Source: an uncultured bacterium | Lineage (GTDB): Bacteria; Patescibacteriota; Minisyncoccia; UBA6257; GWB1-50-10 | Length of the DNA: 64,000 nucleotides | Reading direction: 5' to 3' | Assembly (NCBI GenBank): GCA_963768835.1 | Contig: CAVYJB010000001.1 | Span: forward strand, 152,420-216,419 | Part shown: in pieces, positions 1 through 64,000 of the stretch | Numbering within the stretch: position 1 is the first letter of the stretch | How the letters are laid out: each line of letters opens with the position of its first letter | Position numbers and translations under genes: made by a program | Notes under the pieces: generated by a model | The model's database searches: none | What the model saw: the letters and a program-made list of their open reading frames with translations, nothing else | Told to the model about the DNA's origin: nothing

Positions 1-9
1 TCTATCCTC

Positions 10-95
10 CACTTCCTACTCTTTTTCGGAAGCTCCAGATAGGCATTGGAAACCTTCTGAAATTAGACTAGCATACTACATATGATTTGTCAAGC
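10..95 (-). repeat. Copy of the conserved promoter/5' leader also found at 1715..1800. It implies a paralogous minus-strand gene just left of the window.
   Basis: cctactctttttcgg.ag.cccag..a.gc.attggaaa.cttctg ... gtcaag is ~85% identical between 10-95 and 1722-1800. Confidence 0.5.
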
Positions 96-183
96 GCCGG
101 ACATCAGGTCTATATCGTTTCCCAGGGGGGAATTCCTCCCATGCCTGAAGCGAGTTTTCGACGCTTATGATATTCTCAAGCAT

Positions 184-572
184 ATGGACCTAACTCAACC
201 ACGAACCCCCCCCCCCGACGGAATCAACTGCCGATAATTCAGAGGCTGATCGCGGCGTACAAACTCTGGCATGAGTTCGTGCCGCATATCCCGAAAACTT
301 CCCGCTACACGCTTGGGGCAAAGATAGACGCGCTGTTCCTGGATACCATTGAGCACATTTTGGCTGCAATTTACGCATCCCCGCAGGATAAGATTAAGGA
401 ATTGGGATGTTCAGTTATAACGCTGGATGCGCTCAAATTCTTCCTGCAGATCTCCTGGGAGATACATTCCCTCAACACCGAAAGGTATCAGATGCTGTCC
501 GAGAAACTGGATGAGATCGGCCGCATGCTCGGCGGCTGGCGGAAAGGATTAGAAAAAACCACCGCCCGATGA
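184..572 (+). CDS. avd: Avd-like four-helix-bundle protein (DGR accessory variability determinant / 23S rRNA IVS protein family). Reading frame broken at the C11 tract 206-216. ATG 184 is in frame only with 12 or 9 C; a GTG at 279 gives a truncated 97-aa ORF.
   Basis: Translation ...IIQRLIAAYKLWHEFVPHIPKTSRYTLGAKIDALFLDTIEHILAA...LKFFLQISWEIHSL...YQMLSEKLDEIGRMLGGW matches the four-helix-bundle (TIGR02436/PF05635) pattern YKL..FP...Y.L..qI......I...IAeG ... a.GS..E..tql.....lgyi....y..l....eei.kML.gl. It lies adjacent to a DGR TR. Confidence 0.6.
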
Positions 573-598
573 GACGGGCGGGAGAAACAGCGGGTTTC

Positions 599-712
599 AG
601 GGCCACCACACGATGGCGGTTCTCGGCGTTCCAGACGTTGTCGTTCTCAAGCCGGTTCACGTTCACCTTGAGCGTGCCGTCCGAGTTCACATTCACGTTG
701 GCAACGAAGAAA
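599..712 (-). repeat. DGR template repeat (TR)
   Basis: 114 bp aligns to 1041..1154 (3' end of CDS 1025..1693). All 14 interior mismatches are at plus-strand T (coding-strand A) positions: 620, 621, 623, 630, 639, 645, 657, 662, 663, 668, 669, 687, 693, 699. The 21-bp block 599-619 = 1041-1061 is identical, like IMH/IMH*; homology decays after alignment position ~104 at the opposite end. Confidence 0.75.
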
Positions 713-940
713 ACGTGCGATGCGCCATCCGCGCCACCGTCCCTCGAATGCTCTCGGGACTGTATCGTATTCGGGACCTCGAAGTCCTCCAGCGCACCGC
801 ACCAACTGGCTGTTTTTGATTTTGAAAGGCGTGCTCACTCTTTTGCAGGACGTATCCAGCAAAATTCTCAAGCACGCATTTCGGCACCCGCCACTTGAAG
901 CCGTGGCCGCAAGATAGTTCCGGATGCACTATTCAGTATA

Positions 941-979
941 CAAAAATCCCCTGGGTTCTAAGTTCAAAGAACCCAAGGG
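941..979 (-). terminator. rho-independent terminator downstream of the DGR target gene
   Basis: Hairpin cccctgggttct / agaacccaaggg (948-979) followed on the minus strand by a T-run (plus caaaaat 941-947). Confidence 0.55.
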
Positions 980-1024
980 ATCGAATGCCGCAGAGCAGAT
1001 GGCGCGGCGGAAAGAGACAAAGGG

Positions 1025-1693
1025 CTAAACAGCCAGTTGCAGGGCCACCACACGATGGCGGAGCCCGGCGTGCCAGACGTAGTCGTACTCAAGCCGGTAC
1101 ACGCCCACCCCGAGCGTGCCGTCCGAGTGCACATCCACGTCGGCCACGAAGAACTGGTCCTTACTCTTGAAGAGGAAAAAGGTGCCGTAGCCATCGGTCC
1201 GGAGCCAGTTGCGGTGCTTCCGCACGAAGCACTTGATTTGCGCCTGCGTGAGGCATGCCTTGTTCAGGTCCGTGCCCAACGACGCAAACATCTGGGCGAA
1301 GGTCGCATCCTCGGTCAGCTCGTAGACGAAGACCGGCGTGTCCTTCGTTGCCGGCCCTGGCGCATCGGCACCATAGCCCTTGAAATCAGAATCAATGTAG
1401 GCGAAGGTATCCGTTGCATCTGCGAGAACCTCGGTACCGGAAACGGCCTCGATCACCACCGGTTGGGCGCCGGGGATAAGTTTCAAGAACTCACCCTCCA
1501 CGCCTCTCACGAATCGGGCGATGGCTTCGGCGCACACATGGACCAGCTGCCGACCGAGCTTGGTGTCCCCGCCAAGCTTGTGAATGTCCTCATACGACAC
1601 GCCGACCGATTCGAGCTCGGATACGAGCGCGCCCGCGAAACTTCCGATCCATCCGGCGCCGCTCACAACGGGATGAATGTCTCTCTTTGACAT
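1025..1693 (-). CDS. DGR target protein of unknown function, 222 aa, with a hypervariable C-terminus
   Basis: ORF with GGAGGT SD 6 nt upstream of the ATG at 1693. Its last ~38 codons are the VR paired with the TR at 599..712. A -10 gcTATAAT at 1780-1789 and a conserved 5' leader are repeated at 1..95. Confidence 0.75.
   Translation of the reverse strand: MSKRDIHPVVSGAGWIGSFAGALVSELESVGVSYEDIHKLGGDTKLGRQLVHVCAEAIARFVRGVEGEFLKLIPGAQPVVIEAVSGTEVLADATDTFAYIDSDFKGYGADAPGPATKDTPVFVYELTEDATFAQMFASLGTDLNKACLTQAQIKCFVRKHRNWLRTDGYGTFFLFKSKDQFFVADVDVHSDGTLGVGVYRLEYDYVWHAGLRHRVVALQLAV
1041..1154 (-). repeat. DGR variable repeat (VR) inside the target CDS
   Basis: See the TR feature. VR bases at TR-adenine positions are T, C or G on the coding strand. 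Confidence 0.75.
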
Positions 1694-1846
1694 GACGCAC
1701 CTCCATCATTGCGGTTTGCCCCTCACTCCCTACTCTTTTTCGGGAGTCCCAGGCAAGCCATTGGAAATCTTCTGTTGCAATTATAGCACCGATACTGCGT
1801 AAAGTCAAGTTTAAAATCCTTTTTTGCAGCAACCACAGTAGGGTAT

Positions 1847-3229
1847 TTGAGAGGCTGGACTCTCCTGCAACCCTGCGTCATCCCTTGTGATATGAATACC
1901 CAAACCATGGGGCCCCAGGGGATTGGGGCCCCGACAACAGTCCCGGCCCCCGGAAAGGTCAAATACGTGCTGTACGCGCGGAAAAGCACGGAGTCCGAGG
2001 AAAAGCAGATCCTCTCCATCGACTCGCAGGTAAAGGAGATGCTCCAGATCGCCGAACGGGAAGGACTGGAGATTGTGGATATTCGGAGGGAATCCCACTC
2101 GGCGAAGAACTCCGGCGAGCGGCCGGTCTTCGCGGAGATCCTCCGGGACATACGGAGCGGGCGGTACACGGGCATCCTCACGTGGAACCCGGATCGCCTG
2201 AGCCGGAATGCGGGCGACCTGGGGTCGCTCGTGGATCTCATGGACCAGAAGCTGCTTATAGAGATACGGACATACGGCCAGCGGTTCATCAATTCCCCGA
2301 ACGAGAAGTTCCTCCTCATGATCCTCTGCTCCCAGGCGAAGCTCGAGAACGACAACAAGAGCGTGAACGTGAAGCGGGGGCTCCGCACCCGGGTCGAGAT
2401 GGGGCTCTGGCCTGCGCAGGCCCCGACCGGGTACCTGAACGAGAAGCGGACTGACCGCAAGGGATCGGTCATCCTCGATCCGGTGCGGGCCCCCGTCGTG
2501 AAGCAGATGTTCGAGAAGGTGGCCGGGGGCTGGAGCGGCCGGAAGCTTTATCACTGGCTGAAGTTCGAGATCAACTTCCGCACGAACTCCGGGAACAAGC
2601 ACCTTTGCCTGGGCAACCTGTACCGCCTGCTCCAGAACTCCTTCTATTACGGCGTCTTCGAGTATCCGGCCGGGAGCGGGAACTGGTACACCGGGAAGCA
2701 CCCGCCGCTCATCAGCCGGGAGACCTTCCTAGCGGCCCAGGAACAGCTGAAGCAGGATCACCTCTATCGGAACGCCGAGGTCAAGGAGTTTGCCTTCACG
2801 AAGCTCTTCACCTGCGGCCTGTGCGGATCGAGCATCAGCGCCCAGGAGAAGTTCAAGAAGCGCAAGGACGGCACAGTGGTCAAATACATCTACTATGGCT
2901 GTTGCCGCTCGAAAGACACCTTCTGCAAGAACAAGTACCTGCGGGAGGAGGAGCTCATCCCGCAGCTCATTGAGCTGATCGGCGCGCTGGATATCGATGA
3001 GCCGAATATCAAGCGGAGATTCATCGAGGAGACCAAGCGCGTCGCCAAGTTCCAGAAGTCCTTCCTCGGGGCGCGGGCGGTGAAGCAGGACGACGTCGCA
3101 TTCGATGCGAGGACCTATGCGGCGTACGTGCTGAACGATGGCAACCCCGCCGAGAAGCGGGAGCTGCTCGCGCATATCAAGAGCAAGTTCGTGGTGACAA
3201 ACAAGATTGTCAGCCTGAGGAACGACTAA
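1847..3229 (+). CDS. Large serine recombinase (resolvase/invertase-type integrase). The true start is probably the internal Met near 1892-1907.
   Basis: N-terminal catalytic domain VLYARKSTESEEKQ..SIDSQ; recombinase domain; C-terminal zinc ribbon CGLCG...YYGCC. Confidence 0.85.
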   Translation: MRGWTLLQPCVIPCDMNTQTMGPQGIGAPTTVPAPGKVKYVLYARKSTESEEKQILSIDSQVKEMLQIAEREGLEIVDIRRESHSAKNSGERPVFAEILRDIRSGRYTGILTWNPDRLSRNAGDLGSLVDLMDQKLLIEIRTYGQRFINSPNEKFLLMILCSQAKLENDNKSVNVKRGLRTRVEMGLWPAQAPTGYLNEKRTDRKGSVILDPVRAPVVKQMFEKVAGGWSGRKLYHWLKFEINFRTNSGNKHLCLGNLYRLLQNSFYYGVFEYPAGSGNWYTGKHPPLISRETFLAAQEQLKQDHLYRNAEVKEFAFTKLFTCGLCGSSISAQEKFKKRKDGTVVKYIYYGCCRSKDTFCKNKYLREEELIPQLIELIGALDIDEPNIKRRFIEETKRVAKFQKSFLGARAVKQDDVAFDARTYAAYVLNDGNPAEKRELLAHIKSKFVVTNKIVSLRND

Positions 3230-3265
3230 GAAAACGCAGTCTAGCCATGACGCTCATCGGGAGAA

Positions 3266-4036
3266 TTATCTTAGGCTACAACTATCAAGAATAGGTACTT
3301 CTCCTTGTGTTAATGTACCACTGATCGTCCCCCAAAAGGTTGTTGTCGCATTTTTACCTAAGATCTGTATTCTTTGTTGCCACTCACTACCAAAAACGCA
3401 AGTGACCCATTGAGGACTATTGTTATATAAGTTAACGCTTTTAAGGTCCGCCCAGATTTTTCCAAGGCCCGCGTCTCCAAAGTCCACGATCGTAGCCTGC
3501 TCATCTCCAGTGATAAGGCTAGCGTAACTTTTCCACTTTTGCTCAACGTCGAGACGTGGCGTATTCGCAAAATCGGTATCTGCAACTAGTTGAAAAACCG
3601 ATCGATCAAGGACTCGAGCGTTCCCAAATTGAAGGGGAAGGGAAAGTCCAAATATTCCTGGTAATTTACCCTCGGTAACTATATACCCCGCTGCGACGAT
3701 TATAACACCCAGCAAAACGATGCCTAAGGGTTTCTCATACCAAGCTTTTTCTTGGGAACTTTTCCCTTGAATGATCTTTGATTTTTTGCTTGATAGATTA
3801 CCTTTTACTTTTGCTGTCATCTGGCTATCCTCTGGTAATACTACTTGAGAACCTTCCATCGTCATGTCACCACCGACTTCGAAATGAACGCCTGGTTTAT
3901 ATCCTCTTTTTTTATATCGTAAGTCAAGCTCCGTCATCGCTCGCTGAAAACGGCTACCAGGAATGTTGGAATTTTCGTGTAGACGGACGATCTCTTCCAA
4001 TTCATCGTCCGTCATTTTTGAGAAATCTTCGCTCAT
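3266..4036 (-). CDS. Hypothetical membrane protein (cytoplasmic N-domain, one TM helix, extracytoplasmic C-domain) in a low-GC segment
   Basis: 256-aa ORF; TM helix LGIVLLGVIIVAAGYIV. Local GC is far below the window average, suggesting foreign origin. Confidence 0.5.
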   Translation of the reverse strand: MSEDFSKMTDDELEEIVRLHENSNIPGSRFQRAMTELDLRYKKRGYKPGVHFEVGGDMTMEGSQVVLPEDSQMTAKVKGNLSSKKSKIIQGKSSQEKAWYEKPLGIVLLGVIIVAAGYIVTEGKLPGIFGLSLPLQFGNARVLDRSVFQLVADTDFANTPRLDVEQKWKSYASLITGDEQATIVDFGDAGLGKIWADLKSVNLYNNSPQWVTCVFGSEWQQRIQILGKNATTTFWGTISGTLTQGEVPILDSCSLR

Positions 4037-4228
4037 GGAACGTATGACATGATTCTAATGCGTGATAGAAAAAATGCCAAAAACCCTTCAAGATCCAGAA
4101 TCGAACCAGGTACTTTCAAAAAACAATTCTATTTCTCCTTGGAGCCCCGGAAAACTCGACCCAGAACCTTCTTGGGAAATACAGCAAAATCGACGCAACC
4201 GCGTCTCCTCGATACTACCGACTGACCG

Positions 4229-4300
4229 TAGCCCTAAGGAGGATCGAACTCCTGTTTGCGCCGTGAGAGGGCGCCGTCCTAGCCACTAGACGATAGGGCC
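4229..4300 (-). tRNA. tRNA-Glu (anticodon CTC)
   Basis: Reverse complement GGCCCTATCGTCTAGTGGCTAGGACGGCGCCCTCTCACGGCGCAAACAGGAGTTCGATCCTCCTTAGGGCTA folds as a cloverleaf with anticodon loop CTCTCAC. It is very similar to E. coli tRNA-Glu. No CCA is encoded. Confidence 0.85.
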
Positions 4301-4324
4301 TTGCGTACAGGATACCCTGCTCCC

Positions 4325-5629
4325 CTAGGTATCGTAAAGGCCCGGTTTCTCAAGCCATGCCGGATTCTGCCGCACCAAAAGCTCCTCGGCCCGCAAGGGA
4401 TCGCCCATTAGTTCTTTCGTCACTTTCTCCATCCGCACCGACTGCGAAGCTTTAAGGAGCACCGCGTCATCGCGCTTGAGCATCCCCTGGAGATAGACGG
4501 TCGCTTCGTTCACGGTCATGAAGGGCACGACGGATTTGCGCGGCATTCCCGCCCGGAGCGCGGATTCAGCGATGAATTTTCCCCGAAGCCCCACGGTGAC
4601 CAGGAGGTCCACGCACTTTGCCGCGAGCCGCCCGATGTTCTCGTGTCCCTCGAGCGTGTACTTGCCGAGCTCGAGCATATCGCCCAGGACCGCGATGGAG
4701 CGCTTCGCTTTCAGGCTCTTGAGGGCCTCCAAGCCCTCCTGCACCGCGAGCGGCGAAGCGTTGTAGGTGTCATCGAGGAGAAGGGAACCGCGCAGCCCGG
4801 GGATGAGCCGCAGGCGGCCGGGCGGCGGGGCATAGTGGGCGAGCGCCTCCGCGATATCTATAAGGTTCATCCCGCAGACGAGCCCCACCGAGGCCGCGGC
4901 GGCCACCGCGTAAGCCTGGCTCCGACCGAGTACCCCGTTCAGGCGCACCGGCACCATGTTCCCGCCGTGCACAAGCTTGAAGGTCACCCCCGTCGCGCCG
5001 TTCTCGCGGTGCACACCGAAGCCCACGACGCGCACGTCCGCGGTCTCCGCGAAGCCGTAGGTGAGAACCCGGGCGCGCGTCTGCTTCCCCACCGCGATCA
5101 CGCGCACGTCATCGGCGTTCAAGACCGCGAACCCCGTCATCGGGAGCTGGGTGATGAGCTTCGCCTTCTCGTGCAGGATGGCCTCCGGCGAGGGAAAGAA
5201 CTCCACGTGCACGGGCGTCTCCCCGACCGCCGTGAAGACCGCCACGGAGGGGTGCGCGATGGAGAGGAGCCGCGTCATGTCCCCCGGCCGGTCGATGCCG
5301 TACTCAAGCACGATGACCTCGGGATATGACGCCGAGCGCACCGCAAGACGCCAGAGGGAGGAGACAATGACCCAGGGGTAGAACCACCAGCCCTCCGTCG
5401 AGGACCAGTCGCCTAGGATATTCAACGGGAGCCCCACTTCGTTATTGAAGCTCTTCGCCGAGGCGCGTACGCGGCGGCCGTGGGAGAGCACCGCGCGGAC
5501 AGCCTCCTTGGCCGAAGTCTTCCCCACCGAGCCCGTGACCCCCACGATGGTCGGGTTGTACCGCCGGATGGTGGCGCGGGCCAGGAACCGAAGCTTGGCC
5601 ATCAAGAGCCTGAGGAGGAGTTTCTGCAT
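4325..5629 (-). CDS. murF: UDP-N-acetylmuramoyl-tripeptide--D-alanyl-D-alanine ligase
   Basis: GVTGSVGKTS P-loop, NNEVGLP, DDTYNASP motifs. Confidence 0.9.
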   Translation of the reverse strand: MQKLLLRLLMAKLRFLARATIRRYNPTIVGVTGSVGKTSAKEAVRAVLSHGRRVRASAKSFNNEVGLPLNILGDWSSTEGWWFYPWVIVSSLWRLAVRSASYPEVIVLEYGIDRPGDMTRLLSIAHPSVAVFTAVGETPVHVEFFPSPEAILHEKAKLITQLPMTGFAVLNADDVRVIAVGKQTRARVLTYGFAETADVRVVGFGVHRENGATGVTFKLVHGGNMVPVRLNGVLGRSQAYAVAAAASVGLVCGMNLIDIAEALAHYAPPPGRLRLIPGLRGSLLLDDTYNASPLAVQEGLEALKSLKAKRSIAVLGDMLELGKYTLEGHENIGRLAAKCVDLLVTVGLRGKFIAESALRAGMPRKSVVPFMTVNEATVYLQGMLKRDDAVLLKASQSVRMEKVTKELMGDPLRAEELLVRQNPAWLEKPGLYDT

Positions 5630-5635
5630 AAATCG

Positions 5636-7249
5636 CTAAGGAGTGGCGGTCGCGGGCACCTTGTCCGGCGGGACGGAGTAGTAGTTCAGGAGGTAGGTCG
5701 CGATGTCATGGAAGGCGGGTACCACGGTCAGGCCCGCAAGCAATCCCACCCCTTGGGGCTTGTCAATCTTCACGAGAACGACGAACCGCGGGGCTGAGAC
5801 GGGCCCGAGTCCGATAAAGGTATGCTCCAAATCCTGGCTGTAGCCGCCGTTCACGAGGTCCGGGATCTGGGCGGTGCCGGTCTTCCCGGCGATGCGGTAG
5901 CCGGGGATCACCGCGAGACTGTTCACGTTCACCGCGGACTCGATCATCCCCACCACGGCCGCCGCGGTCGAGGTACTCACAACCCGCCGCACCACGGTCG
6001 GTTTCTCTTCCGCATTGAGGTAGGGGCGCATCAGAAGCCCCCCGTTCGCGAGGGCGCTGTAGCCCACCACGAGCTGCATCGGGGTCACGCCCACGCCCTG
6101 CCCGAAAGCCGCGTTCGCGAAATCGACCGCGCGGGCGCTCCGGCTTTCGAGGTTCTTCACGGTCCCGGGAATCTCACCGGGGAGATCCACGCCGGTCACG
6201 TCGCCGAACCCGAACTGCTTCAGGTAGTGATAGAAGATGGCATTCCCCATCTGCTGCTCCGCGAAGACCGCGCCGGTGTTCACGGAGTGCTCAATAACGT
6301 TCGTCATCGTGAGCCTCCCAAATGGCGTGGGTTCGGCGTTGTGGATGGTCTTGCCATTCAGGGTGACGCTCCCGGTGTCCACGTACGTCGTCGAGGTCGT
6401 GATCTTCCCCGTGTCGATGCCTGCGGCCATCGTGAACGATTTCATCACGGAGCCTGGTTCGTACTGGGACTCCACCGCGCTATCCAGGAAATCTCCGACC
6501 GGAAAATCCTTGTACGTCCGCGGGTCGTACGTCGGCATATTCGCAAGCGCGAGGATCTTCCCCGTCATGGGATCCATCACGATGATCGATCCCCCGGTGG
6601 CGCTGCGGTCCGCGACGACCTTCGCGAGAACCTGTTCCGCCTCCGACTGCACGTTCCGGTCGATGGTAAGATCAAGGTCTTCCTCCGCCGCGAGGGTGGC
6701 ATCGTGCAGCTTCTCCACCCCGTAGAGGCCCGCCGGCACGGGGTGCGCCGCGTTCAGGCCCACGAACCCGAGGATGTGAGCCCCGAGGCTTCCGAACGGA
6801 TAGTTGCGCGAGAACTTCGTCCCCACATGGATGCCGGTGAGCGACTTCGCGCCATTGATAGCATCCACCTCCTCCTGCGTGGCACGGTTTATAAGGATGC
6901 GATTCTGCGAGTTCGGATCCACAGTGAGCTGCCGGAAGATGTCCTCCGCGGGCATCCCCAAGAGAACGGCTGCCGCATCCGCCGTCGCTGTGGCGTTCTT
7001 CACCTCCACCGGATCGGCGTAGATGTAGGGATAGGACTGGTCGAGAGCGACGGGAATATCCTCGCCTCCCGTGTCCGTAAAGAATATCGAGCCCCGTTGG
7101 AGGTCGTGCTGCTCGTTCAGCACCAGCTCGGCCTGCGCTTTCTGTGTGTAGGTGGCGGCGTGTTCGATTTGAAGGCTCCAGAGCTTGAACCCAAGCCCTG
7201 CGAAGAGGATCGAGAAGAGACCTGCTAGTACGTAGAAACGGAAACCCAT
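5636..7249 (-). CDS. ftsI: Penicillin-binding protein 2 / FtsI-type peptidoglycan transpeptidase
   Basis: N-terminal TM helix; SVMKSF (SxxK), SVN, KTGT motifs; position in the dcw cluster. Confidence 0.9.
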   Translation of the reverse strand: MGFRFYVLAGLFSILFAGLGFKLWSLQIEHAATYTQKAQAELVLNEQHDLQRGSIFFTDTGGEDIPVALDQSYPYIYADPVEVKNATATADAAAVLLGMPAEDIFRQLTVDPNSQNRILINRATQEEVDAINGAKSLTGIHVGTKFSRNYPFGSLGAHILGFVGLNAAHPVPAGLYGVEKLHDATLAAEEDLDLTIDRNVQSEAEQVLAKVVADRSATGGSIIVMDPMTGKILALANMPTYDPRTYKDFPVGDFLDSAVESQYEPGSVMKSFTMAAGIDTGKITTSTTYVDTGSVTLNGKTIHNAEPTPFGRLTMTNVIEHSVNTGAVFAEQQMGNAIFYHYLKQFGFGDVTGVDLPGEIPGTVKNLESRSARAVDFANAAFGQGVGVTPMQLVVGYSALANGGLLMRPYLNAEEKPTVVRRVVSTSTAAAVVGMIESAVNVNSLAVIPGYRIAGKTGTAQIPDLVNGGYSQDLEHTFIGLGPVSAPRFVVLVKIDKPQGVGLLAGLTVVPAFHDIATYLLNYYSVPPDKVPATATP

Positions 7250-7536
7250 GGGTTTAGCTTCAGATACTGGGGCTTCTTATCGAGCGTGAGCCCGTCCTTC
7301 TGTCCCAGCGTCTGGAGCTGGCCCGGGTCGAGCATGGTGTAGAACTGATTCTTGAGACCGGCGTTCGCTGCTTGCGCCTCAGGAAGCGCGGCTTTGAGTG
7401 TCAGGAGCTCCGAGCGGGTGTTCACTAGCGCGTTGTATTCGTAGATATAAAGGCCTCCGCCCATGGCGAGGACAGCGAAAAGGAGGGCTAAAAATCCCTT
7501 AAAACTTCGGCTTTTGTGCGGCTTGATGATGGTCAT
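7225..7536 (-). CDS. ftsL: FtsL-like cell division protein (small bitopic membrane protein)
   Basis: 103-aa ORF with one TM helix and a coiled-coil-like C-terminus, located between rsmH and ftsI. Confidence 0.5.
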   Translation of the reverse strand: MTIIKPHKSRSFKGFLALLFAVLAMGGGLYIYEYNALVNTRSELLTLKAALPEAQAANAGLKNQFYTMLDPGQLQTLGQKDGLTLDKKPQYLKLNPWVSVSTY

Positions 7537-7560
7537 GAAAAGTAAGATGAGGTTTTGAAA

Positions 7561-8463
7561 TCAGAGAAGTTCGATGGAACGAAGTTTTGCTGAACGGCTC
7601 CGGGGATTCTCTTGGGTTTCGAGAAGCCCGGGGGCGAGAGGTTTCTTTGTGAGGAGCTGCGCCCGACCCTTGTGCGCGTAGTCCCGAAAATAATTTTTTA
7701 CAATACGGTCCTCGAGCGAATGGAACGTGATGATCGCCGCACGTCCGCCAGGGACGACAATGTCAAAAATGTTTCCGAGGAACCGTTCCACATTCTCGAG
7801 CTCATGGTTCACTAGAATGCGGAGGGCTTGGAATGTGCGTGTCGCGGGATGGATGCGGGCGCGCGTGTACTGGGTCGGCACCGCCCCCAAGACGATCGCC
7901 GCGAGCTCCGAGGATCGGAGGATGCGCTTTCGCGTGCGCGCTTCCACGATCGTACGCGCGATGCGGCCGTCGAACCGTTCCTCTCCGAGCGTCCGCAACG
8001 CTTCCGCGAGCTTCTCCTCCGAAAGCCGGTTCAGGAGTTCCGCCGCGGTCGGATCACCGGAGTCCGGGTCGTAGCGCATATCGAGCGGCTCGTCCTTCCG
8101 GAACGAGAATCCCCGCCCCGACGTCTCAAGTTCGTCCGAGGAAAGACCGAGGTCCAAGAGCACGCCGTTCGCCTTCGGGAGCTTCTCGCGCTCCAGGATC
8201 GCGGGCAGATCCGCATAGTTCCCCTGCACGAGCGTGAGCTTCCCCACGGGCGCACCCTGAAATCGCTCTCGCGCCGCAAGGATCGCTTCCGCGCTCCAGT
8301 CGAGACCGAGGAAAGTCCCCGTCGGTCCCACGCGCTCCATGAGTACTTGTGCGTGCCCTCCCCCGCCCAGGGTACCGTCGATGAAGAATGCGCCGGACTT
8401 CGGGTCCAGGACTTCCAGAACTTCGTTTAAAAGAACAGGCGCGTGGATAGAATCGGGGCTCAT
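7561..8463 (-). CDS. rsmH: 16S rRNA (cytosine1402-N4)-methyltransferase
   Basis: MraW family: DGTLGGGGHA SAM-binding motif. Confidence 0.9.
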   Translation of the reverse strand: MSPDSIHAPVLLNEVLEVLDPKSGAFFIDGTLGGGGHAQVLMERVGPTGTFLGLDWSAEAILAARERFQGAPVGKLTLVQGNYADLPAILEREKLPKANGVLLDLGLSSDELETSGRGFSFRKDEPLDMRYDPDSGDPTAAELLNRLSEEKLAEALRTLGEERFDGRIARTIVEARTRKRILRSSELAAIVLGAVPTQYTRARIHPATRTFQALRILVNHELENVERFLGNIFDIVVPGGRAAIITFHSLEDRIVKNYFRDYAHKGRAQLLTKKPLAPGLLETQENPRSRSAKLRSIELL

Positions 8464-8515
8464 GAATCAGGAACCATGCTGATGCTGCATACTTCCTGTT
8501 TCAGTATTCAAACCC

Positions 8516-8947
8516 TTAGATGCCCAAGCTGCCGAGCTTCTCCGCGATCTCGTCCGATGCGGCCTCCGTCCGAGCCTTGTACTGTTTCCATGCGGCCGTG
8601 TCCCAGATCTCGACTCGGTTCATGAGACCCGCTACCACCACCTCCTTCGTGAGCCCCGCGTATTCCCGAAGATAATCGGGGATGAGGATACGCCCCTGCG
8701 TGTCGAAGCGCACATCTGCGGCACCCGCGAGCATGAGACGAACGAAGGCCCGGGAGTTTGCCTGAGCCAACGGTAGTGCGGTGATCTTCTGTGCCAGCGC
8801 TTCCCACTCCTTCAAGCTAAAAATAAAAAGGCACCGATCGAGTCCCCGCGTGATAATGGCGCCCGTTTCGAGCGTCTCGCGGAACTTTGCCGGAACGGCC
8901 ACCCGACCTTTTGGATCCAGATTGTGACGGTATTCCCCTAGTAGCAT
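8516..8947 (-). CDS. mraZ: Transcriptional regulator MraZ
   Basis: MLLGEYRHNLDPKGRVAVPAKFRE; two MraZ repeats. Confidence 0.9.
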   Translation of the reverse strand: MLLGEYRHNLDPKGRVAVPAKFRETLETGAIITRGLDRCLFIFSLKEWEALAQKITALPLAQANSRAFVRLMLAGAADVRFDTQGRILIPDYLREYAGLTKEVVVAGLMNRVEIWDTAAWKQYKARTEAASDEIAEKLGSLGI

Positions 8948-8974
8948 AGACCTTAGTTATCCCCAGAAATCGAC

Positions 8975-8995
8975 TTTATCCACACCCTTATCCAC
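8975..8995. promoter_or_regulatory. Two perfect DnaA boxes (TTATCCACA) 12 bp apart upstream of mraZ, with a near-match TTATCCCCA at 8955-8963
   Basis: ttatccaca at 8975-8983 and 8987-8995, read directly from the sequence. Confidence 0.4.
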
Positions 8996-9065
8996 AATTC
9001 CCCACTTCCACACACAAGTATACTTGATTCTCCCCACTCGTCCACCATCCCTCCCACGCGTGCGT

Positions 9066-9092
9066 AAGAAAAAATTTCCCAGTAAAACTGGG
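9066..9092 (-). terminator. rho-independent terminator after CDS 9145..9390
   Basis: Hairpin cccag-taaaa-ctggg followed by a T-run on the minus strand. Confidence 0.5.
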
Positions 9093-9144
9093 AAATTTGC
9101 CTTTCTGCTCTCTCGGTTATCAACAACTTATCACCACGAGATTT

Positions 9145-9390
9145 TTATGCCTTCTTCACCACCACGATCGTGCAGTTTGTGAGGAGCGCCGCTACGGCAC
9201 CAACCGCCGCAAGCATAGGAGCCAGGAGCGCGCCAACGGCTCCGATGGTAAGCGGCAACTCCATCACGGGGTCGCCCTTCTCGTTCTTGATAATGATCTT
9301 GCGGGCGTTCCCCTCCCGAATCAGCTTCTTCACCTTCCCCACGACCTCCTCGCTCGTCACCTTAAATTCCTCGCGCGTTTCGTGATCCAT
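9145..9390 (-). CDS. DUF4342-like small protein
   Basis: 81-aa ORF: ...GKVKKLIREGNARKIIIKNEKGDPVMELPLTIGAVGALLAPMLAAVGAVAAL... Confidence 0.5.
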   Translation of the reverse strand: MDHETREEFKVTSEEVVGKVKKLIREGNARKIIIKNEKGDPVMELPLTIGAVGALLAPMLAAVGAVAALLTNCTIVVVKKA

Positions 9391-9458
9391 ATGATTGTAG
9401 TTAATTGGATGGTCCTGATTGCAACCTCCTATTTTGGAGGTGTATACTGCGGAGGCAA

Positions 9459-9533
9459 GGGCGCTTAGTTCAGTGGTAGAACGCTCCGTTCACATCGGAG
9501 AGCTCACAGGTTCGATCCCTGTAGCGCCCACCA
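9459..9533 (+). tRNA. tRNA-Val (anticodon CAC), CCA encoded
   Basis: GGGCGCT / AGCGCCC acceptor, GTTC/GAAC D-stem, CTCCG/CGGAG anticodon stem, loop TTCACAT, T-arm ACAGG-TTCGATC-CCTGT, ACCA. Confidence 0.9.
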
Positions 9534-9549
9534 AAGAACAGGGGTGAAT

Positions 9550-11064
9550 TTACTTCCCCGAATTCAATACCGCACGCGTCTCCGGACCGACATAACCCTT
9601 CGGGTCAAGGCCGTGCGCTGTCTGATACTTCTTCACCGCAGTCCCCGTGAGCGGGCCGAAGTAGCCGGTGATCGGTCCGGAATATAGACCGAGCGCCGAG
9701 AGCCGTCCTTGCAGGGCGGTCACTTCCGCCCCCTGCGACCCGAGGTTCAGGAGTTCCGTGAAGATATAGGAACTGGCCGTACCGCTACCCGCGCTCGTCT
9801 GCGCACTGGGGGTGCTCGGGGTGATGCTCGACGCAAGCTGCGTGAGCGTGTTCGCCATAGTCTGGATCTGCGTTAAAATTTGCGCGAGCTGGCTCTGGAC
9901 GGACTGGATGGTTGCGAGGAGGGCGTCCCCCGAGGAGCTCTGCACCACAGTGGGCTGGCTCGTTACCGTCACGTAGAGCGTGCCGCAGCCGCCGGCGGTC
10001 GCGCAGACCGTGAGCGAGCCGGAGCCAGAGCTCTGACCATAGAGCGAGAGTGAGCTCCCGTTCACCGAGCTTTGGACGATATTCGGGATTGGGTTGGACG
10101 AAATGAAATAACTGGAACCGCCCGCGAGCGCAACGGAGAGGGTCTGGCCCACCGTGAGCGTGGGGTTCGTCGTGCTGAAGGTGACGGCCTGGCTCGTATT
10201 GGACGCGCCGACGGTGACCGTGAGGGGGCTGCATCCGTTCGCGCTGGAGCATACAGTGATCGACGCAGTACCGTTCACGAGCCCCGAAATCGTAATGCCA
10301 CTACCGCTCAGGTTCCATGATGCGACGCTCGGGTTGGAACTGCCGGTCACGAAATATCCGCTCCCGCCGGAGATGTTCACGGTCACGATCTGGCCGACGG
10401 CAAGCGAGGGATTGGATGGTATGAAGGACAGGTTCCCGCTCGTCGAGCTCCCGCCCGTGGAACTTCCCCCCACCGTGACGTAGAGAGTACCGCAGCTTGT
10501 CGCGATGTCGCAGACCGTGATCGAGGCGTTGCCGGTCGCGAGACCGTTGACCGTGAGGGAACTTCCGGAAAGGTTCAGTGATGCGGCGGAAGGGTTGGTG
10601 TTCGAGGAAATGGTATAGATACCGTCGCCGCCATAAATGGTTGTTATTTGGTTCCCACCCGCCGACACGGAAAGGTTCTGCGGGCTGAAGGTAAGAGCGG
10701 AGGTCCCCCCGGAGGAGGAAGTGGCCGGCCACGACGCCACAGCTGACGTCTGGTTGTTTACGACGACGTACGCCGTCGTGCCTGCGCTGATGCTGTAGGC
10801 AGACGTGCTCATGATCGTTGAGAAGGTGCCGCTTCCATTGGTGGTACCGAGCGTTGTCACCCGCTGACCCGATGCGCTGCCGATATTGTAGTAGAGCACG
10901 ATGCTCATGTTCGGATCGCCGTTCACGGATACCTGGACGTTATCGCCGCTCGTAACCGAGAGCGAAAGCGTAGGCGTCGCTGCGTACGCTTGAGGCACCG
11001 CGAAGGAACCGACTGCGACCGAAAACAGCACGGCCACCGCGAAGAGTGAATATGGTTGTTTCAT
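9550..11064 (-). CDS. Secreted repeat protein with three Cys-pair Ig-like repeats and a C-terminal peptidoglycan-binding (PG_binding_1-like) domain
   Basis: Signal peptide MKQPYSLFAVAVLFSVAVGSFAVPQAYA. Repeats ...GNASITVCDIATSCGTLYVTV / ...GTASITVCSSANGCSPLTVTV / ...GSLTVCATAGGCGTLYVTV. C-terminus LGSQGAEVTALQGRLSALGLYSGPITGYFGPLTGTAVKKYQTAHGLDPKGYVG. The longest ORF extends to 11106. Confidence 0.7.
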   Translation of the reverse strand: MKQPYSLFAVAVLFSVAVGSFAVPQAYAATPTLSLSVTSGDNVQVSVNGDPNMSIVLYYNIGSASGQRVTTLGTTNGSGTFSTIMSTSAYSISAGTTAYVVVNNQTSAVASWPATSSSGGTSALTFSPQNLSVSAGGNQITTIYGGDGIYTISSNTNPSAASLNLSGSSLTVNGLATGNASITVCDIATSCGTLYVTVGGSSTGGSSTSGNLSFIPSNPSLAVGQIVTVNISGGSGYFVTGSSNPSVASWNLSGSGITISGLVNGTASITVCSSANGCSPLTVTVGASNTSQAVTFSTTNPTLTVGQTLSVALAGGSSYFISSNPIPNIVQSSVNGSSLSLYGQSSGSGSLTVCATAGGCGTLYVTVTSQPTVVQSSSGDALLATIQSVQSQLAQILTQIQTMANTLTQLASSITPSTPSAQTSAGSGTASSYIFTELLNLGSQGAEVTALQGRLSALGLYSGPITGYFGPLTGTAVKKYQTAHGLDPKGYVGPETRAVLNSGK

Positions 11065-11106
11065 GGTTTTATGATAATCCTCTGTCTTTAGTGTTACAAA
11101 CCGCAC

Positions 11107-11508
11107 CTAGGCCGCAGCGCGACGGTCGGGGCTTTCCTCCTCTTCTTCCGGGCTCTCGGATGTCTTCTCTTCCCCATGTAGCCGCGCTAGGATGCTCTTT
11201 CCGCGCTCGGTCTTCGAAAGTTCCATAATATCGTCCTCGTACCGCCCTCGTGCTTCCTCCATCGCTCGCTGGAACGTCCCCGCATCCCGCGCGGAGGCGT
11301 CCGGCCGTGCGGTTCGATTCCGTTCCCATTGACCGAGCTCCTCACGGAGCATGGCTTCCTGCTCCTCGACATACTTCAGAATCTCCTCGTCGGTGTGGAG
11401 ATCCATCCAGCGTGTCCCCTCTTTGCGCCCCGGGACCTGCTCCCCAAGCTTCCCTCCTACCTTAGGTTGTTCCTTTATCTTCTCGCCAAATGCATTTTCG
11501 AATGACAT
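11107..11508 (-). CDS. Hypothetical acidic protein
   Basis: 133-aa ORF with an AAGGAG-like motif upstream; no recognisable domain. Confidence 0.4.
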   Translation of the reverse strand: MSFENAFGEKIKEQPKVGGKLGEQVPGRKEGTRWMDLHTDEEILKYVEEQEAMLREELGQWERNRTARPDASARDAGTFQRAMEEARGRYEDDIMELSKTERGKSILARLHGEEKTSESPEEEEESPDRRAAA

Positions 11509-11577
11509 GGCATTAGTATACCCCGCCTCTCCTTCGTTTCAACCTTGTAATCCCGTAATGGAAAAGTGGGATTTTTG

Positions 11578-11606
11578 TTGACTCCTCACACCTATGCGCT
11601 TATAGT
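11578..11606 (+). promoter_or_regulatory. Sigma70-type promoter TTGACT-N17-TATAGT for CDS 11647..12603
   Basis: ttgact 11578-11583, tatagt 11601-11606. SD GAGAGGGG lies before the ATG at 11647. Confidence 0.55.
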
Positions 11607-11646
11607 ACTCGCAGAAAATCAAAACAACATATAGAGAGGGGACGCT

Positions 11647-12603
11647 ATGTATTCGACAATAACGGGCCGACGTCTGCCGTGGTGGTACAGCCTTGGATGG
11701 GAAGTTCGCCCGCCCACGCTCGTGCTTCGCCTATCGCGGCCGTTCATGGAGTTTATCGAAGCGACAATCAAGCCGGACTCCCCTATCCTAACGGACTTTG
11801 TAACCGAGTATTCGCTCCCACCGTGGAAGAACACTTTTAGGGTAGGGGGCTCGTGGGGATTCGGACAAGCCTTCCGTATGGTCTCGGACATCAAACTGAT
11901 CTCGGGCGCCAGAGCATCTGCAATCTTTCATCTGCGCATCCCTCGCATCAAGAAGCCGACCGGGAAACCGTGTGAACATTGTGGAGGGAAACGAAAGGAC
12001 CCGTTCGACCGCACGCGGGAATGCTACTACTGCAACGGAACCGGAGATGGATTTGAGAACGACTGGAGAGCAATAGACGCTCTTGCCGCCACGCTCTCGG
12101 TATTTACAACCCTTGCCGCGCACTTCGAATCCGTGAACTACGGCTACGATAAGGAAGTGGCGGGGTTGGTCGGTACCCCTCAACTCCTGATACTCTCGAC
12201 CATCCTGAGACCGGGCATACATGGTGGGTCTCTCGAAGGAAGCTACAGCGCCGATCTCATCGCGTGGCTTTCCGAGAACGACGTGGGCGAAATCGCGGAG
12301 GCCGTCCAGGCAATGAAAATGACATGGCAGAGGTTGTGGGGAGGACCTTCCGACGATTTCGAAAATCATTATTTCTTCCGCGCAGGATGCTACCTCCATC
12401 CCCAGCAACTCCTGATCGATTGCCCGGGAAACGCCTGCGGGCTCCACCAGGGCACGGACTTCAACTTCAAGGGAAATATAGGCGGGTACGATTTCGATTG
12501 TCATAACGTCGATTCAGCCGCCCAGCAGCTCACTCTCATCACGGCTCTCGGGGCCATCGAGGACCGCGCGCGACGCGAAATGGTGCTTCAGATAGCCCCC
12601 TAA
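11647..12603 (+). CDS. Hypothetical protein with a DnaJ-type CxxCxGxG zinc-finger pair
   Basis: CEHCGGKRKDPFDRTRECYYCNGTGDG. 318 aa. Own promoter and strong terminator; no other homology recognised. Confidence 0.55.
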   Translation: MYSTITGRRLPWWYSLGWEVRPPTLVLRLSRPFMEFIEATIKPDSPILTDFVTEYSLPPWKNTFRVGGSWGFGQAFRMVSDIKLISGARASAIFHLRIPRIKKPTGKPCEHCGGKRKDPFDRTRECYYCNGTGDGFENDWRAIDALAATLSVFTTLAAHFESVNYGYDKEVAGLVGTPQLLILSTILRPGIHGGSLEGSYSADLIAWLSENDVGEIAEAVQAMKMTWQRLWGGPSDDFENHYFFRAGCYLHPQQLLIDCPGNACGLHQGTDFNFKGNIGGYDFDCHNVDSAAQQLTLITALGAIEDRARREMVLQIAP

Positions 12604-12609
12604 AACGAT

Positions 12610-12648
12610 CCCGCCTATACGCATGCGTATAGGCGGGATTTCCTTTTT
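12610..12648 (+). terminator. rho-independent terminator (perfect 14-bp palindrome plus T-run)
   Basis: cccgcctatacgcat gcgtataggcggg followed by atttccttttt. Confidence 0.75.
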
Positions 12649-12666
12649 CCGGACGGTCGCAGGCGC

Positions 12667-13038
12667 TTAAGCCAGCTCCGCGGTCGCGCCGACCGCCTCG
12701 AGTTTCTTCTTGATCTCCTCTGCGTCCTCCTTCTTCAGACCCTCCTTGATGTTCTTGGGGGCCCCGTCCACGATATCCTTCGCTTCCTTGAGGCCCAGGC
12801 CCGTCACCTCCTTCACTACCTTGATGACATTGACCTTCTGGTCACCTGTGGCTTTCAAGACCACGGCGTACGCGGTCTTCTCCTCCGCCGCCGCACCGCC
12901 GCCCGCCGCGCCGCCCGAGACCGCCATCGCGGCCGCTGACACACCAAACTTCGTCTCGAACGCCTTCACGAGCTCCGCGAGCTCGAGAACGGTGAGCTTC
13001 TCAACTTCTGCAATAATCTTATCGAATTTTTCGCTCAT
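12667..13038 (-). CDS. rplL: 50S ribosomal protein L7/L12
   Basis: [28 protein letters not shown]...[28 protein letters not shown]... Confidence 0.95.
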
Positions 13039-13048
13039 GGTTTGATTG

Positions 13049-13534
13049 TTATTGTTTCGACTTTTGATCCATCACAAACAGCAGTTTCTTAAGAGGAACC
13101 GTGAAAAGGAATGCGAGCTGCCCCAGGAGCGCTTCGCGACCGGGGATCTGCCCGTACCGCATCACGTCCTCCGCGCTCACAAACGTTTTCTCCTTGAGGT
13201 TGAACCCCCCGAGGATGTGGAAGGTCTCCTTCCCTTTCCCGAACTTGTACACGGTGTTCGCGGTGTCCACGAGATCCTTCGGGGCATAGGCGACGCCGGT
13301 CTGGCCTGCGAACTGCTTCGGATCGAACGTCATCCCCTCCTTCTCGAACACGAGCTTCAGAAGCCGTTTCTTCACGACCGTGAAACCGCCTCCGATGGCG
13401 CGGAGCGCCTTCCGGAAACTGTTCAGCTCGTTGGCGGTCATCCCCGTGAAATCCGTCACGATGGCCGTCTCGCTTACACGGAGTTCTGCCACGTGGTCTT
13501 CCACTGCCTTCGCTTTTTGTGCTTTGGTTTTCAT
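13049..13534 (-). CDS. rplJ: 50S ribosomal protein L10
   Basis: [45 protein letters not shown]... Confidence 0.95.
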
Positions 13535-13759
13535 ACGATAAAAAACTACGACCTTTAGCCGTAGGGAGAATGCCGGAAATCCGGCGGTGTCCTCGGCAGG
13601 ACTTATGGATGCCTGCTGTCTACGGGCTTCTGGAACATAATACCAGGGCCTGAGATGGCGTCAAGGGATCAATTGACTTGGTTCTGGGCTGGTATAGGAT
13701 GGGACCAGAGAACGGTTTCACATCAAAAACCATAGGGACCTACAAACGAGGAGGGTGAT

Positions 13760-14209
13760 ATGAGGCGGCATGAAATGTTTGATGACCCAGCGACAAGGGG
13801 GGCTATGCGCTTGGTGGTGACTGCAATCCCCGAGCCGGACATCGCGAATCTCTTTCAATACGATTGGAGGTGCGGGGAACTTTACCTGGCCGAGAACAAC
13901 CCGACCCTTATCGCGGTTTCGACCGAAGGAGCTTCCCCCGCCACTCGAAGAGGGAAAGGGAAAATGTGTCGAGCTCTGCAAGCCGCTCCCCTGGGACCTT
14001 CCGATCGGCACGCGGATCGATATCGGCATGGGGGATCCCATTATCATCAAGGACTGCACGCTGGTCTCGCGAGACAGACGGGCTATTCCTCTTTCCATAC
14101 AAGGCCTCTTCGTCAACGGGACACATCTTGGACCTTCGAGATGGAGAACAAGGGTATCCTCTATGTAAACTACGATGCTCTTGCCCGTGCGGAAGACGTG
14201 CTCGCCTGA
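13760..14209 (+). CDS. Hypothetical protein
   Basis: 149-aa ORF with a strong SD GAGGAGGGTGAT before the ATG, followed by a terminator at 14233-14266. Overlapping ORFs on the other strand/frame are judged spurious. Confidence 0.45.
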   Translation: MRRHEMFDDPATRGAMRLVVTAIPEPDIANLFQYDWRCGELYLAENNPTLIAVSTEGASPATRRGKGKMCRALQAAPLGPSDRHADRYRHGGSHYHQGLHAGLARQTGYSSFHTRPLRQRDTSWTFEMENKGILYVNYDALARAEDVLA

Positions 14210-14232
14210 GCCCGCAGGAACGATCAAAAACT

Positions 14233-14266
14233 GCAGCCCCTTTTCCAGGGGCTGCAACTTTTTTAA
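14233..14266 (+). terminator. rho-independent terminator
   Basis: gcagcccc-ttttcca-ggggctgc hairpin followed by aacttttttaaa. Confidence 0.6.
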
Positions 14267-14285
14267 ATCGAGTGGTCCGGCTACG

Positions 14286-14549
14286 CTACTGGCTTGCCGG
14301 GGTCGATGTTACGGCCGGCGAAACCGTGGGACACTGGGTAGCCGACGCCGTTTGGTTCGCGCGAAGAATACTCTGGAGCGAGTGGAGCATACTATCCTCG
14401 TGCGAGATAACCTCCTGCGCTTGGTTCTGGACGTCAATATCGATGTACTGCACCACGAGGTAGAACCCCCAGAACGGCAGGATGCTGAAAATGACGATTG
14501 CGAGCGCCCGCGAGAACCACGTAATCTCCGACCACTTCGTTTTTGCCAT
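14286..14549 (-). CDS. Hypothetical small membrane protein
   Basis: 87-aa ORF with a TM helix ALAIVIFSILPFWGFYLVV. Weak support. Confidence 0.3.
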   Translation of the reverse strand: MAKTKWSEITWFSRALAIVIFSILPFWGFYLVVQYIDIDVQNQAQEVISHEDSMLHSLQSILRANQTASATQCPTVSPAVTSTPASQ

Positions 14550-14567
14550 ATCTCTATTATACCATTC

Positions 14568-15552
14568 CTAATCCTCCGGCCCGCCGAGCTTTTCGAAAAG
14601 ACCCCGTTTTTCCTCCTCAGAGTAGAAGGGAATGACGATCTTCCCTGGCCATCCTGCTCCACCACCCGCACCGGGGCTCCAAGGTGCTCCTGTAACCGCT
14701 TTTCCCAGAAGCGGGTTTCTGGGCTTGAGGGCTCTGGCGGCTTGGGCGCCGCGCTCGCGCGCATCGCCCGCACGCTCGTTTTTCCTTCTAAAATACGCCC
14801 GAACGCGCGGAGCTGCTCCCCGGCATCCGAGATGGAGAGGAGGGCTCGCGCCTGGGACTCGTGGATGCGCCCGGCCGAGAGCGCGTCCTGCATCGCGGGC
14901 GGAAGGTTCAAAAGCCGCATGGTGTTCGCCACTCCTTCCCGGCTCTTCCCGACCCGAGCGGCAATCTCGCGCTGGGTGAGACCGAATTCCTCCGCAAGGC
15001 GGCGTAGGCACGGGCCGCCTCGAGGGGGTTCAGGTCGCTGCGCTGGACGTTCTCGATCAAGGCCATCTCAAGCTTCACGCGGCGGTCGTCTACGCGCCGC
15101 ACGATGGCCGGCACGCGCTCGAGGCCGGCGAGCTTCGCGGCCCGAAGCCGCCGTTCCCCGCCACCAACTGGTAGGCGACTTCCGCGCCGGACTCGGTCTC
15201 GCTCATCACCTTCGATACAACGATGGGCTGGAGCACGCCGAACTCCCGGATGGATTGCGCAAGCTCCGTGAGCGCCTCCGTATCAAACTCCATCCGCGGC
15301 TGGAGCGGGTTCGGCCGGATACGGTCGACTTCGATCTGAAAAATGGATTCGGACCGGCCCTCGACGCGGGAAGGATACTGAGGACGCGGCACGACGCGGC
15401 TCGGGCGCCGACCGGGACGTCGCGGAGAAAGAACGCGGTTCCGGTCTCCAGCGCGACGATGGTTCCGCCGACACGGGTGGCGTCACCCGAACAGCGGGCG
15501 CCGCACCGGGGCCCTTCTTCGGAATGAGGGACTCGAGACCTTTGCCGGGCAT
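14568..15552 (-). pseudogene. parB: Chromosome partitioning protein ParB/Spo0J, interrupted by about four 1-nt frameshifts
   Basis: Four ORF pieces are consecutive ParB segments. 15283..15600: MPGKGLESLIPKK. 15090..15392: [29 protein letters not shown]. 14908..15114: [20 protein letters not shown], then [24 protein letters not shown]. 14568..15011 carries the C-terminus KIVIPFYSEEEKRGLFEKLGG. One frameshift is at a G-run near 15140. Confidence 0.75.
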
Positions 15553-15933
15553 GATGAATATATAGTAGTACGAAACGGGGTTAAGAAAAACCCCGCTCAA
15601 CAGCGGGTCCTAGAAAAGCCAAAGCAGAGGTGCGCGCAGGCCCTCTGTAGGCAAACAGGTTCCTTCCTAATCACTCGAGGAATATATTTGTAATAAATAT
15701 AAAGAGCAACTCGAGATGTGGAAGTACTTCTGGTCGCCCGAGAGTTCCCGTCGCTGCCTCTGCTCTAGCGAACGTGTACACGTGCGCCCGGCGCCTCCAC
15801 TTTCGCCTTCCCGCATGCGCGGTAGTGGCCACTACCTCACCTGCGTTCAAGCGTCTGCTTCAGTGCGAACGCCGAAAAATCATAGCATCACGGAGGATGC
15901 TGTCAAATCAGTCGCCCTGTGGACAACTAACAA

Positions 15934-16797
15934 TCACATCCCCAACTCCCCCCAGTCCGCGGCCGGACCGGAGCGGGGTGGCTCCGAAATCGGCCCCGGA
16001 GATGTCGGCTGCACCGTGGGGAACGGAACCCCGGCAACCTGGCCAGCGACCTCGTCCGCGAGGCGCTCGTAGGCCAAAGCTCCTGGCGAGAGCGGCGCAT
16101 AGAGCATAATGGGTTTCCGGAACTGCGGCGCTTCCGCAAGGGCCACGGAGCGCGGTATCTCCACGTCGTAGACATGGTGCGGGAACCGCCGACGCACCTC
16201 ACGGGCGATCTCTCGGGAGAGCCTCTCCCGCTTGTCGTACATCGTAAGAAGTCCCCCCGCGACCCGGAGCGGGTGCCCGAGGTTTATCTGCACGAGCTCG
16301 ATGGTCTCGAGGAGCTGAGCGAGGCCCTCCAAGCTCAAGTACTCGCACTGGATAGGCGCGATGACCTCGTCGGCAGCCAAAAGCCCGTTCACCGTCAGAA
16401 GGTTCAAGCTCGGCCCGAGATCCACCACGATGAAATCGAACTGGTCGCGCACGCGATTCAGGAAATTTCGAAGATAGAGTTCGCGGTCCGGCAGCGGGAC
16501 AAGCTCCACAAGTGCCCCGGCGAGATCCGCCGAAGCCGGCGCTACCGTGAGATTCGCGAGATATCCGGGTTTCAGGACGCGCTCGGGCGCCGCGCCCGCC
16601 AGAAGCGCATGGTAGATGGTTTCCTCGGGCCCGTGCGCGATGCCCATCCCCATCGTCGCGTTGAACTGCGGGTCAAAATCCACAAGGAGCGTCCTCTTCC
16701 CCCGCATCGCGAGATATGCGGAAAGATTCGTCGCCGTCGTAGTTTTTCCGACGCCACCTTTCTGGTTAAAGATGGCGATGGTGCGTGCCATATGCAT
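15934..16797 (-). CDS. parA: Chromosome partitioning ATPase ParA/Soj
   Basis: MARTIAIFNQKGGVGKTTTATNLSAYLA deviant Walker A; full-length homology. The ORF has a ~30-aa C-terminal extension. Confidence 0.9.
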   Translation of the reverse strand: MHMARTIAIFNQKGGVGKTTTATNLSAYLAMRGKRTLLVDFDPQFNATMGMGIAHGPEETIYHALLAGAAPERVLKPGYLANLTVAPASADLAGALVELVPLPDRELYLRNFLNRVRDQFDFIVVDLGPSLNLLTVNGLLAADEVIAPIQCEYLSLEGLAQLLETIELVQINLGHPLRVAGGLLTMYDKRERLSREIAREVRRRFPHHVYDVEIPRSVALAEAPQFRKPIMLYAPLSPGALAYERLADEVAGQVAGVPFPTVQPTSPGPISEPPRSGPAADWGELGM

Positions 16798-16867
16798 TTA
16801 CTATAGATTTTTTTTGTGGCAGTATCAAACCGTAGCGCTCTGGACCACGCTGCACATTGAGAACGTT

Positions 16868-16954
16868 GCCCGGGTGGCGGAACTGGCAGACGCACAGGAT
16901 TCAAAACCCTGTGGCCGAAAGGCCGTGTGGGTTCGACCCCCACCCCGGGCACCA
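16868..16954 (+). tRNA. tRNA-Leu (anticodon CAA), class II with a long variable arm, CCA encoded
   Basis: GCCCGGG / CCCGGGC acceptor, anticodon loop TTCAAAA, variable hairpin GGCC-GAAA-GGCC, T-arm GTGGG-TTCGACC-CCCAC, ACCA. Confidence 0.9.
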
Positions 16955-16964
16955 AACGCAAAAA

Positions 16965-16990
16965 CACCGGCATAAGGCCGGTGCTTTTGT
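16965..16990. terminator. Bidirectional rho-independent terminator between tRNA-Leu and the PAP2 gene
   Basis: caccggc-ataag-gccggtg flanked by an A-run and a T-run. Confidence 0.6.
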
Positions 16991-17000
16991 AGTAAGAGTT

Positions 17001-17555
17001 TTACTGCGGACCGGGCGGCGCTCCGGCGGTCATGGCGGGCGGCGCGTAGTTCTTCAGCAGCCAGCGAATCACCACGATGGAGATGAAGGCGAGCACGATG
17101 CCGCCCAAAATGTCCGAGGGCCAGTGAACGCCTGCCGCGACACGGGCAAGGCCGTTCACGAACGCGAGCACGGTGAACCAAAGGCCCCAACTCCGGTTCA
17201 GGGAATAAATGGCGAACGCGAGGGCAAAGTAAGCGGCCGCATGTCCCGAAGGAAACGAAGGCCCGCCTGCGGAGAGAAGCGGTGTAAATCCAAGGGCTTC
17301 GAATGGGCGCGCATGGGGGTAAACGAAGTGGATGATCTCCGTGAGAATCCCCCGAGAAAGGAGAATAGTGAGCGAGAGGGTGAGGAAGGCGAAAAGACGC
17401 GCCCGTGTCTTCCCTTGGAGAAAAACGAAAACGAGTGCCGCGAAGACGAGGAAGTAAGGCAGGTACTGCGCGAGGAACACGATGAAGGCGTCCCAGAACC
17501 CCGAGGCTCCGGCGAGTCCGTGGAGTATTTCAAAAACGGAGTTGTCCCAGACCAT
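17001..17555 (-). CDS. PAP2-family phosphatase (undecaprenyl-diphosphatase-like)
   Basis: PSGH and SR....HWPSD PAP2 motifs; polytopic membrane protein. Confidence 0.75.
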   Translation of the reverse strand: MVWDNSVFEILHGLAGASGFWDAFIVFLAQYLPYFLVFAALVFVFLQGKTRARLFAFLTLSLTILLSRGILTEIIHFVYPHARPFEALGFTPLLSAGGPSFPSGHAAAYFALAFAIYSLNRSWGLWFTVLAFVNGLARVAAGVHWPSDILGGIVLAFISIVVIRWLLKNYAPPAMTAGAPPGPQ

Positions 17556-17561
17556 AGCAAA

Positions 17562-17780
17562 CTAGGAACGGACGAAAGGAAGGAATCCCACGATGCGGGC
17601 GCGCTTGATAGCATTCGCGAGGCGTCGCTGGTGCTTGGCGCAGACGCCGGTGTGACGAGGATCAATAATCTTCGCCTGGCTCGAAACGAAACGCCGCAAC
17701 ACTTCCACATCGCGATAGTCGATGACTCTCACGTTCTGAGAACAGAACACGCACTGCCGGGGTCGTTGGTTCATTGCCAT
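17562..17780 (-). CDS. rpsR: 30S ribosomal protein S18
   Basis: CVFCSQNVRVIDYRDVEVLRRFVSSQAKIIDPRHTGVCAKHQRRLANAIKRAR. Confidence 0.9.
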   Translation of the reverse strand: MAMNQRPRQCVFCSQNVRVIDYRDVEVLRRFVSSQAKIIDPRHTGVCAKHQRRLANAIKRARIVGFLPFVRS

Positions 17781-17783
17781 GGG

Positions 17784-18251
17784 TTAAAATGGAATGTCTT
17801 CAGGTTTGATATCGCCCTCCTCGATATTAATCTCTGGAAGTTCCTCCTTCACTTCATCGCGGATGGGGGCCGCGGGCCGCTCCTGCGAGAACTCCTCGCC
17901 GCCACCCTGGCCACCGGGACCGCCGGGACGCGGACCGAACTGGAAACGCTCGCAAATGATCTCTGTGGTCTGACGGTTCCCTCCCTGCTTGTCCTGCCAG
18001 CTGCGGGTTTGGAGACGCCCCTCAACATAGAGAAGAGCTCCTTTCTTTAGGAACTGCTGGGCGATTTCCGCCTGCCGGCCCCACACCACAATGTTGTGGA
18101 ACTGGACATCCTTCCGCTGCTCGCCCTGGGGAGTCTTCCATGTACGGTTGGTCGCCAAGGAGAAGGTCGCGACGGCCTGCCCTGAGGTCGTCGTCCGAAG
18201 CTGCGGATCCGCGGTGAATCGCCCAATGAGGAATACCTTGTTGAGGTTCAT
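17784..18251 (-). CDS. ssb: Single-stranded DNA-binding protein
   Basis: MNLNKVFLIGRFTADPQLR...; OB-fold; Gly-rich tail ending DIPF. Confidence 0.9.
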   Translation of the reverse strand: MNLNKVFLIGRFTADPQLRTTTSGQAVATFSLATNRTWKTPQGEQRKDVQFHNIVVWGRQAEIAQQFLKKGALLYVEGRLQTRSWQDKQGGNRQTTEIICERFQFGPRPGGPGGQGGGEEFSQERPAAPIRDEVKEELPEINIEEGDIKPEDIPF

Positions 18252-18253
18252 GG

Positions 18254-18682
18254 TTACTGGAGAATTTCCTCAATCTTTTTCTCGAGCGCTTCGTTCGTGA
18301 GCATCGGAACATCGCCGGGCTTACGGGGCATGCGAGAAACCGGCGCGGGTCGTCGAGGCGTACGGTCTTCACGGGATCGACGCTCATCTCGCGCAGCCGC
18401 GTGATGAACGAGCACCCGGAGGATGTCGGGTTCAAGGACAAGCGATTCAGAAAGTCCCACGAGCGCCGCGGGGGCAACCGTGAACTCGAAGCCTCCCACG
18501 AAACAAAAGGCTTCCTTCCGGATAGGATATGCGAGCTTCACTTTCTGGAGAGGACGTTCCGTGAGAATGACGGCTCCGCGCTTCTGGAGGGCAGCCGAAA
18601 CCTTCGCCGCATCCTCTGATTTGAGGAGCGCGATAATTTCGTACCTCGTCTGCTGTTCCAGGATGGTTACGGTCTCATCCAT
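18254..18682 (-). CDS. rpsF: 30S ribosomal protein S6
   Basis: YEIIALLKS...KRGAVILTERPLQKVKLAYPIRKEAFCFVGGFEF; conserved rpsF-ssb-rpsR order. Confidence 0.85.
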   Translation of the reverse strand: MDETVTILEQQTRYEIIALLKSEDAAKVSAALQKRGAVILTERPLQKVKLAYPIRKEAFCFVGGFEFTVAPAALVGLSESLVLEPDILRVLVHHAAARDERRSREDRTPRRPAPVSRMPRKPGDVPMLTNEALEKKIEEILQ

Positions 18683-18719
18683 AGGTGTTCCTTATCGTAC
18701 CAGAGATCCAAGGATAGCG

Positions 18720-22443
<3,724 letters not shown>

Positions 22444-22449
22444 GATAGA

Positions 22450-25400
22450 TTAGTTTCCCTCCCCGAGATCATCGATGCCGTCCCCCGTACCTTCTTCGCC
22501 ACTCGTGTAGTGCACGGAAAGTCCCAGGGACTTGAGCTCCGAGATCAACACGTTGAAGGACGCAGGAACGTTCGGCTTCTTGATGTCGGTGCCACGGATA
22601 ATGGATTCGAAAGCCGCCGAGCGGCCGAGGATGTCGTCAGACTTGATAGTGATCATTTCCTGCAGCATATGTGCCGCGCCGTACCCCTCGAGCGCCCAGA
22701 CCTCCATCTCTCCGAAGCGCTGGCCGCCCAACTGCGCCTTTCCGCCGAGGGGCTGCTGTGTGATCAGGGAGTAGGGGCCGGTGGAACGCATGTGGAGCTT
22801 GTCTTCCACCAGGTGGTTCAGCTTCATGATATAGATGACACCCACCGTCACGTGCTCACGGAACGGGAGGCCTGTTGTGCCGTCGAAGAGCTCTACCTTC
22901 CCATTCGCCGGGAGGCCCGCCGCTTCGAGCTCCGCGCGGATCTCGTCCTCGCCACCCCCCACGAAATTCGGGACCACCGCGCGATAGCCGAGCTTCCGGG
23001 CCGCGAATCCGAGGTGGGTCTCAAGGATCTGACCGAGGTTCATACGGGAAGCGACTCCAAGGGGGTTTAAGACAACGTCAACCGGCGTGCCGTCCGCAAG
23101 ATAAGGCATGTCCTGCACGGGACGAATCATAGAAATGACGCCCTTGTTACCGTGCCGCCCGGCGAGCTTGTCGCCCGCGCGCACCTTACGGAGCTGGGCC
23201 ACCTCCACCTGGATCTTCTTGATAATGCCGGGTTCGAGCTTATCCCCCTTGTCGCGGGAGAACACCTTGATGCCGATGACGCGCCCCTGCTTCCCGTGCG
23301 GGAGCGTGAGCGAGGTGTCCTTCACGTCGCGAGCCTTCTCACCGAAGATGGCACGGAGGAGCCGCTCTTCCGAAGAGAGTTCCGATTCGCCCTTCGGGGA
23401 AATCTTCCCAACGAGGATATCGCCCGTGTAAACCTCCGCTCCGATGCGGACGATGCCGTCCTCATCGAGGTTCCGGAGCTTATCCTCCGCGACGTTCGGG
23501 ATGTCCGGCGTGGTCATTTCGGGGCCGAGCTTCGTGTCGCGGACGAAGCAGGTGAATGTTTCGATGTGAATGGATGTAAAAAGATCCTCACGCGCGACGC
23601 GCTCCGAGAGCACGATGGCGTCCTCGAAGTTTCCGCCTCGCCACGGGATGAATGCTACCAGGAGGTTCTGGCCGAGGGCCAGCACGCCGTCTTCCGTCGC
23701 GGGGCCATCCGCGAGGACCGCGCCGCGCTTCACCTTCTGACCCACATGCACGATCGGGCGTTGGGAGAGACACGTGGACTGGTTGGACCGGCGGAATTTC
23801 AGGATGGGGTAGTGCGTCGTCCCCGACTTGCCCTTCACCGCGATGCCACGCGCGTCCACTTCCTCCACCGTGCCGTCCTCTGCGGCAAGCACGAGCTGCT
23901 CCGAATCAAGCGCCGCCTTTTCCTCGACGCCCGTCCCCACGAAAGGCGCGGTCGCGACAATCGAAGGAACCGCCTGTCGCTGCATGTTGGAACCCATGAG
24001 GGCCCGGTTCGCGTCGTCGTGCTCCAGGAACGGAATGAGCGCCGTCGAGATACTCATGAGCTGGTTCGCCGAGACGTCGATGAAATCCACCTCTTCCCGC
24101 TTGCAGGTGTCCGGGACTCCCTTGATGCGGGCGGGCACGACGGCTTCGACGATGCGGTTTTTCTCGTCCAGCGGGACATCGGCCTGCGCGACGTTATACC
24201 GGCGTTCCTCCGCGGCGTCGAGCCACTCGACGTGCGAAGAGACGACGCCCTCCTTCACGTGGAAGTAGGGTGTCTCGATGAAACCGAATTCGTTGAGGCG
24301 GGCATAGTTCGAAAGATAGCTCACGAGCCCGATGTTCGCACCTTCCGGCGTCTGGATAGGACAGATGCGGCCGTAGTAGGACGGGTGCACGTCGCGCACC
24401 TCGAACCCGGCGCGCTCACGGGTAAGACCGCCAGGGCCCATCGAGGAGAGGCGCCGCTTGTGTTCGAGCTCTGCGAGCGGGTTCACCTGGTCCATGAACT
24501 GCGAGAGCTGCGAAGACGAGAAGAAGTCCCGCACCACCGAGGTCAGGAGTTTGTAGTTCACCAGCTGGACAGGCTGCAGAGTGTGCTTATCGAAGGTGGA
24601 CATCCGGTCCTGGACGCCGCGCCGGAGGCGCGCAAATCCCACGCGGAGACGCGACTGTACAAGCTCCCCCACCGCTCGGATACGGCGGTTCGCAAGGTCG
24701 TCGATGTCGTCCGGTTCCGCGGAAAGATTGTTGTTTAAGCGGATAATTTCCTTCAAAAGCCCGATGATATCGTCACGATCCAAGAGACCGCCTTCTTTCT
24801 TCGCAGGAAGTTCCAGGCGCTGGTTCAGCTTGAAACGACCGACTCGCGAGAGGTCATAGCGGTCGAAGCGGAAAAAGATTCCCTCAATCAACGCTTTTGC
24901 GTTCTCCACCGTCGTCAGATCCCCCGGCCGAAGCCGTTGGTGTATGCCGAGGAAGGACTCTTCAAGGGTTTTCGCCTCGTCGCGCTTCAAGGTCCCGGCG
25001 ATGAACTTCACGGGACCGGTGTCCACGTCGGCGAACGCCTTCTTGATATCTTCCTCCGTCTTCAGCCCGAACACCCGAAGGAGCTGGGTCGCGGGTACCT
25101 TGCGCCGACGGTCGATCTTCACGCCGATAAAACCGTCGGACTCCGTCTCGAACTCCAGCCACACGCCGCGGTTCGGGATCACCTTCGCGCCGAAAAGTTT
25201 CCGTCCGCGGTAGACCGCGGCGGTGAAGTATGAGCCCGGCGAGCGCACGAGCTGCGAGATGACCACCCGCTCAACGCCATTGATGATGAACGTCCCGCGC
25301 GTCGTCATGATCGGGAAATCTCCGAGGTAAACCTCCTGCGCTTGCGCGCTCTTCGTGAGACGGTTCGTGAGCCGAAGCTTCACGCGAAGCGACGCTTCGT

Positions 25401-25647
25401 AGGTCTGATCCTTCTCCTTGGACTGTTCCTCGGTGTACTTCGGCGGGTCGAATTTATACTCCAAAAAGTGGAGTTCAAGTTCCGCGCCGGTGTGGTCGCG
25501 GATGGGAGAGATCTCGTCAAAAAGCTCCCGAAGGCCCTTCTCCAGGAACCATTTATATGAATCCAGCTGCACCTCGATGAGGCGCGGCTGGGGGAACTCA
25601 GGTCCGTGATAGGTGGAGAAGGTTTTAGGCGCTCGTGTGGTGGGCAT
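22450..25647 (-). CDS. rpoB: DNA-directed RNA polymerase subunit beta
   Basis: 1065-aa ORF with full-length RpoB homology (e.g. ...GRHGNKGVISMI...). Confidence 0.95.
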   Translation of the reverse strand: MPTTRAPKTFSTYHGPEFPQPRLIEVQLDSYKWFLEKGLRELFDEISPIRDHTGAELELHFLEYKFDPPKYTEEQSKEKDQTYEASLRVKLRLTNRLTKSAQAQEVYLGDFPIMTTRGTFIINGVERVVISQLVRSPGSYFTAAVYRGRKLFGAKVIPNRGVWLEFETESDGFIGVKIDRRRKVPATQLLRVFGLKTEEDIKKAFADVDTGPVKFIAGTLKRDEAKTLEESFLGIHQRLRPGDLTTVENAKALIEGIFFRFDRYDLSRVGRFKLNQRLELPAKKEGGLLDRDDIIGLLKEIIRLNNNLSAEPDDIDDLANRRIRAVGELVQSRLRVGFARLRRGVQDRMSTFDKHTLQPVQLVNYKLLTSVVRDFFSSSQLSQFMDQVNPLAELEHKRRLSSMGPGGLTRERAGFEVRDVHPSYYGRICPIQTPEGANIGLVSYLSNYARLNEFGFIETPYFHVKEGVVSSHVEWLDAAEERRYNVAQADVPLDEKNRIVEAVVPARIKGVPDTCKREEVDFIDVSANQLMSISTALIPFLEHDDANRALMGSNMQRQAVPSIVATAPFVGTGVEEKAALDSEQLVLAAEDGTVEEVDARGIAVKGKSGTTHYPILKFRRSNQSTCLSQRPIVHVGQKVKRGAVLADGPATEDGVLALGQNLLVAFIPWRGGNFEDAIVLSERVAREDLFTSIHIETFTCFVRDTKLGPEMTTPDIPNVAEDKLRNLDEDGIVRIGAEVYTGDILVGKISPKGESELSSEERLLRAIFGEKARDVKDTSLTLPHGKQGRVIGIKVFSRDKGDKLEPGIIKKIQVEVAQLRKVRAGDKLAGRHGNKGVISMIRPVQDMPYLADGTPVDVVLNPLGVASRMNLGQILETHLGFAARKLGYRAVVPNFVGGGEDEIRAELEAAGLPANGKVELFDGTTGLPFREHVTVGVIYIMKLNHLVEDKLHMRSTGPYSLITQQPLGGKAQLGGQRFGEMEVWALEGYGAAHMLQEMITIKSDDILGRSAAFESIIRGTDIKKPNVPASFNVLISELKSLGLSVHYTSGEEGTGDGIDDLGEGN

Positions 25648-25729
25648 GGGTTAATGGGGTGGGAACAGAGCGGCGTGCAGGCCCGGGGACGGCCCCGCCG
25701 CAACTTCGGCGACGCTTACTTGGAAAAAC

Positions 25730-26779
25730 CTAAAGGTATTTGGCTCGATTTTGATTCTGTTGCTCGAGGGTTTGAGAAAAGAGGGTTTCCTTGGTACCGG
25801 ATGCGGTCAGATAGTAAAGATAGGAGGTCTGGCGAGGGGTCGCGGCTGCCTGGATCGCGGACTGGCCAGGATTTCCGATGGGAGTTGGGGTGAACCCCAG
25901 ATGCTGATAGGTATTGTAGGGGGAAGCGATTGTCATGTCGGCGCGCGAGAGCTGGGGGTTGGGGCAGTTCCGAATGTCACCGTTGCACTTCGCGTAGATG
26001 ACGGTGGAATCCACCTGGAGCGGGATGCCGATTTGGATACGACGGAGGAGAATGCCGGCTACCGTTTGACGATCCGCGAACGAGGGAACTTCACGCTCGA
26101 GATAGGACGCAAGAATCAGAGTGTCGTACCATTGGGGCTGGTTCTGAAGCAGTGGCCACGCCTTCGTATTAAAACCGTTAAGAAGGATCTGCACTGCGTC
26201 ATCCGCGGACCCACCGATGGGGAACCGGTACGTGTCGGGGAAAAGGAATCCTTCGAGGGACGTTGAGCTCGCGAGATACGGATACAGGCCCGCGACTTTC
26301 GAGGGAGCGTAACCCACAAGAGACTGCCCGTCCGCGAGAGCGCCCGCGGCCGAGAGAATGTCGCTCACATCCCTGAGCGTCGAGCCCTCCGGGATCGTCA
26401 CCGCAGCCTCGTTCTTCCCGCCGTGGGAAAAGAGCCCGACGAACTCCGGTACGCTCATGGTGGGCCCGAGATCATAGACGCCCGGCTGAAATCGCTGCGC
26501 CTTGCCGCTCAGAAGCGCATACAGTTTGAAAACAGAGATAGAGCGGATAAGCGTTTGTCGCGAGAGGTCCGCTGCGATTTCACGGAATCCTTCCCCTTTT
26601 ACTATCTTGAAATGAACGGTCGTCGAGGTCGCACTGGATCCTGCAGTATCCGCCACGGACTGCACTGGCTGCAGGCCGTAGAAGAAATAAGCCACGAAGA
26701 CTATGATGACCAAAAGGATTCCTAGAACGGTCAGGAAGCGTAGGTCAAACAGACCTCGTTGTTCAGGCTGAGGATTCAA
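25730..26779 (-). CDS. mltG: Endolytic murein transglycosylase MltG (YceG family)
   Basis: N-terminal TM helix; YceG motifs FPDTY, GFTPTPIGNPG. Confidence 0.85.
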   Translation of the reverse strand: MNPQPEQRGLFDLRFLTVLGILLVIIVFVAYFFYGLQPVQSVADTAGSSATSTTVHFKIVKGEGFREIAADLSRQTLIRSISVFKLYALLSGKAQRFQPGVYDLGPTMSVPEFVGLFSHGGKNEAAVTIPEGSTLRDVSDILSAAGALADGQSLVGYAPSKVAGLYPYLASSTSLEGFLFPDTYRFPIGGSADDAVQILLNGFNTKAWPLLQNQPQWYDTLILASYLEREVPSFADRQTVAGILLRRIQIGIPLQVDSTVIYAKCNGDIRNCPNPQLSRADMTIASPYNTYQHLGFTPTPIGNPGQSAIQAAATPRQTSYLYYLTASGTKETLFSQTLEQQNQNRAKYL

Positions 26780-27839
26780 GCTTTATGTGTTCGATTATAC
26801 CGATGAGGACCGCTGCCGTCAAGAGGTTAGACCCCCCGTAGCTGAAGAATGGCAGGGTGACGCCTGTGACCGGTAGGAGGCCGACATCAGACCCCGCATT
26901 GACCAGAAAGTGCACGAGAAAGAACAGTCCACCGCCTAAAACCACGAATTTTGCAAAGTTATCACGTGCCCCAAGGCCAATGTGCACCATTCTATAGAGG
27001 ATGAACCCTATCGTCAAGAGCACCAGAAGACCCCCCGCAATCCCCCATTCTTCAATAAACGCTGCAAAAAGGAAGTCGTTTTGGGCCGCCGGAAGAAACC
27101 CTAAGCGGGTCTGTGTTCCTCCTCCAAAACCTTTTCCCCAGAACCCAGCGGAGCCAATCGCGATCTTCGATTGGATAACATTATAGTTCGTTCCTAAAGG
27201 ATCTCGGTCTGGAAAGAGAAAACCGAGGATGCGCTCTTTCTGGTAGTCCTTAAGAACTAATGTCCACAGGAGAACACCAAGGAGCAAGAGGATCAGAAGA
27301 CCGGCGATGAATCGGCGTGGATTAATTCCTCCCATAAGAAGAAAGCCGACCCAGATGCTTGCGACGAGGACCGCGGATCCGAAGTTGGGCTGGAGAATGA
27401 TCAGAATGGCCGGTGGCAACACATAGAGGAGCGAAATCACAATATTCCGTACTTGCCATGCCGCAACATGTCGCCGTGAGAAAAAATGTCCGAGCACAAG
27501 AATGAGGGCGAGCTTCGCGAGTTCCTCCGGCTCGAACTGGACGGGACCCAGCACGAGCCAACTTTTCGTACCGCGGATGACATGCGGACCGAGATACGCG
27601 GCGACGAGCGCAAGAATGGAAAGGCCGTAGAGTCCATAGCGGAACCATGGATGCGCCGCGAGGCGACGCCAGTCAAACTGGCTCCCGAAAAGAATGACAA
27701 CGAAGGCGACTATATACCAAACAAGTTGCCGCCAGAAAAAAGCGAGATTCGAACTCGCGAGCGTTACAAGACTCGCTCCCGCGATGACGCCGAGCGCCGC
27801 GAGAAGCCCCCAATCGAAATTCCGGAAGTGCACTCTCAT
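26763..27839 (-). CDS. SEDS-family peptidoglycan glycosyltransferase (RodA/FtsW)
   Basis: Polytopic membrane protein with FtsW/RodA/SpoVE-type sequence. Confidence 0.85.
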   Translation of the reverse strand: MRVHFRNFDWGLLAALGVIAGASLVTLASSNLAFFWRQLVWYIVAFVVILFGSQFDWRRLAAHPWFRYGLYGLSILALVAAYLGPHVIRGTKSWLVLGPVQFEPEELAKLALILVLGHFFSRRHVAAWQVRNIVISLLYVLPPAILIILQPNFGSAVLVASIWVGFLLMGGINPRRFIAGLLILLLLGVLLWTLVLKDYQKERILGFLFPDRDPLGTNYNVIQSKIAIGSAGFWGKGFGGGTQTRLGFLPAAQNDFLFAAFIEEWGIAGGLLVLLTIGFILYRMVHIGLGARDNFAKFVVLGGGLFFLVHFLVNAGSDVGLLPVTGVTLPFFSYGGSNLLTAAVLIGIIEHIKLESSA

Positions 27840-28618
27840 AGTCGCCCGACGTACACTCGTGTGGCCGCGGGGTTCAGCTGGCGCACGAGGTTCGGATCAG
27901 CCGGAAAAGAAATTACAAATGGAGCACGACCGCCCGGCCCCAAATCCACCCTTGTTTCGGAGGCAAAGAGGTTATCGGCGAACGCCGACCGGTCCACGAG
28001 AACGGCGATCACAGACACTCCTGTGGCAGGGATGGAACTGTGGTTTGTGAGGAACCCCGAAACCTGAATTTGGTCTCCCGCAATCGTGGTGGTAACCCCT
28101 TCGGGGTCCGAAAGGTCAAATGGAGCAAGGTTAGCAGCTGGCTGCCAAGAAACCAATGGATCAATGGAAAGCGTAGCTCCCGAGACGGGACCTGTAGGCG
28201 CCACGGAAGCTGTCGCCAGCACGTAACGCTCCTCCGAGGCATAAATTGCAGCCGTACCAGGAAGAGTAAGAAGCGTCTCCCCCGAAGGCCCCAGGAGAGT
28301 GAAATGGTAATCGAAGGAGGTCGCTGCGTAGTCGAGATTCGGGTTCTCTACCTGCGCGAGGAGCACCGCCGGTCCTGCAGCGGAGCGGAAAATCTGCACG
28401 TCCCCGACGGTAAGGAGTTGCTCTGGCCCTGGCCCACGCTGGCAGGCGGCACACGGACCGCCACAGTCGATGCCGGTCTCCCTTTGATTCTGGATACCGT
28501 CCGAGCAGCTAGGGTTGGCTCCGTGGTAACCCGCAGCGACTCCCCAGACAACCAGAGCGAGAACGGCGAGGTAGAGTGCGCCGTAGATAACCTGCTTATG
28601 AGTTCGAGCGAGACGCAT
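27836..28618 (-). CDS. Hypothetical membrane-anchored extracytoplasmic protein
   Basis: 260-aa ORF with an N-terminal TM helix and a Cys-rich segment CSDGIQNQRETGIDCGGPCAAC. Confidence 0.5.
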   Translation of the reverse strand: MRLARTHKQVIYGALYLAVLALVVWGVAAGYHGANPSCSDGIQNQRETGIDCGGPCAACQRGPGPEQLLTVGDVQIFRSAAGPAVLLAQVENPNLDYAATSFDYHFTLLGPSGETLLTLPGTAAIYASEERYVLATASVAPTGPVSGATLSIDPLVSWQPAANLAPFDLSDPEGVTTTIAGDQIQVSGFLTNHSSIPATGVSVIAVLVDRSAFADNLFASETRVDLGPGGRAPFVISFPADPNLVRQLNPAATRVYVGRL

Positions 28619-28622
28619 AGAG

Positions 28623-29369
28623 CTAACGGGTCCTCACCGCAGCAAGTACCCGTCGGAACTCCGCAGGGCGGACCGACGCGCCACCGACAAGCGTCCCTGC
28701 AAACTCCTTTCTCGCAAGAAACGAAGCGGCGTTCTTTCCGCTCACCGAACCGCCATAGAGAACAACTCCTCTAAATTTAAAGTTTTGAGTTAAAATCTTT
28801 TTAATAAGCTTCGCCATCGCAGCCGCATCCTCCGGCGTTTCGTCGCGATGGTCAACGCTCGTGGAAATAGCCCAGACGGGTTCGTACGCGATCAAAAGAT
28901 TCTTGAGCGCGAGCTTCTGCCTTTTCGCCTCTGCAAGGTCGAGGGTTAACTGTTTTTGTACCCATGCGCGCGCCGCCGCGATTCCTTTCCTGCGGACGGA
29001 CCACGGTTCTCCGATACAGAGAATTGGCACAAGCCCACCCGCAAGCGCCGCCGCGACCTTCGCTGCGATTTGTGCGTCTTGTTCCCCTTCTGCCCGACGC
29101 TCCGAATGACCGAGAATGGTATACCGCACGCCGAGCTCTTTCAGTTCTCCGACCGAAACCTCCCCCGTCCTCGGCCCCACAACCCCTGGCGCCGCATTCT
29201 GGCTTCCCACCGCCGCGCGCTTCAGGACTCGCGAAACCGCCGGCAGGAATGGAAACGGGGGGCACACGACTACGTTTGCCGCATCGGAAGCGCGTGCAAT
29301 CGCGACCGCTTCCTTCGTGGTCCTGGGATGCATCTTCCAGTTGGCGATGATGAGTTTCTGCATGATCAC
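28623..29369 (-). CDS. tpiA: Triosephosphate isomerase
   Basis: IIANWKMH, ILGHSERR, YEPVWAIST, GGSV motifs. Confidence 0.9.
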   Translation of the reverse strand: MIMQKLIIANWKMHPRTTKEAVAIARASDAANVVVCPPFPFLPAVSRVLKRAAVGSQNAAPGVVGPRTGEVSVGELKELGVRYTILGHSERRAEGEQDAQIAAKVAAALAGGLVPILCIGEPWSVRRKGIAAARAWVQKQLTLDLAEAKRQKLALKNLLIAYEPVWAISTSVDHRDETPEDAAAMAKLIKKILTQNFKFRGVVLYGGSVSGKNAASFLARKEFAGTLVGGASVRPAEFRRVLAAVRTR

Positions 29370-30412
29370 TTCCTGAGCACTTTAGCCGCGAGATCCGGGT
29401 CAATCACGTTGATCTCAATACCTGTGCCAAATTCGAACCCCGCCCGGGTCGAGAGCTTCGGCAGGATCTCCACGTGCCAGTGGTACTGCGGATAGCGCTC
29501 TTTATGCACGACGGGGGCGGTGTGGATAAAGAAATTATAATCGGGATCACCGAGGTTCTTCTCCATTTTCCGGAGCACGCGCTGGAGGACGTTCGTCACC
29601 GCCGCGAGATCCTCGTCGGACGTGTTTTCAAAGTACGGCGTGTGGTGCTTGGAGAAGACCCGGACCTCAAAGGGGTTTCGCGATACGAACGGCGCAAAGG
29701 CGATCGCGCCTTCGTTCTCGACGATCACCCGTTTCCCCTGTTTCCTCTCCCACTCGGTCATCACGCAGTGAATGCACTTACCTGTCCGCGCGTGGTAGCG
29801 CGTGGAACCTTCCAGCGACCGCCCGACGTCGGGAGGAACCACCGGGACACCGAGAATTTGATAGTGAGGATGGTAGATCGAAGCCCCAGCAAGCGGCCCC
29901 CAGTTATGAAAGATCGAGACATACGCGACATTCGGATCGGCAAAAAACATAAGATAACGTTCCCGGAACACCTCGAAAAGGCGGAACGCCAGATCGGACG
30001 GGAGCCGCGGGAAATTCGCCCGATGATCGCGCGTGAGAACAAGATCGTGGTGACCGGCTCCGGGGATGGTCGAGAAGGGACCGTTGCGCACCAAGCGGAC
30101 ACGTCGGTCCGCGTGCCCCACCGCCGGATAGCGATTCTGAAGCACCAGGATCTCGCAGTTCTTGCGGGCACGGACGCCGCTCTTCGACCCCCACGGGGCG
30201 CATCGTGCATCGTAGCGGAGCAGTACGTGGTCGCTCACGTTCTTCAGAGGGTTTTCAAACGGGCATGTGCGGACGGACGGTACCACGCGCCGGTGGGTTC
30301 GCTTCCGAATGAACTGGTCGGGACGCCGTAGCCGACCCGGCGCGATGAGAATCCATTCACCGGACACGAGATCCTGACGAAGTTCGGATCGGGGTTCAGA
30401 AAGTCTCGACAT
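29366..30412 (-). CDS. Galactose-1-phosphate uridylyltransferase family (HIT-superfamily nucleotidyltransferase)
   Basis: CPFE.., HPHYQI (His-Pro-His) motif, HWHVEI. Confidence 0.65.
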   Translation of the reverse strand: MSRLSEPRSELRQDLVSGEWILIAPGRLRRPDQFIRKRTHRRVVPSVRTCPFENPLKNVSDHVLLRYDARCAPWGSKSGVRARKNCEILVLQNRYPAVGHADRRVRLVRNGPFSTIPGAGHHDLVLTRDHRANFPRLPSDLAFRLFEVFRERYLMFFADPNVAYVSIFHNWGPLAGASIYHPHYQILGVPVVPPDVGRSLEGSTRYHARTGKCIHCVMTEWERKQGKRVIVENEGAIAFAPFVSRNPFEVRVFSKHHTPYFENTSDEDLAAVTNVLQRVLRKMEKNLGDPDYNFFIHTAPVVHKERYPQYHWHVEILPKLSTRAGFEFGTGIEINVIDPDLAAKVLRK

Positions 30413-31169
30413 GGTCTTGTGGTTTTACCGCTCCGACCTTGGCCGCTCCATACGCACCTTTTCGGAGCCACCACCATACTCGCACGACATCCCAGAGTGT
30501 GGAAGCGTACGCTTTCGCACCCACCGTGGAGCGAGTATCGTTCACCCACCGCACCGGTATTTCCTTGATGCGGAATCCGAGATGGAGCGCCAGCGCCAGA
30601 ACTTCAACATCAAAACCCCACTGATCGACCCTCGCGAGAGGAAAAATCTGCTCTGCCGAGGCCTCGGAGAAGCACTTGAACCCGCATTGTGAGTCCCGCA
30701 CGCCAGGAAGAACCAACGGCTGGATAATAAGGCGATTTCCTAGCTTCCCTAGTATCTGCCGATACCATGGCTGAGCGGGAACGAGTTCCGCTCCTCGCAC
30801 CCCTCGCGAACCGAACACAACCTCATAGCCTTCCTTGAAATACGGGAGCATGTGCTCGAACTGATCAATGGAGGTGGAATTGTCCGCGTCAGTGAAGAGC
30901 CGCCAGTTGCCCTTCGCTTCGAGCATCCCGCGCCGCACGACCCATCCCTTCCCGTGATTCGCGGGTTCATCGACGAGCCGGAGATTCCGCACGGTCTGGG
31001 CAAATCGGCGGACAACCTCCGCAGTCGCATCCTTCGAACCATCGTTCACCACAAGGATCTCGTAGGAATACTCCGCGTGGGAGAGCCGCCGGTCGATGTC
31101 CACAAGAGTGCCGGGCAGCCGCTCGGATTCGTTGTAGGCGGGGATGATGACGGAGAGAAATGGTTTCAT
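30396..31169 (-). CDS. Family-2 glycosyltransferase (polyprenol-phosphate sugar synthase, DPM1/GtrB-like)
   Basis: LSVIIPAYNE...ILVVNDGSKD...; DxD. Confidence 0.85.
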   Translation of the reverse strand: MKPFLSVIIPAYNESERLPGTLVDIDRRLSHAEYSYEILVVNDGSKDATAEVVRRFAQTVRNLRLVDEPANHGKGWVVRRGMLEAKGNWRLFTDADNSTSIDQFEHMLPYFKEGYEVVFGSRGVRGAELVPAQPWYRQILGKLGNRLIIQPLVLPGVRDSQCGFKCFSEASAEQIFPLARVDQWGFDVEVLALALHLGFRIKEIPVRWVNDTRSTVGAKAYASTLWDVVRVWWWLRKGAYGAAKVGAVKPQDHVETF

Positions 31170-31227
31170 GCCGTGGGGATCGGGAACAGTGATTCCATCT
31201 TACCTCCGAACCAGTGACCTGTCATCC

Positions 31228-31845
31228 TTACGCCGACGTTACGCGGGGCTTGAATACCACAAGCTTGTAACTCAAGAAGTTCCAGAGGAACGAGGCGAGG
31301 ACGCCTCCGAGACCACCGACATTCGCCCAGAGATTCGCCGAAACCCCGGCGGGCGCTCCCATCACGTTCACGATGAGCGAGGCCGCCCCGGCGTTCAGGA
31401 GCGCTCCCCCTAATGTGAAAAGTGCGAAACGGAGATACTCCGTCCCCGTCACGGAAAGCGTGCTCTGAAAAGTCCAGAACTTGTTCCAGAAGTAACTATT
31501 CGTCGTCGCCACAAGAAACGCGACGATTGCAAAAGCGCTGTACCACCATCCTTTAGCAATACCCGTCGTCAAGATAAAGAGGTTCAGGACTGCAAAATTC
31601 AGAAGCGTATTCAGGGTGCCCACTGCGGCGAACTTTCCGAACTGCTCGAATACCTTCCATCGCCGGCTCAGGAGCTTCAGCACCCAGAGCGCGCAGGGCG
31701 CGAGGATGGAGAAGCCAATGACCGACAAGGCGCCGGTCTTAACGGTCACAGGGAGAAGTTTCGTGGTGGTAAGCGGCAGAAGCACGAGCCACCCGACCAG
31801 GAATCCGATCACTGTCACCAGATAGAAATCCTTTTTTGTGTTCAT
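31228..31845 (-). CDS. GtrA-family membrane protein (putative polyprenol-linked sugar flippase)
   Basis: FGKFAAVGTLNTLLNFAVLNL...NSYFWNKFWTF GtrA signature; 4-6 TM helices. Confidence 0.7.
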   Translation of the reverse strand: MNTKKDFYLVTVIGFLVGWLVLLPLTTTKLLPVTVKTGALSVIGFSILAPCALWVLKLLSRRWKVFEQFGKFAAVGTLNTLLNFAVLNLFILTTGIAKGWWYSAFAIVAFLVATTNSYFWNKFWTFQSTLSVTGTEYLRFALFTLGGALLNAGAASLIVNVMGAPAGVSANLWANVGGLGGVLASFLWNFLSYKLVVFKPRVTSA

Positions 31846-31855
31846 TGTAGTTTTA

Positions 31856-34222
31856 TTAGAATTCCCTCAACCTTCGCCGTATTTCCTCTTCGACCTCCCG
31901 GCGGTCGCGGCCATACGCCCGGCGGGACCGTTCCCGGACCTCCTCCGCGCGCCCCGGATCCCCACGGATGGCGAATACATCGGTCGAGATGCGTATATTG
32001 AACGGCTTCACGGTCTGCCCCCGCACAAGAAGTCGCACGTAGGCATTCAGGTTGTCGATGTTCTGGAGGTCAGCGGCTCCGACGGTGGGCTCGAACTGCT
32101 TAGCCAGGAACTCCGCATCCTGTGGCCCGACCCGAAGTACCACCTCGCTCCCCACGTTCCCAAAAACCGCATCCCGAATCTTCTCCGGCAGCTGGGCGAT
32201 GAACTGGTGAGCCACCGTAAGATCGAGCCGATACTTACGCGCCTCAGATAGGATGGTCCCGATGGAATCTGTCGCAAAATTCTGGAACTCATCGATATAG
32301 AGATACCAGTCGCGACGTTCCGCCTCGCTCGGGGTATCGCCCCGGGAAAGCGCGGCAAAGAGCACCTTGGAAAGGATAATCATCCCGAGGAGGGCCATAT
32401 TGGCGTCTCCGATCTTCCCTTTCCGAAGATTCACCACGAGAATTTTCCCGCCATCCAAGATCGCCCGGAAATCCATGGCGGATTTTGTTTGCCCGATGAT
32501 CGGACGAACGTAGTCATTCGCAATAAAATTATTGAACTTCGAGGTGACATATGGTGTGAGGTTTGCGAGAGATGCTTCTCCTCCCGCTTTCGCGGCTTCT
32601 TTCTCCCAGAAGTCCTGGACGATGGGATTCCGAATACGCGCGAGTTTTTTCGCCCGCCAGGCGGTGTCTGTGAAAACACGCGGGAGCTCGACTAGGGTTG
32701 CGGGCTCTGTGGAAGCATCCTCCATCAAGAGGAGGAGTGCTTGTCGGAGATACTGCTCGAACATCGGACCCCCCGTCTGCCGGAGATCGTAGAGCTTTTC
32801 AAGGATCGCGAGCATGTCGTTCACGATGAAAGTTTTCTCTTCCGGACGGTCGAGCCGGTACTCGAGCATGTTGAGGCCCACCGGATGTTCAAGGTCGCCG
32901 GGATCAAAGACGATGACGTCCTCCGCGCGTTCCGCCGGAACGTTCGCGAGCACAAACTCCGCGAACTCCCCGTGCGGGTCGATAACACCGACGCCTTTCC
33001 CGCTCTTCATGTCCTCGAGGATGAGGCTCTTGAGAAGCGTTGTCTTGCCGGTCCCCGTCTGCCCCAACACATAGAGGTGCCGGCGGCGATCCTCGTCGGT
33101 CAGATAGATACGCCGACGTCCACCCCGGAAAAGACTCTCTCCCAGAAAGGTCCCTTCGGTGGGGGCATCGGCAGGAGGCGGCGCCTCGCGAGCCTTCAGG
33201 GCCTTGATGCGCGGGGTCTCCGTGAACGCCGTCGGAAGATGGAAAAGGCTCGCGAGCTCCTCACTCGAAAGTACCATTGCATCCGCGCGGTCGAACGAGC
33301 GGAAAATGAAGTCCCGAGTCACGGCCGCAGGGTTCCGAGGTATGATGATCTTCAAACCGTTGCGGTCGGGTGCCCCGAACTGGGAAAACCCCGCCGTGAT
33401 GCCCCCGAGGAGAGATTCTGCCTCCACCGGATTCGGAGCCGAGGTGAGAATACGAATATTCACCTCAAAGAGAGGTTTCCCAACCTTCGCTCCTATGGCC
33501 TCGACGACCGCGGCGTCCACTTCCTTCCGCTCCTGTTTCTTCTCTTTGCTCGCGGGATTGAGCGCTTCCTTCACGTCCCCGATCGTGAGTGGCACGGCGC
33601 TTCCGCCGAGGATGCTCTTCAAACCGGCGCCTTTTTTTAGGACCTCAAGCGTCGAGCGTACCTCGCGCGCCGCGCGCGCTGGAGCGGGACGGGCGACCAC
33701 CTGGAGCGCTGCGCCCTCCCCGAGCTCCTTCACATTCGAAAAACCCCCGAGGGTGGGTGCGAAAGTGTCGGCCCCAATCTCCCGGTAGCTCCGGAGCGGA
33801 AGCACGAAACGTTCCTTTTCTTTCACCCACGCCGCGGCGACAGACCCCCGATAGTTGAAAATATTGTAGTCCTCCACCGCGTGCACGTCCGCATCGTTCC
33901 AAAGGGATTGGACTTGGCGCGCGACAGCTTCCGTAAGGCGGTGGGGCACGGCGAGATAGAAGTGGATCTCCTCACCCACGTAGGGAACGGCCACCTCGAA
34001 AACAAAAGGCTCTCGGAACGACGCGAGAGCGGAGAAAAGCTGCTCCGAGAGGGCGATTTCCTTTACCACATCCTTTCCCTCGATGCTTTGGACCGGCAGC
34101 CGTATAAGAAGAAGCTGCATCTGGAGCTCCGTCATGAGCCGTCGGTGCGCAAGACGGCGCGAAAGGTAAAACGCGCCGATTCCAGCGGCGGCGATGACGA
34201 GAGCGAAGAACAAGACAACCAT
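31856..34222 (-). CDS. TraD/VirD4 (type IV coupling protein)-like membrane ATPase of the FtsK/HerA superfamily
   Basis: N-terminal TM helix; Walker A YVLGQTGTGKTT; Walker B LYIDEFQNF. Downstream HQFIAQLPEKIRDAVFGNVGSEVVLRVGPQDAEFLA matches the TraG-D_C/T4CP Q-S..QL...YG...I..N..T..FR..D..TA motif. Confidence 0.65.
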   Translation of the reverse strand: MVVLFFALVIAAAGIGAFYLSRRLAHRRLMTELQMQLLLIRLPVQSIEGKDVVKEIALSEQLFSALASFREPFVFEVAVPYVGEEIHFYLAVPHRLTEAVARQVQSLWNDADVHAVEDYNIFNYRGSVAAAWVKEKERFVLPLRSYREIGADTFAPTLGGFSNVKELGEGAALQVVARPAPARAAREVRSTLEVLKKGAGLKSILGGSAVPLTIGDVKEALNPASKEKKQERKEVDAAVVEAIGAKVGKPLFEVNIRILTSAPNPVEAESLLGGITAGFSQFGAPDRNGLKIIIPRNPAAVTRDFIFRSFDRADAMVLSSEELASLFHLPTAFTETPRIKALKAREAPPPADAPTEGTFLGESLFRGGRRRIYLTDEDRRRHLYVLGQTGTGKTTLLKSLILEDMKSGKGVGVIDPHGEFAEFVLANVPAERAEDVIVFDPGDLEHPVGLNMLEYRLDRPEEKTFIVNDMLAILEKLYDLRQTGGPMFEQYLRQALLLLMEDASTEPATLVELPRVFTDTAWRAKKLARIRNPIVQDFWEKEAAKAGGEASLANLTPYVTSKFNNFIANDYVRPIIGQTKSAMDFRAILDGGKILVVNLRKGKIGDANMALLGMIILSKVLFAALSRGDTPSEAERRDWYLYIDEFQNFATDSIGTILSEARKYRLDLTVAHQFIAQLPEKIRDAVFGNVGSEVVLRVGPQDAEFLAKQFEPTVGAADLQNIDNLNAYVRLLVRGQTVKPFNIRISTDVFAIRGDPGRAEEVRERSRRAYGRDRREVEEEIRRRLREF

Positions 34223-34240
34223 GGAGTGGGGAGTTGCGAC

Positions 34241-34657
34241 CTAAAGTACGCCCCGCCGCTTGAGCTCAGGGAGCAACTTATCGACTAGGGCATCATGTAA
34301 CGCATCCAATATAAACGGAGGTTGCCGCTTGGCCTCCCGGACAGCCGCTTCGATACCATCACGAAACGCTAGATGCACGAGACGGTCCACCTCCTGTCGC
34401 GCCTTCGGGTCGCCCGCAGAGGCGGCGAGGTAAGCGGGCAACTCGCCCCCATGGTCATCGGAAGGCGCGGAGGATGCGGGAGACGCCGCCGGGGTAGGAG
34501 CTGGGACGCCCCCCGAAAGGTCTTCCAGAGAACGTCGCACGAGCTCGGGAGCTGGAGCTGGAGATTCCGTCGTCACCGCCCGCTCCGCCTCCACCGTGTG
34601 CGTGATACGCGCAAGGTCGCGCTCCATTTGCTCGCCGAAATTCATCACTTTTACCAT
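34241..34657 (-). CDS. Hypothetical protein, probably co-transcribed with the T4CP-like ATPase
   Basis: 138-aa ORF 18 bp upstream of 31856..34222. Confidence 0.45.
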   Translation of the reverse strand: MVKVMNFGEQMERDLARITHTVEAERAVTTESPAPAPELVRRSLEDLSGGVPAPTPAASPASSAPSDDHGGELPAYLAASAGDPKARQEVDRLVHLAFRDGIEAAVREAKRQPPFILDALHDALVDKLLPELKRRGVL

Positions 34658-34680
34658 GCTTCAGGTATAATTATAGAACA

Positions 34681-36240
34681 ATGGCGTGGAACTGGAAAAT
34701 TGTTCTTGGAGTCATCGTTATTCTCCTTCTCGCCACATTCCTGCGCCTCTACCAACTCCCTTCGCTTCCGCCCGGACTTTACCCCGACGAGGCGATGAAC
34801 GGTTCCAATGACCTTGAGGCACTGCGCACGCACGACTTCAAGGTTTTTTATCCGGAGAACAACGGGCGTGAGGGACTTTTCATCAACATCCAGGCGTTTT
34901 TCCTGAAGCCTTTCCTGGACCATGGGATTCCTCTGGAGCCCTGGATGCTCCGGTTCCCAAGCGCCATTTTTGGCATCCTCACGGTTCTCGGAATCTTCTG
35001 CCTCACCCGCGAGCTCTATGGAATGAGCGGTGTTCCGCCGGGTGCCCGCGCAAACCGCATCGCGCTCCTCGCCGCGTTCCTCCTCGCGACTCTTTTTTGG
35101 CATATCAACTTTTCCCGCATCGGTTTCCGCGCCATCACGGCGCCGTTCTGGCTCACATGGGGTTTCTACCTGACGCTTTACACATTCCGAGCTTTGCGAG
35201 TCCCCCGTCCGCGTTTGCGGTGGCTCCTCCCCGTTCTTTCGGCCGTAGTTTACACCGCCGGCTTCTACTCCTATATCGCGTTCCGCGCAACGCCACTGCT
35301 TTTTGCAGTACCTGCATTCTGGCTTCTCACGCACGGCTACCCGAAGCGGCGATTCTGGGCTATCACAGGACTTTTTGTTGTCACCGCAACCGTCGTGATG
35401 ATCCCCTTCCTCGCCTACTTCACGGCCCATCCGGCGGACTTCTTCGGGCGCACATCACAAATCTCCATCTTCACCTCTCCGCACCCTGCGCTTGACCTCC
35501 TCCAGAACATCGCGCTCACCGTCGGTATGTTCAATATCTACGGGGACGGCAATTGGCGCCACAACATTGCGGGCAGCCCGGAGCTCTATGGGCCCATCGG
35601 AATCTTCTTCCTTATCGGAGTTGCCCTCGGAGTCGCCGCGCTCCTTCGGTTCCTGCGCCGTCGGAAAACCCACATGGAAGCCGCAGCGGCGGATTCCGAC
35701 GTGTTCCCTTTCCTTCTGGCCTTTGGATGGCTCGTGGTCGCGGCGTTGCCCGTTGTAATTTCGAATGAAGGGTTGCCGCACGCACTTCGCTCTATCCTCC
35801 TCATTCCCCCCGCGATCCTCCTCGCGGCCTTAGGCGGCATACGTCTTTTCGAGTTCCTTAAAAACGAGTTTCACGACCACCCTGGACTCCAGCGCATGCT
35901 TCAGGGAGGCGTCGTTCTCGTTCTCGCCGCGACGGCTCTTCTCGCATACCAGCGGTATTTTATCGTCTGGGGGCAGAACCCCAACGTGCCGGGCGCCTTT
36001 AATCAGGACTATGTCGACATCGCCTACATGCTCCGCGCCCTTCCCCCGGACCTTCCGAAGTACGTCGTGGTGCAGGCGGGAGGTGTGGATGTACGCGGCA
36101 TTCCAATGCCCGCCGAAACGGTCATGTTTCTCACGCAAACATTCTTCCCAGAGGATCGGGACGCAAGAAATATCCACTACGTGCTGCCAGACCAGATAAG
36201 CTCCATCCCGCCCGGCAGTTTCACGGTGACGCTTCGTTAG
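34681..36240 (+). CDS. GT39/GT83-family membrane glycosyltransferase (PMT/ArnT-like; protein O-mannosyltransferase-like)
   Basis: N-terminal LRLYQL...GLYPDEA typical of PMT_2/ArnT; more than 10 TM helices. Confidence 0.8.
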   Translation: MAWNWKIVLGVIVILLLATFLRLYQLPSLPPGLYPDEAMNGSNDLEALRTHDFKVFYPENNGREGLFINIQAFFLKPFLDHGIPLEPWMLRFPSAIFGILTVLGIFCLTRELYGMSGVPPGARANRIALLAAFLLATLFWHINFSRIGFRAITAPFWLTWGFYLTLYTFRALRVPRPRLRWLLPVLSAVVYTAGFYSYIAFRATPLLFAVPAFWLLTHGYPKRRFWAITGLFVVTATVVMIPFLAYFTAHPADFFGRTSQISIFTSPHPALDLLQNIALTVGMFNIYGDGNWRHNIAGSPELYGPIGIFFLIGVALGVAALLRFLRRRKTHMEAAAADSDVFPFLLAFGWLVVAALPVVISNEGLPHALRSILLIPPAILLAALGGIRLFEFLKNEFHDHPGLQRMLQGGVVLVLAATALLAYQRYFIVWGQNPNVPGAFNQDYVDIAYMLRALPPDLPKYVVVQAGGVDVRGIPMPAETVMFLTQTFFPEDRDARNIHYVLPDQISSIPPGSFTVTLR

Positions 36241-36249
36241 GAGGTACCG

Positions 36250-37548
36250 TCAGAATCCCTGGATCTTGATTGAACCTGGGACGCTGGAATAGTCGATGTT
36301 CGTCGAGGTCACGAACTGGTTCGTGGGTTGCGTGACGGGGATTCCGGACGTGGAACCTCCAGTCCAGTCCGCCTGCCAGAACGCCGCGTTCCGCCACCGC
36401 GTGAGATAGTCCACAATCTGAAGCTGCCCCTGCGTGGCGCCCACAGGCCATTGTACCGAGACGGTGACTTGCTCTGTGGACGGATCGAGAGAGGTGCCAC
36501 CCCCGCACGGCGCCGTCCCCGCGATTGAGGAAGAAGAATCGTTCGTCCGGCATACGTCCTGGATAAAGAAATAGCGTTTCAAGATGTTGCTCTTATAGAG
36601 CCGTGAAACCTCATCGGATGTGAGAGCTCGGTTGTACCATCGCACCTCGTCGAGATAATCGTTCGCAGGCGCGGTCCCTGCAGGGCCGCCGTTCAGAGTC
36701 ATGATGGCACCCACCGGCACCACATAGGTCCCGGAACCTCCGCCCGAGGATTGCCCGTCTATATAGAGAGCTGCCGTGTTCGAGGCGAAGGTCGCGACGA
36801 CATGATAGAAACGCGCGGTGGTAAGGAGACCAGCCGACACCGCGAGGAGACTGCCGCCGGACTGGGTGGTCCAGAGCACCACGGCTCCGTTACTGCGGAT
36901 ACCGAGACGAAAACCTGACGTGCCGCCGGGATCACGAGCAACAAGAATGTTATTCCCCTCCCCGCCAGCCTTGATGGCGATGGGACGGGTCCAGAAAGAC
37001 ACGGAAAAAGCAGAAGTATCATAGAGCGTGCTCGCTCCTGCGGTAACGGCTGCGGTAACACCGTCAAACTGAAGACAGTTTGCAACCGCGCACGTTGTCG
37101 AGCTTCGGACAGGGCTCCCGACAAATGTCCCCGTGTTCGCGTTCCCCGAAGCATCGTAGGTCGCGGTTGAGGTGACCGCGGGGTCTTCGTCGAATTTCCA
37201 ATACCCAACGAGACCATATGTGGTACCTCCATCCATCATCCCCTCCTCGCCGCGGACCGGCAGATAGGTGGAGGTCGCGAGACCAAAGAAGTAGTGGGCG
37301 TTGGGGGAGCGGACGAGACCGTAGATATTCACCCAGTTCCCGTTCCCATAGGAACGAAGCTTGTCCATAAGATCCTGTGCCGCGGCGGACGCGAACTGGT
37401 TTTTCTGGATTGTCAGCGAGGCGCGGAGAATGCCCGCAATAGCGATTGCGGCGGCCGTGATAAGAACGCCCCCGATAGCGAGTGCGATAAGCACCTCGAT
37501 CAGCGACTGACCGGACCGAGCCGTCCGATAAATTGGTGAGCGTTCCAT
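36250..37548 (-). CDS. Type IV (pseudo)pilin with a laminin-G/ConA-like lectin domain
   Basis: Prepilin leader ...ARSGQSLIEVLIALAIGGVLITAAA. LamG-like region FDGVTAAV...FSVSFWTRP...ALYIDGQ...DEVRWYNRALTSDEVSRLY. Confidence 0.75.
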   Translation of the reverse strand: MERSPIYRTARSGQSLIEVLIALAIGGVLITAAAIAIAGILRASLTIQKNQFASAAAQDLMDKLRSYGNGNWVNIYGLVRSPNAHYFFGLATSTYLPVRGEEGMMDGGTTYGLVGYWKFDEDPAVTSTATYDASGNANTGTFVGSPVRSSTTCAVANCLQFDGVTAAVTAGASTLYDTSAFSVSFWTRPIAIKAGGEGNNILVARDPGGTSGFRLGIRSNGAVVLWTTQSGGSLLAVSAGLLTTARFYHVVATFASNTAALYIDGQSSGGGSGTYVVPVGAIMTLNGGPAGTAPANDYLDEVRWYNRALTSDEVSRLYKSNILKRYFFIQDVCRTNDSSSSIAGTAPCGGGTSLDPSTEQVTVSVQWPVGATQGQLQIVDYLTRWRNAAFWQADWTGGSTSGIPVTQPTNQFVTSTNIDYSSVPGSIKIQGF

Positions 37549-37553
37549 CGGTT

Positions 37554-40500
37554 CTAGGGCTTAATCTCAACCCCGACCATCGCCCAGGAATTCGCGCTCC
37601 CCAAGGTGTAGTTCGAGATCACGGCACCCGGGTTGGAGGTGAGCCCGTTCTCGGCTTCGCCCGCACCCGTAACATTCGTGGCCGCCGCGCCACCAGAGGT
37701 CACCATCGCGGAACCCTCCAGCGTCTGTCCCGCTCCCGCCGCAACAGTCGGGAGAGACTGGACTGCGAGGCCGCTTACCACAAGAGCATTACTCACGGTC
37801 GTTGTGAGGGTAAGGGAGGGAGCGGCACCGGAACCCGTAGCCGCCGTAACGGCCCCGATGGCACCGGAACCGTTCGAGCCACCCGTGTTCGTCGTGTTAT
37901 AGGCAGCGACAAGGATCGTGGCCTTCGCGGAGGCAGAAAGCGTCGCGGTAACAGCGCCCGAGAACGTCGTGGAAGCAAAAGCGCGCCACACCTCCACGCG
38001 GGCGCTCGTCCCGTTCGTGGAACTCGCGACGAAAACCCAGGTGAGGCCGCCGCCGGAAATCGAGTTCACGGTCTGGCTAGTAGAGTTCTGAAGAGCGACG
38101 GTCGCGAGGAGGAGCCGGTTCGCACCGCTAGTCGTGAGGGAAGCGGAAGTCACAGTCGTCGAACCCGTGGGAGGCGTCACGAAATCCGAATCCAAGGACT
38201 GTTGGGAACCGAACGTCACGTGATTCGCCGCGGTCGAACGGTTCGGGGAGACCGGACATCCGCCGCTAGAACAGAGATGGTCTCCCAGAAGATCGATCGC
38301 GGTTCCCGCAGAGCCGGTTGAAGGATTCATCGAGAGGAGCCGTGGCAATACCTGGAAACCGGCTCCCCAAACATAAGCCTTAGAATCGCCCGAACGCGTA
38401 AGCGTGATGGTGCCACTATATGTAGAAGTCGGAAGGTTCGCAGGAACCTCAACGCACGCAGTGCTCGACTGGACCGTAGTGGAAGCCCAACCGGCCACCG
38501 CACAAGAGCCGCCTGCAGTCGGATGGATGGTCGACGCCACGGTGCCAAAGGCACCCGTGAACTGGACAGTGCCGGTGGCAGACCCGAAATGATCTCCAGA
38601 AAGGTAGATCAGGCCGTCGGTATCCACGGCGTTGTACTCGCGAGCCGCAAATGGCTGGAGCGAAACGAGGTTCGTGATGTTCGGATAAGCGTAGAAAGTC
38701 CACGGGTTAGGATCGGACTGGGAAGCCGCTGTTACCTGGAGAGTGTTCACGCCTCCGAGGGTCGCGAGAGTCGTCGACACCGTGAAGCTGATGGAGGTGT
38801 TAGTCCACGCAGTGATATCAGGGTACCCCACGGTCGCCGCGCCTCCAATGAGAAAGCGGATACAGCCGGTGCCGGTGCCGCCCGCGCAGTTCGCGCGCGA
38901 GGCACCCGCAGCGACAGTACCAAACCCATATCCCGTGAGAGTAGCAGTCTGGTTCGATGCCCCCCCGTCAGGGGCCGTAGGATATGTCGTCGTCGCGACA
39001 TCGGGAAGAACAGTGAGCACCCCCGAAAGAGACGTGGGTGCGCCGGACTTCACGGAAGAGCCGGATACCGTCACATCTGCGTTCGCGGCAACTTGAAAAT
39101 CAACCGTCTGACCTCCAACAGGATACGTGGGGGTAGAGGATTTCAGGTCAGTTTTCACATAGAAGTAGTAAGTGTTTCCGAAAGCGACCGCGAGAGACCC
39201 CACCACAGTCGCAGTCTGCCCCGTAAAGGAAGCGACGGTCGAGCCGTACTGTGTCGTTGCACCGTTCGCGTTTCCAGTCGTGTTGTACCAGAGGGAAAGA
39301 TTCCCAAGATCAGCGCCCGAGACGGTGCCGTTCTCAGTCACCTTGATTGAGGTCACGGTATCCGAAGAGGAAGATATAGAGAGAGTGAAAGCAGGACAGG
39401 TGGAGGAAGCCGCACACGAAGTCGGCGCTAAGGCGACTACGGAGAGGCCCGAGGTCGAGGTCGTGACAAGGGATCCAGTGGTCACACCGATAGTGAGGGT
39501 CGCGGCCGCTGCTGCCGGCGTGTACGGTCCTGCTCCGACACCAGCGTTGTAGTTTATGTAGGTGTCGCGAGGAAAGATCTTGTAGTAGTAGGAGGTGCCG
39601 TTTGAGAGCCCGGTATCGGTGAAGGTGGTAGCGGCTCCGGCATAGACGACGGTTGAGGTACCGATGGTATTCCCCGCCACGTAGGTCTGGCCATCCACAG
39701 GGAAGTTCGAGACCAGTGCCGTGTTCCGAAGGATGACCTCTGAGTTGAAATCGCCGTCGCCGGGGTTCGTCCAGTTCAGGACTACCTGCGTATTCCCTGC
39801 AGTGTTGCTGCCCCAGGTGGCGTTGCCGGGGGCCTGGCGATCTACCGTCGTAGTTGTACCCGCGGTGTCCCACCAAGACTGGCCGTTCGTCGATGTGTAG
39901 CTGCTCACGTATGCGCTCACAGGATACGTGCCGGCGGTGAGAGCGGCATAGCTCTTCGCGGTCATGATGATGCGATACGTCGTGGTCGCGGTCCCGACCG
40001 GAATGGGAGTGCCGCCGCTGAAAGACCAGGTGTTGCCGGCGGGGACCGTTGTGGTCGCGAAGTACTGCTGGGTCATCGCATTGTTCACAATGGAGACGGA
40101 GGCGAGGGCTGGCGTACCAGTCGTCGTGACGGTGAGATTAGTGATCGAATCGGTGCCCGCACTCGTGTTGAACTGGAATTGGTCGGCGTAGACATTGGTC
40201 GAGGAGGGGGCGATGGTCGAGTTGGCGGGATCGGAACCGGTCGTGAGGAAGGTAAGAGCCGCCGGCGCGGGCGTGTACGGTCCTGCTCCGACACCAGCGT
40301 TGTAGTTTATGTAGGTGTCGCGAGGAAAGATCTTGTAGTAGTAGGAGGTGCCGTTTGAGAGCCCGGTATCGGTGAAGGTGGTAGCGGCTCCGGCATAGAC
40401 GACGGTTGAGGTACCGATGGTATTCCCCGCCACGTAGGTCTGGCCATCCACAGGGAAGTTCGAGACCAGTGCCGTGTTCCGAAGGATGACCTCTGAGTTG

Positions 40501-41768
40501 AAATCGCCGTCGCCGGGGTTCGTCCAGTTCAGGACTACCTGCGTATTCCCTGCAGTGTTGCTGCCCCAGGTGGCGTTGCCGGGGGCCTGGCGATCGATGG
40601 TGGTCGCGGGTGCGTCAGTATCAGACCCCGACTTCGCGTTTGTAGACGTCACGGCACTCACATACGCAGTCACAGGATACGTGCCGGCGGTGAGAGCGGC
40701 ATAGCTCTTCGCGGTCATGATGATGCGATACGTCGTGGTCGCGGTCCCGACCGGAATGGGAGTGCCGCCCGAGAAACTCCAAGTGTTGCCGGAGGGAACA
40801 GAGGATGTCGTAAAATACTGGGTCGTCATCGCGTCGTTCATGACGGAAAGGGATGCGATGGCAGACGTGTTCGCAGTCGTGACAGTGAGACCCGTCACAG
40901 AATCAGTCCCGGCGGAGTCGGAAAGCTGGAACTGGTCCTTGAAAACGTTGGTCGAGGAGGGAGCAACGGTTGAGGCGGAGGGGTCGGCGCCGGTGGAGAG
41001 GAAAGTGGTGGGAGCCCCACCGGCAGCCTTGAACGTGACCATGGTCATCTCATAATCGTCAGTCGCACTAGGTTGACTTGCGGTTGCGCTATAGCATCCA
41101 GTTGAACTCACTATCTTATCTTCGTCGACATTGTTATTAAAATAGCCGGCTTCCTCGGTGAAGCCGGTACCGGCCGTGGGCGTCTCGATCGCGTCAGTCA
41201 TAAAACCGATGATGGCTTCATTCGCAACGGTCGTCGTCTTACAAGGCGTTGCAATAGTGGTACCAGTCCCCGTGGTCGTCGCAATTTGGTCAAAGGGTGA
41301 ACTAGTATCGGCCCCGGAATATTCATTGAGGTAAATCTCGACATACGCGTTCGGTTGAGCGGAGAAATTTATGGTAATCGTATCGGTTCCGCCGGGGACA
41401 TTCTTCGCATAAAAAACCTGTTGGTCCCAATTCTCGGTATAGTTCGATGCATATCCGACCAGCGCGGGTCCGGTGGACGTGAATACATCTCCGAGTGTGT
41501 CAGTGATTGAGCTGACGGTAGGCCCATCCCAACCCCAGTCAACCTTAAGCACGACAAGGTCCCCGGCGGTCTGCGTGACGTTCGCCGTACTAACATTTGC
41601 CGTCCATGAACTTGGGGCGTTCGTGGTTACACGCTTGAACGCAATGGCAGCTTCTGCGCGCGGCACGGAAAATGCCAGCATTCCAGCGCTGCACGCAACG
41701 GCAGCGATAATGACTAGCAATGCGGCGTGCAGTCGTTTTTCTTCTATACGAACACTACGGGATGTCAT
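37554..41768 (-). CDS. Giant Ser/Thr-rich surface protein (1404 aa) with tandem FN3-like ~250-aa repeats and C-terminal IPT/Ig-like domains
   Basis: N-terminal signal anchor; repeated ...TNPGDGDFNSEVILRNT...TDTGLSNGTSYYYKIFPRD... blocks; extremely S/T/G/A-rich. Confidence 0.75.
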   Translation of the reverse strand: MTSRSVRIEEKRLHAALLVIIAAVACSAGMLAFSVPRAEAAIAFKRVTTNAPSSWTANVSTANVTQTAGDLVVLKVDWGWDGPTVSSITDTLGDVFTSTGPALVGYASNYTENWDQQVFYAKNVPGGTDTITINFSAQPNAYVEIYLNEYSGADTSSPFDQIATTTGTGTTIATPCKTTTVANEAIIGFMTDAIETPTAGTGFTEEAGYFNNNVDEDKIVSSTGCYSATASQPSATDDYEMTMVTFKAAGGAPTTFLSTGADPSASTVAPSSTNVFKDQFQLSDSAGTDSVTGLTVTTANTSAIASLSVMNDAMTTQYFTTSSVPSGNTWSFSGGTPIPVGTATTTYRIIMTAKSYAALTAGTYPVTAYVSAVTSTNAKSGSDTDAPATTIDRQAPGNATWGSNTAGNTQVVLNWTNPGDGDFNSEVILRNTALVSNFPVDGQTYVAGNTIGTSTVVYAGAATTFTDTGLSNGTSYYYKIFPRDTYINYNAGVGAGPYTPAPAALTFLTTGSDPANSTIAPSSTNVYADQFQFNTSAGTDSITNLTVTTTGTPALASVSIVNNAMTQQYFATTTVPAGNTWSFSGGTPIPVGTATTTYRIIMTAKSYAALTAGTYPVSAYVSSYTSTNGQSWWDTAGTTTTVDRQAPGNATWGSNTAGNTQVVLNWTNPGDGDFNSEVILRNTALVSNFPVDGQTYVAGNTIGTSTVVYAGAATTFTDTGLSNGTSYYYKIFPRDTYINYNAGVGAGPYTPAAAAATLTIGVTTGSLVTTSTSGLSVVALAPTSCAASSTCPAFTLSISSSSDTVTSIKVTENGTVSGADLGNLSLWYNTTGNANGATTQYGSTVASFTGQTATVVGSLAVAFGNTYYFYVKTDLKSSTPTYPVGGQTVDFQVAANADVTVSGSSVKSGAPTSLSGVLTVLPDVATTTYPTAPDGGASNQTATLTGYGFGTVAAGASRANCAGGTGTGCIRFLIGGAATVGYPDITAWTNTSISFTVSTTLATLGGVNTLQVTAASQSDPNPWTFYAYPNITNLVSLQPFAAREYNAVDTDGLIYLSGDHFGSATGTVQFTGAFGTVASTIHPTAGGSCAVAGWASTTVQSSTACVEVPANLPTSTYSGTITLTRSGDSKAYVWGAGFQVLPRLLSMNPSTGSAGTAIDLLGDHLCSSGGCPVSPNRSTAANHVTFGSQQSLDSDFVTPPTGSTTVTSASLTTSGANRLLLATVALQNSTSQTVNSISGGGLTWVFVASSTNGTSARVEVWRAFASTTFSGAVTATLSASAKATILVAAYNTTNTGGSNGSGAIGAVTAATGSGAAPSLTLTTTVSNALVVSGLAVQSLPTVAAGAGQTLEGSAMVTSGGAAATNVTGAGEAENGLTSNPGAVISNYTLGSANSWAMVGVEIKP
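39517..40770. repeat. Perfect tandem direct duplication inside the giant surface-protein gene (period ~752 bp)
   Basis: 39517-39845 is identical to 40269-40597, and 39925-40020 to 40672-40770. The two blocks are separated by ~80 bp of divergent sequence. Confidence 0.8.
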
Positions 41769-41781
41769 GATAATGCGAGAA

Positions 41782-42147
41782 TTAGTGTTTAGGACTCGTG
41801 GAGGTCGCGGGGGTGTTCGGTATGACCTTGGAGACGGCCCAACCCTTGCTGGTCTTCACGGCCCAGTACATCTGCCCGTCCGCGCCCTTAATCTGCTGCA
41901 TGTCTGTGGTGGTCGCGTTCTGATATCCGGGGATGTTCTTCACGTCCTGCACGGCCTGCTGCTCGGTTCGAACGATGGGTGCAGGGATCGGGGACGGGGC
42001 GGGGACAGGCGCAGGGACGGGGATGGGCGGCTGCTGATGGGTAGCTCCGCGGATAAGGAACCCAAGGACAACCACGAGGATAATAACAGCAACCCCGATG
42101 ATTATTTTTCGAGGAGGAAATGGGAGGTTGGGAATATTGTTATCCAT
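41782..42147 (-). CDS. Hypothetical small membrane protein with a Pro-rich linker
   Basis: 121-aa ORF; TM helix IIIGVAVIILVVVLGFLI; PVPAPVPAPSPIPAP. Confidence 0.4.
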   Translation of the reverse strand: MDNNIPNLPFPPRKIIIGVAVIILVVVLGFLIRGATHQQPPIPVPAPVPAPSPIPAPIVRTEQQAVQDVKNIPGYQNATTTDMQQIKGADGQMYWAVKTSKGWAVSKVIPNTPATSTSPKH

Positions 42148-42201
42148 GCGTTTGGTCCGTCGGCATCGAATGATCGCGTACTATTGCAAGAGCCTGCAGG
42201 G

Positions 42202-43500
42202 TTAGGGAACTGTGAAGGTGAGCAGGTTCGATGCGTTGCTGTTCGAGGTAAGCGTCGTGGAAGCGACACCGCTCGTCGAGCCGGCAGGCACCTTCACACA
42301 TACCTCCGTGTCCGTCCACGCGGTCGCATTCCCGCAGGTACCGTAACCCACCATATTGGAACCTGTCCCTGCGGTCTCGAATACAGGACCCGTCGCTGCC
42401 CGAACGGTGAATCCGCTTGGCAACACGCCGCTCTGGCCGTCCGGGTTTACCACGGTCACGTCCCATGCTCCCGCAGGAGCTCCGGAAAGATTCAAACTGC
42501 CGCCTGTGAGACTCGTTGAGTTCGCGAAGACAAAACCGCTCCCCACGATGGCCTGCGCACCCCGTGAGATCTTCACGATGAATGCACCCGCCTGGAATGA
42601 GGAGCCACTGATTGCCACGCTCGTCAGATTGGAGCCGCTGACTCCGCTCGAAGCATTGATAGAGTTCACGAGAGGAGGAGGGAGCATCACGCTGAATCCG
42701 TTCGCAAGGGTAGCGCTCGCGTTTCCCGCAAACACAACGACACTCCAGCCGCCCGAGGTAGCGTTTGTAATATCGAAGGATCCACCCGTGATAGTCGCTG
42801 GTCCCGTCACGCTGAACCCCACAAGCGAGATAGGGGCCTGGCCTGACCGCACAAGCTGTACCGTCGAACTGGTGATAAACCCCGTACCGCTCACCGTGCC
42901 AATCGCCACAGGAGCATTATTCGAACCCCACGAGGGGGTGATTCCTGTCACGCTAAGCCCGACCGCGTTCGAAACCGTGAGGACTCCGTTCGCCCCGACA
43001 GCGATAAAACGCTGCTGAGAAAGATTCGCCTGCGAAGCGAGGAGGATGGAGAAATATCCGGAAGGAAGGCCCGTCTCGGGCGCGAAGATAAGATCCTTTG
43101 ATGTACCTGACGCGGGGTCCACAAACTGGATGCCGCGCCGGAGCGAGTAGGTGCGCTCAGGAGTCCCGGACGCAAAGCTCGGCCCGCTGAAAACGGTGTA
43201 CTGCGAGGTCCCCGTCGCGTTCAAGAAGTGGATGCCCCAACCATGCCCGTTCTCCTGGGTGATAGAGCGCTTCTGGGTACTCTGCACCACCGCCGAGAGC
43301 TCGTTGATCGATAGCTGAAGATTCTGGCTCGTGCCGTAACCGTTTAGGCTGAGCACGGAAATCGTACCGAGAACGGCGAGGATGCCAATCGAAATCACAA
43401 GCTCCAGAATTGTGAACCCTTCTGTCGAACGGGGCTTTCCTCCGCGCTCTGAGGGAGAAGCAAGCCCGAGGCTGGAAGGTGGCGGCAGGGTAGCTCGCAT
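42202..43500 (-). CDS. Type IV pilin-like (pseudopilin) protein with Ig/IPT-like repeats
   Basis: Prepilin leader ...KPRSTEGFTILELVISIGILAVLGT. Confidence 0.7.
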   Translation of the reverse strand: MRATLPPPSSLGLASPSERGGKPRSTEGFTILELVISIGILAVLGTISVLSLNGYGTSQNLQLSINELSAVVQSTQKRSITQENGHGWGIHFLNATGTSQYTVFSGPSFASGTPERTYSLRRGIQFVDPASGTSKDLIFAPETGLPSGYFSILLASQANLSQQRFIAVGANGVLTVSNAVGLSVTGITPSWGSNNAPVAIGTVSGTGFITSSTVQLVRSGQAPISLVGFSVTGPATITGGSFDITNATSGGWSVVVFAGNASATLANGFSVMLPPPLVNSINASSGVSGSNLTSVAISGSSFQAGAFIVKISRGAQAIVGSGFVFANSTSLTGGSLNLSGAPAGAWDVTVVNPDGQSGVLPSGFTVRAATGPVFETAGTGSNMVGYGTCGNATAWTDTEVCVKVPAGSTSGVASTTLTSNSNASNLLTFTVP

Positions 43501-43514
43501 AATGATTTGAAGAA

Positions 43515-44714
43515 TTAGAACTGGGTAGTGAGCTGGTAGATGGGAATGATAATAGAAAGAGCGATAGTGCCGATGATGACGCCGATAAAGAGCAGGAGCG
43601 CGGGCTCTAGAAATGAAACGAGCGTCTTGATGGAACTGTCGATCTCCTTCACATAGAAATCCGAGAGGGTTTCTAATACTTCCTCGATATGCCCCGCCTT
43701 TTCCGAAATGGCGATCAGGGTTGTCACGGTTTGGGGAAAGTAGGATTCGCGACGGAACGCATCCCCGATCGTAAGGCCTTTCTGAAGCCCTTCTCGCGAG
43801 ATGTGCATCAGGCTCTCGGCAACCTCGGGGTTACCGGCTGCCTGCGCAGTAATCTCCAGGGCATCGGTGATGGGCATACCTGCCTTGATGAGGGAAGCGA
43901 GGGTCCGAGAGAATCGTTGCAGAGCGATCTTCTTCACGACATCCTTGATCACCGGTATCCCGCCCAGAAGATTTGTGAGGAACTTCTTAAACACCAGGGA
44001 GGAACGGTAGAGATAGAAAGAACCGAAGATGAGCACGAAAGCAGCCACAAGTATGACGATACCGTTGTCGCGAAAGAAGAAGCCGATAGCGAATACGGCG
44101 CGCGAAAAAGCCGGCGGCTGGAATCCACTGTCCGAAAAGACACCCGCGATTTTTGGTAGCGCGAACGTCACAATGCCCGCCAAGATAAGCACAGACCCCA
44201 CGAGGAGCAGGATAGGGTAGATGAGAGCACTCTTGAGCTGATCCTGTAGATCCTTCTGCTTCGTGAGAGATTCCGTAAGATCTCCGAACACGCGCTCGAG
44301 GTTTCCTGAAGCTTCCCCGGCGCGAATGAGGTTGATCGTCACATGGCTGAACACCTTGGGGTAGCGTGCGAAGGTGAGGTAGAAAGGTCTGCCGCGTTCA
44401 AGGTTCGAGCGCACCTCGGTCAGAATGTCGCGCACGGCGGTCTTCGTGAAATCCGAGATGAGAATATTGATAGCTTCGAGGAGGCCGGTGCCGATCTTCA
44501 GCATCAGGGCCAGATACTTTGTGATGAAAATCTGGTCCGTCAGCGTCACGCGCCCCCGAAAAAACTTCAGGGCGCCTCCTTCTACGGCGCGCACGCCGAC
44601 GGGCTTCAGGTTCTTCGACGCAAGAAACGTCAGTACCTCCGCGACATTTGCAGCGTCCATCTCGCTTTCGACCACCCGGCCGTCAACTTGGGATGCAATG
44701 TAGTGGAATTTCAT
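43515..44714 (-). CDS. pilC: Type IV pilus assembly platform protein PilC (GspF family)
   Basis: Two GspF repeats; three TM segments. Confidence 0.9.
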   Translation of the reverse strand: MKFHYIASQVDGRVVESEMDAANVAEVLTFLASKNLKPVGVRAVEGGALKFFRGRVTLTDQIFITKYLALMLKIGTGLLEAINILISDFTKTAVRDILTEVRSNLERGRPFYLTFARYPKVFSHVTINLIRAGEASGNLERVFGDLTESLTKQKDLQDQLKSALIYPILLLVGSVLILAGIVTFALPKIAGVFSDSGFQPPAFSRAVFAIGFFFRDNGIVILVAAFVLIFGSFYLYRSSLVFKKFLTNLLGGIPVIKDVVKKIALQRFSRTLASLIKAGMPITDALEITAQAAGNPEVAESLMHISREGLQKGLTIGDAFRRESYFPQTVTTLIAISEKAGHIEEVLETLSDFYVKEIDSSIKTLVSFLEPALLLFIGVIIGTIALSIIIPIYQLTTQF

Positions 44715-44719
44715 GTGAA

Positions 44720-46435
44720 TTATTCCCGGATGACCCGGAAGATCTCCTCGAGGGTCGTCATGCCCCGCTCGACTTTCCGAAGGCCGTCCTCAAACATGCT
44801 TACCATCCCCTCCTCGCGCGCCGTTTTCCGCAGGATATCGAGGTTGAAATCGGGGCTGATGATCAGTCGGCGAACGCTCTCCGTGACATTCAGAACCTCG
44901 AAGATGCCGAGACGGCCGAGATAGCCCGTGAAATTGCAGGCGGCGCAACCCCTACCGCGGTAAAAAGAAGAGGGAAGGTGCACACGATTCGGATCAAGGC
45001 CGTTTCGGTCAAGTTCGGCGCGTATCTGCGAGACGACTTCCGTCCCCGGCGTGAAGGTCTCGATGCATTCGGAGTGGATACGTCGCACAAGCCTTTGAGC
45101 GAAAAGGCTGTTCAGGACTGCCGCCACGAGGAATGGCGGGACTCCCATATCGATGAGGCGCGGTATGGCGGTCGGAGCGTCGTTCGTGTGAAGCGAGGAC
45201 AGCACCAGGTGGCCGGTGAGGGCGGCTTGCACGGAGATGTTGGCAGTCTCGTTGTCCCGGATCTCGCCCACCATGATGATGTTCGGGTCCTGCCGGAGGA
45301 TGGAACGGAGACCGGCGGCGAACGTAATGCCGGCCGTGACATTCACCTGCGTCTGATTCAGGTAGCGGAGGTCGTATTCGATTGGGTCTTCGATCGTCAC
45401 AATGTTTACCTCCGGGCGGTTCAAAATATTAAGGAGCGCATAAAGCGTGGTGGTCTTCCCAGAACCGGTAGGCCCGCAAGAGAGCACCATCCCATACGAA
45501 CGGTTCACGGCCTCCTCAATCACCTTCACGTCTTCGTCGAAAAATCCGAGGTCAGCCAACGACAAGGGCTTCTGGGCGGACGCCAAAAGACGGAGTTCGC
45601 ACTTCTCACCATGAAAAGTCGGGATGACCGAAACACGCACGTCGATGATGGCCTCCCCCACCTTGTATCGGAATCGGCCGTCCTGCGGCCGAAGGTGTTC
45701 GTCCACGCGCAACCCCGCAAGAATCTTGATGCGGGCAATGACGGCCGCGAGAATCTCTTTCGGCATCCGGATAACTTCATGGAGAATACCGTCAATGCGG
45801 TAGCGCACGAGAATGGCGTCGTCTAGAACTTCGAAATGCACGTCGGACGCACGAAGCGAAGCGGCATAGGCGAGGAGGTTCTCTACGATCGCGACGATAG
45901 GAAGATCTTCTCCTGCTTCATGGAGCTCACCGCGCGCCTTGGAACGGAGCGATTCCTGCACGCTCACTTCAATAACTTTCTTGAAATCCTGTGTGAGCTT
46001 CTGCTCGTAGACCGAGAACCCGCGGTTCAGATCCTCCTCCGTCGCAAGATAGGGTTTGATAGCGTTCCCGAGCCGGAGCGTCAAGAAATCGATGGTCTCG
46101 AGATCTGTGGGGTCTTCCATCGCTACCTGAAACTCCCCGTTGGGATCCTGCCCAAACACAATAACGCGCCGCTGCCGCGCAACCTCCTCCGGAAGGAGAT
46201 GGAGAACCTTCTCGTCGATGACGGTGGAGCCCAGATTCACCCGCTCGACACCCAACGCTTTTGCGACGAGGAGCAGGAAATAGTCCTTTTTTATGAACCC
46301 TTCCGAGACTAGGATATCGATCGTGCTCTGCAGCCGCCGCTCCGCCTCGCGGTTCGCGTTCTCGAACGCAGCCTCACTTACGACCCCGGCTTCCGTGAGG
46401 ATTTGTTTCAGCTTCTCGGGCGGCAGATTGATCAT
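44720..46435 (-). CDS. pilB: Type IV pilus assembly ATPase PilB (GspE family)
   Basis: Walker A GPTGSGKTTTL; IMVGEIRD; N-terminal GSPII domains. Confidence 0.9.
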   Translation of the reverse strand: MINLPPEKLKQILTEAGVVSEAAFENANREAERRLQSTIDILVSEGFIKKDYFLLLVAKALGVERVNLGSTVIDEKVLHLLPEEVARQRRVIVFGQDPNGEFQVAMEDPTDLETIDFLTLRLGNAIKPYLATEEDLNRGFSVYEQKLTQDFKKVIEVSVQESLRSKARGELHEAGEDLPIVAIVENLLAYAASLRASDVHFEVLDDAILVRYRIDGILHEVIRMPKEILAAVIARIKILAGLRVDEHLRPQDGRFRYKVGEAIIDVRVSVIPTFHGEKCELRLLASAQKPLSLADLGFFDEDVKVIEEAVNRSYGMVLSCGPTGSGKTTTLYALLNILNRPEVNIVTIEDPIEYDLRYLNQTQVNVTAGITFAAGLRSILRQDPNIIMVGEIRDNETANISVQAALTGHLVLSSLHTNDAPTAIPRLIDMGVPPFLVAAVLNSLFAQRLVRRIHSECIETFTPGTEVVSQIRAELDRNGLDPNRVHLPSSFYRGRGCAACNFTGYLGRLGIFEVLNVTESVRRLIISPDFNLDILRKTAREEGMVSMFEDGLRKVERGMTTLEEIFRVIRE

Positions 46436-46504
46436 CCTAGTAAATTATAACAGAACCTCCGCACGGCGTCGTGCGGAGTTGCGTCCCCACTTGGTTTTTC
46501 TCGA

Positions 46505-47056
46505 CTAGAGACTCTGGAGATCGCTCCCAACCTCGAACCAATCTGGTAGTGTTCCACCTTCCGTCCATTCCTTCGATTGATACTTCAGGCTTTCCATCCG
46601 CGTAAAGAATTTATATCTTCCTGGCGTCGTGGATGCTGAGAACGCATAGAAGCAGCCAGGGACGGTCCCGCTGCATCCTTGGTTCGCGCTCGAGGTCGTG
46701 TTCAGAGGATCGATGGGGAGACGGGAGAGCGGCGAACCAGCGGAGATGAGGGAAAGGTTCAGGGGCACCCAGCCTGTCCCGTTCGTCGCCGTCGATGTCG
46801 AGGTTCGACAGCTGCCGCCAGTCGGCGCAGTCGTGCCGGCGGTGCAAGTTGTGGTTGCGATCCAGCCCGCGGCAGCAGTATCCGTCACGTAGAGGGAAAG
46901 GGTTTTGTTCAGAGTTTCAAGATCTGAAAATCGCGTCCCGTCTCGACTCTCTCGAAGGAGTTCGGTTGGATTCAAAATCAAGACGACTACAGCGGAAAGC
47001 ACCGCGAGCACCGCGATGACGATGAGAAGTTCAATGAGAGTAAATCCTTTTTCCAT
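46505..47056 (-). CDS. Type IV pilin (paralog 1)
   Basis: MEKGFTLIELLIVIAVLAVLSAVVVLILNP.. prepilin N-terminus; C-terminus ...WFEVGSDLQSL. Confidence 0.85.
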   Translation of the reverse strand: MEKGFTLIELLIVIAVLAVLSAVVVLILNPTELLRESRDGTRFSDLETLNKTLSLYVTDTAAAGWIATTTCTAGTTAPTGGSCRTSTSTATNGTGWVPLNLSLISAGSPLSRLPIDPLNTTSSANQGCSGTVPGCFYAFSASTTPGRYKFFTRMESLKYQSKEWTEGGTLPDWFEVGSDLQSL

Positions 47057-47100
47057 AAAGCAAAATGATGAGCAGCGAGCGGATCGATGATGAATGTTCT

Positions 47101-47679
47101 TTACATGCTCTGGAGATCCGTGCCGACCTCATACCAATCCGGGACATTGCCGGCGTCCTGACTCTCTTTAATAGAATACTTGATGCTCTCCATGCTGGCA
47201 TAAAGCTTGTATCTCCCCGGAGTTGAAGAGGCCCTGAAAGCATAGAAGCAGCCATGTACGGTCCCGCTGCATCCCTGGACTTGGGATGACGTGGTGTTTA
47301 GGGGATCGATGGGTATGCGCGCGAACGGAGCGCCCGCGGCGATGGCCTTGAAGTTCACCGGGACCCACCCCGTGCCATCCACCGCGGTTGAGGTCACCTG
47401 GGCGCACGACCCGCCTCCTGGCATGGACGTGCCGGCCGTGCACATGGTCGTTGATGCCCCTGTAGGCCAGTTCGCCGCACCCGTGTCCACTACATAGAGA
47501 TTCAGGGCATTCGAAATAATGCTGAGATCCGAAAGTCGGTCCGCATCGCGTGTCTGTCGTAAGCGTTCTGCGGGGTCGATAAGAATCACGAGAGCCGCAG
47601 AAAGAACAGCCAGTAATCCAATCACGATGAGAAGCTCAAGTAACGTAAACCCCGAAGAAGCCGGGGAAGGATGATTCAT
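47101..47679 (-). CDS. Type IV pilin (paralog 2). The likely start is the internal Met (MNHPSPASSGFTLLELL...).
   Basis: GFTLLELLIVIGLLAVLSAALVILIDP; C-terminus WYEVGTDLQSM. Confidence 0.8.
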   Translation of the reverse strand: MNHPSPASSGFTLLELLIVIGLLAVLSAALVILIDPAERLRQTRDADRLSDLSIISNALNLYVVDTGAANWPTGASTTMCTAGTSMPGGGSCAQVTSTAVDGTGWVPVNFKAIAAGAPFARIPIDPLNTTSSQVQGCSGTVHGCFYAFRASSTPGRYKLYASMESIKYSIKESQDAGNVPDWYEVGTDLQSM

Positions 47680-47741
47680 TTCTGGCTTTATTATAGTGCT
47701 GATAACGATAATAGAAAGCTCATTGGTGCATAAATGCCGCT

Positions 47742-48308
47742 CTAGAGGCTGAGCGCGCTCCCTAATTCGTACCAATCAGGAAGTGTACCACCGTCAATGG
47801 ATTCCACATCTCCTGAACCCCCTTGGCTGAACTTTACGCTCTCCATGTTTGCAACGAGCTTGTACTGGCCCACCGTGGAGGTGGAACGAAAACCATAGAA
47901 ACATCCCGGGAGAGATCCGCCACAATTTGTAGAACCGTTAGAGGGGTCCATCGGGAGCTTTGAGAGCGGCGAACCGCCGGAGATCTTCGTGAAATCCAGC
48001 GGCGCCCACCCGCTGCCGTCGACGGTTGCGGAAGCCACTGTCGTGCACGGGATGCTCCCTCCGCCCGCGGCAGGGAATAAGGTGCCGTAGGTGCAGTTAG
48101 TGGCAGCCACCCATCCGCCTTGCCCGCTCGCGTCGGTCACCCACACCGAGATCGCTCCGTTCAAAGCCGCCATGTCAGAGATGCGCGTTGCGTCCCGCGA
48201 TTGTTTCAGAAGTTCGGCGGGGTTCAGGACGAGGATGACCCCGGCGGCGAGCACCGCGAGAATCGCGATGACGATGAGAAGTTCTATCAGCGTGAACCCT
48301 TTCTCCAT
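47742..48308 (-). CDS. Type IV pilin (paralog 3)
   Basis: MEKGFTLIELLIVIAILAVLAAGVILVLNP; C-terminus WYELGSALSL. Confidence 0.85.
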   Translation of the reverse strand: MEKGFTLIELLIVIAILAVLAAGVILVLNPAELLKQSRDATRISDMAALNGAISVWVTDASGQGGWVAATNCTYGTLFPAAGGGSIPCTTVASATVDGSGWAPLDFTKISGGSPLSKLPMDPSNGSTNCGGSLPGCFYGFRSTSTVGQYKLVANMESVKFSQGGSGDVESIDGGTLPDWYELGSALSL

Positions 48309-48316
48309 TTATATAA

Positions 48317-48327
48317 TTATAGCACAG
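48317..48327 (-). promoter_or_regulatory. Extended -10 element TGTGCTATAAT for pilin paralog 3; predicts a near-leaderless transcript
   Basis: The -10 ends ~8 nt upstream of the ATG at 48308. Confidence 0.4.
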
Positions 48328-48403
48328 ATAGGACATGCCGGAGAAAATAAAAACCTCCCGCTGTGTCGGAAGGTTTTTGTGTTAAGAGGTTACAAGGTCG
48401 GGC

Positions 48404-49012
48404 CTAAGGCGTCATGTTGCTCCCAAGCTCGTACCAATCCGATACGACGCCGCCGTCCTTGTTGTTGGACTCGACATCCGCCGTACCGTTCTGGCTGTAC
48501 TTCACGCTCTCCATGTTTGCGACAAGCTTGTACTGACCCACCGTGGTACTGGACTTGAAACCGTAGTAACAGAAGTTCCCTGTCGTAACGCTCAGGCAGT
48601 TCGCGGAACCGTTGTTCGGGTCGATGGGAAGCTTCGAAAGCGGCGCACCGCCGGAGATAAGCCCGAGGTTAATCGGTATCCAACCGCTACCGCTGGTCAC
48701 CGTAGAACTACTGACTGCGCAGGCGACCGTCGTGCTGGCCGCCATCGGGAACACGCCGTTACCGGTGCCGGTGTTGTTCACTGCGTTCCAGGTGCACGTC
48801 GAGGTTGCGGAGGGCCAGCTCGATGACTGCCCCACGTCGGCGGTCCAGAGGGCGAGCGCGCTGTTCACGGCCGCGAGGTCTGAGATGCGCGTCGAGTCCC
48901 GGGACTGCTTCAAAAGCTCGGCGGGGTTCAGGACGAGCACCACTGCGGCAGAGAGGACCGCAAGAACCGCGATCACGATAAGGAGCTCAATGAGGGTAAA
49001 TCCTTTCTGCAT
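48404..49012 (-). CDS. Type IV pilin (paralog 4)
   Basis: MQKGFTLIELLIVIAVLAVLSAAVVLVLNP; C-terminus WYELGSNMTP. Confidence 0.85.
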   Translation of the reverse strand: MQKGFTLIELLIVIAVLAVLSAAVVLVLNPAELLKQSRDSTRISDLAAVNSALALWTADVGQSSSWPSATSTCTWNAVNNTGTGNGVFPMAASTTVACAVSSSTVTSGSGWIPINLGLISGGAPLSKLPIDPNNGSANCLSVTTGNFCYYGFKSSTTVGQYKLVANMESVKYSQNGTADVESNNKDGGVVSDWYELGSNMTP

Positions 49013-49066
49013 TTTTATTGTTATTTAGCGTTCGTTTGAGGACGCTCGACCTTGATGTGTAGCTTC

Positions 49067-49077
49067 ATTATAGCACA
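49067..49077 (-). promoter_or_regulatory. Extended -10 element TGTGCTATAAT for pilin paralog 4, with a DnaA-box-like TTATCCACA ~25 bp upstream (49087-49095)
   Basis: Reverse complement of attatagcaca. The same motif recurs before several minus-strand genes. Confidence 0.4.
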
Positions 49078-49111
49078 GCCCGCCCTGAACCTCTGTGGAT
49101 AACAATATAAT

Positions 49112-49504
49112 TTACTGGGATTTTGGCGAAGAACCCATGAAGGTGCGCACGTGTTCCACGAGTTCTTCGATGGACATTTTCGCTTTCACAAAGTACTCCA
49201 CCGCACCGAGAGACTGACCGCGCGCCACATCGGTATCCTGACCGAGGTTGGAGATGATGATCACGGGCGCGTGCTCCATCTGCGGGTCCGCTTTCATCGT
49301 TTCCATAAGCTCGAACCCGGAGATTTTGGGGAGAATAAGGTCGAGGAGGATAAGGTCCGGCCGCTGCTCGCGGAGCGTCTTCATGGCCTCTTCCCCGTCC
49401 CGGTTCCAAAGGACCGTGAATCCTTCCTTTTCGAGCTGCTGCCGCAGGAGATTGGCCAAAAGCGGCTCGTCTTCGACTAGCAATATTGTTTTATTATCTG
49501 GCAT
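49112..49504 (-). CDS. Stand-alone response regulator receiver protein (CheY/PilH-like)
   Basis: ILLVEDEP...DLILLDLILPKISGFEL...; single REC domain. The probable start is the ATG at 49504; the ORF table uses GTG 49513. Confidence 0.8.
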   Translation of the reverse strand: MPDNKTILLVEDEPLLANLLRQQLEKEGFTVLWNRDGEEAMKTLREQRPDLILLDLILPKISGFELMETMKADPQMEHAPVIIISNLGQDTDVARGQSLGAVEYFVKAKMSIEELVEHVRTFMGSSPKSQ

Positions 49505-49676
49505 ACGTATCACCAGTATAGCACATTCAAACCTTCTCTAGTTGTCCCGTGCGGCATGTGTTCACATCCGTTAGGATGCGAGCCGAGACTTAACGGCTCC
49601 TCGGCCAATACCGTGTCCCCCGAAGGGAACGTTGCTTCTTGCGAAGCATACACTCTCTCATGTAATGAGTGTATCG

Positions 49677-51206
<1,530 letters not shown>

Positions 51207-51399
51207 CGATTGCCGACGGAAACGGAGTAGACCGGGACCGAAACAAGTTCCGTCCGGGTCCGCTCTGCCACGTCAGACATTCGTAACCACAACCGGGACA
51301 ACTAAAGAAAGTTTTAATGTTGAATGATTTATTTACTCGCGCGAATTATCAAGGGTCGGTCGTTCCTGAAGAGCCGTCCTTTCTTGACTAGCGGGGTTC

Positions 51400-51429
51400 A
51401 TTATAGAGGGTTTGCTCGAGGAAAGTCAA
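51400..51429 (-). promoter_or_regulatory. Candidate 16S rRNA promoter TTGACT-N18-TATAAT on the minus strand, with an AT-rich stretch downstream
   Basis: Plus agtcaa 51424-51429 and attata 51400-51405; about 190 nt upstream of the mature 16S 5' end. Confidence 0.5.
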
Positions 51430-51512
51430 CCACGCCCGCCTATCTCCCGAACTCCTTGCCAAATCTCCGTTCCTATGTACAATAAGGAAGCTCGGCAAGA
51501 TACGAAACCGCC

Positions 51513-51782
51513 ATGAAAAAGAAGATTCACCCCCAATACTACCCCCACGCCAAGGCGACGTGCGCCTGCGGCGCCACCTTTGAAGTGGGCTCCACGAAGC
51601 CGGAGATTAAGGTGGAGATCTGCTCGAACTGCCATCCGTTCTACACCGGTAAGGAGCAGCTTATCGACGTTGCGGGACGCGTGGAACGCTTCAAGGCCCG
51701 AAAGGCTCTCGCGAAAGCGCCTGTGCAGAAGAAAGAGCGCGCGAAGAAGCCTCAGGCCAGCAGCCGAAGCAAGGTGCAGTAA
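51513..51782 (+). CDS. rpmE: 50S ribosomal protein L31
   Basis: MKKKIHPQYY...CSNCHPFYTGKEQLIDVAGRVERF. Confidence 0.9.
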   Translation: MKKKIHPQYYPHAKATCACGATFEVGSTKPEIKVEICSNCHPFYTGKEQLIDVAGRVERFKARKALAKAPVQKKERAKKPQASSRSKVQ

Positions 51783-51785
51783 ATT

Positions 51786-52451
51786 ATGGAACTCCAGGTC
51801 AAAAACCGAACGGTGTTCGGAAAGAAAATAAATGCACTCCGTCGCGAGGGTTGGATCCCCGCGGAACTTTTCGGCCGCGGTCTCCCGAACCTTCACCTCG
51901 CAGTACCCGGGAAGGAGTTCGGCAAAGTTTACCGTGAGAGCGGCGAGCACACCGTCGTCTCTGTCCGCACGGAGGACGGGAAAGTACATCCCGCGCTCAT
52001 CACGGAGGTTGCCCGCAACCCTCTCTCGCAAGAAGTCATCGCCGTAGATTTTCACGAAATCCGTATGGATGAAAAAATTCGCGCGAAAGTCCCCTTGGAA
52101 TTCACAGGAGAGGCTCCTGCGGCGAAGAAGGGGCTGACGGTTCTCCGAGTTTTGGGCGAACTTGAACTTGAAGGACTCCCCGCCCACCTGCCACACCGCA
52201 TCGCCGTAGACCTCTCGCGGCTCGAGGATGCTGGACAAACGATCCATGTGGGAGAGCTCAAGCTCCCGAAAGAAATAAAAGTGTTCCTTTCCCCTGATAC
52301 GGTCGTCGCGACCGTGAGCGAGAAAGCGAAGGAGGAAGTTGTCGTGGCGACTCCCACAACGGCGGCCACGACCGGCGCGCCGCCCGCAGAAGGAACGGCG
52401 CCCGCAGAAGGCGCAACAGCCGCCGCTCCGAAGGAGAACCCCAAGAAGTAA
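51786..52451 (+). CDS. rplY: 50S ribosomal protein L25 / general stress protein Ctc
   Basis: MELQVKNRTVFGKKINALRREGWIPAELFG...; C-terminal Ala/Pro-rich tail. Confidence 0.85.
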   Translation: MELQVKNRTVFGKKINALRREGWIPAELFGRGLPNLHLAVPGKEFGKVYRESGEHTVVSVRTEDGKVHPALITEVARNPLSQEVIAVDFHEIRMDEKIRAKVPLEFTGEAPAAKKGLTVLRVLGELELEGLPAHLPHRIAVDLSRLEDAGQTIHVGELKLPKEIKVFLSPDTVVATVSEKAKEEVVVATPTTAATTGAPPAEGTAPAEGATAAAPKENPKK

Positions 52452-52532
52452 GGTTGGGGGTTCTTTTTCCTCGGGTTTTGCAGGGGCGTTACTAATATGG
52501 GCCGTTCCCCGTTATACTAGAGAAGTACTCTC

Positions 52533-53999
52533 ATGCGAAGACGAACCGACGACATTCTTCCCCACGCGCCGGAGCGGCTCCGACTCGCGCCGGGATCTCG
52601 TAGATGGCGGCCCACCAAGGGCGTGCTTCGGGTTCTTGGGGTGGGCGGAATCGTCCTGCTCATTTTCGTCGGCGCCGTGCGGACGCCCGTCCAGGCGCCG
52701 TCGCTTGCATCTGCAGACAGCACGACGACTCCTGCCGTCGCGGTCTCCACGGACCCCTCCAGTCTCACCGCCGACCAGCGGGCCAAACAGCAGGCCGCCC
52801 TGGAACAGGAGCTTGCCGACCTCCAGCAACAAATCGCCGATAACGAGCAGACGATCGCGCAATACCAGACGCAAGGCAAGACGCTCTCCGGCGACATTGC
52901 AAAACTCACGACTAAGATCGCGACGCTGAATCTCCAGATCAAGGCGGTGAACGTCGCGCTCGCGGACCTCGCCGCGCAGATCACGGACACGCAGGCGCAG
53001 ATCAACCAGACCGAGAACCGGATTGACCAGCACAAAGCCGCCATCGCGAGCGCCATCCAAACTATCGATCTGGCGGACCATCAAAACATGGCGCAAATCC
53101 TCCTCGCGAACGCACACCTCTCGGATTTCTTCGGAACGATCGCGAATGAGACCTTGGTGCAGGCCAATCTCCGCACCGCGCTCACGGAGATCGTGAAACT
53201 TCGGGAGGACCTCCTCACCCAGAAGGAAAATCTTTCCACCCAGCAGAGCGACGCAGAGACGCTTCGGGCCATCCAGGTCTCTCAGAAAAACGGTGTAATC
53301 GCCACTCAAGACCAGAAGCAGCAACTGCTCGTGGCGACAAAAGGAAAGGAATCGGAATATACCAAGCTCCTTGCAAAAACCCAGGCAACCGCGGCGGAGA
53401 TCCGGAACCAGATCTTCCAACTCTTGGGCGGCGGCCAGCTGACCTTCGAGAAGGCCTATGAATACGCGCGGTTGGCGGAGCAGGCCACGGGCGTACGCTC
53501 CGCCATGGTCCTCGCTATCCTGAACCGGGAATCTCTCCTCGGGAAGAATACGGGCCGTTGTAGCTACCAAACCGCGATGAACCCTACGGACGTGCCCGTC
53601 TTTCTTAACCTGCTTTCGCAATTGAACATCGACCCGAACTCCACGGTGGCCATGGTCTCCTGCCCGAACGGGGATGGCGTCTACGGAGGCGCGATGGGCC
53701 CCGCGCAGTTCATCCCCTCCACGTGGGAGCGTTTTGCGAACGATATCACACACATCACCGGGAACAACCCGCCGAACCCGTGGAACAACTCTGACGCGTT
53801 CGTCGCGACGGCGCTCTACTTGAAACAGTTCGGCGCGGACGACCAGACTCTCGCGAGCGAACGGAAGGCCGCCGCCATCTACTACTGCGGCTCTCGGTGG
53901 CAGCGCTCCGCGTGCACCATCTATGCGAACGCCGTCATCGGTACCGCAAGCCAGTACCAGGACGACATCAATACGCTGAACGGAAACGGGGGGGTGTAG
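52533..53999 (+). CDS. Membrane-anchored coiled-coil protein with a C-terminal lytic transglycosylase (SLT/lysozyme-like) domain
   Basis: N-terminal TM helix; ~250-aa Q/A/L-rich coiled coil; AMVLAILNRESLLG...GGAMGPAQFIPSTWERFA...AIYYCGS resembles the SLT catalytic motifs. Confidence 0.7.
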   Translation: MRRRTDDILPHAPERLRLAPGSRRWRPTKGVLRVLGVGGIVLLIFVGAVRTPVQAPSLASADSTTTPAVAVSTDPSSLTADQRAKQQAALEQELADLQQQIADNEQTIAQYQTQGKTLSGDIAKLTTKIATLNLQIKAVNVALADLAAQITDTQAQINQTENRIDQHKAAIASAIQTIDLADHQNMAQILLANAHLSDFFGTIANETLVQANLRTALTEIVKLREDLLTQKENLSTQQSDAETLRAIQVSQKNGVIATQDQKQQLLVATKGKESEYTKLLAKTQATAAEIRNQIFQLLGGGQLTFEKAYEYARLAEQATGVRSAMVLAILNRESLLGKNTGRCSYQTAMNPTDVPVFLNLLSQLNIDPNSTVAMVSCPNGDGVYGGAMGPAQFIPSTWERFANDITHITGNNPPNPWNNSDAFVATALYLKQFGADDQTLASERKAAAIYYCGSRWQRSACTIYANAVIGTASQYQDDINTLNGNGGV

Positions 54000-54014
54000 G
54001 AACAAAAATCCCGC

Positions 54015-54812
54015 TCAGGCGGGATTTTTGGTTTCGGGGTTTTTGGCGAAGGCCTCCACGATCGGGGTTAAATCTCCCTCGAGTATCTTCTCGATATTGT
54101 GGAATTTCTTTCCGATGCGGTGGTCCGTGATGCGATCCTCGGGAAAGTTATACGTGCGGATCTTCTCTGCGCGTTCGGCGGAACCGATCTGCTCACGGCG
54201 AAGCGCCCCCACGGTGCCGGTCTCCCGCGCCTGTTGTGCCTCGAAAAGCTTTGCGCGGAGGAGCGCCATCGCGAGTTCGCGGTTCCGCGCTTGGCTACGC
54301 TCGTTCTGGGAAGCGACGACGATGCCGCTCGGGACGTGACGGATCCGCACGGCGGTCTCTACCTTGTTCACGTTCTGGCCGCCGGGGCCGCCCGAGCGGA
54401 AGAGGGTAAGTTCGAGATCCTGTGGCCGCACCTCGACCTCCTTAGCCTCTACTTCAGGGAGAACGGCGACGGAAGCCGTGGAGGTGTGGATGCGCCCTTG
54501 CCGTTCGGTCTCCGGTATGCGCTGGACCCGGTGCACGCCGGACTCGCGCCGCAGCGCCTCGTAAACGCCGAGGCCCGCGATCTCCGCCACGAAAGTCTTA
54601 TAGCCGCGCGCGCCGCTCATGCTCGACTCGAGGACGGTGAACTGCCACCCCTTTCGGAGGGCGAACTTCTGATACATCCGGGCTAGGTCGCCGGCGAAAA
54701 GGGATGCCTCATCGCCCCCCGTTCCGGCGCGGATCTCGATGATGAGCTTGTTGATCTGCGTTTCCTGCATCAGAACCATTAAAGCTGATAACCTGATCCA
54801 AATCAAACGCAC
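54015..54812 (-). CDS. prfA: Class I peptide chain release factor (RF1-type) lacking the N-terminal domain 1
   Basis: P-E-T tripeptide motif in ..[14 protein letters not shown]; GGQ motif [12 protein letters not shown]. Homology to E. coli RF1 starts at about residue 105. Only ~55 nt separate it from the upstream gene. Confidence 0.75.
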
Positions 54813-54871
54813 GTGTGAGCGCGCATCATTCCCCGAGGAGGGAGTTCTTGTTTCTGCGCGTCCGCGCCAGG

Positions 54872-55786
54872 CTACTTCATCACTGCCTGCGATTCGGCGA
54901 TGAAAGCGAGAGGATCAATGCTTTTGCCTCCGTCCCACATCGAAAGATGGAGGTGCGGTGCGAGCGCGTACCCAGTCTGCCCCGAGTAGCCGATGACCTG
55001 TCCTTTCGTGACGCGCGCACCTTTCTTCACCGCGAACTGACTGAGGTGAAGGTAGAGCGAGAAGATATGCGCTCCGTGGTCGACGACAATGGTATTCCCG
55101 TAGTCCCACAATCTCTTCGTGAGGGTGACTACGCCGTTGTTCACGGCATAGACAGGAGTCCCCGTCGCCGCTTCAAGATCGACGCCCAAGTGCTGGAGCT
55201 GAACACCCCCGCTTGTCCGATAGTCTCCGAACGCGCCGACATTCATGGTCGTGTTAGGGCCCGTAATCCCCGAGAGCGGATACTGAAATGCTGTGGAGAA
55301 GAGCGCCCCCGCGACGGGATGCAACGCGGCCCCGAGAACCGCGACGTTATCGCTCCCCGTGATACTAGCTTCGACGGACTTCGGGCTAAATCCCTGTGCC
55401 GCGAGAGCTTTGCTGATCACGAGATTCGTCACCCGGAACTTTGCATCCGTGACCGTGAGGAGCGTCGGGATCGTGTAGGACCCATTCACGAGAATTCTTG
55501 CACGGTAGACCCCCGGGGCCGCCTTTGCGGGGGCGGAGTAGAACCCGAGCCAGCGTCCGTCGTTTTGGAAAAACCAAATTCTACGGCTGCCGACCCATCC
55601 GACAACCGACCGCACGGTCCCGGATGCCGTGGGGGTCACGATAAAGACGGTTGTCCCGCCCTGCGGGATGGTCGAGGTTGCAAGCGTGAGGGCCGCGGGC
55701 GCCACGGCCGCCGCAACAGGGTGCATTAGAAAAACGCCGAAGAGTATGGCGCTCGAGACAAGCGCGATAGAGATTAAGAACTTCAT
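54872..55786 (-). CDS. M23-family peptidoglycan endopeptidase (LytM-like)
   Basis: Signal peptide [27 protein letters not shown]; HLGVDL...YLHLS...[15 protein letters not shown] zinc-binding motifs. Confidence 0.85.
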
Positions 55787-55796
55787 GGTGCTCACT

Positions 55797-56681
55797 CTAA
55801 GTAATACGATTGAAAAGGCGTAAGCGTTCCTCCGCCACGCGTTCAATCTCCGCAAGCACCTCGGGCATCAACTTATAGGGCGCCACCTCGCCGGGATGGT
55901 CCTTGAGGGATTCTTCCATCCCCTTCCTCCACGCGACGCGAAGCTCGGTCGAGATATGGATGATCGTGACGCCCGCGTCGATGGCCGCGAGAAAATCTTC
56001 ATTGGTGTTCCCAGACCCTCCGTGGAGCACGAGGGGGATGCCGACCGCGGCCTTGATGGCGCGGATGCGTTCAATGTCCAGAGCCGGCTCGGGAGCGTTC
56101 GCGAACATCCCGTGGATATTCCCCACCGCGGGCGCAAGCATGTCGATGCCGGTCGCGGCCACAAAACTCTTCGCATCCTCCGGCTTCGTAAGATCCTCCG
56201 GACGGATGGCTGCTCCTTTCGGGAATTCCTCCCGAATCTCTGAGCCGCTCCCGATATTCCCCAGTTCTCCCTCCACGAGGACGGAAGGGGACATTGCGCG
56301 CGCCACGGCGGCCGCCGCGCGCGTGAGTGCGATATTCTGCTCTATGGGAAGCATTCCTCCGTCGAAGAGCACTTCATCGAACCCCATCCGTGCCGCTTCC
56401 TGGATCTTTTCCACCGAATGCGTATGGTCGGCGTTCAGGTAGAGCCTAAAATTCCTGCCCGCGCCCATGTGCTCCATGTTATAACTCGCGACGAGGTCCT
56501 TTACGTGGTGAAGCCCCAGGTAGTCGCGTTCCCCCTCCGAAACGCCGATGATGACCGGCACGTCCAGTTTCTCGGCGGCGTCGGCGATGGCCTTGAGCTG
56601 CTCGAGGTTCGAGATGTTGAAGTGGCCGACGGCCACCTTCCGCGACTCCGCATCCGTGAGAACTTCACGCAGGGTTCGCAT
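55797..56681 (-). CDS. fba: Class II fructose-bisphosphate aldolase
   Basis: VAVGHFN...ADHTHS...LVLHGGSG. Confidence 0.9.
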   Translation of the reverse strand: MRTLREVLTDAESRKVAVGHFNISNLEQLKAIADAAEKLDVPVIIGVSEGERDYLGLHHVKDLVASYNMEHMGAGRNFRLYLNADHTHSVEKIQEAARMGFDEVLFDGGMLPIEQNIALTRAAAAVARAMSPSVLVEGELGNIGSGSEIREEFPKGAAIRPEDLTKPEDAKSFVAATGIDMLAPAVGNIHGMFANAPEPALDIERIRAIKAAVGIPLVLHGGSGNTNEDFLAAIDAGVTIIHISTELRVAWRKGMEESLKDHPGEVAPYKLMPEVLAEIERVAEERLRLFNRIT

Positions 56682-56689
56682 GGGTGTTC

Positions 56690-57943
56690 CTATACTTCAA
56701 AGTAGCCCTGCAACAGGTAATCCTTTGCATAGCGTTCGAGCTCGCGCTCGCCGAAGTATTCCGTGAAAATCTTGTTCCAGAGCGCCTCGCGCTGGTGGTA
56801 GCGGAATTTGGTCCGAGCCTCCCGCGTCACCACATCCATCGCGGTGTCCACGAGGTTGAAGCTCACGAGCGTCTCGTTCCCTGCATCATCGAGAAAATAG
56901 TCCCCTACCCAATCCAAATCGTTCCAGAACATAACATCCGAGGAGAAGTTCTCCACCACGCGCCCCAATGCGGTAAGCCCTTCTTCGGCTTTCAGCCAGT
57001 GGATAGCCTCGGGGTTGATGCGCGGCACGAACAGCCGCCAGTCATTTGGGTCGTCTTTTGTGAGGTAGCGCTGCACGACGAGCCAAAGCGTCTTGGAATT
57101 TTCCGGCATACGCTTCGTAAGGACGTCGCCCCGGAGAAGCGAGATGAGATTCTGCGGGAAGGTTGCGGGATCGCGCGCGATGCGGCGGAACATGTCTGAG
57201 TAGAATGGTACCTCGTGGAGATAGTGGAAAATCATGAGGAGTATCCGCATGAGTTCGCCCGAGATATCGAGGGTCACCGGGATAATGAAGACCACCCCCA
57301 TCTCCTTGAGGTGGGAAACGTTGTGCCACTTTTTCTTTACGAAGGATTCCGCCACCTTGCTCCACCGTTCTGAGATGGTCTGGAGTACGATGTCGCGCTC
57401 CTCGAAATCCTCAGGCGTGAGCACTTCGTACTGCTTGAAAAACGTTCCGTTCAGCCACTCGGCGCCCTCCACGAACCGCAGCGCGCTATAAATCTCAAAA
57501 AGATCCTCCTTCGCAAGCATGTCGTCCACGGATGTGTACCCGAGGTGCGCCATCACCTGCCGCGGCGGCTCGCGGCGCAGGAACTCCATCGCCTTCTCGC
57601 GTTTGATGAAGAATCCACGGTTCACGCCCGTCACTTTCTGCACGATGTTGAGGACGCTCGTGCAATCTCCGTGGTTGCTGCAGGTGGGATGCCCCATCGC
57701 CTCGAGGATCATGAAGTCGTCGGATTCGATCTTCGAGATCAGGGCGTCGTACATCTCTTTTATGGGCGCACTACGTGACACCCCGAGGGCGAGGAATCGT
57801 GCGTCGATCTGTTTCTCGTTCTCTGCGACAAGACGGTCGAAGACATCCCGCTTCCCCGTAAGAGCTCCCAGATGCTCATCGATCTTCCGGAGGGAGCTCC
57901 GGTCCGCCTTCAGAATCTTCGCGATGTGCTCGATAGAATCCAT
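56690..57943 (-). CDS. Hypothetical protein (417 aa) embedded in the sugar-phosphate metabolism cluster
   Basis: Long ORF with no recognisable motifs, flanked by fba and the pfkB kinase. Confidence 0.5.
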   Translation of the reverse strand: MDSIEHIAKILKADRSSLRKIDEHLGALTGKRDVFDRLVAENEKQIDARFLALGVSRSAPIKEMYDALISKIESDDFMILEAMGHPTCSNHGDCTSVLNIVQKVTGVNRGFFIKREKAMEFLRREPPRQVMAHLGYTSVDDMLAKEDLFEIYSALRFVEGAEWLNGTFFKQYEVLTPEDFEERDIVLQTISERWSKVAESFVKKKWHNVSHLKEMGVVFIIPVTLDISGELMRILLMIFHYLHEVPFYSDMFRRIARDPATFPQNLISLLRGDVLTKRMPENSKTLWLVVQRYLTKDDPNDWRLFVPRINPEAIHWLKAEEGLTALGRVVENFSSDVMFWNDLDWVGDYFLDDAGNETLVSFNLVDTAMDVVTREARTKFRYHQREALWNKIFTEYFGERELERYAKDYLLQGYFEV

Positions 57944-57957
57944 GGATTACGAAAGCC

Positions 57958-58968
57958 TCAGAGCGGATCGATGTCCAGGTTCAGGTACTGCCAACGCTTT
58001 CGCGTAAGATCTTTCTTGCGGAGAATACCGGGTTCCGCCCCGATGGCTTCGATGACGGAGGTGGCGTTCGCGGCCGCGAGGCGGAGTGCGTGGTGGATAT
58101 CCTCCTTTTGGAGCAACCCTGCGACGAAGCCGGACCCGAAGGCGTCCCCGGCCCCCGTCCGATCCACGATCTTCTTCTCGCGGAAGGTGCCAGCGGTGTA
58201 GAGATCCGTACCATCCGAGACACGCGCGCCGTTCGCTCCATCTGTAACGACCACGATGCCGTTCACGAGATCATCGATCTTCTTGAAAATGGCGCGGTCC
58301 TTCCCGTAGGGCACCCCCGTAAGGTACGAAGCTTCCTCACGGTTCATGATGACGACATCCAGATTCTTCAAGAGCGGCTTCAGGTGCGCCCCGTGCGTCT
58401 CAAGGTAGTGCTTCGAGGGGTTCATCGCGATTTTTGTTCCGTTCTTCTTGAGATGCAAGATGATTTCCCGGATCACGGAAAACTCGATGCGGCCTGGCGC
58501 AAGATAGGCCCACCGCGCCCGGAGACGGCTCATCGGAACATCACGGCGGGCGAGATCCTCCGACGCCCCGCGGTACACGAGGACGGTGCGTTCACCGTCG
58601 GGGGCAAGGAGAATCGTCGAGTAGGCCGTGCCTTTCTGTTTGTCGCGCGCCGCGATGACCTCCACCCGTTCCCGTGCAAGGTCCGCGATGACATCGTCCC
58701 CCCACATGTCCGTCCCCACCTTGAAAAGGGCGGCGGTCCGGAAACCTTGACGCCGGAAGGTGATGGCGGCGTTCGCCGCGCCGCCGCCGGTCGTGACAAG
58801 AGGTTTCGCAACCTCCATCTTCGAGCCGAGGGCAAAGCACTGCGCCTCCCCGGTCTTGAACCCGATGCGCTCAAGATGCGCAGGATCTCGGAGCACCTTA
58901 AAAGGGCTCGCGAGGAACACGTCGCGCGTCGCGGTTCCCACCGTGATAACATCGAGCATTGGCCTCAT
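57958..58968 (-). CDS. PfkB-family carbohydrate kinase (ribokinase/adenosine kinase-like)
   Basis: VITVGTATRDVF..., C-terminal DRTGAGDAFGSGFVAGLL. The start is set at MRPMLDV; the longest ORF extends to 59049. Confidence 0.8.
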   Translation of the reverse strand: MRPMLDVITVGTATRDVFLASPFKVLRDPAHLERIGFKTGEAQCFALGSKMEVAKPLVTTGGGAANAAITFRRQGFRTAALFKVGTDMWGDDVIADLARERVEVIAARDKQKGTAYSTILLAPDGERTVLVYRGASEDLARRDVPMSRLRARWAYLAPGRIEFSVIREIILHLKKNGTKIAMNPSKHYLETHGAHLKPLLKNLDVVIMNREEASYLTGVPYGKDRAIFKKIDDLVNGIVVVTDGANGARVSDGTDLYTAGTFREKKIVDRTGAGDAFGSGFVAGLLQKEDIHHALRLAAANATSVIEAIGAEPGILRKKDLTRKRWQYLNLDIDPL

Positions 58969-59011
58969 TGTACCATGATTTTCCGACTTTGCGAAGCGGA
59001 CCAAAAACGCC

Positions 59012-59365
59012 CTAGGGGGGCGTTTCGTTTTCACTGTAGCCGGGGACACGTTTCCGCGGGCGCTTCTCCCGGCCCCATACAGCGGCGCATGCGAGCGCGT
59101 AGGCGAGGAAGAGATCGAAGATGAGGGGGCCGACGGAAAATTGCCAAACCGCCTGGTCGTTCATGAAGTGCTCGCCGTAAAACGTCGGGTAACCCAGCCC
59201 CGCGACCGGGCGAAACACGCACTGATATGTTCCCCCGGAGGACGACGATGCGCAGGCCGGCCCATACCTCGGGATGAAGTACGTTAAAAGCAGGAGAAGG
59301 ATGGCGATGAGAATTTTAGAAAACGTCGGCGCGGCGAACGCCTTGAACGATGGGGTCGTGGGCAT
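59012..59365 (-). CDS. Hypothetical small membrane protein
   Basis: 117-aa ORF with two TM helices. Weak support. Confidence 0.3.
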   Translation of the reverse strand: MPTTPSFKAFAAPTFSKILIAILLLLLTYFIPRYGPACASSSSGGTYQCVFRPVAGLGYPTFYGEHFMNDQAVWQFSVGPLIFDLFLAYALACAAVWGREKRPRKRVPGYSENETPP

Positions 59366-59372
59366 GGCTTTT

Positions 59373-60365
59373 TTAGTGGGCGCGCTTCACGACACGCTCC
59401 GCAACCCGCACGATATCAGGAACATCCATCCCAAAGTGCCGGATAAGCTCCTCCGGGGTACCGGACTCGCCGTACGTGTCCTGCATACCGATGAATTCCA
59501 TGGGCACCGGATACTTCCCTGCCAAGAACTCCGCGACCGCGCCGCCGAGCCCCCCCGCCACTTGGTGTTCCTCCACCGTCACGATCGCACCTACGCGTTT
59601 CGCAACCTCCAAAATGCGCTTGCCGTCCAAGGGCTTGATCGTGTGACAGTTGAGCACGACGCTCCCGATGTTCTGTTTCTCGAGCTCGCGGGCGGCGAGG
59701 AGCGCACGGTGCACCAGAAGCCCGCAGGCCACAAGTGCCACCTGCGGCTTTTTGGACTGCCAGAACACCTCTGCATTCCCAGGGATGAAGGGAGTGTCCA
59801 CAGTCGTGACGAGCGGCGACTTCTCTCGCGCGAAGCGGATGTAGACGGGGCCCCAGACCTTCGCCGCGGCAACGGTCGCCTTCTTGGCTTCCAGGGCATC
59901 GCAGGGCACGAACACCTTCATGTTCGGCATCGTGCGCATGAGGGCGATGTCCTCCGTCGCCTGGTGCGTCGCCCCGTCGGGGCCCACGGAAACCCCCGCG
60001 TGGTGGCCTCCGATCTTCACGTTGGCATCATTGTAGGCGATGGTCGTTCGAATCTGCTCCCAGTTCCGGCCGGGCGAGAAAGTCGCATAGGAAGCGATGA
60101 ACGGTACCTTCCCCGAAAGGGCAAGGCCCGCCGCGATCGTCGCCATCGCCTGTTCGGCGACGCCTATCTCGAAGAAACGGTCGGGATATTTCTTCGCGAA
60201 CCCCTCCGTCCGGGTCGATTCGGTGAGATCGGCGCACAGCGCCACCACATTCGGGTTCTCCTCCCCCAGGAACAGGAGTCCTTCGCCGTACCCGTCCCGG
60301 ATAGGCTTCTGCTCCACGTCCGCATCGAACACCTTCGGGTTTAATTTTGCGTCCGAATTCTCCAT
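59373..60365 (-). CDS. Transketolase, C-terminal subunit
   Basis: ...FEIGVAEQAMATIAAGLALSGKVPFIASYATF...GPDGATHQATEDIALMRTMPNMKV... Confidence 0.9.
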   Translation of the reverse strand: MENSDAKLNPKVFDADVEQKPIRDGYGEGLLFLGEENPNVVALCADLTESTRTEGFAKKYPDRFFEIGVAEQAMATIAAGLALSGKVPFIASYATFSPGRNWEQIRTTIAYNDANVKIGGHHAGVSVGPDGATHQATEDIALMRTMPNMKVFVPCDALEAKKATVAAAKVWGPVYIRFAREKSPLVTTVDTPFIPGNAEVFWQSKKPQVALVACGLLVHRALLAARELEKQNIGSVVLNCHTIKPLDGKRILEVAKRVGAIVTVEEHQVAGGLGGAVAEFLAGKYPVPMEFIGMQDTYGESGTPEELIRHFGMDVPDIVRVAERVVKRAH

Positions 60366-60374
60366 GGTACGAGG

Positions 60375-60734
60375 TCAGGATGTTTTTTCTTTTTTAATGA
60401 CGCCCCAGTGATAAAGATAGAGCGGCACTCCGACGACGAAAAGCGCAATAGATCCCGCCGCGTCGCTTTCGTGCTGCGAAGCCGTTTGTTGATCCTGCAT
60501 CGCTTGGAGTTCGGCGGACGACGGCTGCGTAGGCCCCGCGGGCACCACGTCGGTTTTGGCCGGCGCTGCCACGGGTGCGGCCATCGGGTAAGCGTAGTTC
60601 CGGTCCGCATTGGGGAACACAAATATCCGAAGTCCCAGACTCACGAGGCGTACCGCGCCCACAGTCGCAAGCACGAGCCCCAAGAGGGCGAAGATGTAGA
60701 GATAGATTTTTCGGATCAGGGGGTGGTCACTCAT
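60375..60734 (-). CDS. Hypothetical membrane protein inserted between the two transketolase subunit genes
   Basis: 119-aa ORF with an N-terminal and a C-terminal TM helix. Confidence 0.4.
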   Translation of the reverse strand: MSDHPLIRKIYLYIFALLGLVLATVGAVRLVSLGLRIFVFPNADRNYAYPMAAPVAAPAKTDVVPAGPTQPSSAELQAMQDQQTASQHESDAAGSIALFVVGVPLYLYHWGVIKKEKTS

Positions 60735-61587
60735 GTTCGGAACGGATGCGGTTTCCTAGCGTGCGCAGTTCGTGGAGCGCTTTCCGCGCCTCCTCGCGAT
60801 TGGGGGCTTTCCCGTGCCAGTGATAATCGCGCTCCATGAAGTCGACGCCTTTGCCGGGGATGGTGTACGCGATAATGACCGTCGGCCGCTCGTACACCGC
60901 TTCAGCCTCGGAGACCGCATCCACGAAGTCCCGCATGCTGTGCCCGCCGATCTCAAGCACGTGCCAATTGAACGCCTCGTATTTCTCCCGCAACGGATCC
61001 AAGGGCATCACATCCTCGGTGTAACCGTCGATCTGGATATTGTTTCGGTCCACGATGACCGTGAGATTCGAGAGGCGACGCTTCGCGGCGACCTGAATCG
61101 CCTCCCAAGTATTCCCCTCCTGATGCTCTCCGTCCGAGGCCACGCAATAGACGCGGTGCTTCTTCCCGTCAAGCCGTGCGGCCAAGGCCATCCCGACCGC
61201 TTGGGCGATCCCCGAACCCAGGGGGCCCGAGGTGGTCTCAACTCCGGGGAGCGCCGTCCGGTGCGGATGCCCCTGGAGGCGGCTCCCGAGTTTCCGGAGC
61301 GTACGAAGTTCGGATACGGGGAAATAGCCCGCGTGCGCCATCGCGGCATACCGGATGGGACAGATGTGGCCATTCGAAAGCACGAGCCGATCCCGCTCCG
61401 GCCAATCCGGCCGCTTCGGGTCGTGGTGCAGCACATGGAAGTAGAGCGCGGCGAAAATGTCCGCCATGCCGAGAGGTCCGGCCGAGTGCCCCGAGCCGGC
61501 CTCAAGAAGCATCTCGATCACCGATTCGCGGAGTACGTTCGCCTGTTCCTCAAGCTGCTTCACTTTTTCTTCGTGGAGGGGCTGCAT
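60727..61587 (-). CDS. Transketolase, N-terminal subunit
   Basis: ...GSGHSAGPLGMADIF...HRVYCVASDGEHQEGNTWEA... TPP-binding motifs. The start is set at MQPLHEEK; the longest ORF extends to 61683. Confidence 0.9.
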   Translation of the reverse strand: MQPLHEEKVKQLEEQANVLRESVIEMLLEAGSGHSAGPLGMADIFAALYFHVLHHDPKRPDWPERDRLVLSNGHICPIRYAAMAHAGYFPVSELRTLRKLGSRLQGHPHRTALPGVETTSGPLGSGIAQAVGMALAARLDGKKHRVYCVASDGEHQEGNTWEAIQVAAKRRLSNLTVIVDRNNIQIDGYTEDVMPLDPLREKYEAFNWHVLEIGGHSMRDFVDAVSEAEAVYERPTVIIAYTIPGKGVDFMERDYHWHGKAPNREEARKALHELRTLGNRIRSEHE

Positions 61588-61591
61588 GTGG

Positions 61592-62263
61592 TTAAAGCTT
61601 TGTGAGGGCTTCGTAGGCCGCCTTGGGGTCCCGGCTTCCGAAGATATAGGTGGCGGAGGTGAGGATCGCGGCCCCGGAGGCAACGACCGCCCGACCCGTT
61701 TCGAGATTCATCCCGCCATCGACCTCTATTATAGCATTGGGGATCTGGGTATGGAGCCACTCCACTTTTTGCACCACAGAGAACTGGAATTTCTGGCCCG
61801 CCCACCCGGGATCCACGGCGAGCACCTGCACATAAAAGGTCTCCCCGTTGCTGGGCGCAAACTGCAGCACTTCGTCCGCCGGCGTCTGAGGCGCGAGCGA
61901 GAGCATGAGATCGGCGCCATAGCGCGTCACATGGTCTCGGAGCTGCTCAATACTACCGTGGATGGTTTCGAGCTGCACGACGGCGCGCTTCACGCCGGCC
62001 GCGAGCCACTCGTCGATCGCCTCCTCCGGGTGCTCCACCATGAGGTGTGCCTCCAAGGAAATGGGGCCTCCGTTCTCAGCAAGGACACGCTTAAGATCTC
62101 CCGGATTGTCCCAGGTGGTCGCGAGCGTAAACTTTCCATCACCCACGTCCATATGGGCCCACGTCGCCCCCAGAGCGTGAATCTGGGCGAGCCGCTCGGC
62201 CACGCAGATCCGGTTCCGGCAGTTAACTACGGGAATGACCTGGGTCATAAAGGGCACCGCCAT
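61592..62263 (-). CDS. rpe: Ribulose-phosphate 3-epimerase
   Basis: ...WAHMDVGDGKF...HLMVEHPE...IEVDGGMN. Confidence 0.85.
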   Translation of the reverse strand: MAVPFMTQVIPVVNCRNRICVAERLAQIHALGATWAHMDVGDGKFTLATTWDNPGDLKRVLAENGGPISLEAHLMVEHPEEAIDEWLAAGVKRAVVQLETIHGSIEQLRDHVTRYGADLMLSLAPQTPADEVLQFAPSNGETFYVQVLAVDPGWAGQKFQFSVVQKVEWLHTQIPNAIIEVDGGMNLETGRAVVASGAAILTSATYIFGSRDPKAAYEALTKL

Positions 62264-62768
62264 TCGGATCGGGTTCCTCTTCGTCCTCTTCGCCGTCCCC
62301 GCGCCGCGCTTTCCGGGCCAGCTCCTCCTCAACCTGGGTTATCTCGAGGAGCCTCCGACGGTGACGCGCCTGTTCGGAGAACGGAGCCTGGAGCCAGGTC
62401 ATAAGGATCTTTTTCGCCGCTTCGGGTTCCACATAGGAGGAGGAGAGGCAGAGGACGTTCGTGTCGTCGTCATTCCGGCTGTCAAAGGCCTCGTTGGGGG
62501 TCGACACGAGCGCCGCCCGGACATGGGGATACTTGTTCGCCACCACGGACATCCCAACACCCGAGCCGCAGATAAGGATGCCGCGCGTCGTATCGAAGTC
62601 GTGGCTCACCTTGTCCGCAACCGCCTTCGCAAAGGAAGGATAGTCATCCTCCTCGTCGAGGACGCGGTTCCCTAGGTCCTCCACGGGATATCCCTGGTCG
62701 CTTAAAAAACGCTTCAGGTATTCCTTCAGTTGAAAGCCGCGGTGATCCGCGGCGATGAAGATAACCAT
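62223..62768 (-). CDS. rpiB: Ribose-5-phosphate isomerase B (RpiB/LacAB family) with an acidic C-terminal tail
   Basis: MVIFIAADHRGFQLKEYL...ILICGSGVGMSVVANKYPHVRAAL... Confidence 0.85.
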   Translation of the reverse strand: MVIFIAADHRGFQLKEYLKRFLSDQGYPVEDLGNRVLDEEDDYPSFAKAVADKVSHDFDTTRGILICGSGVGMSVVANKYPHVRAALVSTPNEAFDSRNDDDTNVLCLSSSYVEPEAAKKILMTWLQAPFSEQARHRRRLLEITQVEEELARKARRGDGEEDEEEPDPNGGALYDPGHSRS

Positions 62769-62769
62769 A

Positions 62770-62970
62770 CTAGCGAGGGTGCGCGGCGAGTTCCCTGAGC
62801 GTGCGGGCTTGGAAGTGGCCGACCACATTGTCCACCTCGAACGCGCTCTGGATGGAAGCGTGGATGGCGCTCTGAACGTTCACGCGGATACTAAAGAGGA
62901 CTCCGAAGAGCCCGGCGAGAAAAACGCCGCTGATGATGAAGTAAGCTGCGCGGAGGAGGAAACGTGTCAT
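62770..62970 (-). CDS. Hypothetical small membrane protein
   Basis: 66-aa ORF with one TM helix; tightly packed between gap and rpiB. Confidence 0.3.
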   Translation of the reverse strand: MTRFLLRAAYFIISGVFLAGLFGVLFSIRVNVQSAIHASIQSAFEVDNVVGHFQARTLRELAAHPR

Positions 62971-63986
62971 GGAAGAAGCTTCGCCGCGGCCTCCACGTGC
63001 CGCACGAGCGTCGCGACATACCCCGCCTCGTTGTCATACCAGGAAAGCACCTTGACGAGCGTCCCGCCCACGACCTTCGTGAACGCCGGGTCCACGATGG
63101 CTCCGTAGGGCTCCCCCACGATGTCCGAGGACACCACCTGGTCCTCCGCCACCTTCAGGAGACCCTGCCAGCGGGGCTCTGCCGCAGCCGCACGGAGAAT
63201 GCTATTCACTTCTTCCACGGAGGTTGCGCGTTTCGCGACGAAGGTGATGTCCGCGATGGAGCCCGCGGCGACGGGCACGCGGATGGCGATGCCGTCGAAG
63301 TTGCCCGCAAGGGCGGGGACCACGCGCGTGACCGCGATGGCAGCTCCCGTCGTCGAGGGTGTTATGTTCTGCGCCGCGGCGCGGCCGCGGCGGAAATCAT
63401 CTCCCTTGGTCGGCCCGTCCACGATGGACTGGGTCGCCGTGTACGCGTGGATGGTGTCGAGGATTGCGTGCTCAATGCCAGGGTTTTCCGAAAGCACGGC
63501 GATAACGGGCGCAGCCGCATTCGTCGTGCAGGAACCGTTCGAGGTGATGGCCACAGACACAAAGTCGCCCTCATTCACGCCCATGAGAACCGTATGGCCG
63601 AGCGCGCCGTCGGCATCCTTCGCGGGCGCGGTGATCACGACGCGCTTCGCGCCGGCGTCCAAATGCACCTTCGCTTTCTCGAACGACTCAAAGATGCCGG
63701 TGGACTCCACCACGATATCCACGCCGAGATCCCTCCAGGGGAGCTTCATGGGGTCTTTTTCTTCAAGGAATCGGATGTCCTTCCCGTCCACGCGCAGGGT
63801 GCCCGGGGAACTTTTGACTTCTTTCGCGTAACGCCCGTAGACGGTGTCGTATTTCAAAAGATAGGCGAGGTTTTCCGCGTTTCCGAGGTCGTTTACCGCC
63901 ACGATCTCAATGCCCTCGCGGCCAAACGCGCTTCGAAAAAATAACCTCCCAATCCTCCCAAATCCGTTGATCGCAATTTTTGCCAT
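62967..63986 (-). CDS. gap: Glyceraldehyde-3-phosphate dehydrogenase (type I)
   Basis: MAKIAINGFGRIGRLFFR...SCTTN...; -10 TATAAT ~8 nt upstream of the ATG. Confidence 0.95.
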   Translation of the reverse strand: MAKIAINGFGRIGRLFFRSAFGREGIEIVAVNDLGNAENLAYLLKYDTVYGRYAKEVKSSPGTLRVDGKDIRFLEEKDPMKLPWRDLGVDIVVESTGIFESFEKAKVHLDAGAKRVVITAPAKDADGALGHTVLMGVNEGDFVSVAITSNGSCTTNAAAPVIAVLSENPGIEHAILDTIHAYTATQSIVDGPTKGDDFRRGRAAAQNITPSTTGAAIAVTRVVPALAGNFDGIAIRVPVAAGSIADITFVAKRATSVEEVNSILRAAAAEPRWQGLLKVAEDQVVSSDIVGEPYGAIVDPAFTKVVGGTLVKVLSWYDNEAGYVATLVRHVEAAAKLLP

Positions 63987-64000
63987 GTGGGTATTATAGC

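Follow-up and report, generated by a model that had tools for sequence, protein, structure and literature searches.

The left end of the 64,000-nt stretch of bacterial DNA analysed here (the window) carries a genuine diversity-generating retroelement (DGR) of the type common in Patescibacteria. Positions 1–1810 are very probably the right half of a chromosomal two-cassette DGR of the CPR type, in which the reverse transcriptase (RT) of the second cassette, cassette B, would, with Avd, copy the RNA of template repeat TR1 into variable repeat VR1. As a DGR the element is ordinary; its two-cassette layout is unusual, and a regulatory feature, a simple-sequence repeat at the 5′ end of its avd genes, is possibly new. 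Adenine-only differences between TR and VR, their bias to codon positions 1 and 2, a nearby RT and Avd were all found, and with them the core of the earlier sequence-only reading (Avd beside the TR and VR of a DGR whose RT is missing from the window and whose target lacks a family) is supported.

The repeat pair and the segments that follow each copy are located as follows.
599–711, minus strand: TR1, the template repeat, rich in AAC codons and reading FFVANVNVNSDGTLKVNVNRLENDNVWNAENRHRVVAL in the VR1 frame.
1041–1153, minus strand: VR1, the variable repeat, forming the last ~38 codons of target gene 1, with a mutated core (1062–1141) and an invariant GC-rich stretch of 21 nt (1041–1061).
1022–1040, minus strand: IMH-like imperfect segment directly 3′ of VR1, including the stop codon; its counterpart is 580–598, the differences fall at non-adenine sites, and repeat family D1 reaches 580/1022.
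580–598, minus strand: IMH*-like segment following TR1, containing GCTGTTT (591→585), the 3′ strand of a distal duplex.

Ungapped alignment of 599–712 with 1041–1154 (offset 442) gave 16 mismatches. Fourteen of these are a plus-strand T in the 599–712 copy, that is, an A on the coding (minus) strand, at TR1-copy positions 620, 621, 623, 630, 639, 645, 657, 662, 663, 668, 669, 687, 693 and 699, which reproduces the 14 interior differences claimed before. The other two, at 703 and 712 (plus-strand A), sit at the 5′ edge of the repeat, at the far end where similarity had been said to decay. As T makes up 26 of the 114 nt of the segment, the restriction of all 14 interior mismatches to T has a P of about 1e-9. 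All the changed sites are at codon position 1 or 2, within codons 185–211 of the 222-codon gene 1025..1693(−). The differences involve 14 of the 25 adenines in the TR1 core, and every difference in the 104-nt TR1/VR1 core (14/14) is at a TR adenine. VR1 was the sole VR found when the whole window was scanned without regard to adenines. The identity of 599–619 with 1041–1061, earlier assigned to IMH/IMH*, was confirmed, but this 21-nt block is the invariant GC-rich part; by analogy, the IMH/IMH*-like part is the imperfect 19-nt block that comes next (1022–1040 versus 580–598). An ordinary partial gene duplication without any retroelement would explain the existence of the repeat and nothing beyond it. 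The confinement of mismatches to adenines in the first two codon positions, the adjacent Avd, RT and conserved TR-flanking RNA elements, and the family-wide variable columns at the same positions as the TR/VR changes already exclude such an origin, and we give it negligible weight.

The left margin of the window holds the traces of two further genes.
106–183, minus strand: RT gene remnant of 26 codons (MLENIISVENSLQAWEEFPPGKRYRPDV) that correspond to the N-terminal end of the intact RT (MFEKIASVENLLQAWQEFLPGKRYKPDV); the homology ends near position 100.
1–93, minus strand: sequence upstream of target gene 2, with its leader; the coding part of this gene starts 19 nt left of the window, and TTGACA lies at 93→88.

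A motif scan of the window detected no intact RT, in line with the earlier statement, and left only the remnant at 183→106. Look-up of the exact avd protein was successful and led to a Logan contig, L003, while exact-protein look-ups of target 1 and of a 434-aa Mur-ligase-like ORF (4325–5629) returned no match. Between target gene 1 and this ORF lie a large serine recombinase (1892–3229) and a tRNA (4229–4300). L003 overlaps the window over 1111 nt, of which 1103 are identical with the differences lying within VR1 only; it carries the same avd and extends to the left with target gene 2, TR2/VR2, avd2 and an RT gene. The RT search that had been proposed was thus answered in the same DNA, the intact gene lying ~1.45 kb left of window position 1 (L003 1419..457). 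This RT matches RVT_1 with E 1.1e-23 and has LGNLTSQ and YADD motifs, which we take to be hallmarks of DGR RTs; its best NCBIfam match, below cut-off, is a group II intron RT, there being no curated DGR-RT model among those compared. It is 59–71% identical to the RTs of 80 metagenomic relatives, and the related RTs each adjoin a TR/VR pair. In TR2/VR2, all 22 differences are at adenines and there are no others within the repeat, and avd2 matches bAvd with E 1.1e-14.

Each cassette follows the order target/VR, TR, opposite-strand avd and RT. The window holds cassette A, made up of target gene 1 and its VR1, the complete RNA unit of TR1, avd1 and the 26 codons of its own RT; cassette B, immediately to the left, comprises target gene 2 with VR2, TR2, avd2 and the sole intact RT. 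The remnant of a second RT shows an origin from two whole cassettes, one having lost its RT. It is to be noted, as a point against the best explanation, that cassette A is without an RT and that acceptance of TR1 RNA and Avd1 by the cassette B enzyme is something we infer.

The avd1 gene consists of an out-of-frame leader, considered further below, and a body.
228–572, plus strand: avd1 body, encoding an Avd four-helix-bundle protein (Pfam bAvd and NCBIfam DivGenRetAVD).

The assignment to the Avd family made from the letters alone is borne out by both profiles: bAvd with E 1.2e-13 (51.9 bits against a gathering score of 40) and DivGenRetAVD with E 1.5e-19 over profile positions 1–104, the full length, although the 70.3 bits are below the curated cut-off of 80. 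The DivGenRetAVD alignment begins at the Leu codon at 228. Avd1 and Avd2 are 60% identical with dN 0.29, and dS is saturated so that no dN/dS can be computed. The avd1 ORF is intact in sequence, and both copies appear to be under purifying selection because dN is 0.29 with dS saturated. The opposite-strand position of avd, described before as atypical, turns out to be the published B3 architecture. It occurs in both cassettes here, with avd reversed between TR and RT, and avd is head-to-head with RT in every relative with enough upstream DNA (about 70 relatives).

TR1 lies within an apparent RNA unit, the elements of which are given below.
712–808, minus strand: TR leader, a structured RNA domain of ~97 nt directly 5′ of TR1, with a 12-bp closing helix (803–792 with 726–715) and internal hairpins at 787–774 and 760–739.
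809–815, minus strand: 5′ strand of the distal duplex, AAACAGC, which pairs with 585–591 and brackets the leader domain and TR1.
553–581, minus strand: GC-rich stem-loop (581→562) plus the U tract behind it, overlapping the last avd1 codons on the other strand.

RNAalifold analysis of 27 loci revealed compensatory changes in 18 of the 23 pairs of the leader, and this covarying domain of ~97 nt abuts every TR in the clade. A covariance model built from relatives only detected the TR1 leader with 97.9 bits (E 4e-24) as its only match in the 64-kb window and as the best score among all loci tested. The TR-flanking RNA matched no Rfam family, either in L003, which covers window 1–1111, or in the whole window. 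At the sites of the distal duplex the relatives have AAATGAAG/CTTCATTT, with covariation at several loci (L021, L022, L035 and L077), and by analogy the duplex may correspond to the ‘cPRT Stop duplex’ of Handa et al. A hairpin with a T tract follows the TR in 34 of 36 TR-bearing loci (33/34 relatives and both cassettes here). Again by analogy, the stem-loop at 553–581 likely binds Avd and also terminates a short TR RNA. Transcription of each TR would then stop at the hairpin and U tract, short of avd, and yield a short RNA of ~280 nt. Because such an RNA does not reach avd, RT would not be co-transcribed with its template and would have to act in trans. Following established DGR biology, the RT of cassette B would, with Avd, copy the TR1 RNA with misincorporation opposite adenines, and the cDNA would replace VR1, guided by the invariant GC-rich and IMH-like segments, so as to recode 12 codons (14 positions in this allele).

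The gene that would be recoded, together with its predicted signals, is found next to this unit.
1025–1693, minus strand: target gene 1, 222 aa, without a Pfam or NCBIfam family and a member of a family of at least 224 proteins.
1780–1808, minus strand: promoter-like site of target gene 1, TTGACT, a 17-nt spacer and TATAAT with a TG extension, with 11 of 12 consensus matches.
945–982, minus strand: intrinsic-terminator-like hairpin closing the target 1 transcript, a 15-bp stem followed by a T run.

Target 1, previously described as a 222-aa protein of no recognised fold, indeed matches no family model in Pfam or NCBIfam; a Foldseek comparison with the PDB gave no usable match, and no signal peptide or membrane segment was seen. 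Its family numbers at least 224 proteins, those with source names coming from CPR bacteria, and follows the consensus FFVAxVxVxSDGxLxVxVxRFExxxVWxAxxRHRVV. In the family alignment, the C-terminal variable columns coincide with the AAC codons of the TR. The two homologues inspected each belong to a single-cassette DGR. Scanning of the genome contigs with target 1 yielded only a 44%-identical orphan homologue (L002), near which there was no RT, TR or leader RNA. The two targets belong to unrelated families (BLASTP E 0.09), and the target 1 leader (1774→1724) is 82% identical to that of target gene 2. Target 1 may have a C-type-lectin-like fold, and its diversified C-terminus would serve ligand binding.

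The VR1 alleles bear on whether cassette A is still diversified. Between L003 and the window, which share the same flanks, VR1 shows eight differences, seven of them at TR adenines, this heterogeneity being that of two assemblies possibly from a shared sample. The eighth (window 1109) does not correspond to a TR adenine and lies 3 nt short of the end of L003, which ends inside VR1. Among the relatives, L015 and L016 have only five differing sites over ~9.5 kb, all of them VR positions templated by TR adenines. Judged from these sequences, the allele difference indicates recent activity. Since cassette A is without an RT yet carries fresh VR variation, it is argued that one RT can serve a second, 35%-diverged TR RNA. 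The alternative is that cassette A is a dead relic in which diversification ended with the loss of its RT and the adenine pattern is a fossil. The reduction of that RT to 26 codons, the avd1 ATG lying out of frame with the Avd body, and the age of the cassettes, as seen in the saturated dS between the avd copies, would fit such a relic. Against it are the two VR1 alleles on otherwise identical sequence, differing at TR-adenine sites, the 104-nt core without non-adenine drift, the top score of the TR1 leader among the tested loci, and an intact avd1 ORF with dN far below the saturated dS. Moreover, the out-of-frame state is common to avd2, which lies beside an intact RT, and to 47 of 65 relatives. 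A relic is therefore improbable, and a cassette A served in trans by cassette B is the reading we retain.

The 5′ end of avd1 deserves separate attention.
184–227, plus strand: avd1 leader, with an ATG at 184 and then a C11 simple-sequence repeat at 206–216.

The start of Avd had been placed at ATG 184 in the sequence-only reading; this start proved to be out of frame with the Avd body (the 228–572 frame) across the C11 run. The ATG frame of the 11-C tract stops at 235–237; a tract of 12 or 9 C would give MDLTQPRTPPP(P)RRNQLPII, running on into Avd. The avd2 gene likewise has C11 and an out-of-frame upstream ATG. That both assembled avd genes are in this state is a further point to be set against the best explanation. 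Of 70 relatives, 65 have a simple-sequence repeat at the avd 5′ end, 20–50 nt upstream of the RT start, with lengths of C6–12, (CA)7–18 and (CT)7–10 among related loci, and it accounts for 57 of the 60 G/C runs of at least 8 nt in 529 kb of surrounding DNA. The upstream ATG is out of frame with Avd in 47 of the 65 repeat loci (about 70%), both copies here included.

From these sequences, C11 repeat length is probably a determinant of avd expression, and the conserved and slippery repeat may switch hypermutation on and off as a phase-variation switch. Clade-wide, avd would be a contingency gene in which a repeat a few codons after the start toggles Avd translation by slipped-strand mispairing, or in which only slipped transcripts are translated; we advance this tentatively, as a possibility that stops somewhat short of probable. 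A tract in the 5′ coding region that sets the frame is what contingency genes have, and on the avd strand an ATG is open into the repeat at all 65 loci; in shuffled sequences the share is 45%, and on the RT strand 68%.

It is also conceivable, if rather unlikely, that C11 does not gate avd at all. Avd would then start at a non-canonical codon after the repeat (CTG 228 in avd1, TTG in avd2), and the repeat would serve the opposite strand as RT promoter or 5′ UTR, or be a non-B-DNA element between divergent genes. The frames of the upstream ATG are near uniform (18 loci in frame, 23 offset by 1, 22 offset by 2 and two mixed), as expected if the ATG is irrelevant; these TTG and CTG codons stand exactly at the start of the NCBIfam Avd profile; and the short distance of the repeat from the RT start agrees with a role on that strand. 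Repeat length is the same within each of four pairs of identical loci drawn from different samples or assemblies, which also fits; no length difference between near-identical loci was seen in a set where the only such pairs were 100% identical. On the other hand, the open ATG is a feature of the avd strand over both shuffles and the RT strand, and downstream of the repeat only three of the 47 out-of-frame loci offer an ATG, GTG or TTG in frame with Avd (44 have none), many having an in-frame stop 18–60 nt upstream. Moreover, when read in the Avd frame the repeat is directly followed by conserved residues (PPRRN-LPI), and the Leu codon at the profile start varies (CTG, CTC, CTT, TTG) and hence is not a conserved start.

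Illumina sequencing is prone to error in long G/C homopolymers, and the run lengths are just 1–2 nt off an in-frame length, so the frameshifts might be sequencing or assembly errors, with avd in frame everywhere. It speaks against this that C11 is found both in the window and in L003, an independent Logan assembly, that the four other locus pairs agree exactly, that both avd copies here have 11 C, and that (CA)n/(CT)n loci, which are not prone to homopolymer error, show the same split (two in frame, five out). Such errors are a quite improbable source of the pattern. Two further candidates were set aside. Programmed −1/+1 ribosomal frameshifting on the C run was rejected as a general mechanism, half of the out-of-frame loci needing +1 and half +2 and some loci being dinucleotide. 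Placement of the repeat within an N-terminal extension of RT (the G run is read through in the 345-aa RT of the gene caller) is in general unlikely, with an in-frame stop between repeat and RT N-terminus in 19 of 64 loci and in cassette A.

If avd is indeed a contingency gene, mutagenic retrohoming would take place only in a stochastic subpopulation, a hypermutation system would be gated by a second hypermutable switch, and here two switches (avd1 and avd2) would gate two cassettes that share one RT. The prevalence of the repeat and of out-of-frame assemblies suggests stochastic gating as a control of DGR mutagenesis. The repeat likewise accounts for avd being shortened or overlooked by gene callers in these genomes. 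The DGR itself is a further member of a well-populated class, and through one consensus at least 224 unannotated CPR proteins are tied to diversification. A short, self-terminating TR RNA with a conserved leader would explain how natural trans-complementation could work, which bears on the engineering of multi-template DGRs. The covarying leader domain offers a searchable marker for TRs and orphan cassettes in CPR genomes.

Among known systems, the CPR DGRs are the nearest. Architecture B3, TR-(avd)-RT, accounts for 90% of them (Wu et al. 2018, PMC5758913), and these and DGR clade 2 (Roux et al. 2021, PMC8144416) have the same order of target/VR, TR, reverse avd and RT. They are likewise encoded in cellular genomes with small targets lacking a recognisable domain, and all 80 metagenomic relatives share the layout. 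Unlike them, the present locus has two complete TR/avd/target cassettes side by side with one RT and an RT stump; a second TR was found in none of the relatives, 23 of which offered ~6 kb of upstream sequence. The DGR of Bordetella phage BPP-1 (mtd-avd-TR-brt) has in common with it the adenine-specific changes at AAC codons, a VR at the 3′ end of the target, Avd, and an invariant GC-rich segment followed by an imperfect IMH/IMH*-like segment. As here, the BPP-1 TR is surrounded by RNA elements, namely a stem-loop just downstream and an upstream/downstream duplex (Handa et al. 2024 bioRxiv). In contrast to BPP-1, avd is on the opposite strand here and convergent with TR, the TR RNA appears to terminate before avd rather than being co-transcribed with RT, a structured domain of ~97 nt lies upstream of TR, the element is chromosomal and bacterial rather than a phage tail-fibre locus, and the target fold would be only weakly C-type-lectin-like. 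TvpA of Treponema denticola and other DGR variable proteins of the C-type-lectin fold are among the closest known systems. Multi-TR DGRs have been described, e.g., in Stenotrophomonas sp. SKA14 (Yan et al. 2019, PMC6642488), which has one RT for two distinct TRs and multiple targets; here, by contrast, an avd and a leader RNA belong to each TR, and the target families are unrelated. The literature covered, from which Paul et al. 2017 (Nat Microbiol 2:17045) was absent, yielded no description of the avd repeat and no link between DGRs and repeats of this type. The contingency loci of Neisseria, Haemophilus and Campylobacter likewise have a poly-C/G or dinucleotide repeat a few codons after the start, its length varying among related loci and the reading frames scattered over all three phases; in those loci the gated gene is a surface antigen or methyltransferase, whereas the putative gated gene here is the accessory factor of a mutagenic retroelement.

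The repeat pair is a genuine diversity-generating retroelement (DGR) of a known lineage, and the DGR is probably active. The segments 599-712 and 1041-1154, which hold the template repeat TR1 and the variable repeat VR1, align without gaps at an offset of 442, with 16 mismatches. Fourteen of these, from 620 to 699, are a plus-strand T in the 599-712 copy, which is an A on the coding (minus) strand of target gene 1 (1025..1693), where the gene has G, C or T; the remaining two (703 and 712) are found at the 5' margin, in the zone of fading homology. With T at 26 of the 114 positions, the probability of 14 out of 14 falling on T is ~1e-9. All 14 changes, among 25 core adenines, affect codon position 1 or 2 within codons 185-211. 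Scanned adenine-blind on both strands, the 64-kb window yielded VR1 as the sole VR for TR1, with no non-adenine mismatch over 104 nt. The sequence-only reading, which had proposed an adenine-specific pair with an identical first 21 bp (599-619 = 1041-1061) and fading similarity at the other end, was thus confirmed by re-alignment. It had also found no reverse transcriptase (RT) in the window; indeed, ORFs of at least 150 aa held no convincing YxDD motif and a single FLDD pattern match.

Target 1 had been described as lacking a recognised fold, and it has no Pfam or NCBIfam match. A Pfam domain was found in none of its 224 homologues (E <=1e-3), most of which carry no source name; all named ones are 'hypothetical' proteins from CPR (Patescibacteria/Parcubacteria-group) MAGs. 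The aligned C-terminus reads FFVAxVxVxSDGxLxVxVxRFExxxVWxAxxRHRVVVPQLA, in which the x columns are exactly the TR1 AAC codons. A confident AlphaFold2 model (pLDDT 88, pTM 0.78) predicts three helices at the N-terminus and then an alpha/beta domain, in whose last strands the variable residues would lie. Two homologues examined in their contigs belong to single-cassette DGRs. An orphan homologue on a Patescibacteria contig (L002) has neither an RT nor a TR nor a leader RNA nearby; this contig carries three copies of a 74-nt palindromic repeat (3581-3654, 7941-8014, 10318-10391), which looks like a miniature mobile element.

An RT beyond the window, the search for which had been suggested, was found to the left of it. 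Exact look-up of the 97-aa avd product retrieved L003, a 3980-nt Logan contig (ERR11594402), whose last 1111 nt correspond to window 1-1111 (L003 coordinate = window coordinate + 2869) with eight differing positions, all inside VR1. The features of cassette B, on L003, and the RT remnant of cassette A, in the window, are as follows.

L003 2850..2185, minus: target gene 2 (221 aa)
L003 2301..2187, minus: VR2, paired with TR2
L003 1945..1831, minus: TR2, paired with VR2
L003 1464..1811, plus, opposite target 2, TR2 and RT: avd2 (bAvd E 1.1e-14)
L003 1419..457, minus: intact RT (RVT_1 E 1.1e-23; motifs LGNLTSQ and YADD)
Window 183->106, minus: RT remnant of 26 codons encoding MLENIISVENSLQAWEEFPPGKRYRPDV, the N-terminus of RT

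Within the TR2/VR2 repeat, 22 of 22 mismatches are at TR adenines. A 95-aa gene-finder ORF in L003 is merely TR2 in translation. To the left of the RT, L003 1-456 is non-coding with many short direct repeats (e.g. GTTACATTTGTTACATGTTACATTT, TGTCTCATTTGTCTCATTTG, GTGCCATTTGTGCCATTTT) that look like iterated binding sites.

The intact RT begins MFEKIASVENLLQAWQEFLPGKRYKPDV, and the remnant corresponds to its first 26 codons; past it, homology ends and the target 2 upstream region starts. What is left of this gene (106-183) coincides exactly with the DNA upstream of the avd1 ATG, which is on the other strand, and the remnant may therefore persist as carrier of the avd1 promoter. By BLASTN, window 827->100 aligns with L003 2062->1336 at 65% identity. 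The locus thus consists of two tandem complete cassettes, of which the window copy has lost its RT. Avd1 and Avd2 are 60% identical (dN 0.29, dS saturated), no closer than Avd1 is to the Avd of other organisms, and no homology was detected between targets 1 and 2. Judged from this divergence, both cassettes are old, and they may have arisen separately.

Signs of activity were obtained by comparing alleles. The VR1 of L003 differs from that of the window at 1072, 1083, 1086, 1104, 1105, 1109, 1110 and 1111. Seven of these eight positions are TR adenines, and at two of the seven (TR coordinates 641 and 644) the window allele still matches the TR; the remaining position, 1109, lies 3 nt from the L003 end. 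The contig breaks within VR1, as a polymorphic site would predict. In a relative, only five differences were found between L015 and L016 over ~9.5 kb, all at VR positions templated by TR adenines. The TR1/VR1 core shows no non-adenine drift. Cassette A is therefore most probably still being diversified, in which case the RT of cassette B must act in trans.

The Avd-like gene also found support. Pfam bAvd recognises the translated stretch 171-572 with a score above its gathering threshold (E 1.2e-13), and from Leu codon 228 the translation aligns to positions 1-104 of 104 of the NCBIfam model DivGenRetAVD (E 1.5e-19; 70.3 bits against a curated cut-off of 80). The proposed start at 184 had to be abandoned: the ATG there is in another frame than the Avd body, crosses a C11 tract and stops at 235-237, and the first canonical start in the Avd frame, GTG at 279, falls within the conserved domain. 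Were the tract 12 or 9 C long, ATG 184 would read MDLTQPRTPPP(P)RRNQLPII on into Avd. Because the repeat breaks the frame, gene callers truncate avd to an internal start (97 aa here, window 279-572; 82 aa in the locus L086, 6100-6348) or miss it altogether (L084, 5669-6505; L087, 2274-3116), and database annotation of CPR avd genes is thus systematically incomplete.

Of 70 non-redundant relatives, 65 have a simple-sequence repeat between the Avd body and the RT start. Read on the avd strand, most of these loci carry C6-12; four have (CA)7-18, and another four, with three distinct sequences, have (CT)7-10. The sites are:

Window 206-216: C11
L003 1442-1452: avd2 repeat
L004-L083, L084 and L086 (related DGR loci), avd-RT junctions: avd repeats

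Related loci totalling 529 kb contain 60 G/C runs of at least 8, and 57 of them occur at this site; C11 is the longest G/C run in the window, the next being G8. An ATG is open into the repeat on the avd strand in 65/65 loci; the corresponding values are 45% for shuffles and 68% for the RT strand. This ATG shares the Avd frame in 18 loci and lies in another frame in 47 (offset by 1 in 23, by 2 in 22, mixed in 2). Past the repeat, just 3 of these 47 offer an ATG, GTG or TTG in the Avd frame, and many show an in-frame stop a short way upstream. The post-repeat residues are conserved in the Avd frame. With C11 each, avd1 and avd2 share the same out-of-frame state. On the simplest reading, translation of avd would have to pass a slippage-prone tract, with Avd produced only in cells or transcripts of the right tract length. 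The repeat is then a candidate phase-variation switch on DGR activity and, if this is true, a stochastic gate on mutagenesis. An upstream ATG irrelevant to avd also fits: it would likewise give the near-uniform frame distribution, and CTG (Avd1) and TTG (Avd2) stand at the Avd profile start. Tract length is the same within each of four pairs of identical loci whose members come from separate samples or assemblies, which may count against the gate. Diversification occurred with the consensus repeat state in both window/L003 and L015/L016. No paper linking DGRs or avd with repeats or phase variation was found in the literature searched, outside which lies the key CPR survey of Paul et al. 2017; the repeat appears to be clade-wide and undescribed in that literature.

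Three conserved RNA elements flank each TR. A domain of ~97 nt lies directly 5' of every TR in the clade; RNAalifold (27 loci) predicted a 12-bp closing helix and two hairpins, with compensatory changes in 18 of 23 pairs. A covariance model trained on relatives alone gave one match in the 64-kb window (808->712, 97.9 bits, E 4e-24), which runs up to the first base of TR1; it scored 83 bits before TR2 and matched two other DGRs bearing target-1 homologues. The leader domains and the cassette A hairpin are located as follows.

Window 712-808, minus: leader domain (covariance model)
L003 1949-2042, minus: leader domain before TR2
L084 5879-5976: leader domain
L086 5874-5970: leader domain
Window 581->553, minus: hairpin and T tract of cassette A, overlapping the avd stop codon on the other strand

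Rfam has no family for this covarying leader, which appears to be clade-wide and undescribed in the literature searched. Directly 3' of the TR, a GC-rich hairpin followed by a T tract was observed in 34 of 36 TR-bearing loci (hairpin in 33/34 relatives and both cassettes here). A short putative duplex pairs 815->809 (AAACAGC, upstream of the leader) with 591->585 (GCTGTTT, between TR and hairpin); in most relatives the corresponding strands read AAATGAAG/CTTCATTT, and covariation is seen in several. The hairpin and the duplex match, respectively, the 'Avd-binding stem-loop' and the 'cPRT Stop duplex', both of which Handa et al. deduced from the cryo-EM structure of BPP-1 and went on to predict for 207 of 278 DGRs, CPR ones included (bioRxiv 10.1101/2023.10.23.563531). 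The hairpin and U tract look like an intrinsic terminator, from which we infer that the TR RNA would be a separate transcript of ~280 nt, made without co-transcription with the RT. Use of the RT in trans would then be the normal mode in this architecture, which would explain the persistence of an RT-less cassette.

The surroundings of the locus in the window are:

1892-3229, plus: large serine recombinase (Resolvase, Recombinase and Zn-ribbon domains; weakly CcrB/XisF-like, below curated cut-offs)
3266-4036, minus: 256-aa ORF with no family match
4229-4300, minus: tRNA gene
Beyond the tRNA gene: cell-wall/division-type cluster (Mur ligase, transpeptidase/PBP, then Methyltransf_5 and MraZ; Pfam)
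49677-51205, minus: complete bacterial 16S rRNA gene (1368 bits)

The recombinase/ORF/tRNA stretch may mark the edge of an integrated element carrying the DGR. TR1 637-666 and the recombinase gene (2341-2377) share two near-perfect inverted matches (16 and 15 nt, one mismatch each), encoding LENDN and VNV(N/K)R in both proteins in swapped order, probably through chance and codon usage. From the named target 1 homologues and the RT clade, the organism is probably a CPR bacterium. The window has a G+C content of 58.7%, a high value for such a genome; related loci average 46%.

Scanning metagenomes with the RT retrieved 80 loci of 59-71% identity. In every relative with enough upstream DNA, avd lies head-to-head with the RT on the other strand, at a distance of 12-88 nt, and where TR and VR were detected the layout is VR, ~350-580 nt, TR, (avd), RT. 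One locus (L065) has two VRs (714-842 and 2842-2970) for one TR; the second is located downstream of the RT in opposite orientation and shows 23 mismatches, adenine-only. A second TR was found in none of the 80 RT relatives; two-TR DGRs are known from other systems (Yan et al. 2019, PMC6642488), and the novelty of this locus is one RT common to two cassettes. The opposite-strand avd, earlier regarded as atypical, proved to be the norm both in relatives and in architecture B3 of Wu et al. 2018 (PMC5758913), which has the same layout as here and makes up 90% of their CPR set. Layout and targets also fit DGR clade 2 of Roux et al. 2021, which is Patescibacteria-restricted and cell-encoded, with targets lacking recognisable domains (PMC8144416).

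Follow-up and report, generated by a model that had tools for sequence, protein, structure and literature searches.

A laminin-G-like domain inserted in the head of a Patescibacteria minor pilin: a candidate pilus-tip adhesin

The last gene of a type IV pilus (T4P) operon in the 64,000-nt stretch of DNA analysed here (the window) encodes a modular minor pilin, in which a laminin-G-like (LamG) domain of ~210 aa is inserted in a clade-specific scaffold of ~220 aa. We consider it probable (about 0.6) that this protein serves as a tip-exposed, lineage-specific adhesin. Its relatives belong to the Patescibacteria/CPR, which agrees with the CPR-like source proposed by the first-pass annotation, and the bacterium is probably a Paceibacteria-like member of the Patescibacteria, as judged from these relatives only. 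An episymbiotic lifestyle of this bacterium is an assumption.

The minus-strand pilus operon runs from a response regulator through four major-like pilins, PilB, PilC, a 432-aa modular pilin, a 121-aa ORF and a giant gene to the LamG pilin, which is its 3´-most gene (Table 1). The LamG-pilin ORF starts with an ATG at 37548, and 5 nt separate it from the stop codon of the giant gene. PilB, PilC and five other pilins are encoded on the same strand, in operon-like packing with it. The first-pass annotation correctly placed the gene in a T4P locus, but it described the gene as the first of the locus, whereas it is the last in the direction of transcription. The term pseudopilin, which was also used, does not suit a locus that is of T4P type and shows no sign of a T2SS. 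The paralogy of the four major-like pilins is also seen as repeat families D1, D3 and D4. The C-terminal extension of the partner modular pilin is Pfam-negative and was read as Ig/IPT-like repeats. Promoter and terminator scans of the operon did not exceed shuffled expectation, and no terminator was observed 3´ of the LamG-pilin gene in the scan. Pfam scans that covered most of the larger ORFs in the 64-kb window revealed no gene for PilD, PilM or PilT.

Table 1. Coordinates of the LamG pilin, its parts and the surrounding pilus genes (positions in the window; a slash in a leader motif marks the predicted cleavage site).
Feature	Position	Strand	Basis
Modular type IV minor prepilin with internal LamG	36250..37548	(-)	432-aa ORF; Pfam N_methyl + Laminin_G_3
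Leader peptide, residues 1-13 (MERSPIYRTARSG), ending at Gly-1 of the predicted prepilin-peptidase site	37510..37548	(-)	Sequence
α1 helix, residues 14-76; mature N-terminus QSLIE, Glu+5 (E18), hydrophobic α1N	37321..37509	(-)	AF2 helix 16-70
N-terminal head part, residues 77-111 (W.N.Y.L..KG...YF block, three short strands)	37216..37320	(-)	AF2 strands 86-91, 94-100, 102-106
Inserted LamG/concanavalin-A-like jelly roll, residues 112-320; core 161-296 hypervariable	36589..37215	(-)	PF13385; PDB profile; Foldseek
C-terminal head part, residues 321-391 (RYFxVENVCRTND…PC…DPST…DYLTRW.N), long β strands	36376..36588	(-)	
Conserved tail, residues 392-432 (Q.DW[ST]GG.G..GP.T.P…STNID…G.IKIqG[FL])	36253..36375	(-)	pLDDT <50
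Window-specific insert between the two modular pilins	37554..42147	(-)	Absent here in syntenic loci
Giant 1404-aa secreted repeat protein	37554-41768	(-)	Without Pfam or NCBIfam match
121-aa TM protein	41782-42147	(-)	Without Pfam or NCBIfam match
Partner modular minor pilin, 432 aa, G/FTILE leader, GspH/ComGD-like N-terminus	42202..43500	(-)	
PilC platform protein	43515-44714	(-)	Pfam T2SSF, E 2.7e-50
PilB assembly ATPase	44720-46435	(-)	Pfam T2SSE, E 8e-117, + MshEN
Four paralogous major-like pilins (KG/FTLIEL leaders) and response-regulator gene, head of locus	46505..49513	(-)	Pfam N_methyl, Response_reg

The N-terminus carries the signature of a type IV prepilin. The leader/mature boundary is MERSPIYRTARSG/QSLIEVLIALAIGGVLITAAAIAIAGIL, and the N_methyl family (PF07963) matches residues 10-33 with 25.5 bits, above the Pfam cut-off of 21.2. 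Across 34 full-length homologues Glu18 is invariant, and Gly13, Gln14, Ser15 and Leu16 are conserved in at least 90%; Gly-1 and Glu+5 are invariant in 23 homologues that lack LamG. The class III leader recognised by the first-pass annotation is thus conserved at its cleavage site, and removal of the leader after Gly13 by a prepilin peptidase is predicted. The hydrophobic α1N comprises ~21 residues, and the α1 block is the most conserved of the family (majority frequency 0.76). In the AF2 model the protein adopts a lollipop-type layout, in which a long N-terminal helix is followed by β strands. Gln at +1 is unusual among bacterial pilins, which suggests that the processing of the LamG pilin may be atypical. 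Glu+5 is missing from GspK and S. sanguinis PilA, both of which are capping subunits; since this residue is kept here, the LamG pilin is not necessarily the topmost subunit.

LamG (inserted segment, residues 112-324) interrupts a minor-pilin head that is conserved in Patescibacteria, as shown by LamG-less homologues of ~220 aa (P0114, P0115, P0119, P0122, P0130, P0140, P0144 and P0151), which share the leader, the helix and all blocks but LamG. Residues 11-111 of the LamG pilin align to residues 16-117 of P0119, and residues 325-432 align to residues 119-219. LamG therefore sits between residues that are adjacent in P0119 (117 and 119) and is followed by 110 scaffold residues. By this alignment the insertion topology is of the GspK type, and the new element here is the mapping of the insertion point in a conserved minor-pilin scaffold. 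The fusion of a ~200-aa LamG domain to the leader, as first annotated, is real and comprises ~210 aa, but the domain is internal and not C-terminal. The C-terminal head part forms strands at residues 321-335, 342-345, 352-369 and 372-383 (pLDDT 84-95, AF2), with a possible Cys333-Cys348 loop, and this block matched no Pfam family. Residues 318-432 were matched in 535 cluster representatives. The tail is conserved despite its low model confidence; Trp395 is invariant, and Gly397, Gly398 and Gly425 are conserved in at least 90%.

Laminin_G_3 (PF13385) matches residues 162-315 with an E-value of 8.7e-22 (78.3 bits; Pfam cut-off 27.6). The real span of the domain is wider than the Pfam envelope, covering about residues 112-320 (~210 aa), and is bounded by the frame motifs GLVGyWKFDE (113-121) and DEVRWYNRALTSDEVSRLY (300-318). 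The family profile matches the PDB entries 4qvs (E 3.7e-24, profile positions 124-327) and 5hon (E 6e-17). The AF2 model, computed with a 34-sequence MSA, has a mean pLDDT of 80.5 and a pTM of 0.74, with pLDDT values of about 80-97 over residues 181-320. Its best Foldseek match is domain 4 of AbnA (5hon_A; target TM 0.77, rmsd 3.5 Å, E 1e-9), a structure that was crystallised with a ligand bound, and the next matches are a trans-sialidase lectin-like domain and TeNT/BoNT Hc domains. The predicted structure is thus LamG/ConA-like, as first annotated, and is not a generic pilin head.

Variability in the family is centred on the LamG core, which has a majority frequency of 0.35 vs 0.57-0.76 elsewhere and also contains indels. 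The conserved residues of LamG belong to the framework only (Trp117, Asp120, Glu121, Asp132, Cys153, Cys158, Trp186, Asp300, Arg303 and Tyr305), and the loops are hypervariable. No conserved binding-site residues beyond the PF13385 framework motifs stand out in the family alignment. Relaxed constraint would also give a hypervariable core. Diversification of the DGR type was rejected; no direct repeat between the gene and another site was present in 30-50 kb, and no reverse transcriptase was observed in the Pfam scans.

About 31 full-length homologues, with 31-46% identity, have the same architecture. In ~20 Patescibacteria loci the genes are ordered PilB, PilC, modular pilin and LamG-pilin orthologue, and in locus L082 (PilC, 154-aa bare pilin, P0119, PilM) a LamG-less version occupies the same slot. 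The upstream pilin of the relatives has the same N-terminal ~150 aa as the partner pilin of the window together with a C-terminal LamG_3, in 10/10 loci tested, and a major-like pilin of the clade can also carry LamG_3. Comparison of these proteins indicates that LamG has been acquired repeatedly and independently on three different pilin scaffolds of the clade. A census of >1,200 modular pilins, to which CPR contribute many, places the combination of N_methyl and PF13385 in the top 15 of 264 architectures by frequency (PMC8179133). Lectin minor pilins are therefore not rare, contrary to what was first supposed, and the neighbouring pilin itself bears LamG_3 in the loci mentioned above. A strict regular-expression search detected a class III leader in 5 of 56 distant LamG relatives, which indicates that most LamG_3 proteins outside the LamG-pilin family are not pilins. 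Independent pilin-LamG fusions are present in Phycisphaerae, Pirellulales and Paceibacterota.

Pilins with N_methyl and PF13385 have already been described, and the literature also covers the concept of modular lectin pilins and how abundant these are in CPR (PMC8179133). The modular pilins of Raynaud et al. 2021 (PMC8179133) resemble the LamG pilin in combining a class III signal peptide with a ConA-like/LamG module that is foreign to T4P biology, and for those with IPR012902 and PF13385 the prediction is that the filament displays a carbohydrate-binding module. They differ in that LamG is internal in the head here, with 110 conserved scaffold residues after it. S. sanguinis PilC is a ConA-like lectin minor pilin of the PilABC tip complex that binds glycans (Shahin et al. 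2023, PMC9934059). Like the LamG pilin, it is a minor pilin with a ConA-like module in the T4P of a monoderm, has Glu5 and a length of ~430-480 aa, and is encoded next to a second modular pilin. In contrast, the order in PilC is a short pilin moiety, an Ig-like module and a C-terminal lectin. S. sanguinis PilC is absent from the 60 listed of 66 PDB profile matches (E <= 5) and from the 50 listed Foldseek matches, and the two proteins represent independent acquisition, not orthology.

PilX1 and PilX2 of TM7x (Saccharibacteria), which are likened here by their description, exceed the other pilins of CPR T4P loci in size and have lectin-like β domains and non-canonical leaders on which SignalP failed (PMC11623550). 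They were proposed as tip proteins for host glycans, and TM7x host binding is inhibitable by sugars (PMC11623550). The PilX1 domain is an L-type-lectin-like jelly roll that is C-terminal and unrecognised by CD-search, whereas LamG here is a clear PF13385 match and internal (PMC11623550). GspK/PilX, the 'K' of HIJK, is an operon-conserved minor pilin with a domain inserted in the pilin β-sheet, and it is too bulky for the filament body. However, the insert of GspK is an α-domain and GspK lacks Glu5, which is invariant in LamG pilins; no Pfam T2SSK match to the LamG pilin was found. A laminin-G-like domain shown outward at a filament end is also observed in TafC, the LamG-bearing first subunit of haloarchaeal Tat-fimbriae, which was proposed to be an adhesin and an assembly initiator (PMC11821415). 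The TafC filament is Tat-exported and built by donor-strand exchange, and is not a type IV pilin assembly (PMC11821415). Membership of the TafC family (NCBIfam NF052521) was rejected, since the LamG pilin reaches 29.7 bits against a cut-off of 410, in the LamG region only, and TafC serves as an analogy only.

S. sanguinis PilC (PMC9934059) and TM7x PilX1/PilX2 (PMC11623550) provide the analogies from which a role as tip adhesin can reasonably be proposed. The α1N helix would hold the prepilin in the membrane, a PilD-type peptidase would cut after Gly13, and Glu+5 would let the subunit pack normally in the filament core. The LamG pilin and the upstream modular minor pilin would be placed together on the PilC platform at an early stage of PilB-driven assembly. 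Since a head of this bulk does not fit in the filament body, the LamG pilin would end at or near the pilus tip. LamG would then project outward and bind a ligand on a surface, most probably a glycan carried by the host or partner cell, and its hypervariable core would set a lineage-specific specificity.

An unlikely alternative is an architectural core minor pilin that primes or caps the filament like GspK/PilX of HIJK. LamG would then be a bulky cap or spacer without a specific external ligand, or it would attach to a different part of the pilus, e.g. the adjacent modular pilin or the giant protein. Such a role would suit a fixed gene with a fixed slot after PilC in ~20 loci, a scaffold and tail more conserved than LamG, and the precedent of GspK, which also has a domain inserted in the pilin β-sheet (PMC8179133). 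The LamG-less versions in the same slot further indicate that the function of the scaffold does not need LamG. However, Glu+5 is kept, unlike in GspK, and LamG/ConA-like modules on pilins or fimbriae are adhesive where tested (S. sanguinis PilC, PMC9934059). The repeated, independent gain of LamG on three pilin scaffolds also speaks for an outward function under selection and against a spacer. It is very unlikely that the protein is an unpolymerised surface lectin whose class III-like N-terminus is only a membrane anchor or a short pseudopilus stub. The non-canonical Gln+1 leader and the missing PilD among the window ORFs scanned are compatible with this, as are the TM7x accessory-domain pilins, which have no predicted PilD signal (PMC11623550). 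Nevertheless, conserved Gly-1, Glu+5 and an α1N of ~21 residues form the signature needed for filament packing, the N_methyl score exceeds the Pfam cut-off, and the gene is packed tightly in the pilus operon with a 5-nt gap.

A DNA-uptake (competence) pilus, in which the LamG tip pilin captures DNA or another substrate that a VirD4/TraD/HerA-like ATPase translocates, is highly improbable. LamG folds are not known as DNA receptors, and known DNA-binding pilins use other modules. A 138-aa protein and a 788-aa VirD4/TraD-like ATPase do follow the LamG pilin in 16/24 related loci (L002-L025), but in the window a convergent gene (34681-36240) separates the ATPase gene from the pilin gene. CPR bacteria have no nucleotide biosynthesis and are naturally competent; competence is, however, retained in TM7x T4P-2 mutants (PMC11623550). 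An extension of the adhesin model is improbable as well: the two post-PilC minor pilins would constitute a swappable tip cassette that sets partner or host range, with the C-terminal tail as a docking element. The two scaffolds, one GspH-like and the other the ~220-aa family, would take interchangeable receptor-binding modules, namely LamG (inserted or C-terminal), Ig/IPT repeats and larger extensions. The tail (Q.DWSGG…STNID…G.IKI.G[FL]) would fold on a partner, e.g. the adjacent pilin or a giant adhesin that is not itself a pilin, and this would give a PilY1-like arrangement in a monoderm. Gln+1 might mark a distinct processing route, e.g. through pyroglutamate, which is known from archaeal EppA substrates.

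T4P are leading candidates for partner recognition and hold in CPR/Patescibacteria, a process that is largely obscure (PMC11623550). The LamG pilin belongs to a conserved minor-pilin family with many members, and its only hypervariable part is the presumably outward-facing, lectin-like domain, which makes it a tangible candidate determinant of specificity. For the annotation of CPR pilus loci, the insertion point and the routine presence of LamG on both post-PilC minor pilins give a useful rule, and the findings leave current understanding unchanged.

The giant gene adjoins the LamG pilin in the window, as first annotated, but this neighbourhood is specific to the window and absent from the ~20 syntenic loci. 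The giant gene was rejected as a conserved functional partner, since its position is empty of it in the syntenic loci, except for a 1319-aa pil432-like gene in L018. A local association with the LamG pilin is possible. The giant gene contains an internal 753-nt tandem duplication that is 99% identical over 300 nt.

The LamG pilin, the 432-aa minor pilin under study, is encoded by an ORF whose ATG lies 5 nt past the stop codon of the 1404-aa giant gene. Its N-terminus, MERSPIYRTARSG/QSLIEVLIALAIGGVLITAAAIAIAGIL (slash, predicted cleavage site), comprises a leader of 13 hydrophilic residues with a terminal Gly, a Glu at +5 and a hydrophobic stretch of approximately 21 residues. Two Pfam domains exceed their curated thresholds: the N-terminal methylation motif (residues 10–33; 25.5 bits vs a cut-off of 21.2) and Laminin_G_3 (PF13385, concanavalin-A-like superfamily; residues 162–315; E 8.7e-22). 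Across 34 aligned full-length homologues (31–46% identity), the PilD-type cleavage site is conserved at the sequence level, since E18 is invariant and G13, Q14, S15 and L16 are each at least 90% conserved. The same degree of conservation of Gln at +1 is observed in LamG-bearing and LamG-less families alike (homologue alignments A2 and A4), and a 136-aa pilin-like gene in the further locus L082 also has it (NNG/QTALP), whereas the +1 residue of the major-like pilins is Phe. Gln at this position is unusual in bacterial pilins. Archaeal EppA substrates carry Gln at +1, with pyroglutamate formation.

The AF2 model from a 34-sequence MSA reached a pLDDT of 80.5 and a pTM of 0.74; the model from a 15-sequence MSA was mediocre (pLDDT 64.6). 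Foldseek matches in the PDB were jelly rolls of the LamG/ConA type, including domain 4 of the Geobacillus arabinanase AbnA (5hon_A; target TM-score 0.77, rmsd 3.5 Å), the lectin-like domain of trypanosomal (trans-)sialidases and clostridial neurotoxin Hc domains. A profile search of PDB sequences was concordant (4qvs, E 3.7e-24; 5hon, E 6e-17). The frame motifs GLVGxWKFDE (113–121) and DDVRIYNRALSxxEV..LY (300–318), typical of the family, set the LamG domain at approximately residues 112–320, beyond the Pfam envelope. As far as prediction goes, the product has a LamG fold and not only a generic pilin head, and the first-pass annotation of a prepilin leader joined to a LamG-like domain is borne out by Pfam, AF2 and Foldseek.

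The 110 residues C-terminal of the LamG domain match no Pfam family and are well conserved (RYFxVENVCRTND…PC…DPST…VT…W…DYLTRWKN..F.Q.DWSGG…STNID…G.IKI.G[LF]). With residues 318–432 as the query, 535 matches at E ≤ 1e-3 were obtained among 1.84 billion cluster representatives. Two main length classes appear in the best 150 of these: about 60 proteins of 400–460 aa with the block at approximately 310–450, and about 50 of 200–240 aa, some of them 5´-truncated fragments, with the block at approximately 105–235; 16 proteins extend C-terminally beyond the block. Eight of the 12 short proteins aligned are complete LamG-less pilins (P0114, P0115, P0119, P0122, P0130, P0140, P0144 and P0151), and the remaining four are fragments. 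The eight share with the LamG pilin the GQSL[IV]E leader, the helix, a W.N.Y..KG…Y block and the C-terminal block. Because residues 11–111 and 325–432 of the LamG pilin align by BLAST to 16–117 and 119–219 of P0119, the LamG domain is, at the sequence level, an insertion of approximately 213 residues between positions that are adjacent in a ~220-aa scaffold. In L082, which has the order PilC, 154-aa pilin, P0119, PilM, P0119 occupies the same place as the LamG pilin, and the 154-aa pilin is homologous to the N-terminus of the 432-aa upstream pilin of the window.

With its class III signal peptide and a domain foreign to pilins, the LamG pilin qualifies as a modular lectin pilin, a kind of protein already described, but its LamG domain is internal instead of a C-terminal graft. 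This topology is nearer to that of GspK, in which a domain is inserted in the pilin sheet, than to the 'pilin-linker-module' design of S. sanguinis PilB/PilC (PMC8179133). What is modestly new is that LamG is inserted in a Patescibacteria-specific minor-pilin scaffold of which LamG-less versions occur as well. Three candidate orthologues were rejected: S. sanguinis PilC (no sequence match among the matches listed, different domain order), GspK (the LamG pilin has Glu5 and no T2SSK domain) and TafC (29.7 bits vs a cut-off of 410).

Minor pilins with lectin modules were previously called rare, but LamG-bearing pilins are in fact very common. Raynaud et al. (PMC8179133) counted more than 1,200 modular pilins, distributed over 264 architectures; N_methyl+PF13385 ranks within the 15 commonest of these, with many representatives from CPR phyla. 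At the position of the 432-aa upstream pilin, a C-terminal Laminin_G_3 domain was found in 10/10 related loci tested (E 6e-21 to 3e-29), and BLAST added four further cases (L002a/b, L022a and L024a); a major-like pilin in locus L017 bears a C-terminal LamG domain. Pilins have also been fused to LamG independently in Phycisphaerae, Pirellulales and other Paceibacterota. Members of the LamG pilin family are annotated as 'LamG-like jellyroll fold domain-containing protein' at NCBI and as prepilin or PulG at JGI. The upstream pilin of the window consists of a GspH/ComGD-like minor pilin of ~150 aa and, at the C-terminus, a swapped module that we read as Ig/IPT-like repeats; at this position the module is absent in L082 and exceeds 1,100 aa in L018. 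If anything, it is the window genome that stands out, its first modular pilin having exchanged the LamG domain for other repeats.

Features of the pilus locus and other parts of the window (slash, predicted cleavage site)
Feature	Position	Strand	Remarks
16S rRNA	49677-51205	minus	complete, uninterrupted, 1368 bits; directly upstream of pilus locus
Response regulator	49112-49513	minus	
Four paralogous major-like pilins	between response regulator and PilB	minus	canonical KG/FTLIEL leaders
Terminator-like hairpins	48349-48378; 46457-46478	minus	strong
PilB	44720-46435	minus	
PilC	43515-44714	minus	
Upstream modular pilin	42202-43500	minus	432 aa; G/FTILE leader, GspH/ComGD-like N-terminus, Pfam-negative C-terminal repeats
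121-aa TM protein	between upstream modular pilin and giant gene	minus	
Giant gene	37554-41768	minus	1404 aa, Sec-type signal peptide
LamG pilin	36250-37548	minus	432 aa
Gln +1 codon	37507-37509	minus	Q14 of LamG pilin
C-terminal tail	36253-36375	minus	residues 392-432 of LamG pilin
519-aa multi-TM gene	34681-36240		convergent; ends 9 nt from LamG pilin
138-aa protein and 788-aa ATPase	31856-34657	minus	ATPase: N-terminal TM anchor, VirD4/TraD/HerA-like, DUF87, TrwB_AAD_bind
rpoC	18720-22443	minus	three overlapping frames: 21556-22443, 21080-21646, 18720-21089
tRNA-Glu	4228-4300		
Large serine recombinase	1847-3229	plus	Resolvase + Recombinase + Zn_ribbon_recom

Since the minus-strand order (16S rRNA, response regulator, four pilins, PilB, PilC, upstream pilin, 121-aa protein, giant gene, LamG pilin) ends with the LamG pilin, this gene is the last of the T4P locus and not the first, as originally proposed. 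None of the window ORFs that were compared with Pfam matched PilD, PilM/N/O or PilT, and a 23S rRNA gene was not detected in any part of the 64-kb window. The two hairpins follow two major-like pilin genes upstream of PilB, which fits attenuation with high pilin and lower machinery expression; the overall count of terminator-like sites shows no excess over shuffled expectation.

The gene order conserved among 24 related loci (L002–L025; labelled Paceibacterota, Jorgensenbacteria, Minisyncoccia, 'Microgenomatus' and others) starts with a response regulator and one to three major-like pilins, followed by PilB, PilC, a modular pilin and the LamG pilin, and continues with the soluble 138-aa protein, the 788-aa VirD4/TraD-like ATPase, GtrA and GT2. 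The 138-aa protein and the ATPase follow the LamG pilin in 16/24 loci; after the ATPase, GT2 is usual and GtrA is also present in several. The T4P locus is thus conserved in linkage to a coupling-protein-like ATPase, possibly with a role in DNA uptake. That the LamG pilin is itself a competence-pilus component tied to this ATPase is, in our view, very improbable. Its adjacency to the giant gene, mentioned in the first-pass annotation, holds in the window and is not kept in relatives: neither the giant gene nor the 121-aa ORF occurs at this position in the related loci. The interval from PilC to the LamG pilin is a variable hot spot with one or two modular pilins, including a 1319-aa version in L018. 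Within the giant gene, which has no Pfam or NCBIfam match, is a 753-nt tandem duplication with 99% identity over 300 nt. The lack of positional conservation in relatives suggests that the gene was inserted, or expanded, recently in this variable slot between the two modular pilins.

By analogy with the glycan-binding PilC of the S. sanguinis tip complex PilABC (PMC9934059), and with TM7x, in which PilX1/PilX2 are lectin-like, pilX2 deletion causes a host-binding defect and binding is sugar-inhibitable (PMC11623550), we favour a tip-located, lineage-specific adhesin (probability about 0.6). Once the prepilin has been cleaved after G13, the LamG pilin and the upstream modular minor pilin would co-assemble on PilC as PilB-driven polymerisation begins. 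The LamG pilin would end at or near the pilus tip, because a head of ~330 residues is too large to fit in the filament wall, and would expose its LamG domain, most likely to a partner-cell glycan. That the protein only primes or caps the filament, as an architectural subunit, is unlikely, and a membrane-anchored surface lectin that is never polymerised seems more doubtful still. Conservation differs along the protein: the majority-residue frequency is 0.76 in alpha1N, 0.57–0.59 in the rest of the scaffold, 0.63–0.72 in the LamG frame motifs and 0.35 in the LamG core (161–296; entropy 2.6 bits, several indels), and the conserved residues within the LamG domain are framework positions general to PF13385. 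This pattern is expected of a lineage-specific ligand-binding surface, and of relaxed constraint as well. The LamG pilin is a reasonable candidate for a role in CPR partner recognition, though not one to surprise the specialist.

The C-terminal tail (Q.DWSGG.G..GP.T.P…STNID…G.IKI.G[FL]) is strongly conserved, with W395 invariant and G397, G398 and G425 at least 90% conserved, and yet the pLDDT of the last ~45 residues is below 50 in both AF2 runs. The tail possibly serves in docking or as a linker. In some homologues (e.g. 518, 531, 671 and 724 aa), the tail is followed by a large C-terminal extension.

Elsewhere in the window, two frameshifts split the essential gene rpoC, which suggests indel errors in the assembly; a pseudogene or a programmed shift is less likely. 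Such errors may affect other ORF calls. The large serine recombinase lies ~1 kb from the tRNA-Glu gene downstream of it, with an intervening gene, and the two may lie at the edge of an integrated element.

Follow-up and report, generated by a model that had tools for sequence, protein, structure and literature searches.

An old pair of sequence modules, recently homogenised in part by gene conversion and situated in an exported, all-beta, adhesin-like protein of a pilus locus, is the probable reading of the gene designated BIG. The gene lies in a stretch of 64,000 nucleotides, which was analysed as a whole and is referred to as the window. It comes from a tiny, Paceibacteria-like bacterium of the candidate phyla (CPR). 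The 1404-aa open reading frame proposed in an earlier note on this DNA is present on the minus strand, and its product has the order signal peptide, N-dom, modA+FN3 twice, M, IPTa-IPTb-IPTc and C-dom:

37554-41768, minus strand: BIG open reading frame, 1404 aa, same sequence as database protein P0001
41649-41768, minus strand: signal peptide or anchor of the Sec type, aa 1-40 (by-eye reading)
41013-41648, minus strand: N-dom, aa 41-252, all-beta, unclassified family (AlphaFold2 pLDDT 91, pTM 0.90)
40260-41012, minus strand: R1, module copy at aa 253-503 (beta-sandwich modA aa 253-391, FN3 aa 392-503)
39507-40259, minus strand: R2, module copy at aa 504-754 (identity to R1 84% in nt, 85% in aa)
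39009-39506, minus strand: M domain, aa 755-920, beta-sandwich (AlphaFold2 pLDDT 77-94)
38169-39008, minus strand: IPT-like cassette of three Ig-like domains, IPTa, IPTb and IPTc, aa 921-1200
37557-38168, minus strand: C-dom, aa 1201-1404, homologous to N-dom over 173 columns (hhalign E 8.8e-13, probability 97.8%)

Repeat structure

The BIG repeat consists of two direct, in-frame copies with a period of 753 nt, or 251 codons. Compared in frame, R1 and R2 differ at 120 of 753 nt (84% identity), and two tracts are perfectly conserved between them:

40270-40595, minus strand: long perfect tract, R1 copy, aa 392-500, 326 nt
39517-39842, minus strand: long perfect tract, R2 copy, aa 643-751, 326 nt, identical to 40270-40595
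40670-40769, minus strand: second perfect tract, R1 copy, aa 334-367, 100 nt
39917-40016, minus strand: second perfect tract, R2 copy, aa 585-618, last strands of modA, 100 nt, identical to 40670-40769

The long tract spans exactly one complete FN3 domain together with the linkers, the strands of FN3 being found at model residues 8-107 (aa 650-749) with AlphaFold2. A 74-nt patch at 56% identity divides the two tracts, and the 327 of 753 positions outside both are only 63% identical. Both perfect tracts are far longer than chance allows. The observed run of 326 nt compares with a mean longest run of 30 nt when the same number of mismatches is scattered at random, and none of 100,000 such permutations gave more than 83 nt. 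In a second set of 200,000 permutations, limited to the 427 positions that remain, the longest run had a mean of 16 and was at most 46; the real tract has 100. The earlier note had described a perfect tandem duplication of ~752 bp, a description that holds neither for the period, which is 753 nt, nor for the identity, which is 84% overall and 63% outside the tracts. The two pairs of identical blocks that it listed do exist as exact tracts, but the coordinates given deviate by a few bases, and the two members of the second pair differ in length. Similarly, its FN3-like module of ~250 aa contains FN3 but is a putative beta-sandwich of ~140 aa plus FN3.

Tandem Repeats Finder reported no repeat in the BIG region, because its longest period, 500, is shorter than the 753-nt repeat. 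Self-BLASTP of the entire protein gave the diagonal only, and masked segment searches were therefore used for the repeat.

The modA+FN3 module family

The module is widespread and matches 917 protein clusters at E<=1e-30. Among the mapped homologues there are 1-6 full copies per protein, in tandem arrays of up to six; across distant relatives, pilus-linked proteins have none, one or two, and others 1-6. Modules inside one protein reach 97% amino acid identity versus ~50% between proteins. Homogenisation is a trait of the modA+FN3 family and often takes place within one protein. The gene of P0014 (L086) has a perfect tract of 272 nt in a module pair of 92% identity, and the gene of P0011 (L087) has one of 104 nt. 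No long identical tract was found in the gene of P0002 (L001), the closest full-module homologue, where the longest is 44 nt; conversion is therefore not universal.

The fn3 profile (PF00041, cut-off 25) passes on homologous modules in P0003 (36.2 bits), P0022 (33.4) and P0011 (28.0). It has no match in BIG itself, where a weak FN3-like match to Pur_ac_phosph_N (E 0.021) is the only one, and the AlphaFold2 model of the BIG FN3 is a seven-strand sandwich. The naming of FN3 in the earlier note agrees with these three observations. Foldseek matches of the modelled beta-sandwich domains of BIG (FN3 and M) are strings of Ig/FN3 domains, and the module profile gave non-significant matches only against PDB sequences. 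The 251-aa module as a unit occurs in hundreds of protein clusters while being without a Pfam or NCBIfam model; likewise, no Pfam or NCBIfam model matched N-dom, C-dom, modA or M.

Origin of the mosaic identity

The non-identical parts of R1 and R2 gave pS = 0.68, dS ~1.8 and dN = 0.30 in frame, with synonymous sites saturated. The diverged parts are 67% and 54% identical in amino acids between R1 and R2, and up to 63% and 58% identical to modules of unrelated proteins; on these comparisons they are hardly closer mutually than to foreign modules. Tracts with zero differences in saturated surroundings argue for an old duplication followed by recent intragenic gene conversion, in line with the option of ongoing gene conversion in the earlier note. 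The two 251-codon modules would be an ancient duplicate pair, in which segments of 326 nt and 100 nt would recently have been overwritten by homologous recombination between the copies. Conversion of this kind would yield the mosaic of 100% versus ~63% identity. Because the tracts are split by the patch of 56% identity, two conversion events or patchy repair are needed. The 326-nt tract would be long enough for unequal crossing-over that adds or removes exactly one module in frame, and the number of copies may change in this way. Patchy homogenisation is a normal trait of bacterial surface proteins and not a sign of fresh duplication.

The very recent duplication that the earlier note put first, here a 753-bp tandem copy that is still undiverged, is highly improbable. 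It would explain why both long perfect tracts recur at an offset of exactly 753 nt, but not the 327 positions at 63% identity with pS 0.68, dS ~1.8 and dN = 0.30, nor diverged parts whose distance from one another is about the same as that to other organisms' modules. The mosaic of 100% and 63% therefore refutes it, unless the diverged segments are assembly errors.

Consensus polishing or assembly could partly create the exact identity of the tracts. The CPR genome was assembled from a metagenome, a protein identical to BIG is encoded on one 353-kb NCBI/ENA contig, and an exact repeat of 326 nt is longer than short-read k-mers. The searches gave no second, independent record of the locus: the exact protein is absent from the gene-position index, the genome-contig scan with BIG gave no relative, and the metagenome scan gave only three distant relatives of C-dom. 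Even so, it is unlikely that the tracts as a whole are an artefact in which multi-mapped reads homogenised similar stretches or collapsed copies conceal the true copy number. The assembler retained 120 differences between the copies, including the 74-nt patch of 56% identity, and R1 and R2 were therefore resolved in the assembly. Both copies keep an intact reading frame, and homologues assembled independently have comparable perfect tracts (272 nt in L086 and 104 nt in L087).

A constraint on the nucleotides themselves, by an embedded RNA, a regulatory site or an overlapping gene, is scarcely credible as the cause of the identity. Mechanical open reading frames in other frames do overlap the repeat region, but as an overlapping gene they have neither a Pfam match nor conservation. 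The constraint must also act on R1 and R2 alike and tolerate no change at all within 326 nt, the tract edges match protein domain boundaries (the whole FN3 and the end of modA), and the homologues show the same pattern at other positions.

With old duplication and recent conversion as the preferred reading, the BIG repeat is a clean single-sequence case in which perfect tracts in saturated surroundings separate gene conversion from recent duplication. It also flags a site that calls for caution over copy number and short-read assemblies.

Domains outside the repeat

The N-terminus, read by eye, has a basic n-region followed by ~20 hydrophobic residues and AEA↓A. This Sec-type N-terminus, judged by eye only, fits the signal anchor of the earlier note, and the N-termini of BIG homologues are likewise of the A-x-A type. 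No prepilin G↓F-x-x-x-E motif is present at the N-terminus of BIG, which has no match to the prepilin motif PF07963 / TIGR02532 in Pfam or NCBIfam, while six neighbouring genes do match. Neither an anchoring motif nor a pilin N-terminus nor a PilY1 propeller was found in BIG with Pfam and NCBIfam. Serine and threonine make up 27.7% of the residues, the S/T-richness that had been noted before. BIG is an S/T-rich, all-beta 'beads-on-a-string' protein and would be exported by the Sec route.

N-dom is probably CBM-like. It has no Pfam or PDB sequence match, the profile search against PDB gave non-significant matches only, and Foldseek against PDB gave nothing at E<0.01; the weak Foldseek neighbours are capsid jelly rolls and glycan-binding proteins only. 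In other proteins its relatives are found with GH5 cellulase, with glyoxal/galactose-oxidase-like domains and with TIG arrays.

M is weakly similar to modA (BLAST E 0.2 inside BIG and 1e-3 to the modA of P0036). The hhalign comparison of the module with the C-terminal alignment gave only the self-match of FN3, and the kinship of modA and M is therefore indicated by the weak BLAST matches. M is conserved in P0122, P0125-P0128 and P0022, and the IPT-like cassette is kept at 40-57% identity in P0121-P0131. The AlphaFold2 model of the cassette has medium to poor confidence, and IPTc and C-dom are poorly modelled. The TIG profile (PF01833, cut-off 20.9) passes at the position aligned with IPTc in P0124 (24.8 bits), P0022 (51.4) and P0039 (49.6), but has no match in BIG itself. 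Of the IPT-like C-terminal domains in the earlier note, at least the last, IPTc, is probably IPT/TIG by homology, while IPTa and IPTb are without Pfam support. Alignments A1, A3 and A4 were left out of structure prediction because MAFFT had placed N-dom rows on modules, M on modA and FN3 on M.

The pilus locus

BIG is flanked by PilB, PilC and six prepilin-type genes, which corroborates the pilus locus of the earlier note:

36250-37548, minus strand: mp2, minor pseudopilin, 432 aa, with a grafted LamG_3 domain
41782-42147, minus strand: p121, small membrane protein (bitopic), its gene 14 nt upstream of BIG
42202-43500, minus strand: mp1, minor pseudopilin, 432 aa, with a GspH/ComGD-like N-terminus
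43515-44714, minus strand: PilC-like platform protein
44720-46435, minus strand: PilB-like ATPase
46505-49012, minus strand: four paralogous small prepilin genes

The mp1 and mp2 genes bracket BIG and p121, and mp2 starts 6 nt past the BIG stop codon. A plus-strand open reading frame at 34681-36240 was considered as a GT-C glycosyltransferase, for which no profile gave support.

The nearest relatives (L002 and L004) have PilB-PilC-mp1-mp2-HerA-GalT without a BIG gene. Proteins with the C-terminal cassette are found inside pilus operons on other metagenomic contigs (L084/L085, L089 and L090), and in L082 such a protein is 5 kb from a pilus operon. In L084 the gene just upstream of the BIG homologue encodes a homologue of p121. 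The PilB of the window is only 46-48% identical to those of the L084/L085, L089 and L090 loci. The gene context of P0129 ends at the contig end. P0002, the nearest module homologue, is outside any pilus operon.

Proposed function

BIG is most likely a glycan-binding adhesin and possibly pilus-associated, as its domains and gene neighbourhood suggest. The twin terminal domains N-dom and C-dom, whose family is fused elsewhere to carbohydrate-active enzymes, would bind a glycan, and the Ig/FN3 modules would serve as spacers. BIG may act together with the pilus in a PilY1- or PilX-like manner.

A stand-alone surface or secreted glycan-binding protein, serving as envelope adhesin or for substrate capture and merely co-located or co-regulated with the pilus genes, is possible but not the likelier case. 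The Sec-type N-terminus, the absence of pilin features and the position of P0002 speak for it, as does the mobility of all BIG domains in many non-pilus surface proteins (Acidobacteria, Latescibacteria, Desulfuromonadales and others). Against it, cassette proteins occur among minor-pilin genes at four loci (the window, L084/L085, L089 and L090), and the divergence of PilB between these makes chance co-location hard to accept.

If the adhesin does act with the pilus, it might, more speculatively, be a pilus-mounted 'periscope', i.e. a new type of CPR adhesin that docks to the minor pilins via the IPT domains and C-dom, perhaps with p121, and in which the reach of a glycan-binding N-dom is set by a module number variable through recombination at the homogenised tracts. 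It might then be a functional parallel to PilY1 with unrelated domains, an equally tentative suggestion.

For CPR bacteria, which live in attachment to other cells, type IV pili are the leading candidates for recognising the host, while the adhesive parts of CPR pili are nearly unknown beyond one Saccharibacteria strain. A recurrent multi-domain protein, putatively exported and encoded among minor-pilin genes, is a concrete candidate for such an adhesive role.

Comparison with known systems

BIG resembles generic FN3, IPT-TIG and Ig-like surface proteins in fold types and S/T-rich linkers, and the module, N-dom and C-dom are common to BIG and hundreds of these proteins. It differs from them in that N-dom/C-dom, modA and M are outside Pfam and NCBIfam models.

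In Nanosynbacter lyticus TM7x, a member of the Saccharibacteria, PilX1 and PilX2 exceed the other CPR pilus-locus proteins in size and lack a predicted PilD signal; they carry lectin-like domains (jelly-roll-like and propeller) and were proposed as adhesins for host glycans (PMC11623550). N-dom is like PilX1 (PMC11623550) in its structural neighbours, only weak ones, among capsid jelly rolls and glycan-binding proteins. At the N-terminus PilX1 and PilX2 are pilin-like ('lollipop') and carry a single grafted domain, whereas BIG has no pilin part and comprises 1404 aa with ~9 beta domains, including a repeated module. The comparison is by published description.

PilY1/PilC are tip-associated adhesins of type IVa pili, and PilY1 acts with minor pilins (Treuner-Lange et al. 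2020, PMC7541494). BIG is similarly a large non-pilin with a Sec-type signal (by eye) and a gene among minor-pilin genes, and across relatives its N-terminal part is variable and its C-terminal part conserved. The placement is of the PilY1 type, BIG lying between mp1 and mp2 with gaps of 14 nt and 6 nt, and is the same in L084, L089 and L090. Unlike PilY1/PilC, BIG has no C-terminal beta-propeller in Pfam or NCBIfam, its C-terminal half being a string of beta-sandwiches and the N-dom homologue. The likeness is drawn from genes and models and concerns a CPR host; CPR bacteria are not known to have a typical outer membrane.

The periscope proteins SasG, Rib, Sgo_0707 and CdrA are exported surface proteins, and closely similar tandem DNA repeats encode the folded beta-domains of an elongated stalk, on which a functional domain is held away from the cell (Whelan et al. 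2021, PMC8201768). The high DNA identity was proposed to permit intragenic recombination that alters repeat number, and the screening rule was a repeat of >50 residues at >=80% identity (PMC8201768). The BIG repeat falls within this rule, with adjacent 251-aa units at 85% amino acid identity (DNA 84%, mosaic). Of the BIG domains, FN3 and M are modelled as beta-sandwiches. BIG differs from the periscope proteins in having just two copies, a mosaic (100%/63%) rather than uniform identity and no recognised cell-wall anchor. Its repeat unit is a two-domain module, and its gene lies within a CPR pilus operon.

Structure and history of the repeat

The proposed open reading frame at 37554-41768 (minus strand) is genuine, with a product of 1404 amino acids; public data include an identical protein, from a 353-kb contig. 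This gene, here called BIG, contains a direct repeat with two copies, R1 and R2, at 40260-41012 and 39507-40259. An earlier note had described a perfect tandem duplication of about 752 bp. That period is one nucleotide short, the actual offset being 753 nt or 251 codons, and the repeat is therefore in frame. Nor is it perfect, as 120 of the 753 positions differ between the in-frame copies. The identical tracts reported in the same note were placed roughly correctly, and their exact extents are:

39517-39842 = 40270-40595, minus strand, 326 nt identical
39917-40016 = 40670-40769, minus strand, 100 nt identical

Outside both tracts the copies show 63% nucleotide identity. When the mismatch positions were permuted (100,000 trials), the longest run had a mean of 30 nt and a maximum of 83 nt, compared with 326 observed; permuting the remaining 427 positions (200,000 trials) gave a mean of 16 and a maximum of 46, compared with 100 observed. 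Runs of this length are not given by chance. The 326-nt tract encodes amino acids 392-500 in R1 and 643-751 in R2, and corresponds to one whole seven-strand FN3 domain with linkers (AlphaFold2 model; strands at aa 650-749). The 100-nt tract encodes the final strands of the preceding domain. The tracts are separated by a 74-nt spacer with 56% identity, and therefore either two events or patchy repair is needed.

The non-identical parts of the copies (aa 253-333 and 368-391 against aa 504-584 and 619-642; Nei-Gojobori) have a pS of 0.68, equivalent to a saturated dS of about 1.8, and a dN of 0.30. In protein sequence the two diverged parts are 67% and 54% identical between R1 and R2, and up to 63% and 58% identical to modules of unrelated proteins. 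Because dS is saturated and modules of unrelated proteins are similarly close, the pair is either old or put together from two modules. The perfect tracts, in which the copies do not differ at a single position, are recent overwrites by intragenic gene conversion. Of the two origins that had been offered for the identity, a very recent duplication is contradicted by the dS outside the tracts, while ongoing gene conversion agrees with the lack of differences inside them. That assembly or polishing produced the perfect tracts or altered the copy number is considered improbable. An identical tract of 326 nt is ample substrate for RecA-type recombination, and unequal exchange there would shorten or lengthen the gene by exactly 753 nt, keeping the frame.

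The repeat unit in other proteins

Each 251-aa unit comprises a beta domain of about 140 aa, designated modA, followed by FN3. A profile of the unit matched 9292 cluster representatives among 1.84 billion at E<=0.001, 3236 at <=1e-10 and 917 at <=1e-30, many of the matches covering the full 250 positions. The homologues mapped from the first homology search carry 1-6 full-length tandem copies per protein, and named sources are Vicinamibacterales, Latescibacteria, Desulfuromonadales (multihaem cytochromes), Nitrospirae and Terriglobia. Amino acid identity between modules is often far higher within one protein (up to 97%) than between proteins (about 50%).

In the gene of one homologue, P0014 (positions 611-5743 of locus L086), a module pair 92% identical includes a 272-nt perfect tract. 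The pair is non-adjacent, two units apart with an offset of 1593 nt, and the mismatches beyond the tract fall mostly at every third base. P0014 is an independent case of patchy conversion. The P0011 gene has a perfect tract of 104 nt, and in the P0002 gene no identical tract longer than 44 nt was found between modules. Patchy homogenisation is therefore recurrent in the module family, though not universal.

Domain architecture

The domains of the BIG protein are:

aa 1-40, Sec-type signal, read by eye: a basic stretch, about 20 hydrophobic residues and AEA|A
aa 41-252 (41013-41648, minus strand), N-dom, all-beta, confidently modelled (pLDDT 91, pTM 0.90)
aa 253-754, the R1 and R2 modules
aa 755-920, M, a well-modelled beta-sandwich (pLDDT 77-94) with weak similarity to modA
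aa 921-1200, three Ig-like domains
aa 1201-1404 (37557-38168, minus strand), C-dom, poorly modelled but clearly homologous to N-dom (hhalign 97.8%, E 8.8e-13)

The N-terminus has no prepilin motif and no N_methyl match in Pfam or NCBIfam. Serine and threonine make up 27.7% of the protein. The third Ig-like domain is assigned to IPT/TIG by homology, because Pfam TIG passes at the aligned position on the homologues P0124, P0022 and P0039. A Foldseek search with the C-terminal model returned solely Ig/FN3 strings (titin, cytokine receptors, complement macroglobulin domains).

N-dom and C-dom are members of a single family of domains about 200 aa long (alignments A2 and A6), for which Pfam and NCBIfam have no model. 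Residues D54, G57, Y84, E113, Y114, D124, G164 and A192 are invariant, numbered from the start of the aligned segment at protein aa 37. N-dom was without a Pfam family, a PDB sequence relative or a significant Foldseek match; the best that Foldseek returned were weak matches to glycan-binding proteins and to jelly-roll capsid proteins of viruses. Relatives of N-dom are found as a pair ahead of a GH5 cellulase (P0112), behind glyoxal/galactose-oxidase-like domains (P0059, P0040), between TIG arrays, and as 2-3 copies in TIG-rich proteins. Judged by this co-occurrence, they are distributed as expected of a carbohydrate-binding module, and the family is a candidate new one of that kind.

The pilus locus

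On the minus strand the order is four small pilins, PilB, PilC, mp1, p121, BIG and mp2, with gaps of 14 nt and 6 nt flanking BIG. Its immediate neighbours are:

42202-43500, minus strand, mp1, minor pseudopilin of 432 aa
41782-42147, minus strand, p121, small bitopic, proline-rich membrane protein of 121 aa, directly upstream of BIG
36250-37548, minus strand, mp2, minor pseudopilin of 432 aa with a LamG_3 (concanavalin-like) domain (E 9e-22)

BIG is an exported-type, non-pilin protein of many beta domains encoded among minor pilins. Export would be by Sec, the twin terminal domains would bind a glycan, the Ig/FN3 domains would serve as a spacer, and the conserved C-terminal cassette may dock the protein to the minor-pilin complex.

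PilB is 65-68% identical to that of Candidatus Paceibacter, Jorgensenbacteria and other Patescibacteria MAGs, and the RpoB of the source is short. Taken with the gene content, this marks the source as a CPR bacterium of Paceibacteria type. The nearest relatives, L002 (Paceibacter) and L004 (Jorgensenbacteria), have the order PilB-PilC-mp1-mp2-HerA-like ATPase-GalT without BIG, and none of 80 PilB-anchored loci encodes a BIG relative; p121 and BIG therefore look inserted in this lineage. A p121 homologue directly upstream of the BIG homologue in the more distant L084 (9460-9996; 36% over 58 aa, E 6.5e-8) suggests a two-gene cassette. Counterparts in L084, L089 and L090 measure merely 206-238 aa for mp2 and 154-170 aa for mp1, and mp2 versions in L002, L004 and L006 measure 417-440 aa. 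Both proteins resemble modular pilins onto which further domains have been grafted.

Other features of the locus were also recorded. The four tandem paralogous prepilin genes (46505-49012, minus strand; 183-224 aa) have nearly identical N-termini, M-E/Q-KGFTLIELLIVIA, and one has a long N-terminal extension when read from a TTG start. Downstream of the operon lies a HerA/FtsK/VirD4-like ATPase of 788 aa (31856-34222, minus strand), conserved in position and 54-55% identical in L002 and L004; it may translocate DNA in partnership with the pilus. A 519-aa ORF (34681-36240, plus strand) with an N-terminal membrane helix and an LYPDEA motif had no match in Pfam or NCBIfam. It neighbours genes for a GtrA-like flippase and a GT2 glycosyltransferase (31228-31845 and 30396-31169, both minus strand), and the three could form a surface glycosylation system beside the S/T-rich BIG and the pilins. 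By tblastn nothing like this ORF was found in the syntenic L002 and L004, where GalT follows the HerA-like gene.

BIG-like proteins in other pilus loci

A second homology search with aa 755-1404 gave proteins of 770-1132 aa with 40-57% identity over M and/or the IPT cassette plus C-dom. All of them have Sec-type N-termini, and their N-terminal parts differ, P0121, for instance, having a LamG head and P0123 one module. Five are encoded as follows:

P0122, L084/L085: pilins-PilB-PilC-mp1-mp2-p178-BIG-like, then proteins of 406, 177 and 149 aa; PilM/N nearby
P0128, L089: PilB-PilC-mp1-mp2-BIG-like-215-438-pilin
P0125, L090: downstream of PilB-PilC and minor pilins
P0123, L082: 5 kb away from pilins-PilB-PilC
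P0129, L088: followed by a 571-aa LamG pilin; the contig ends upstream

The small genes of these loci are homologous to mp1, mp2 and p121. PilB of L084, L089 and L090 is only 46-48% identical to that of the window, so the association of BIG with the pilus, as judged by gene neighbourhood, holds across a wide distance. P0002, the best module homologue, lies outside any pilus operon. Genes of the bAvd-like family (PF22296 / 23S_rRNA_IVP), to which the accessory protein of diversity-generating retroelements belongs, occur near BIG homologues at 3122-3469 in L090, immediately flanked by PilC and the minor pilins, and at 11062-11457 in L088.

Comparison with known systems

The FN3 and IPT/TIG domains of BIG are putative members of these families, through homology and modelling without direct profile matches. 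BIG is not a pilin, having neither the prepilin motif nor an N_methyl match. Known parallels for the possible docking to minor pilins are PilY1, which in Myxococcus and Pseudomonas acts together with such pilins (PMC7541494), and the Saccharibacteria proteins PilX1 and PilX2, large non-PilD proteins proposed as lectin-like adhesins (PMC11623550). BIG falls outside the PilY1/PilC family because it has no propeller. In Periscope proteins unequal exchange between repeats is the proposed mechanism (PMC8201768). The BIG repeat passes the screening rule for these proteins (repeats of >50 aa with identity of at least 80%); it differs in having just two copies and in the mosaic nature of the identity. 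The repeat pattern is best classed as something ordinary, the concerted evolution of surface-protein repeats; what is less ordinary is where it occurs, in an uncharacterised family of proteins that recur within the pilus operons of CPR-type loci.
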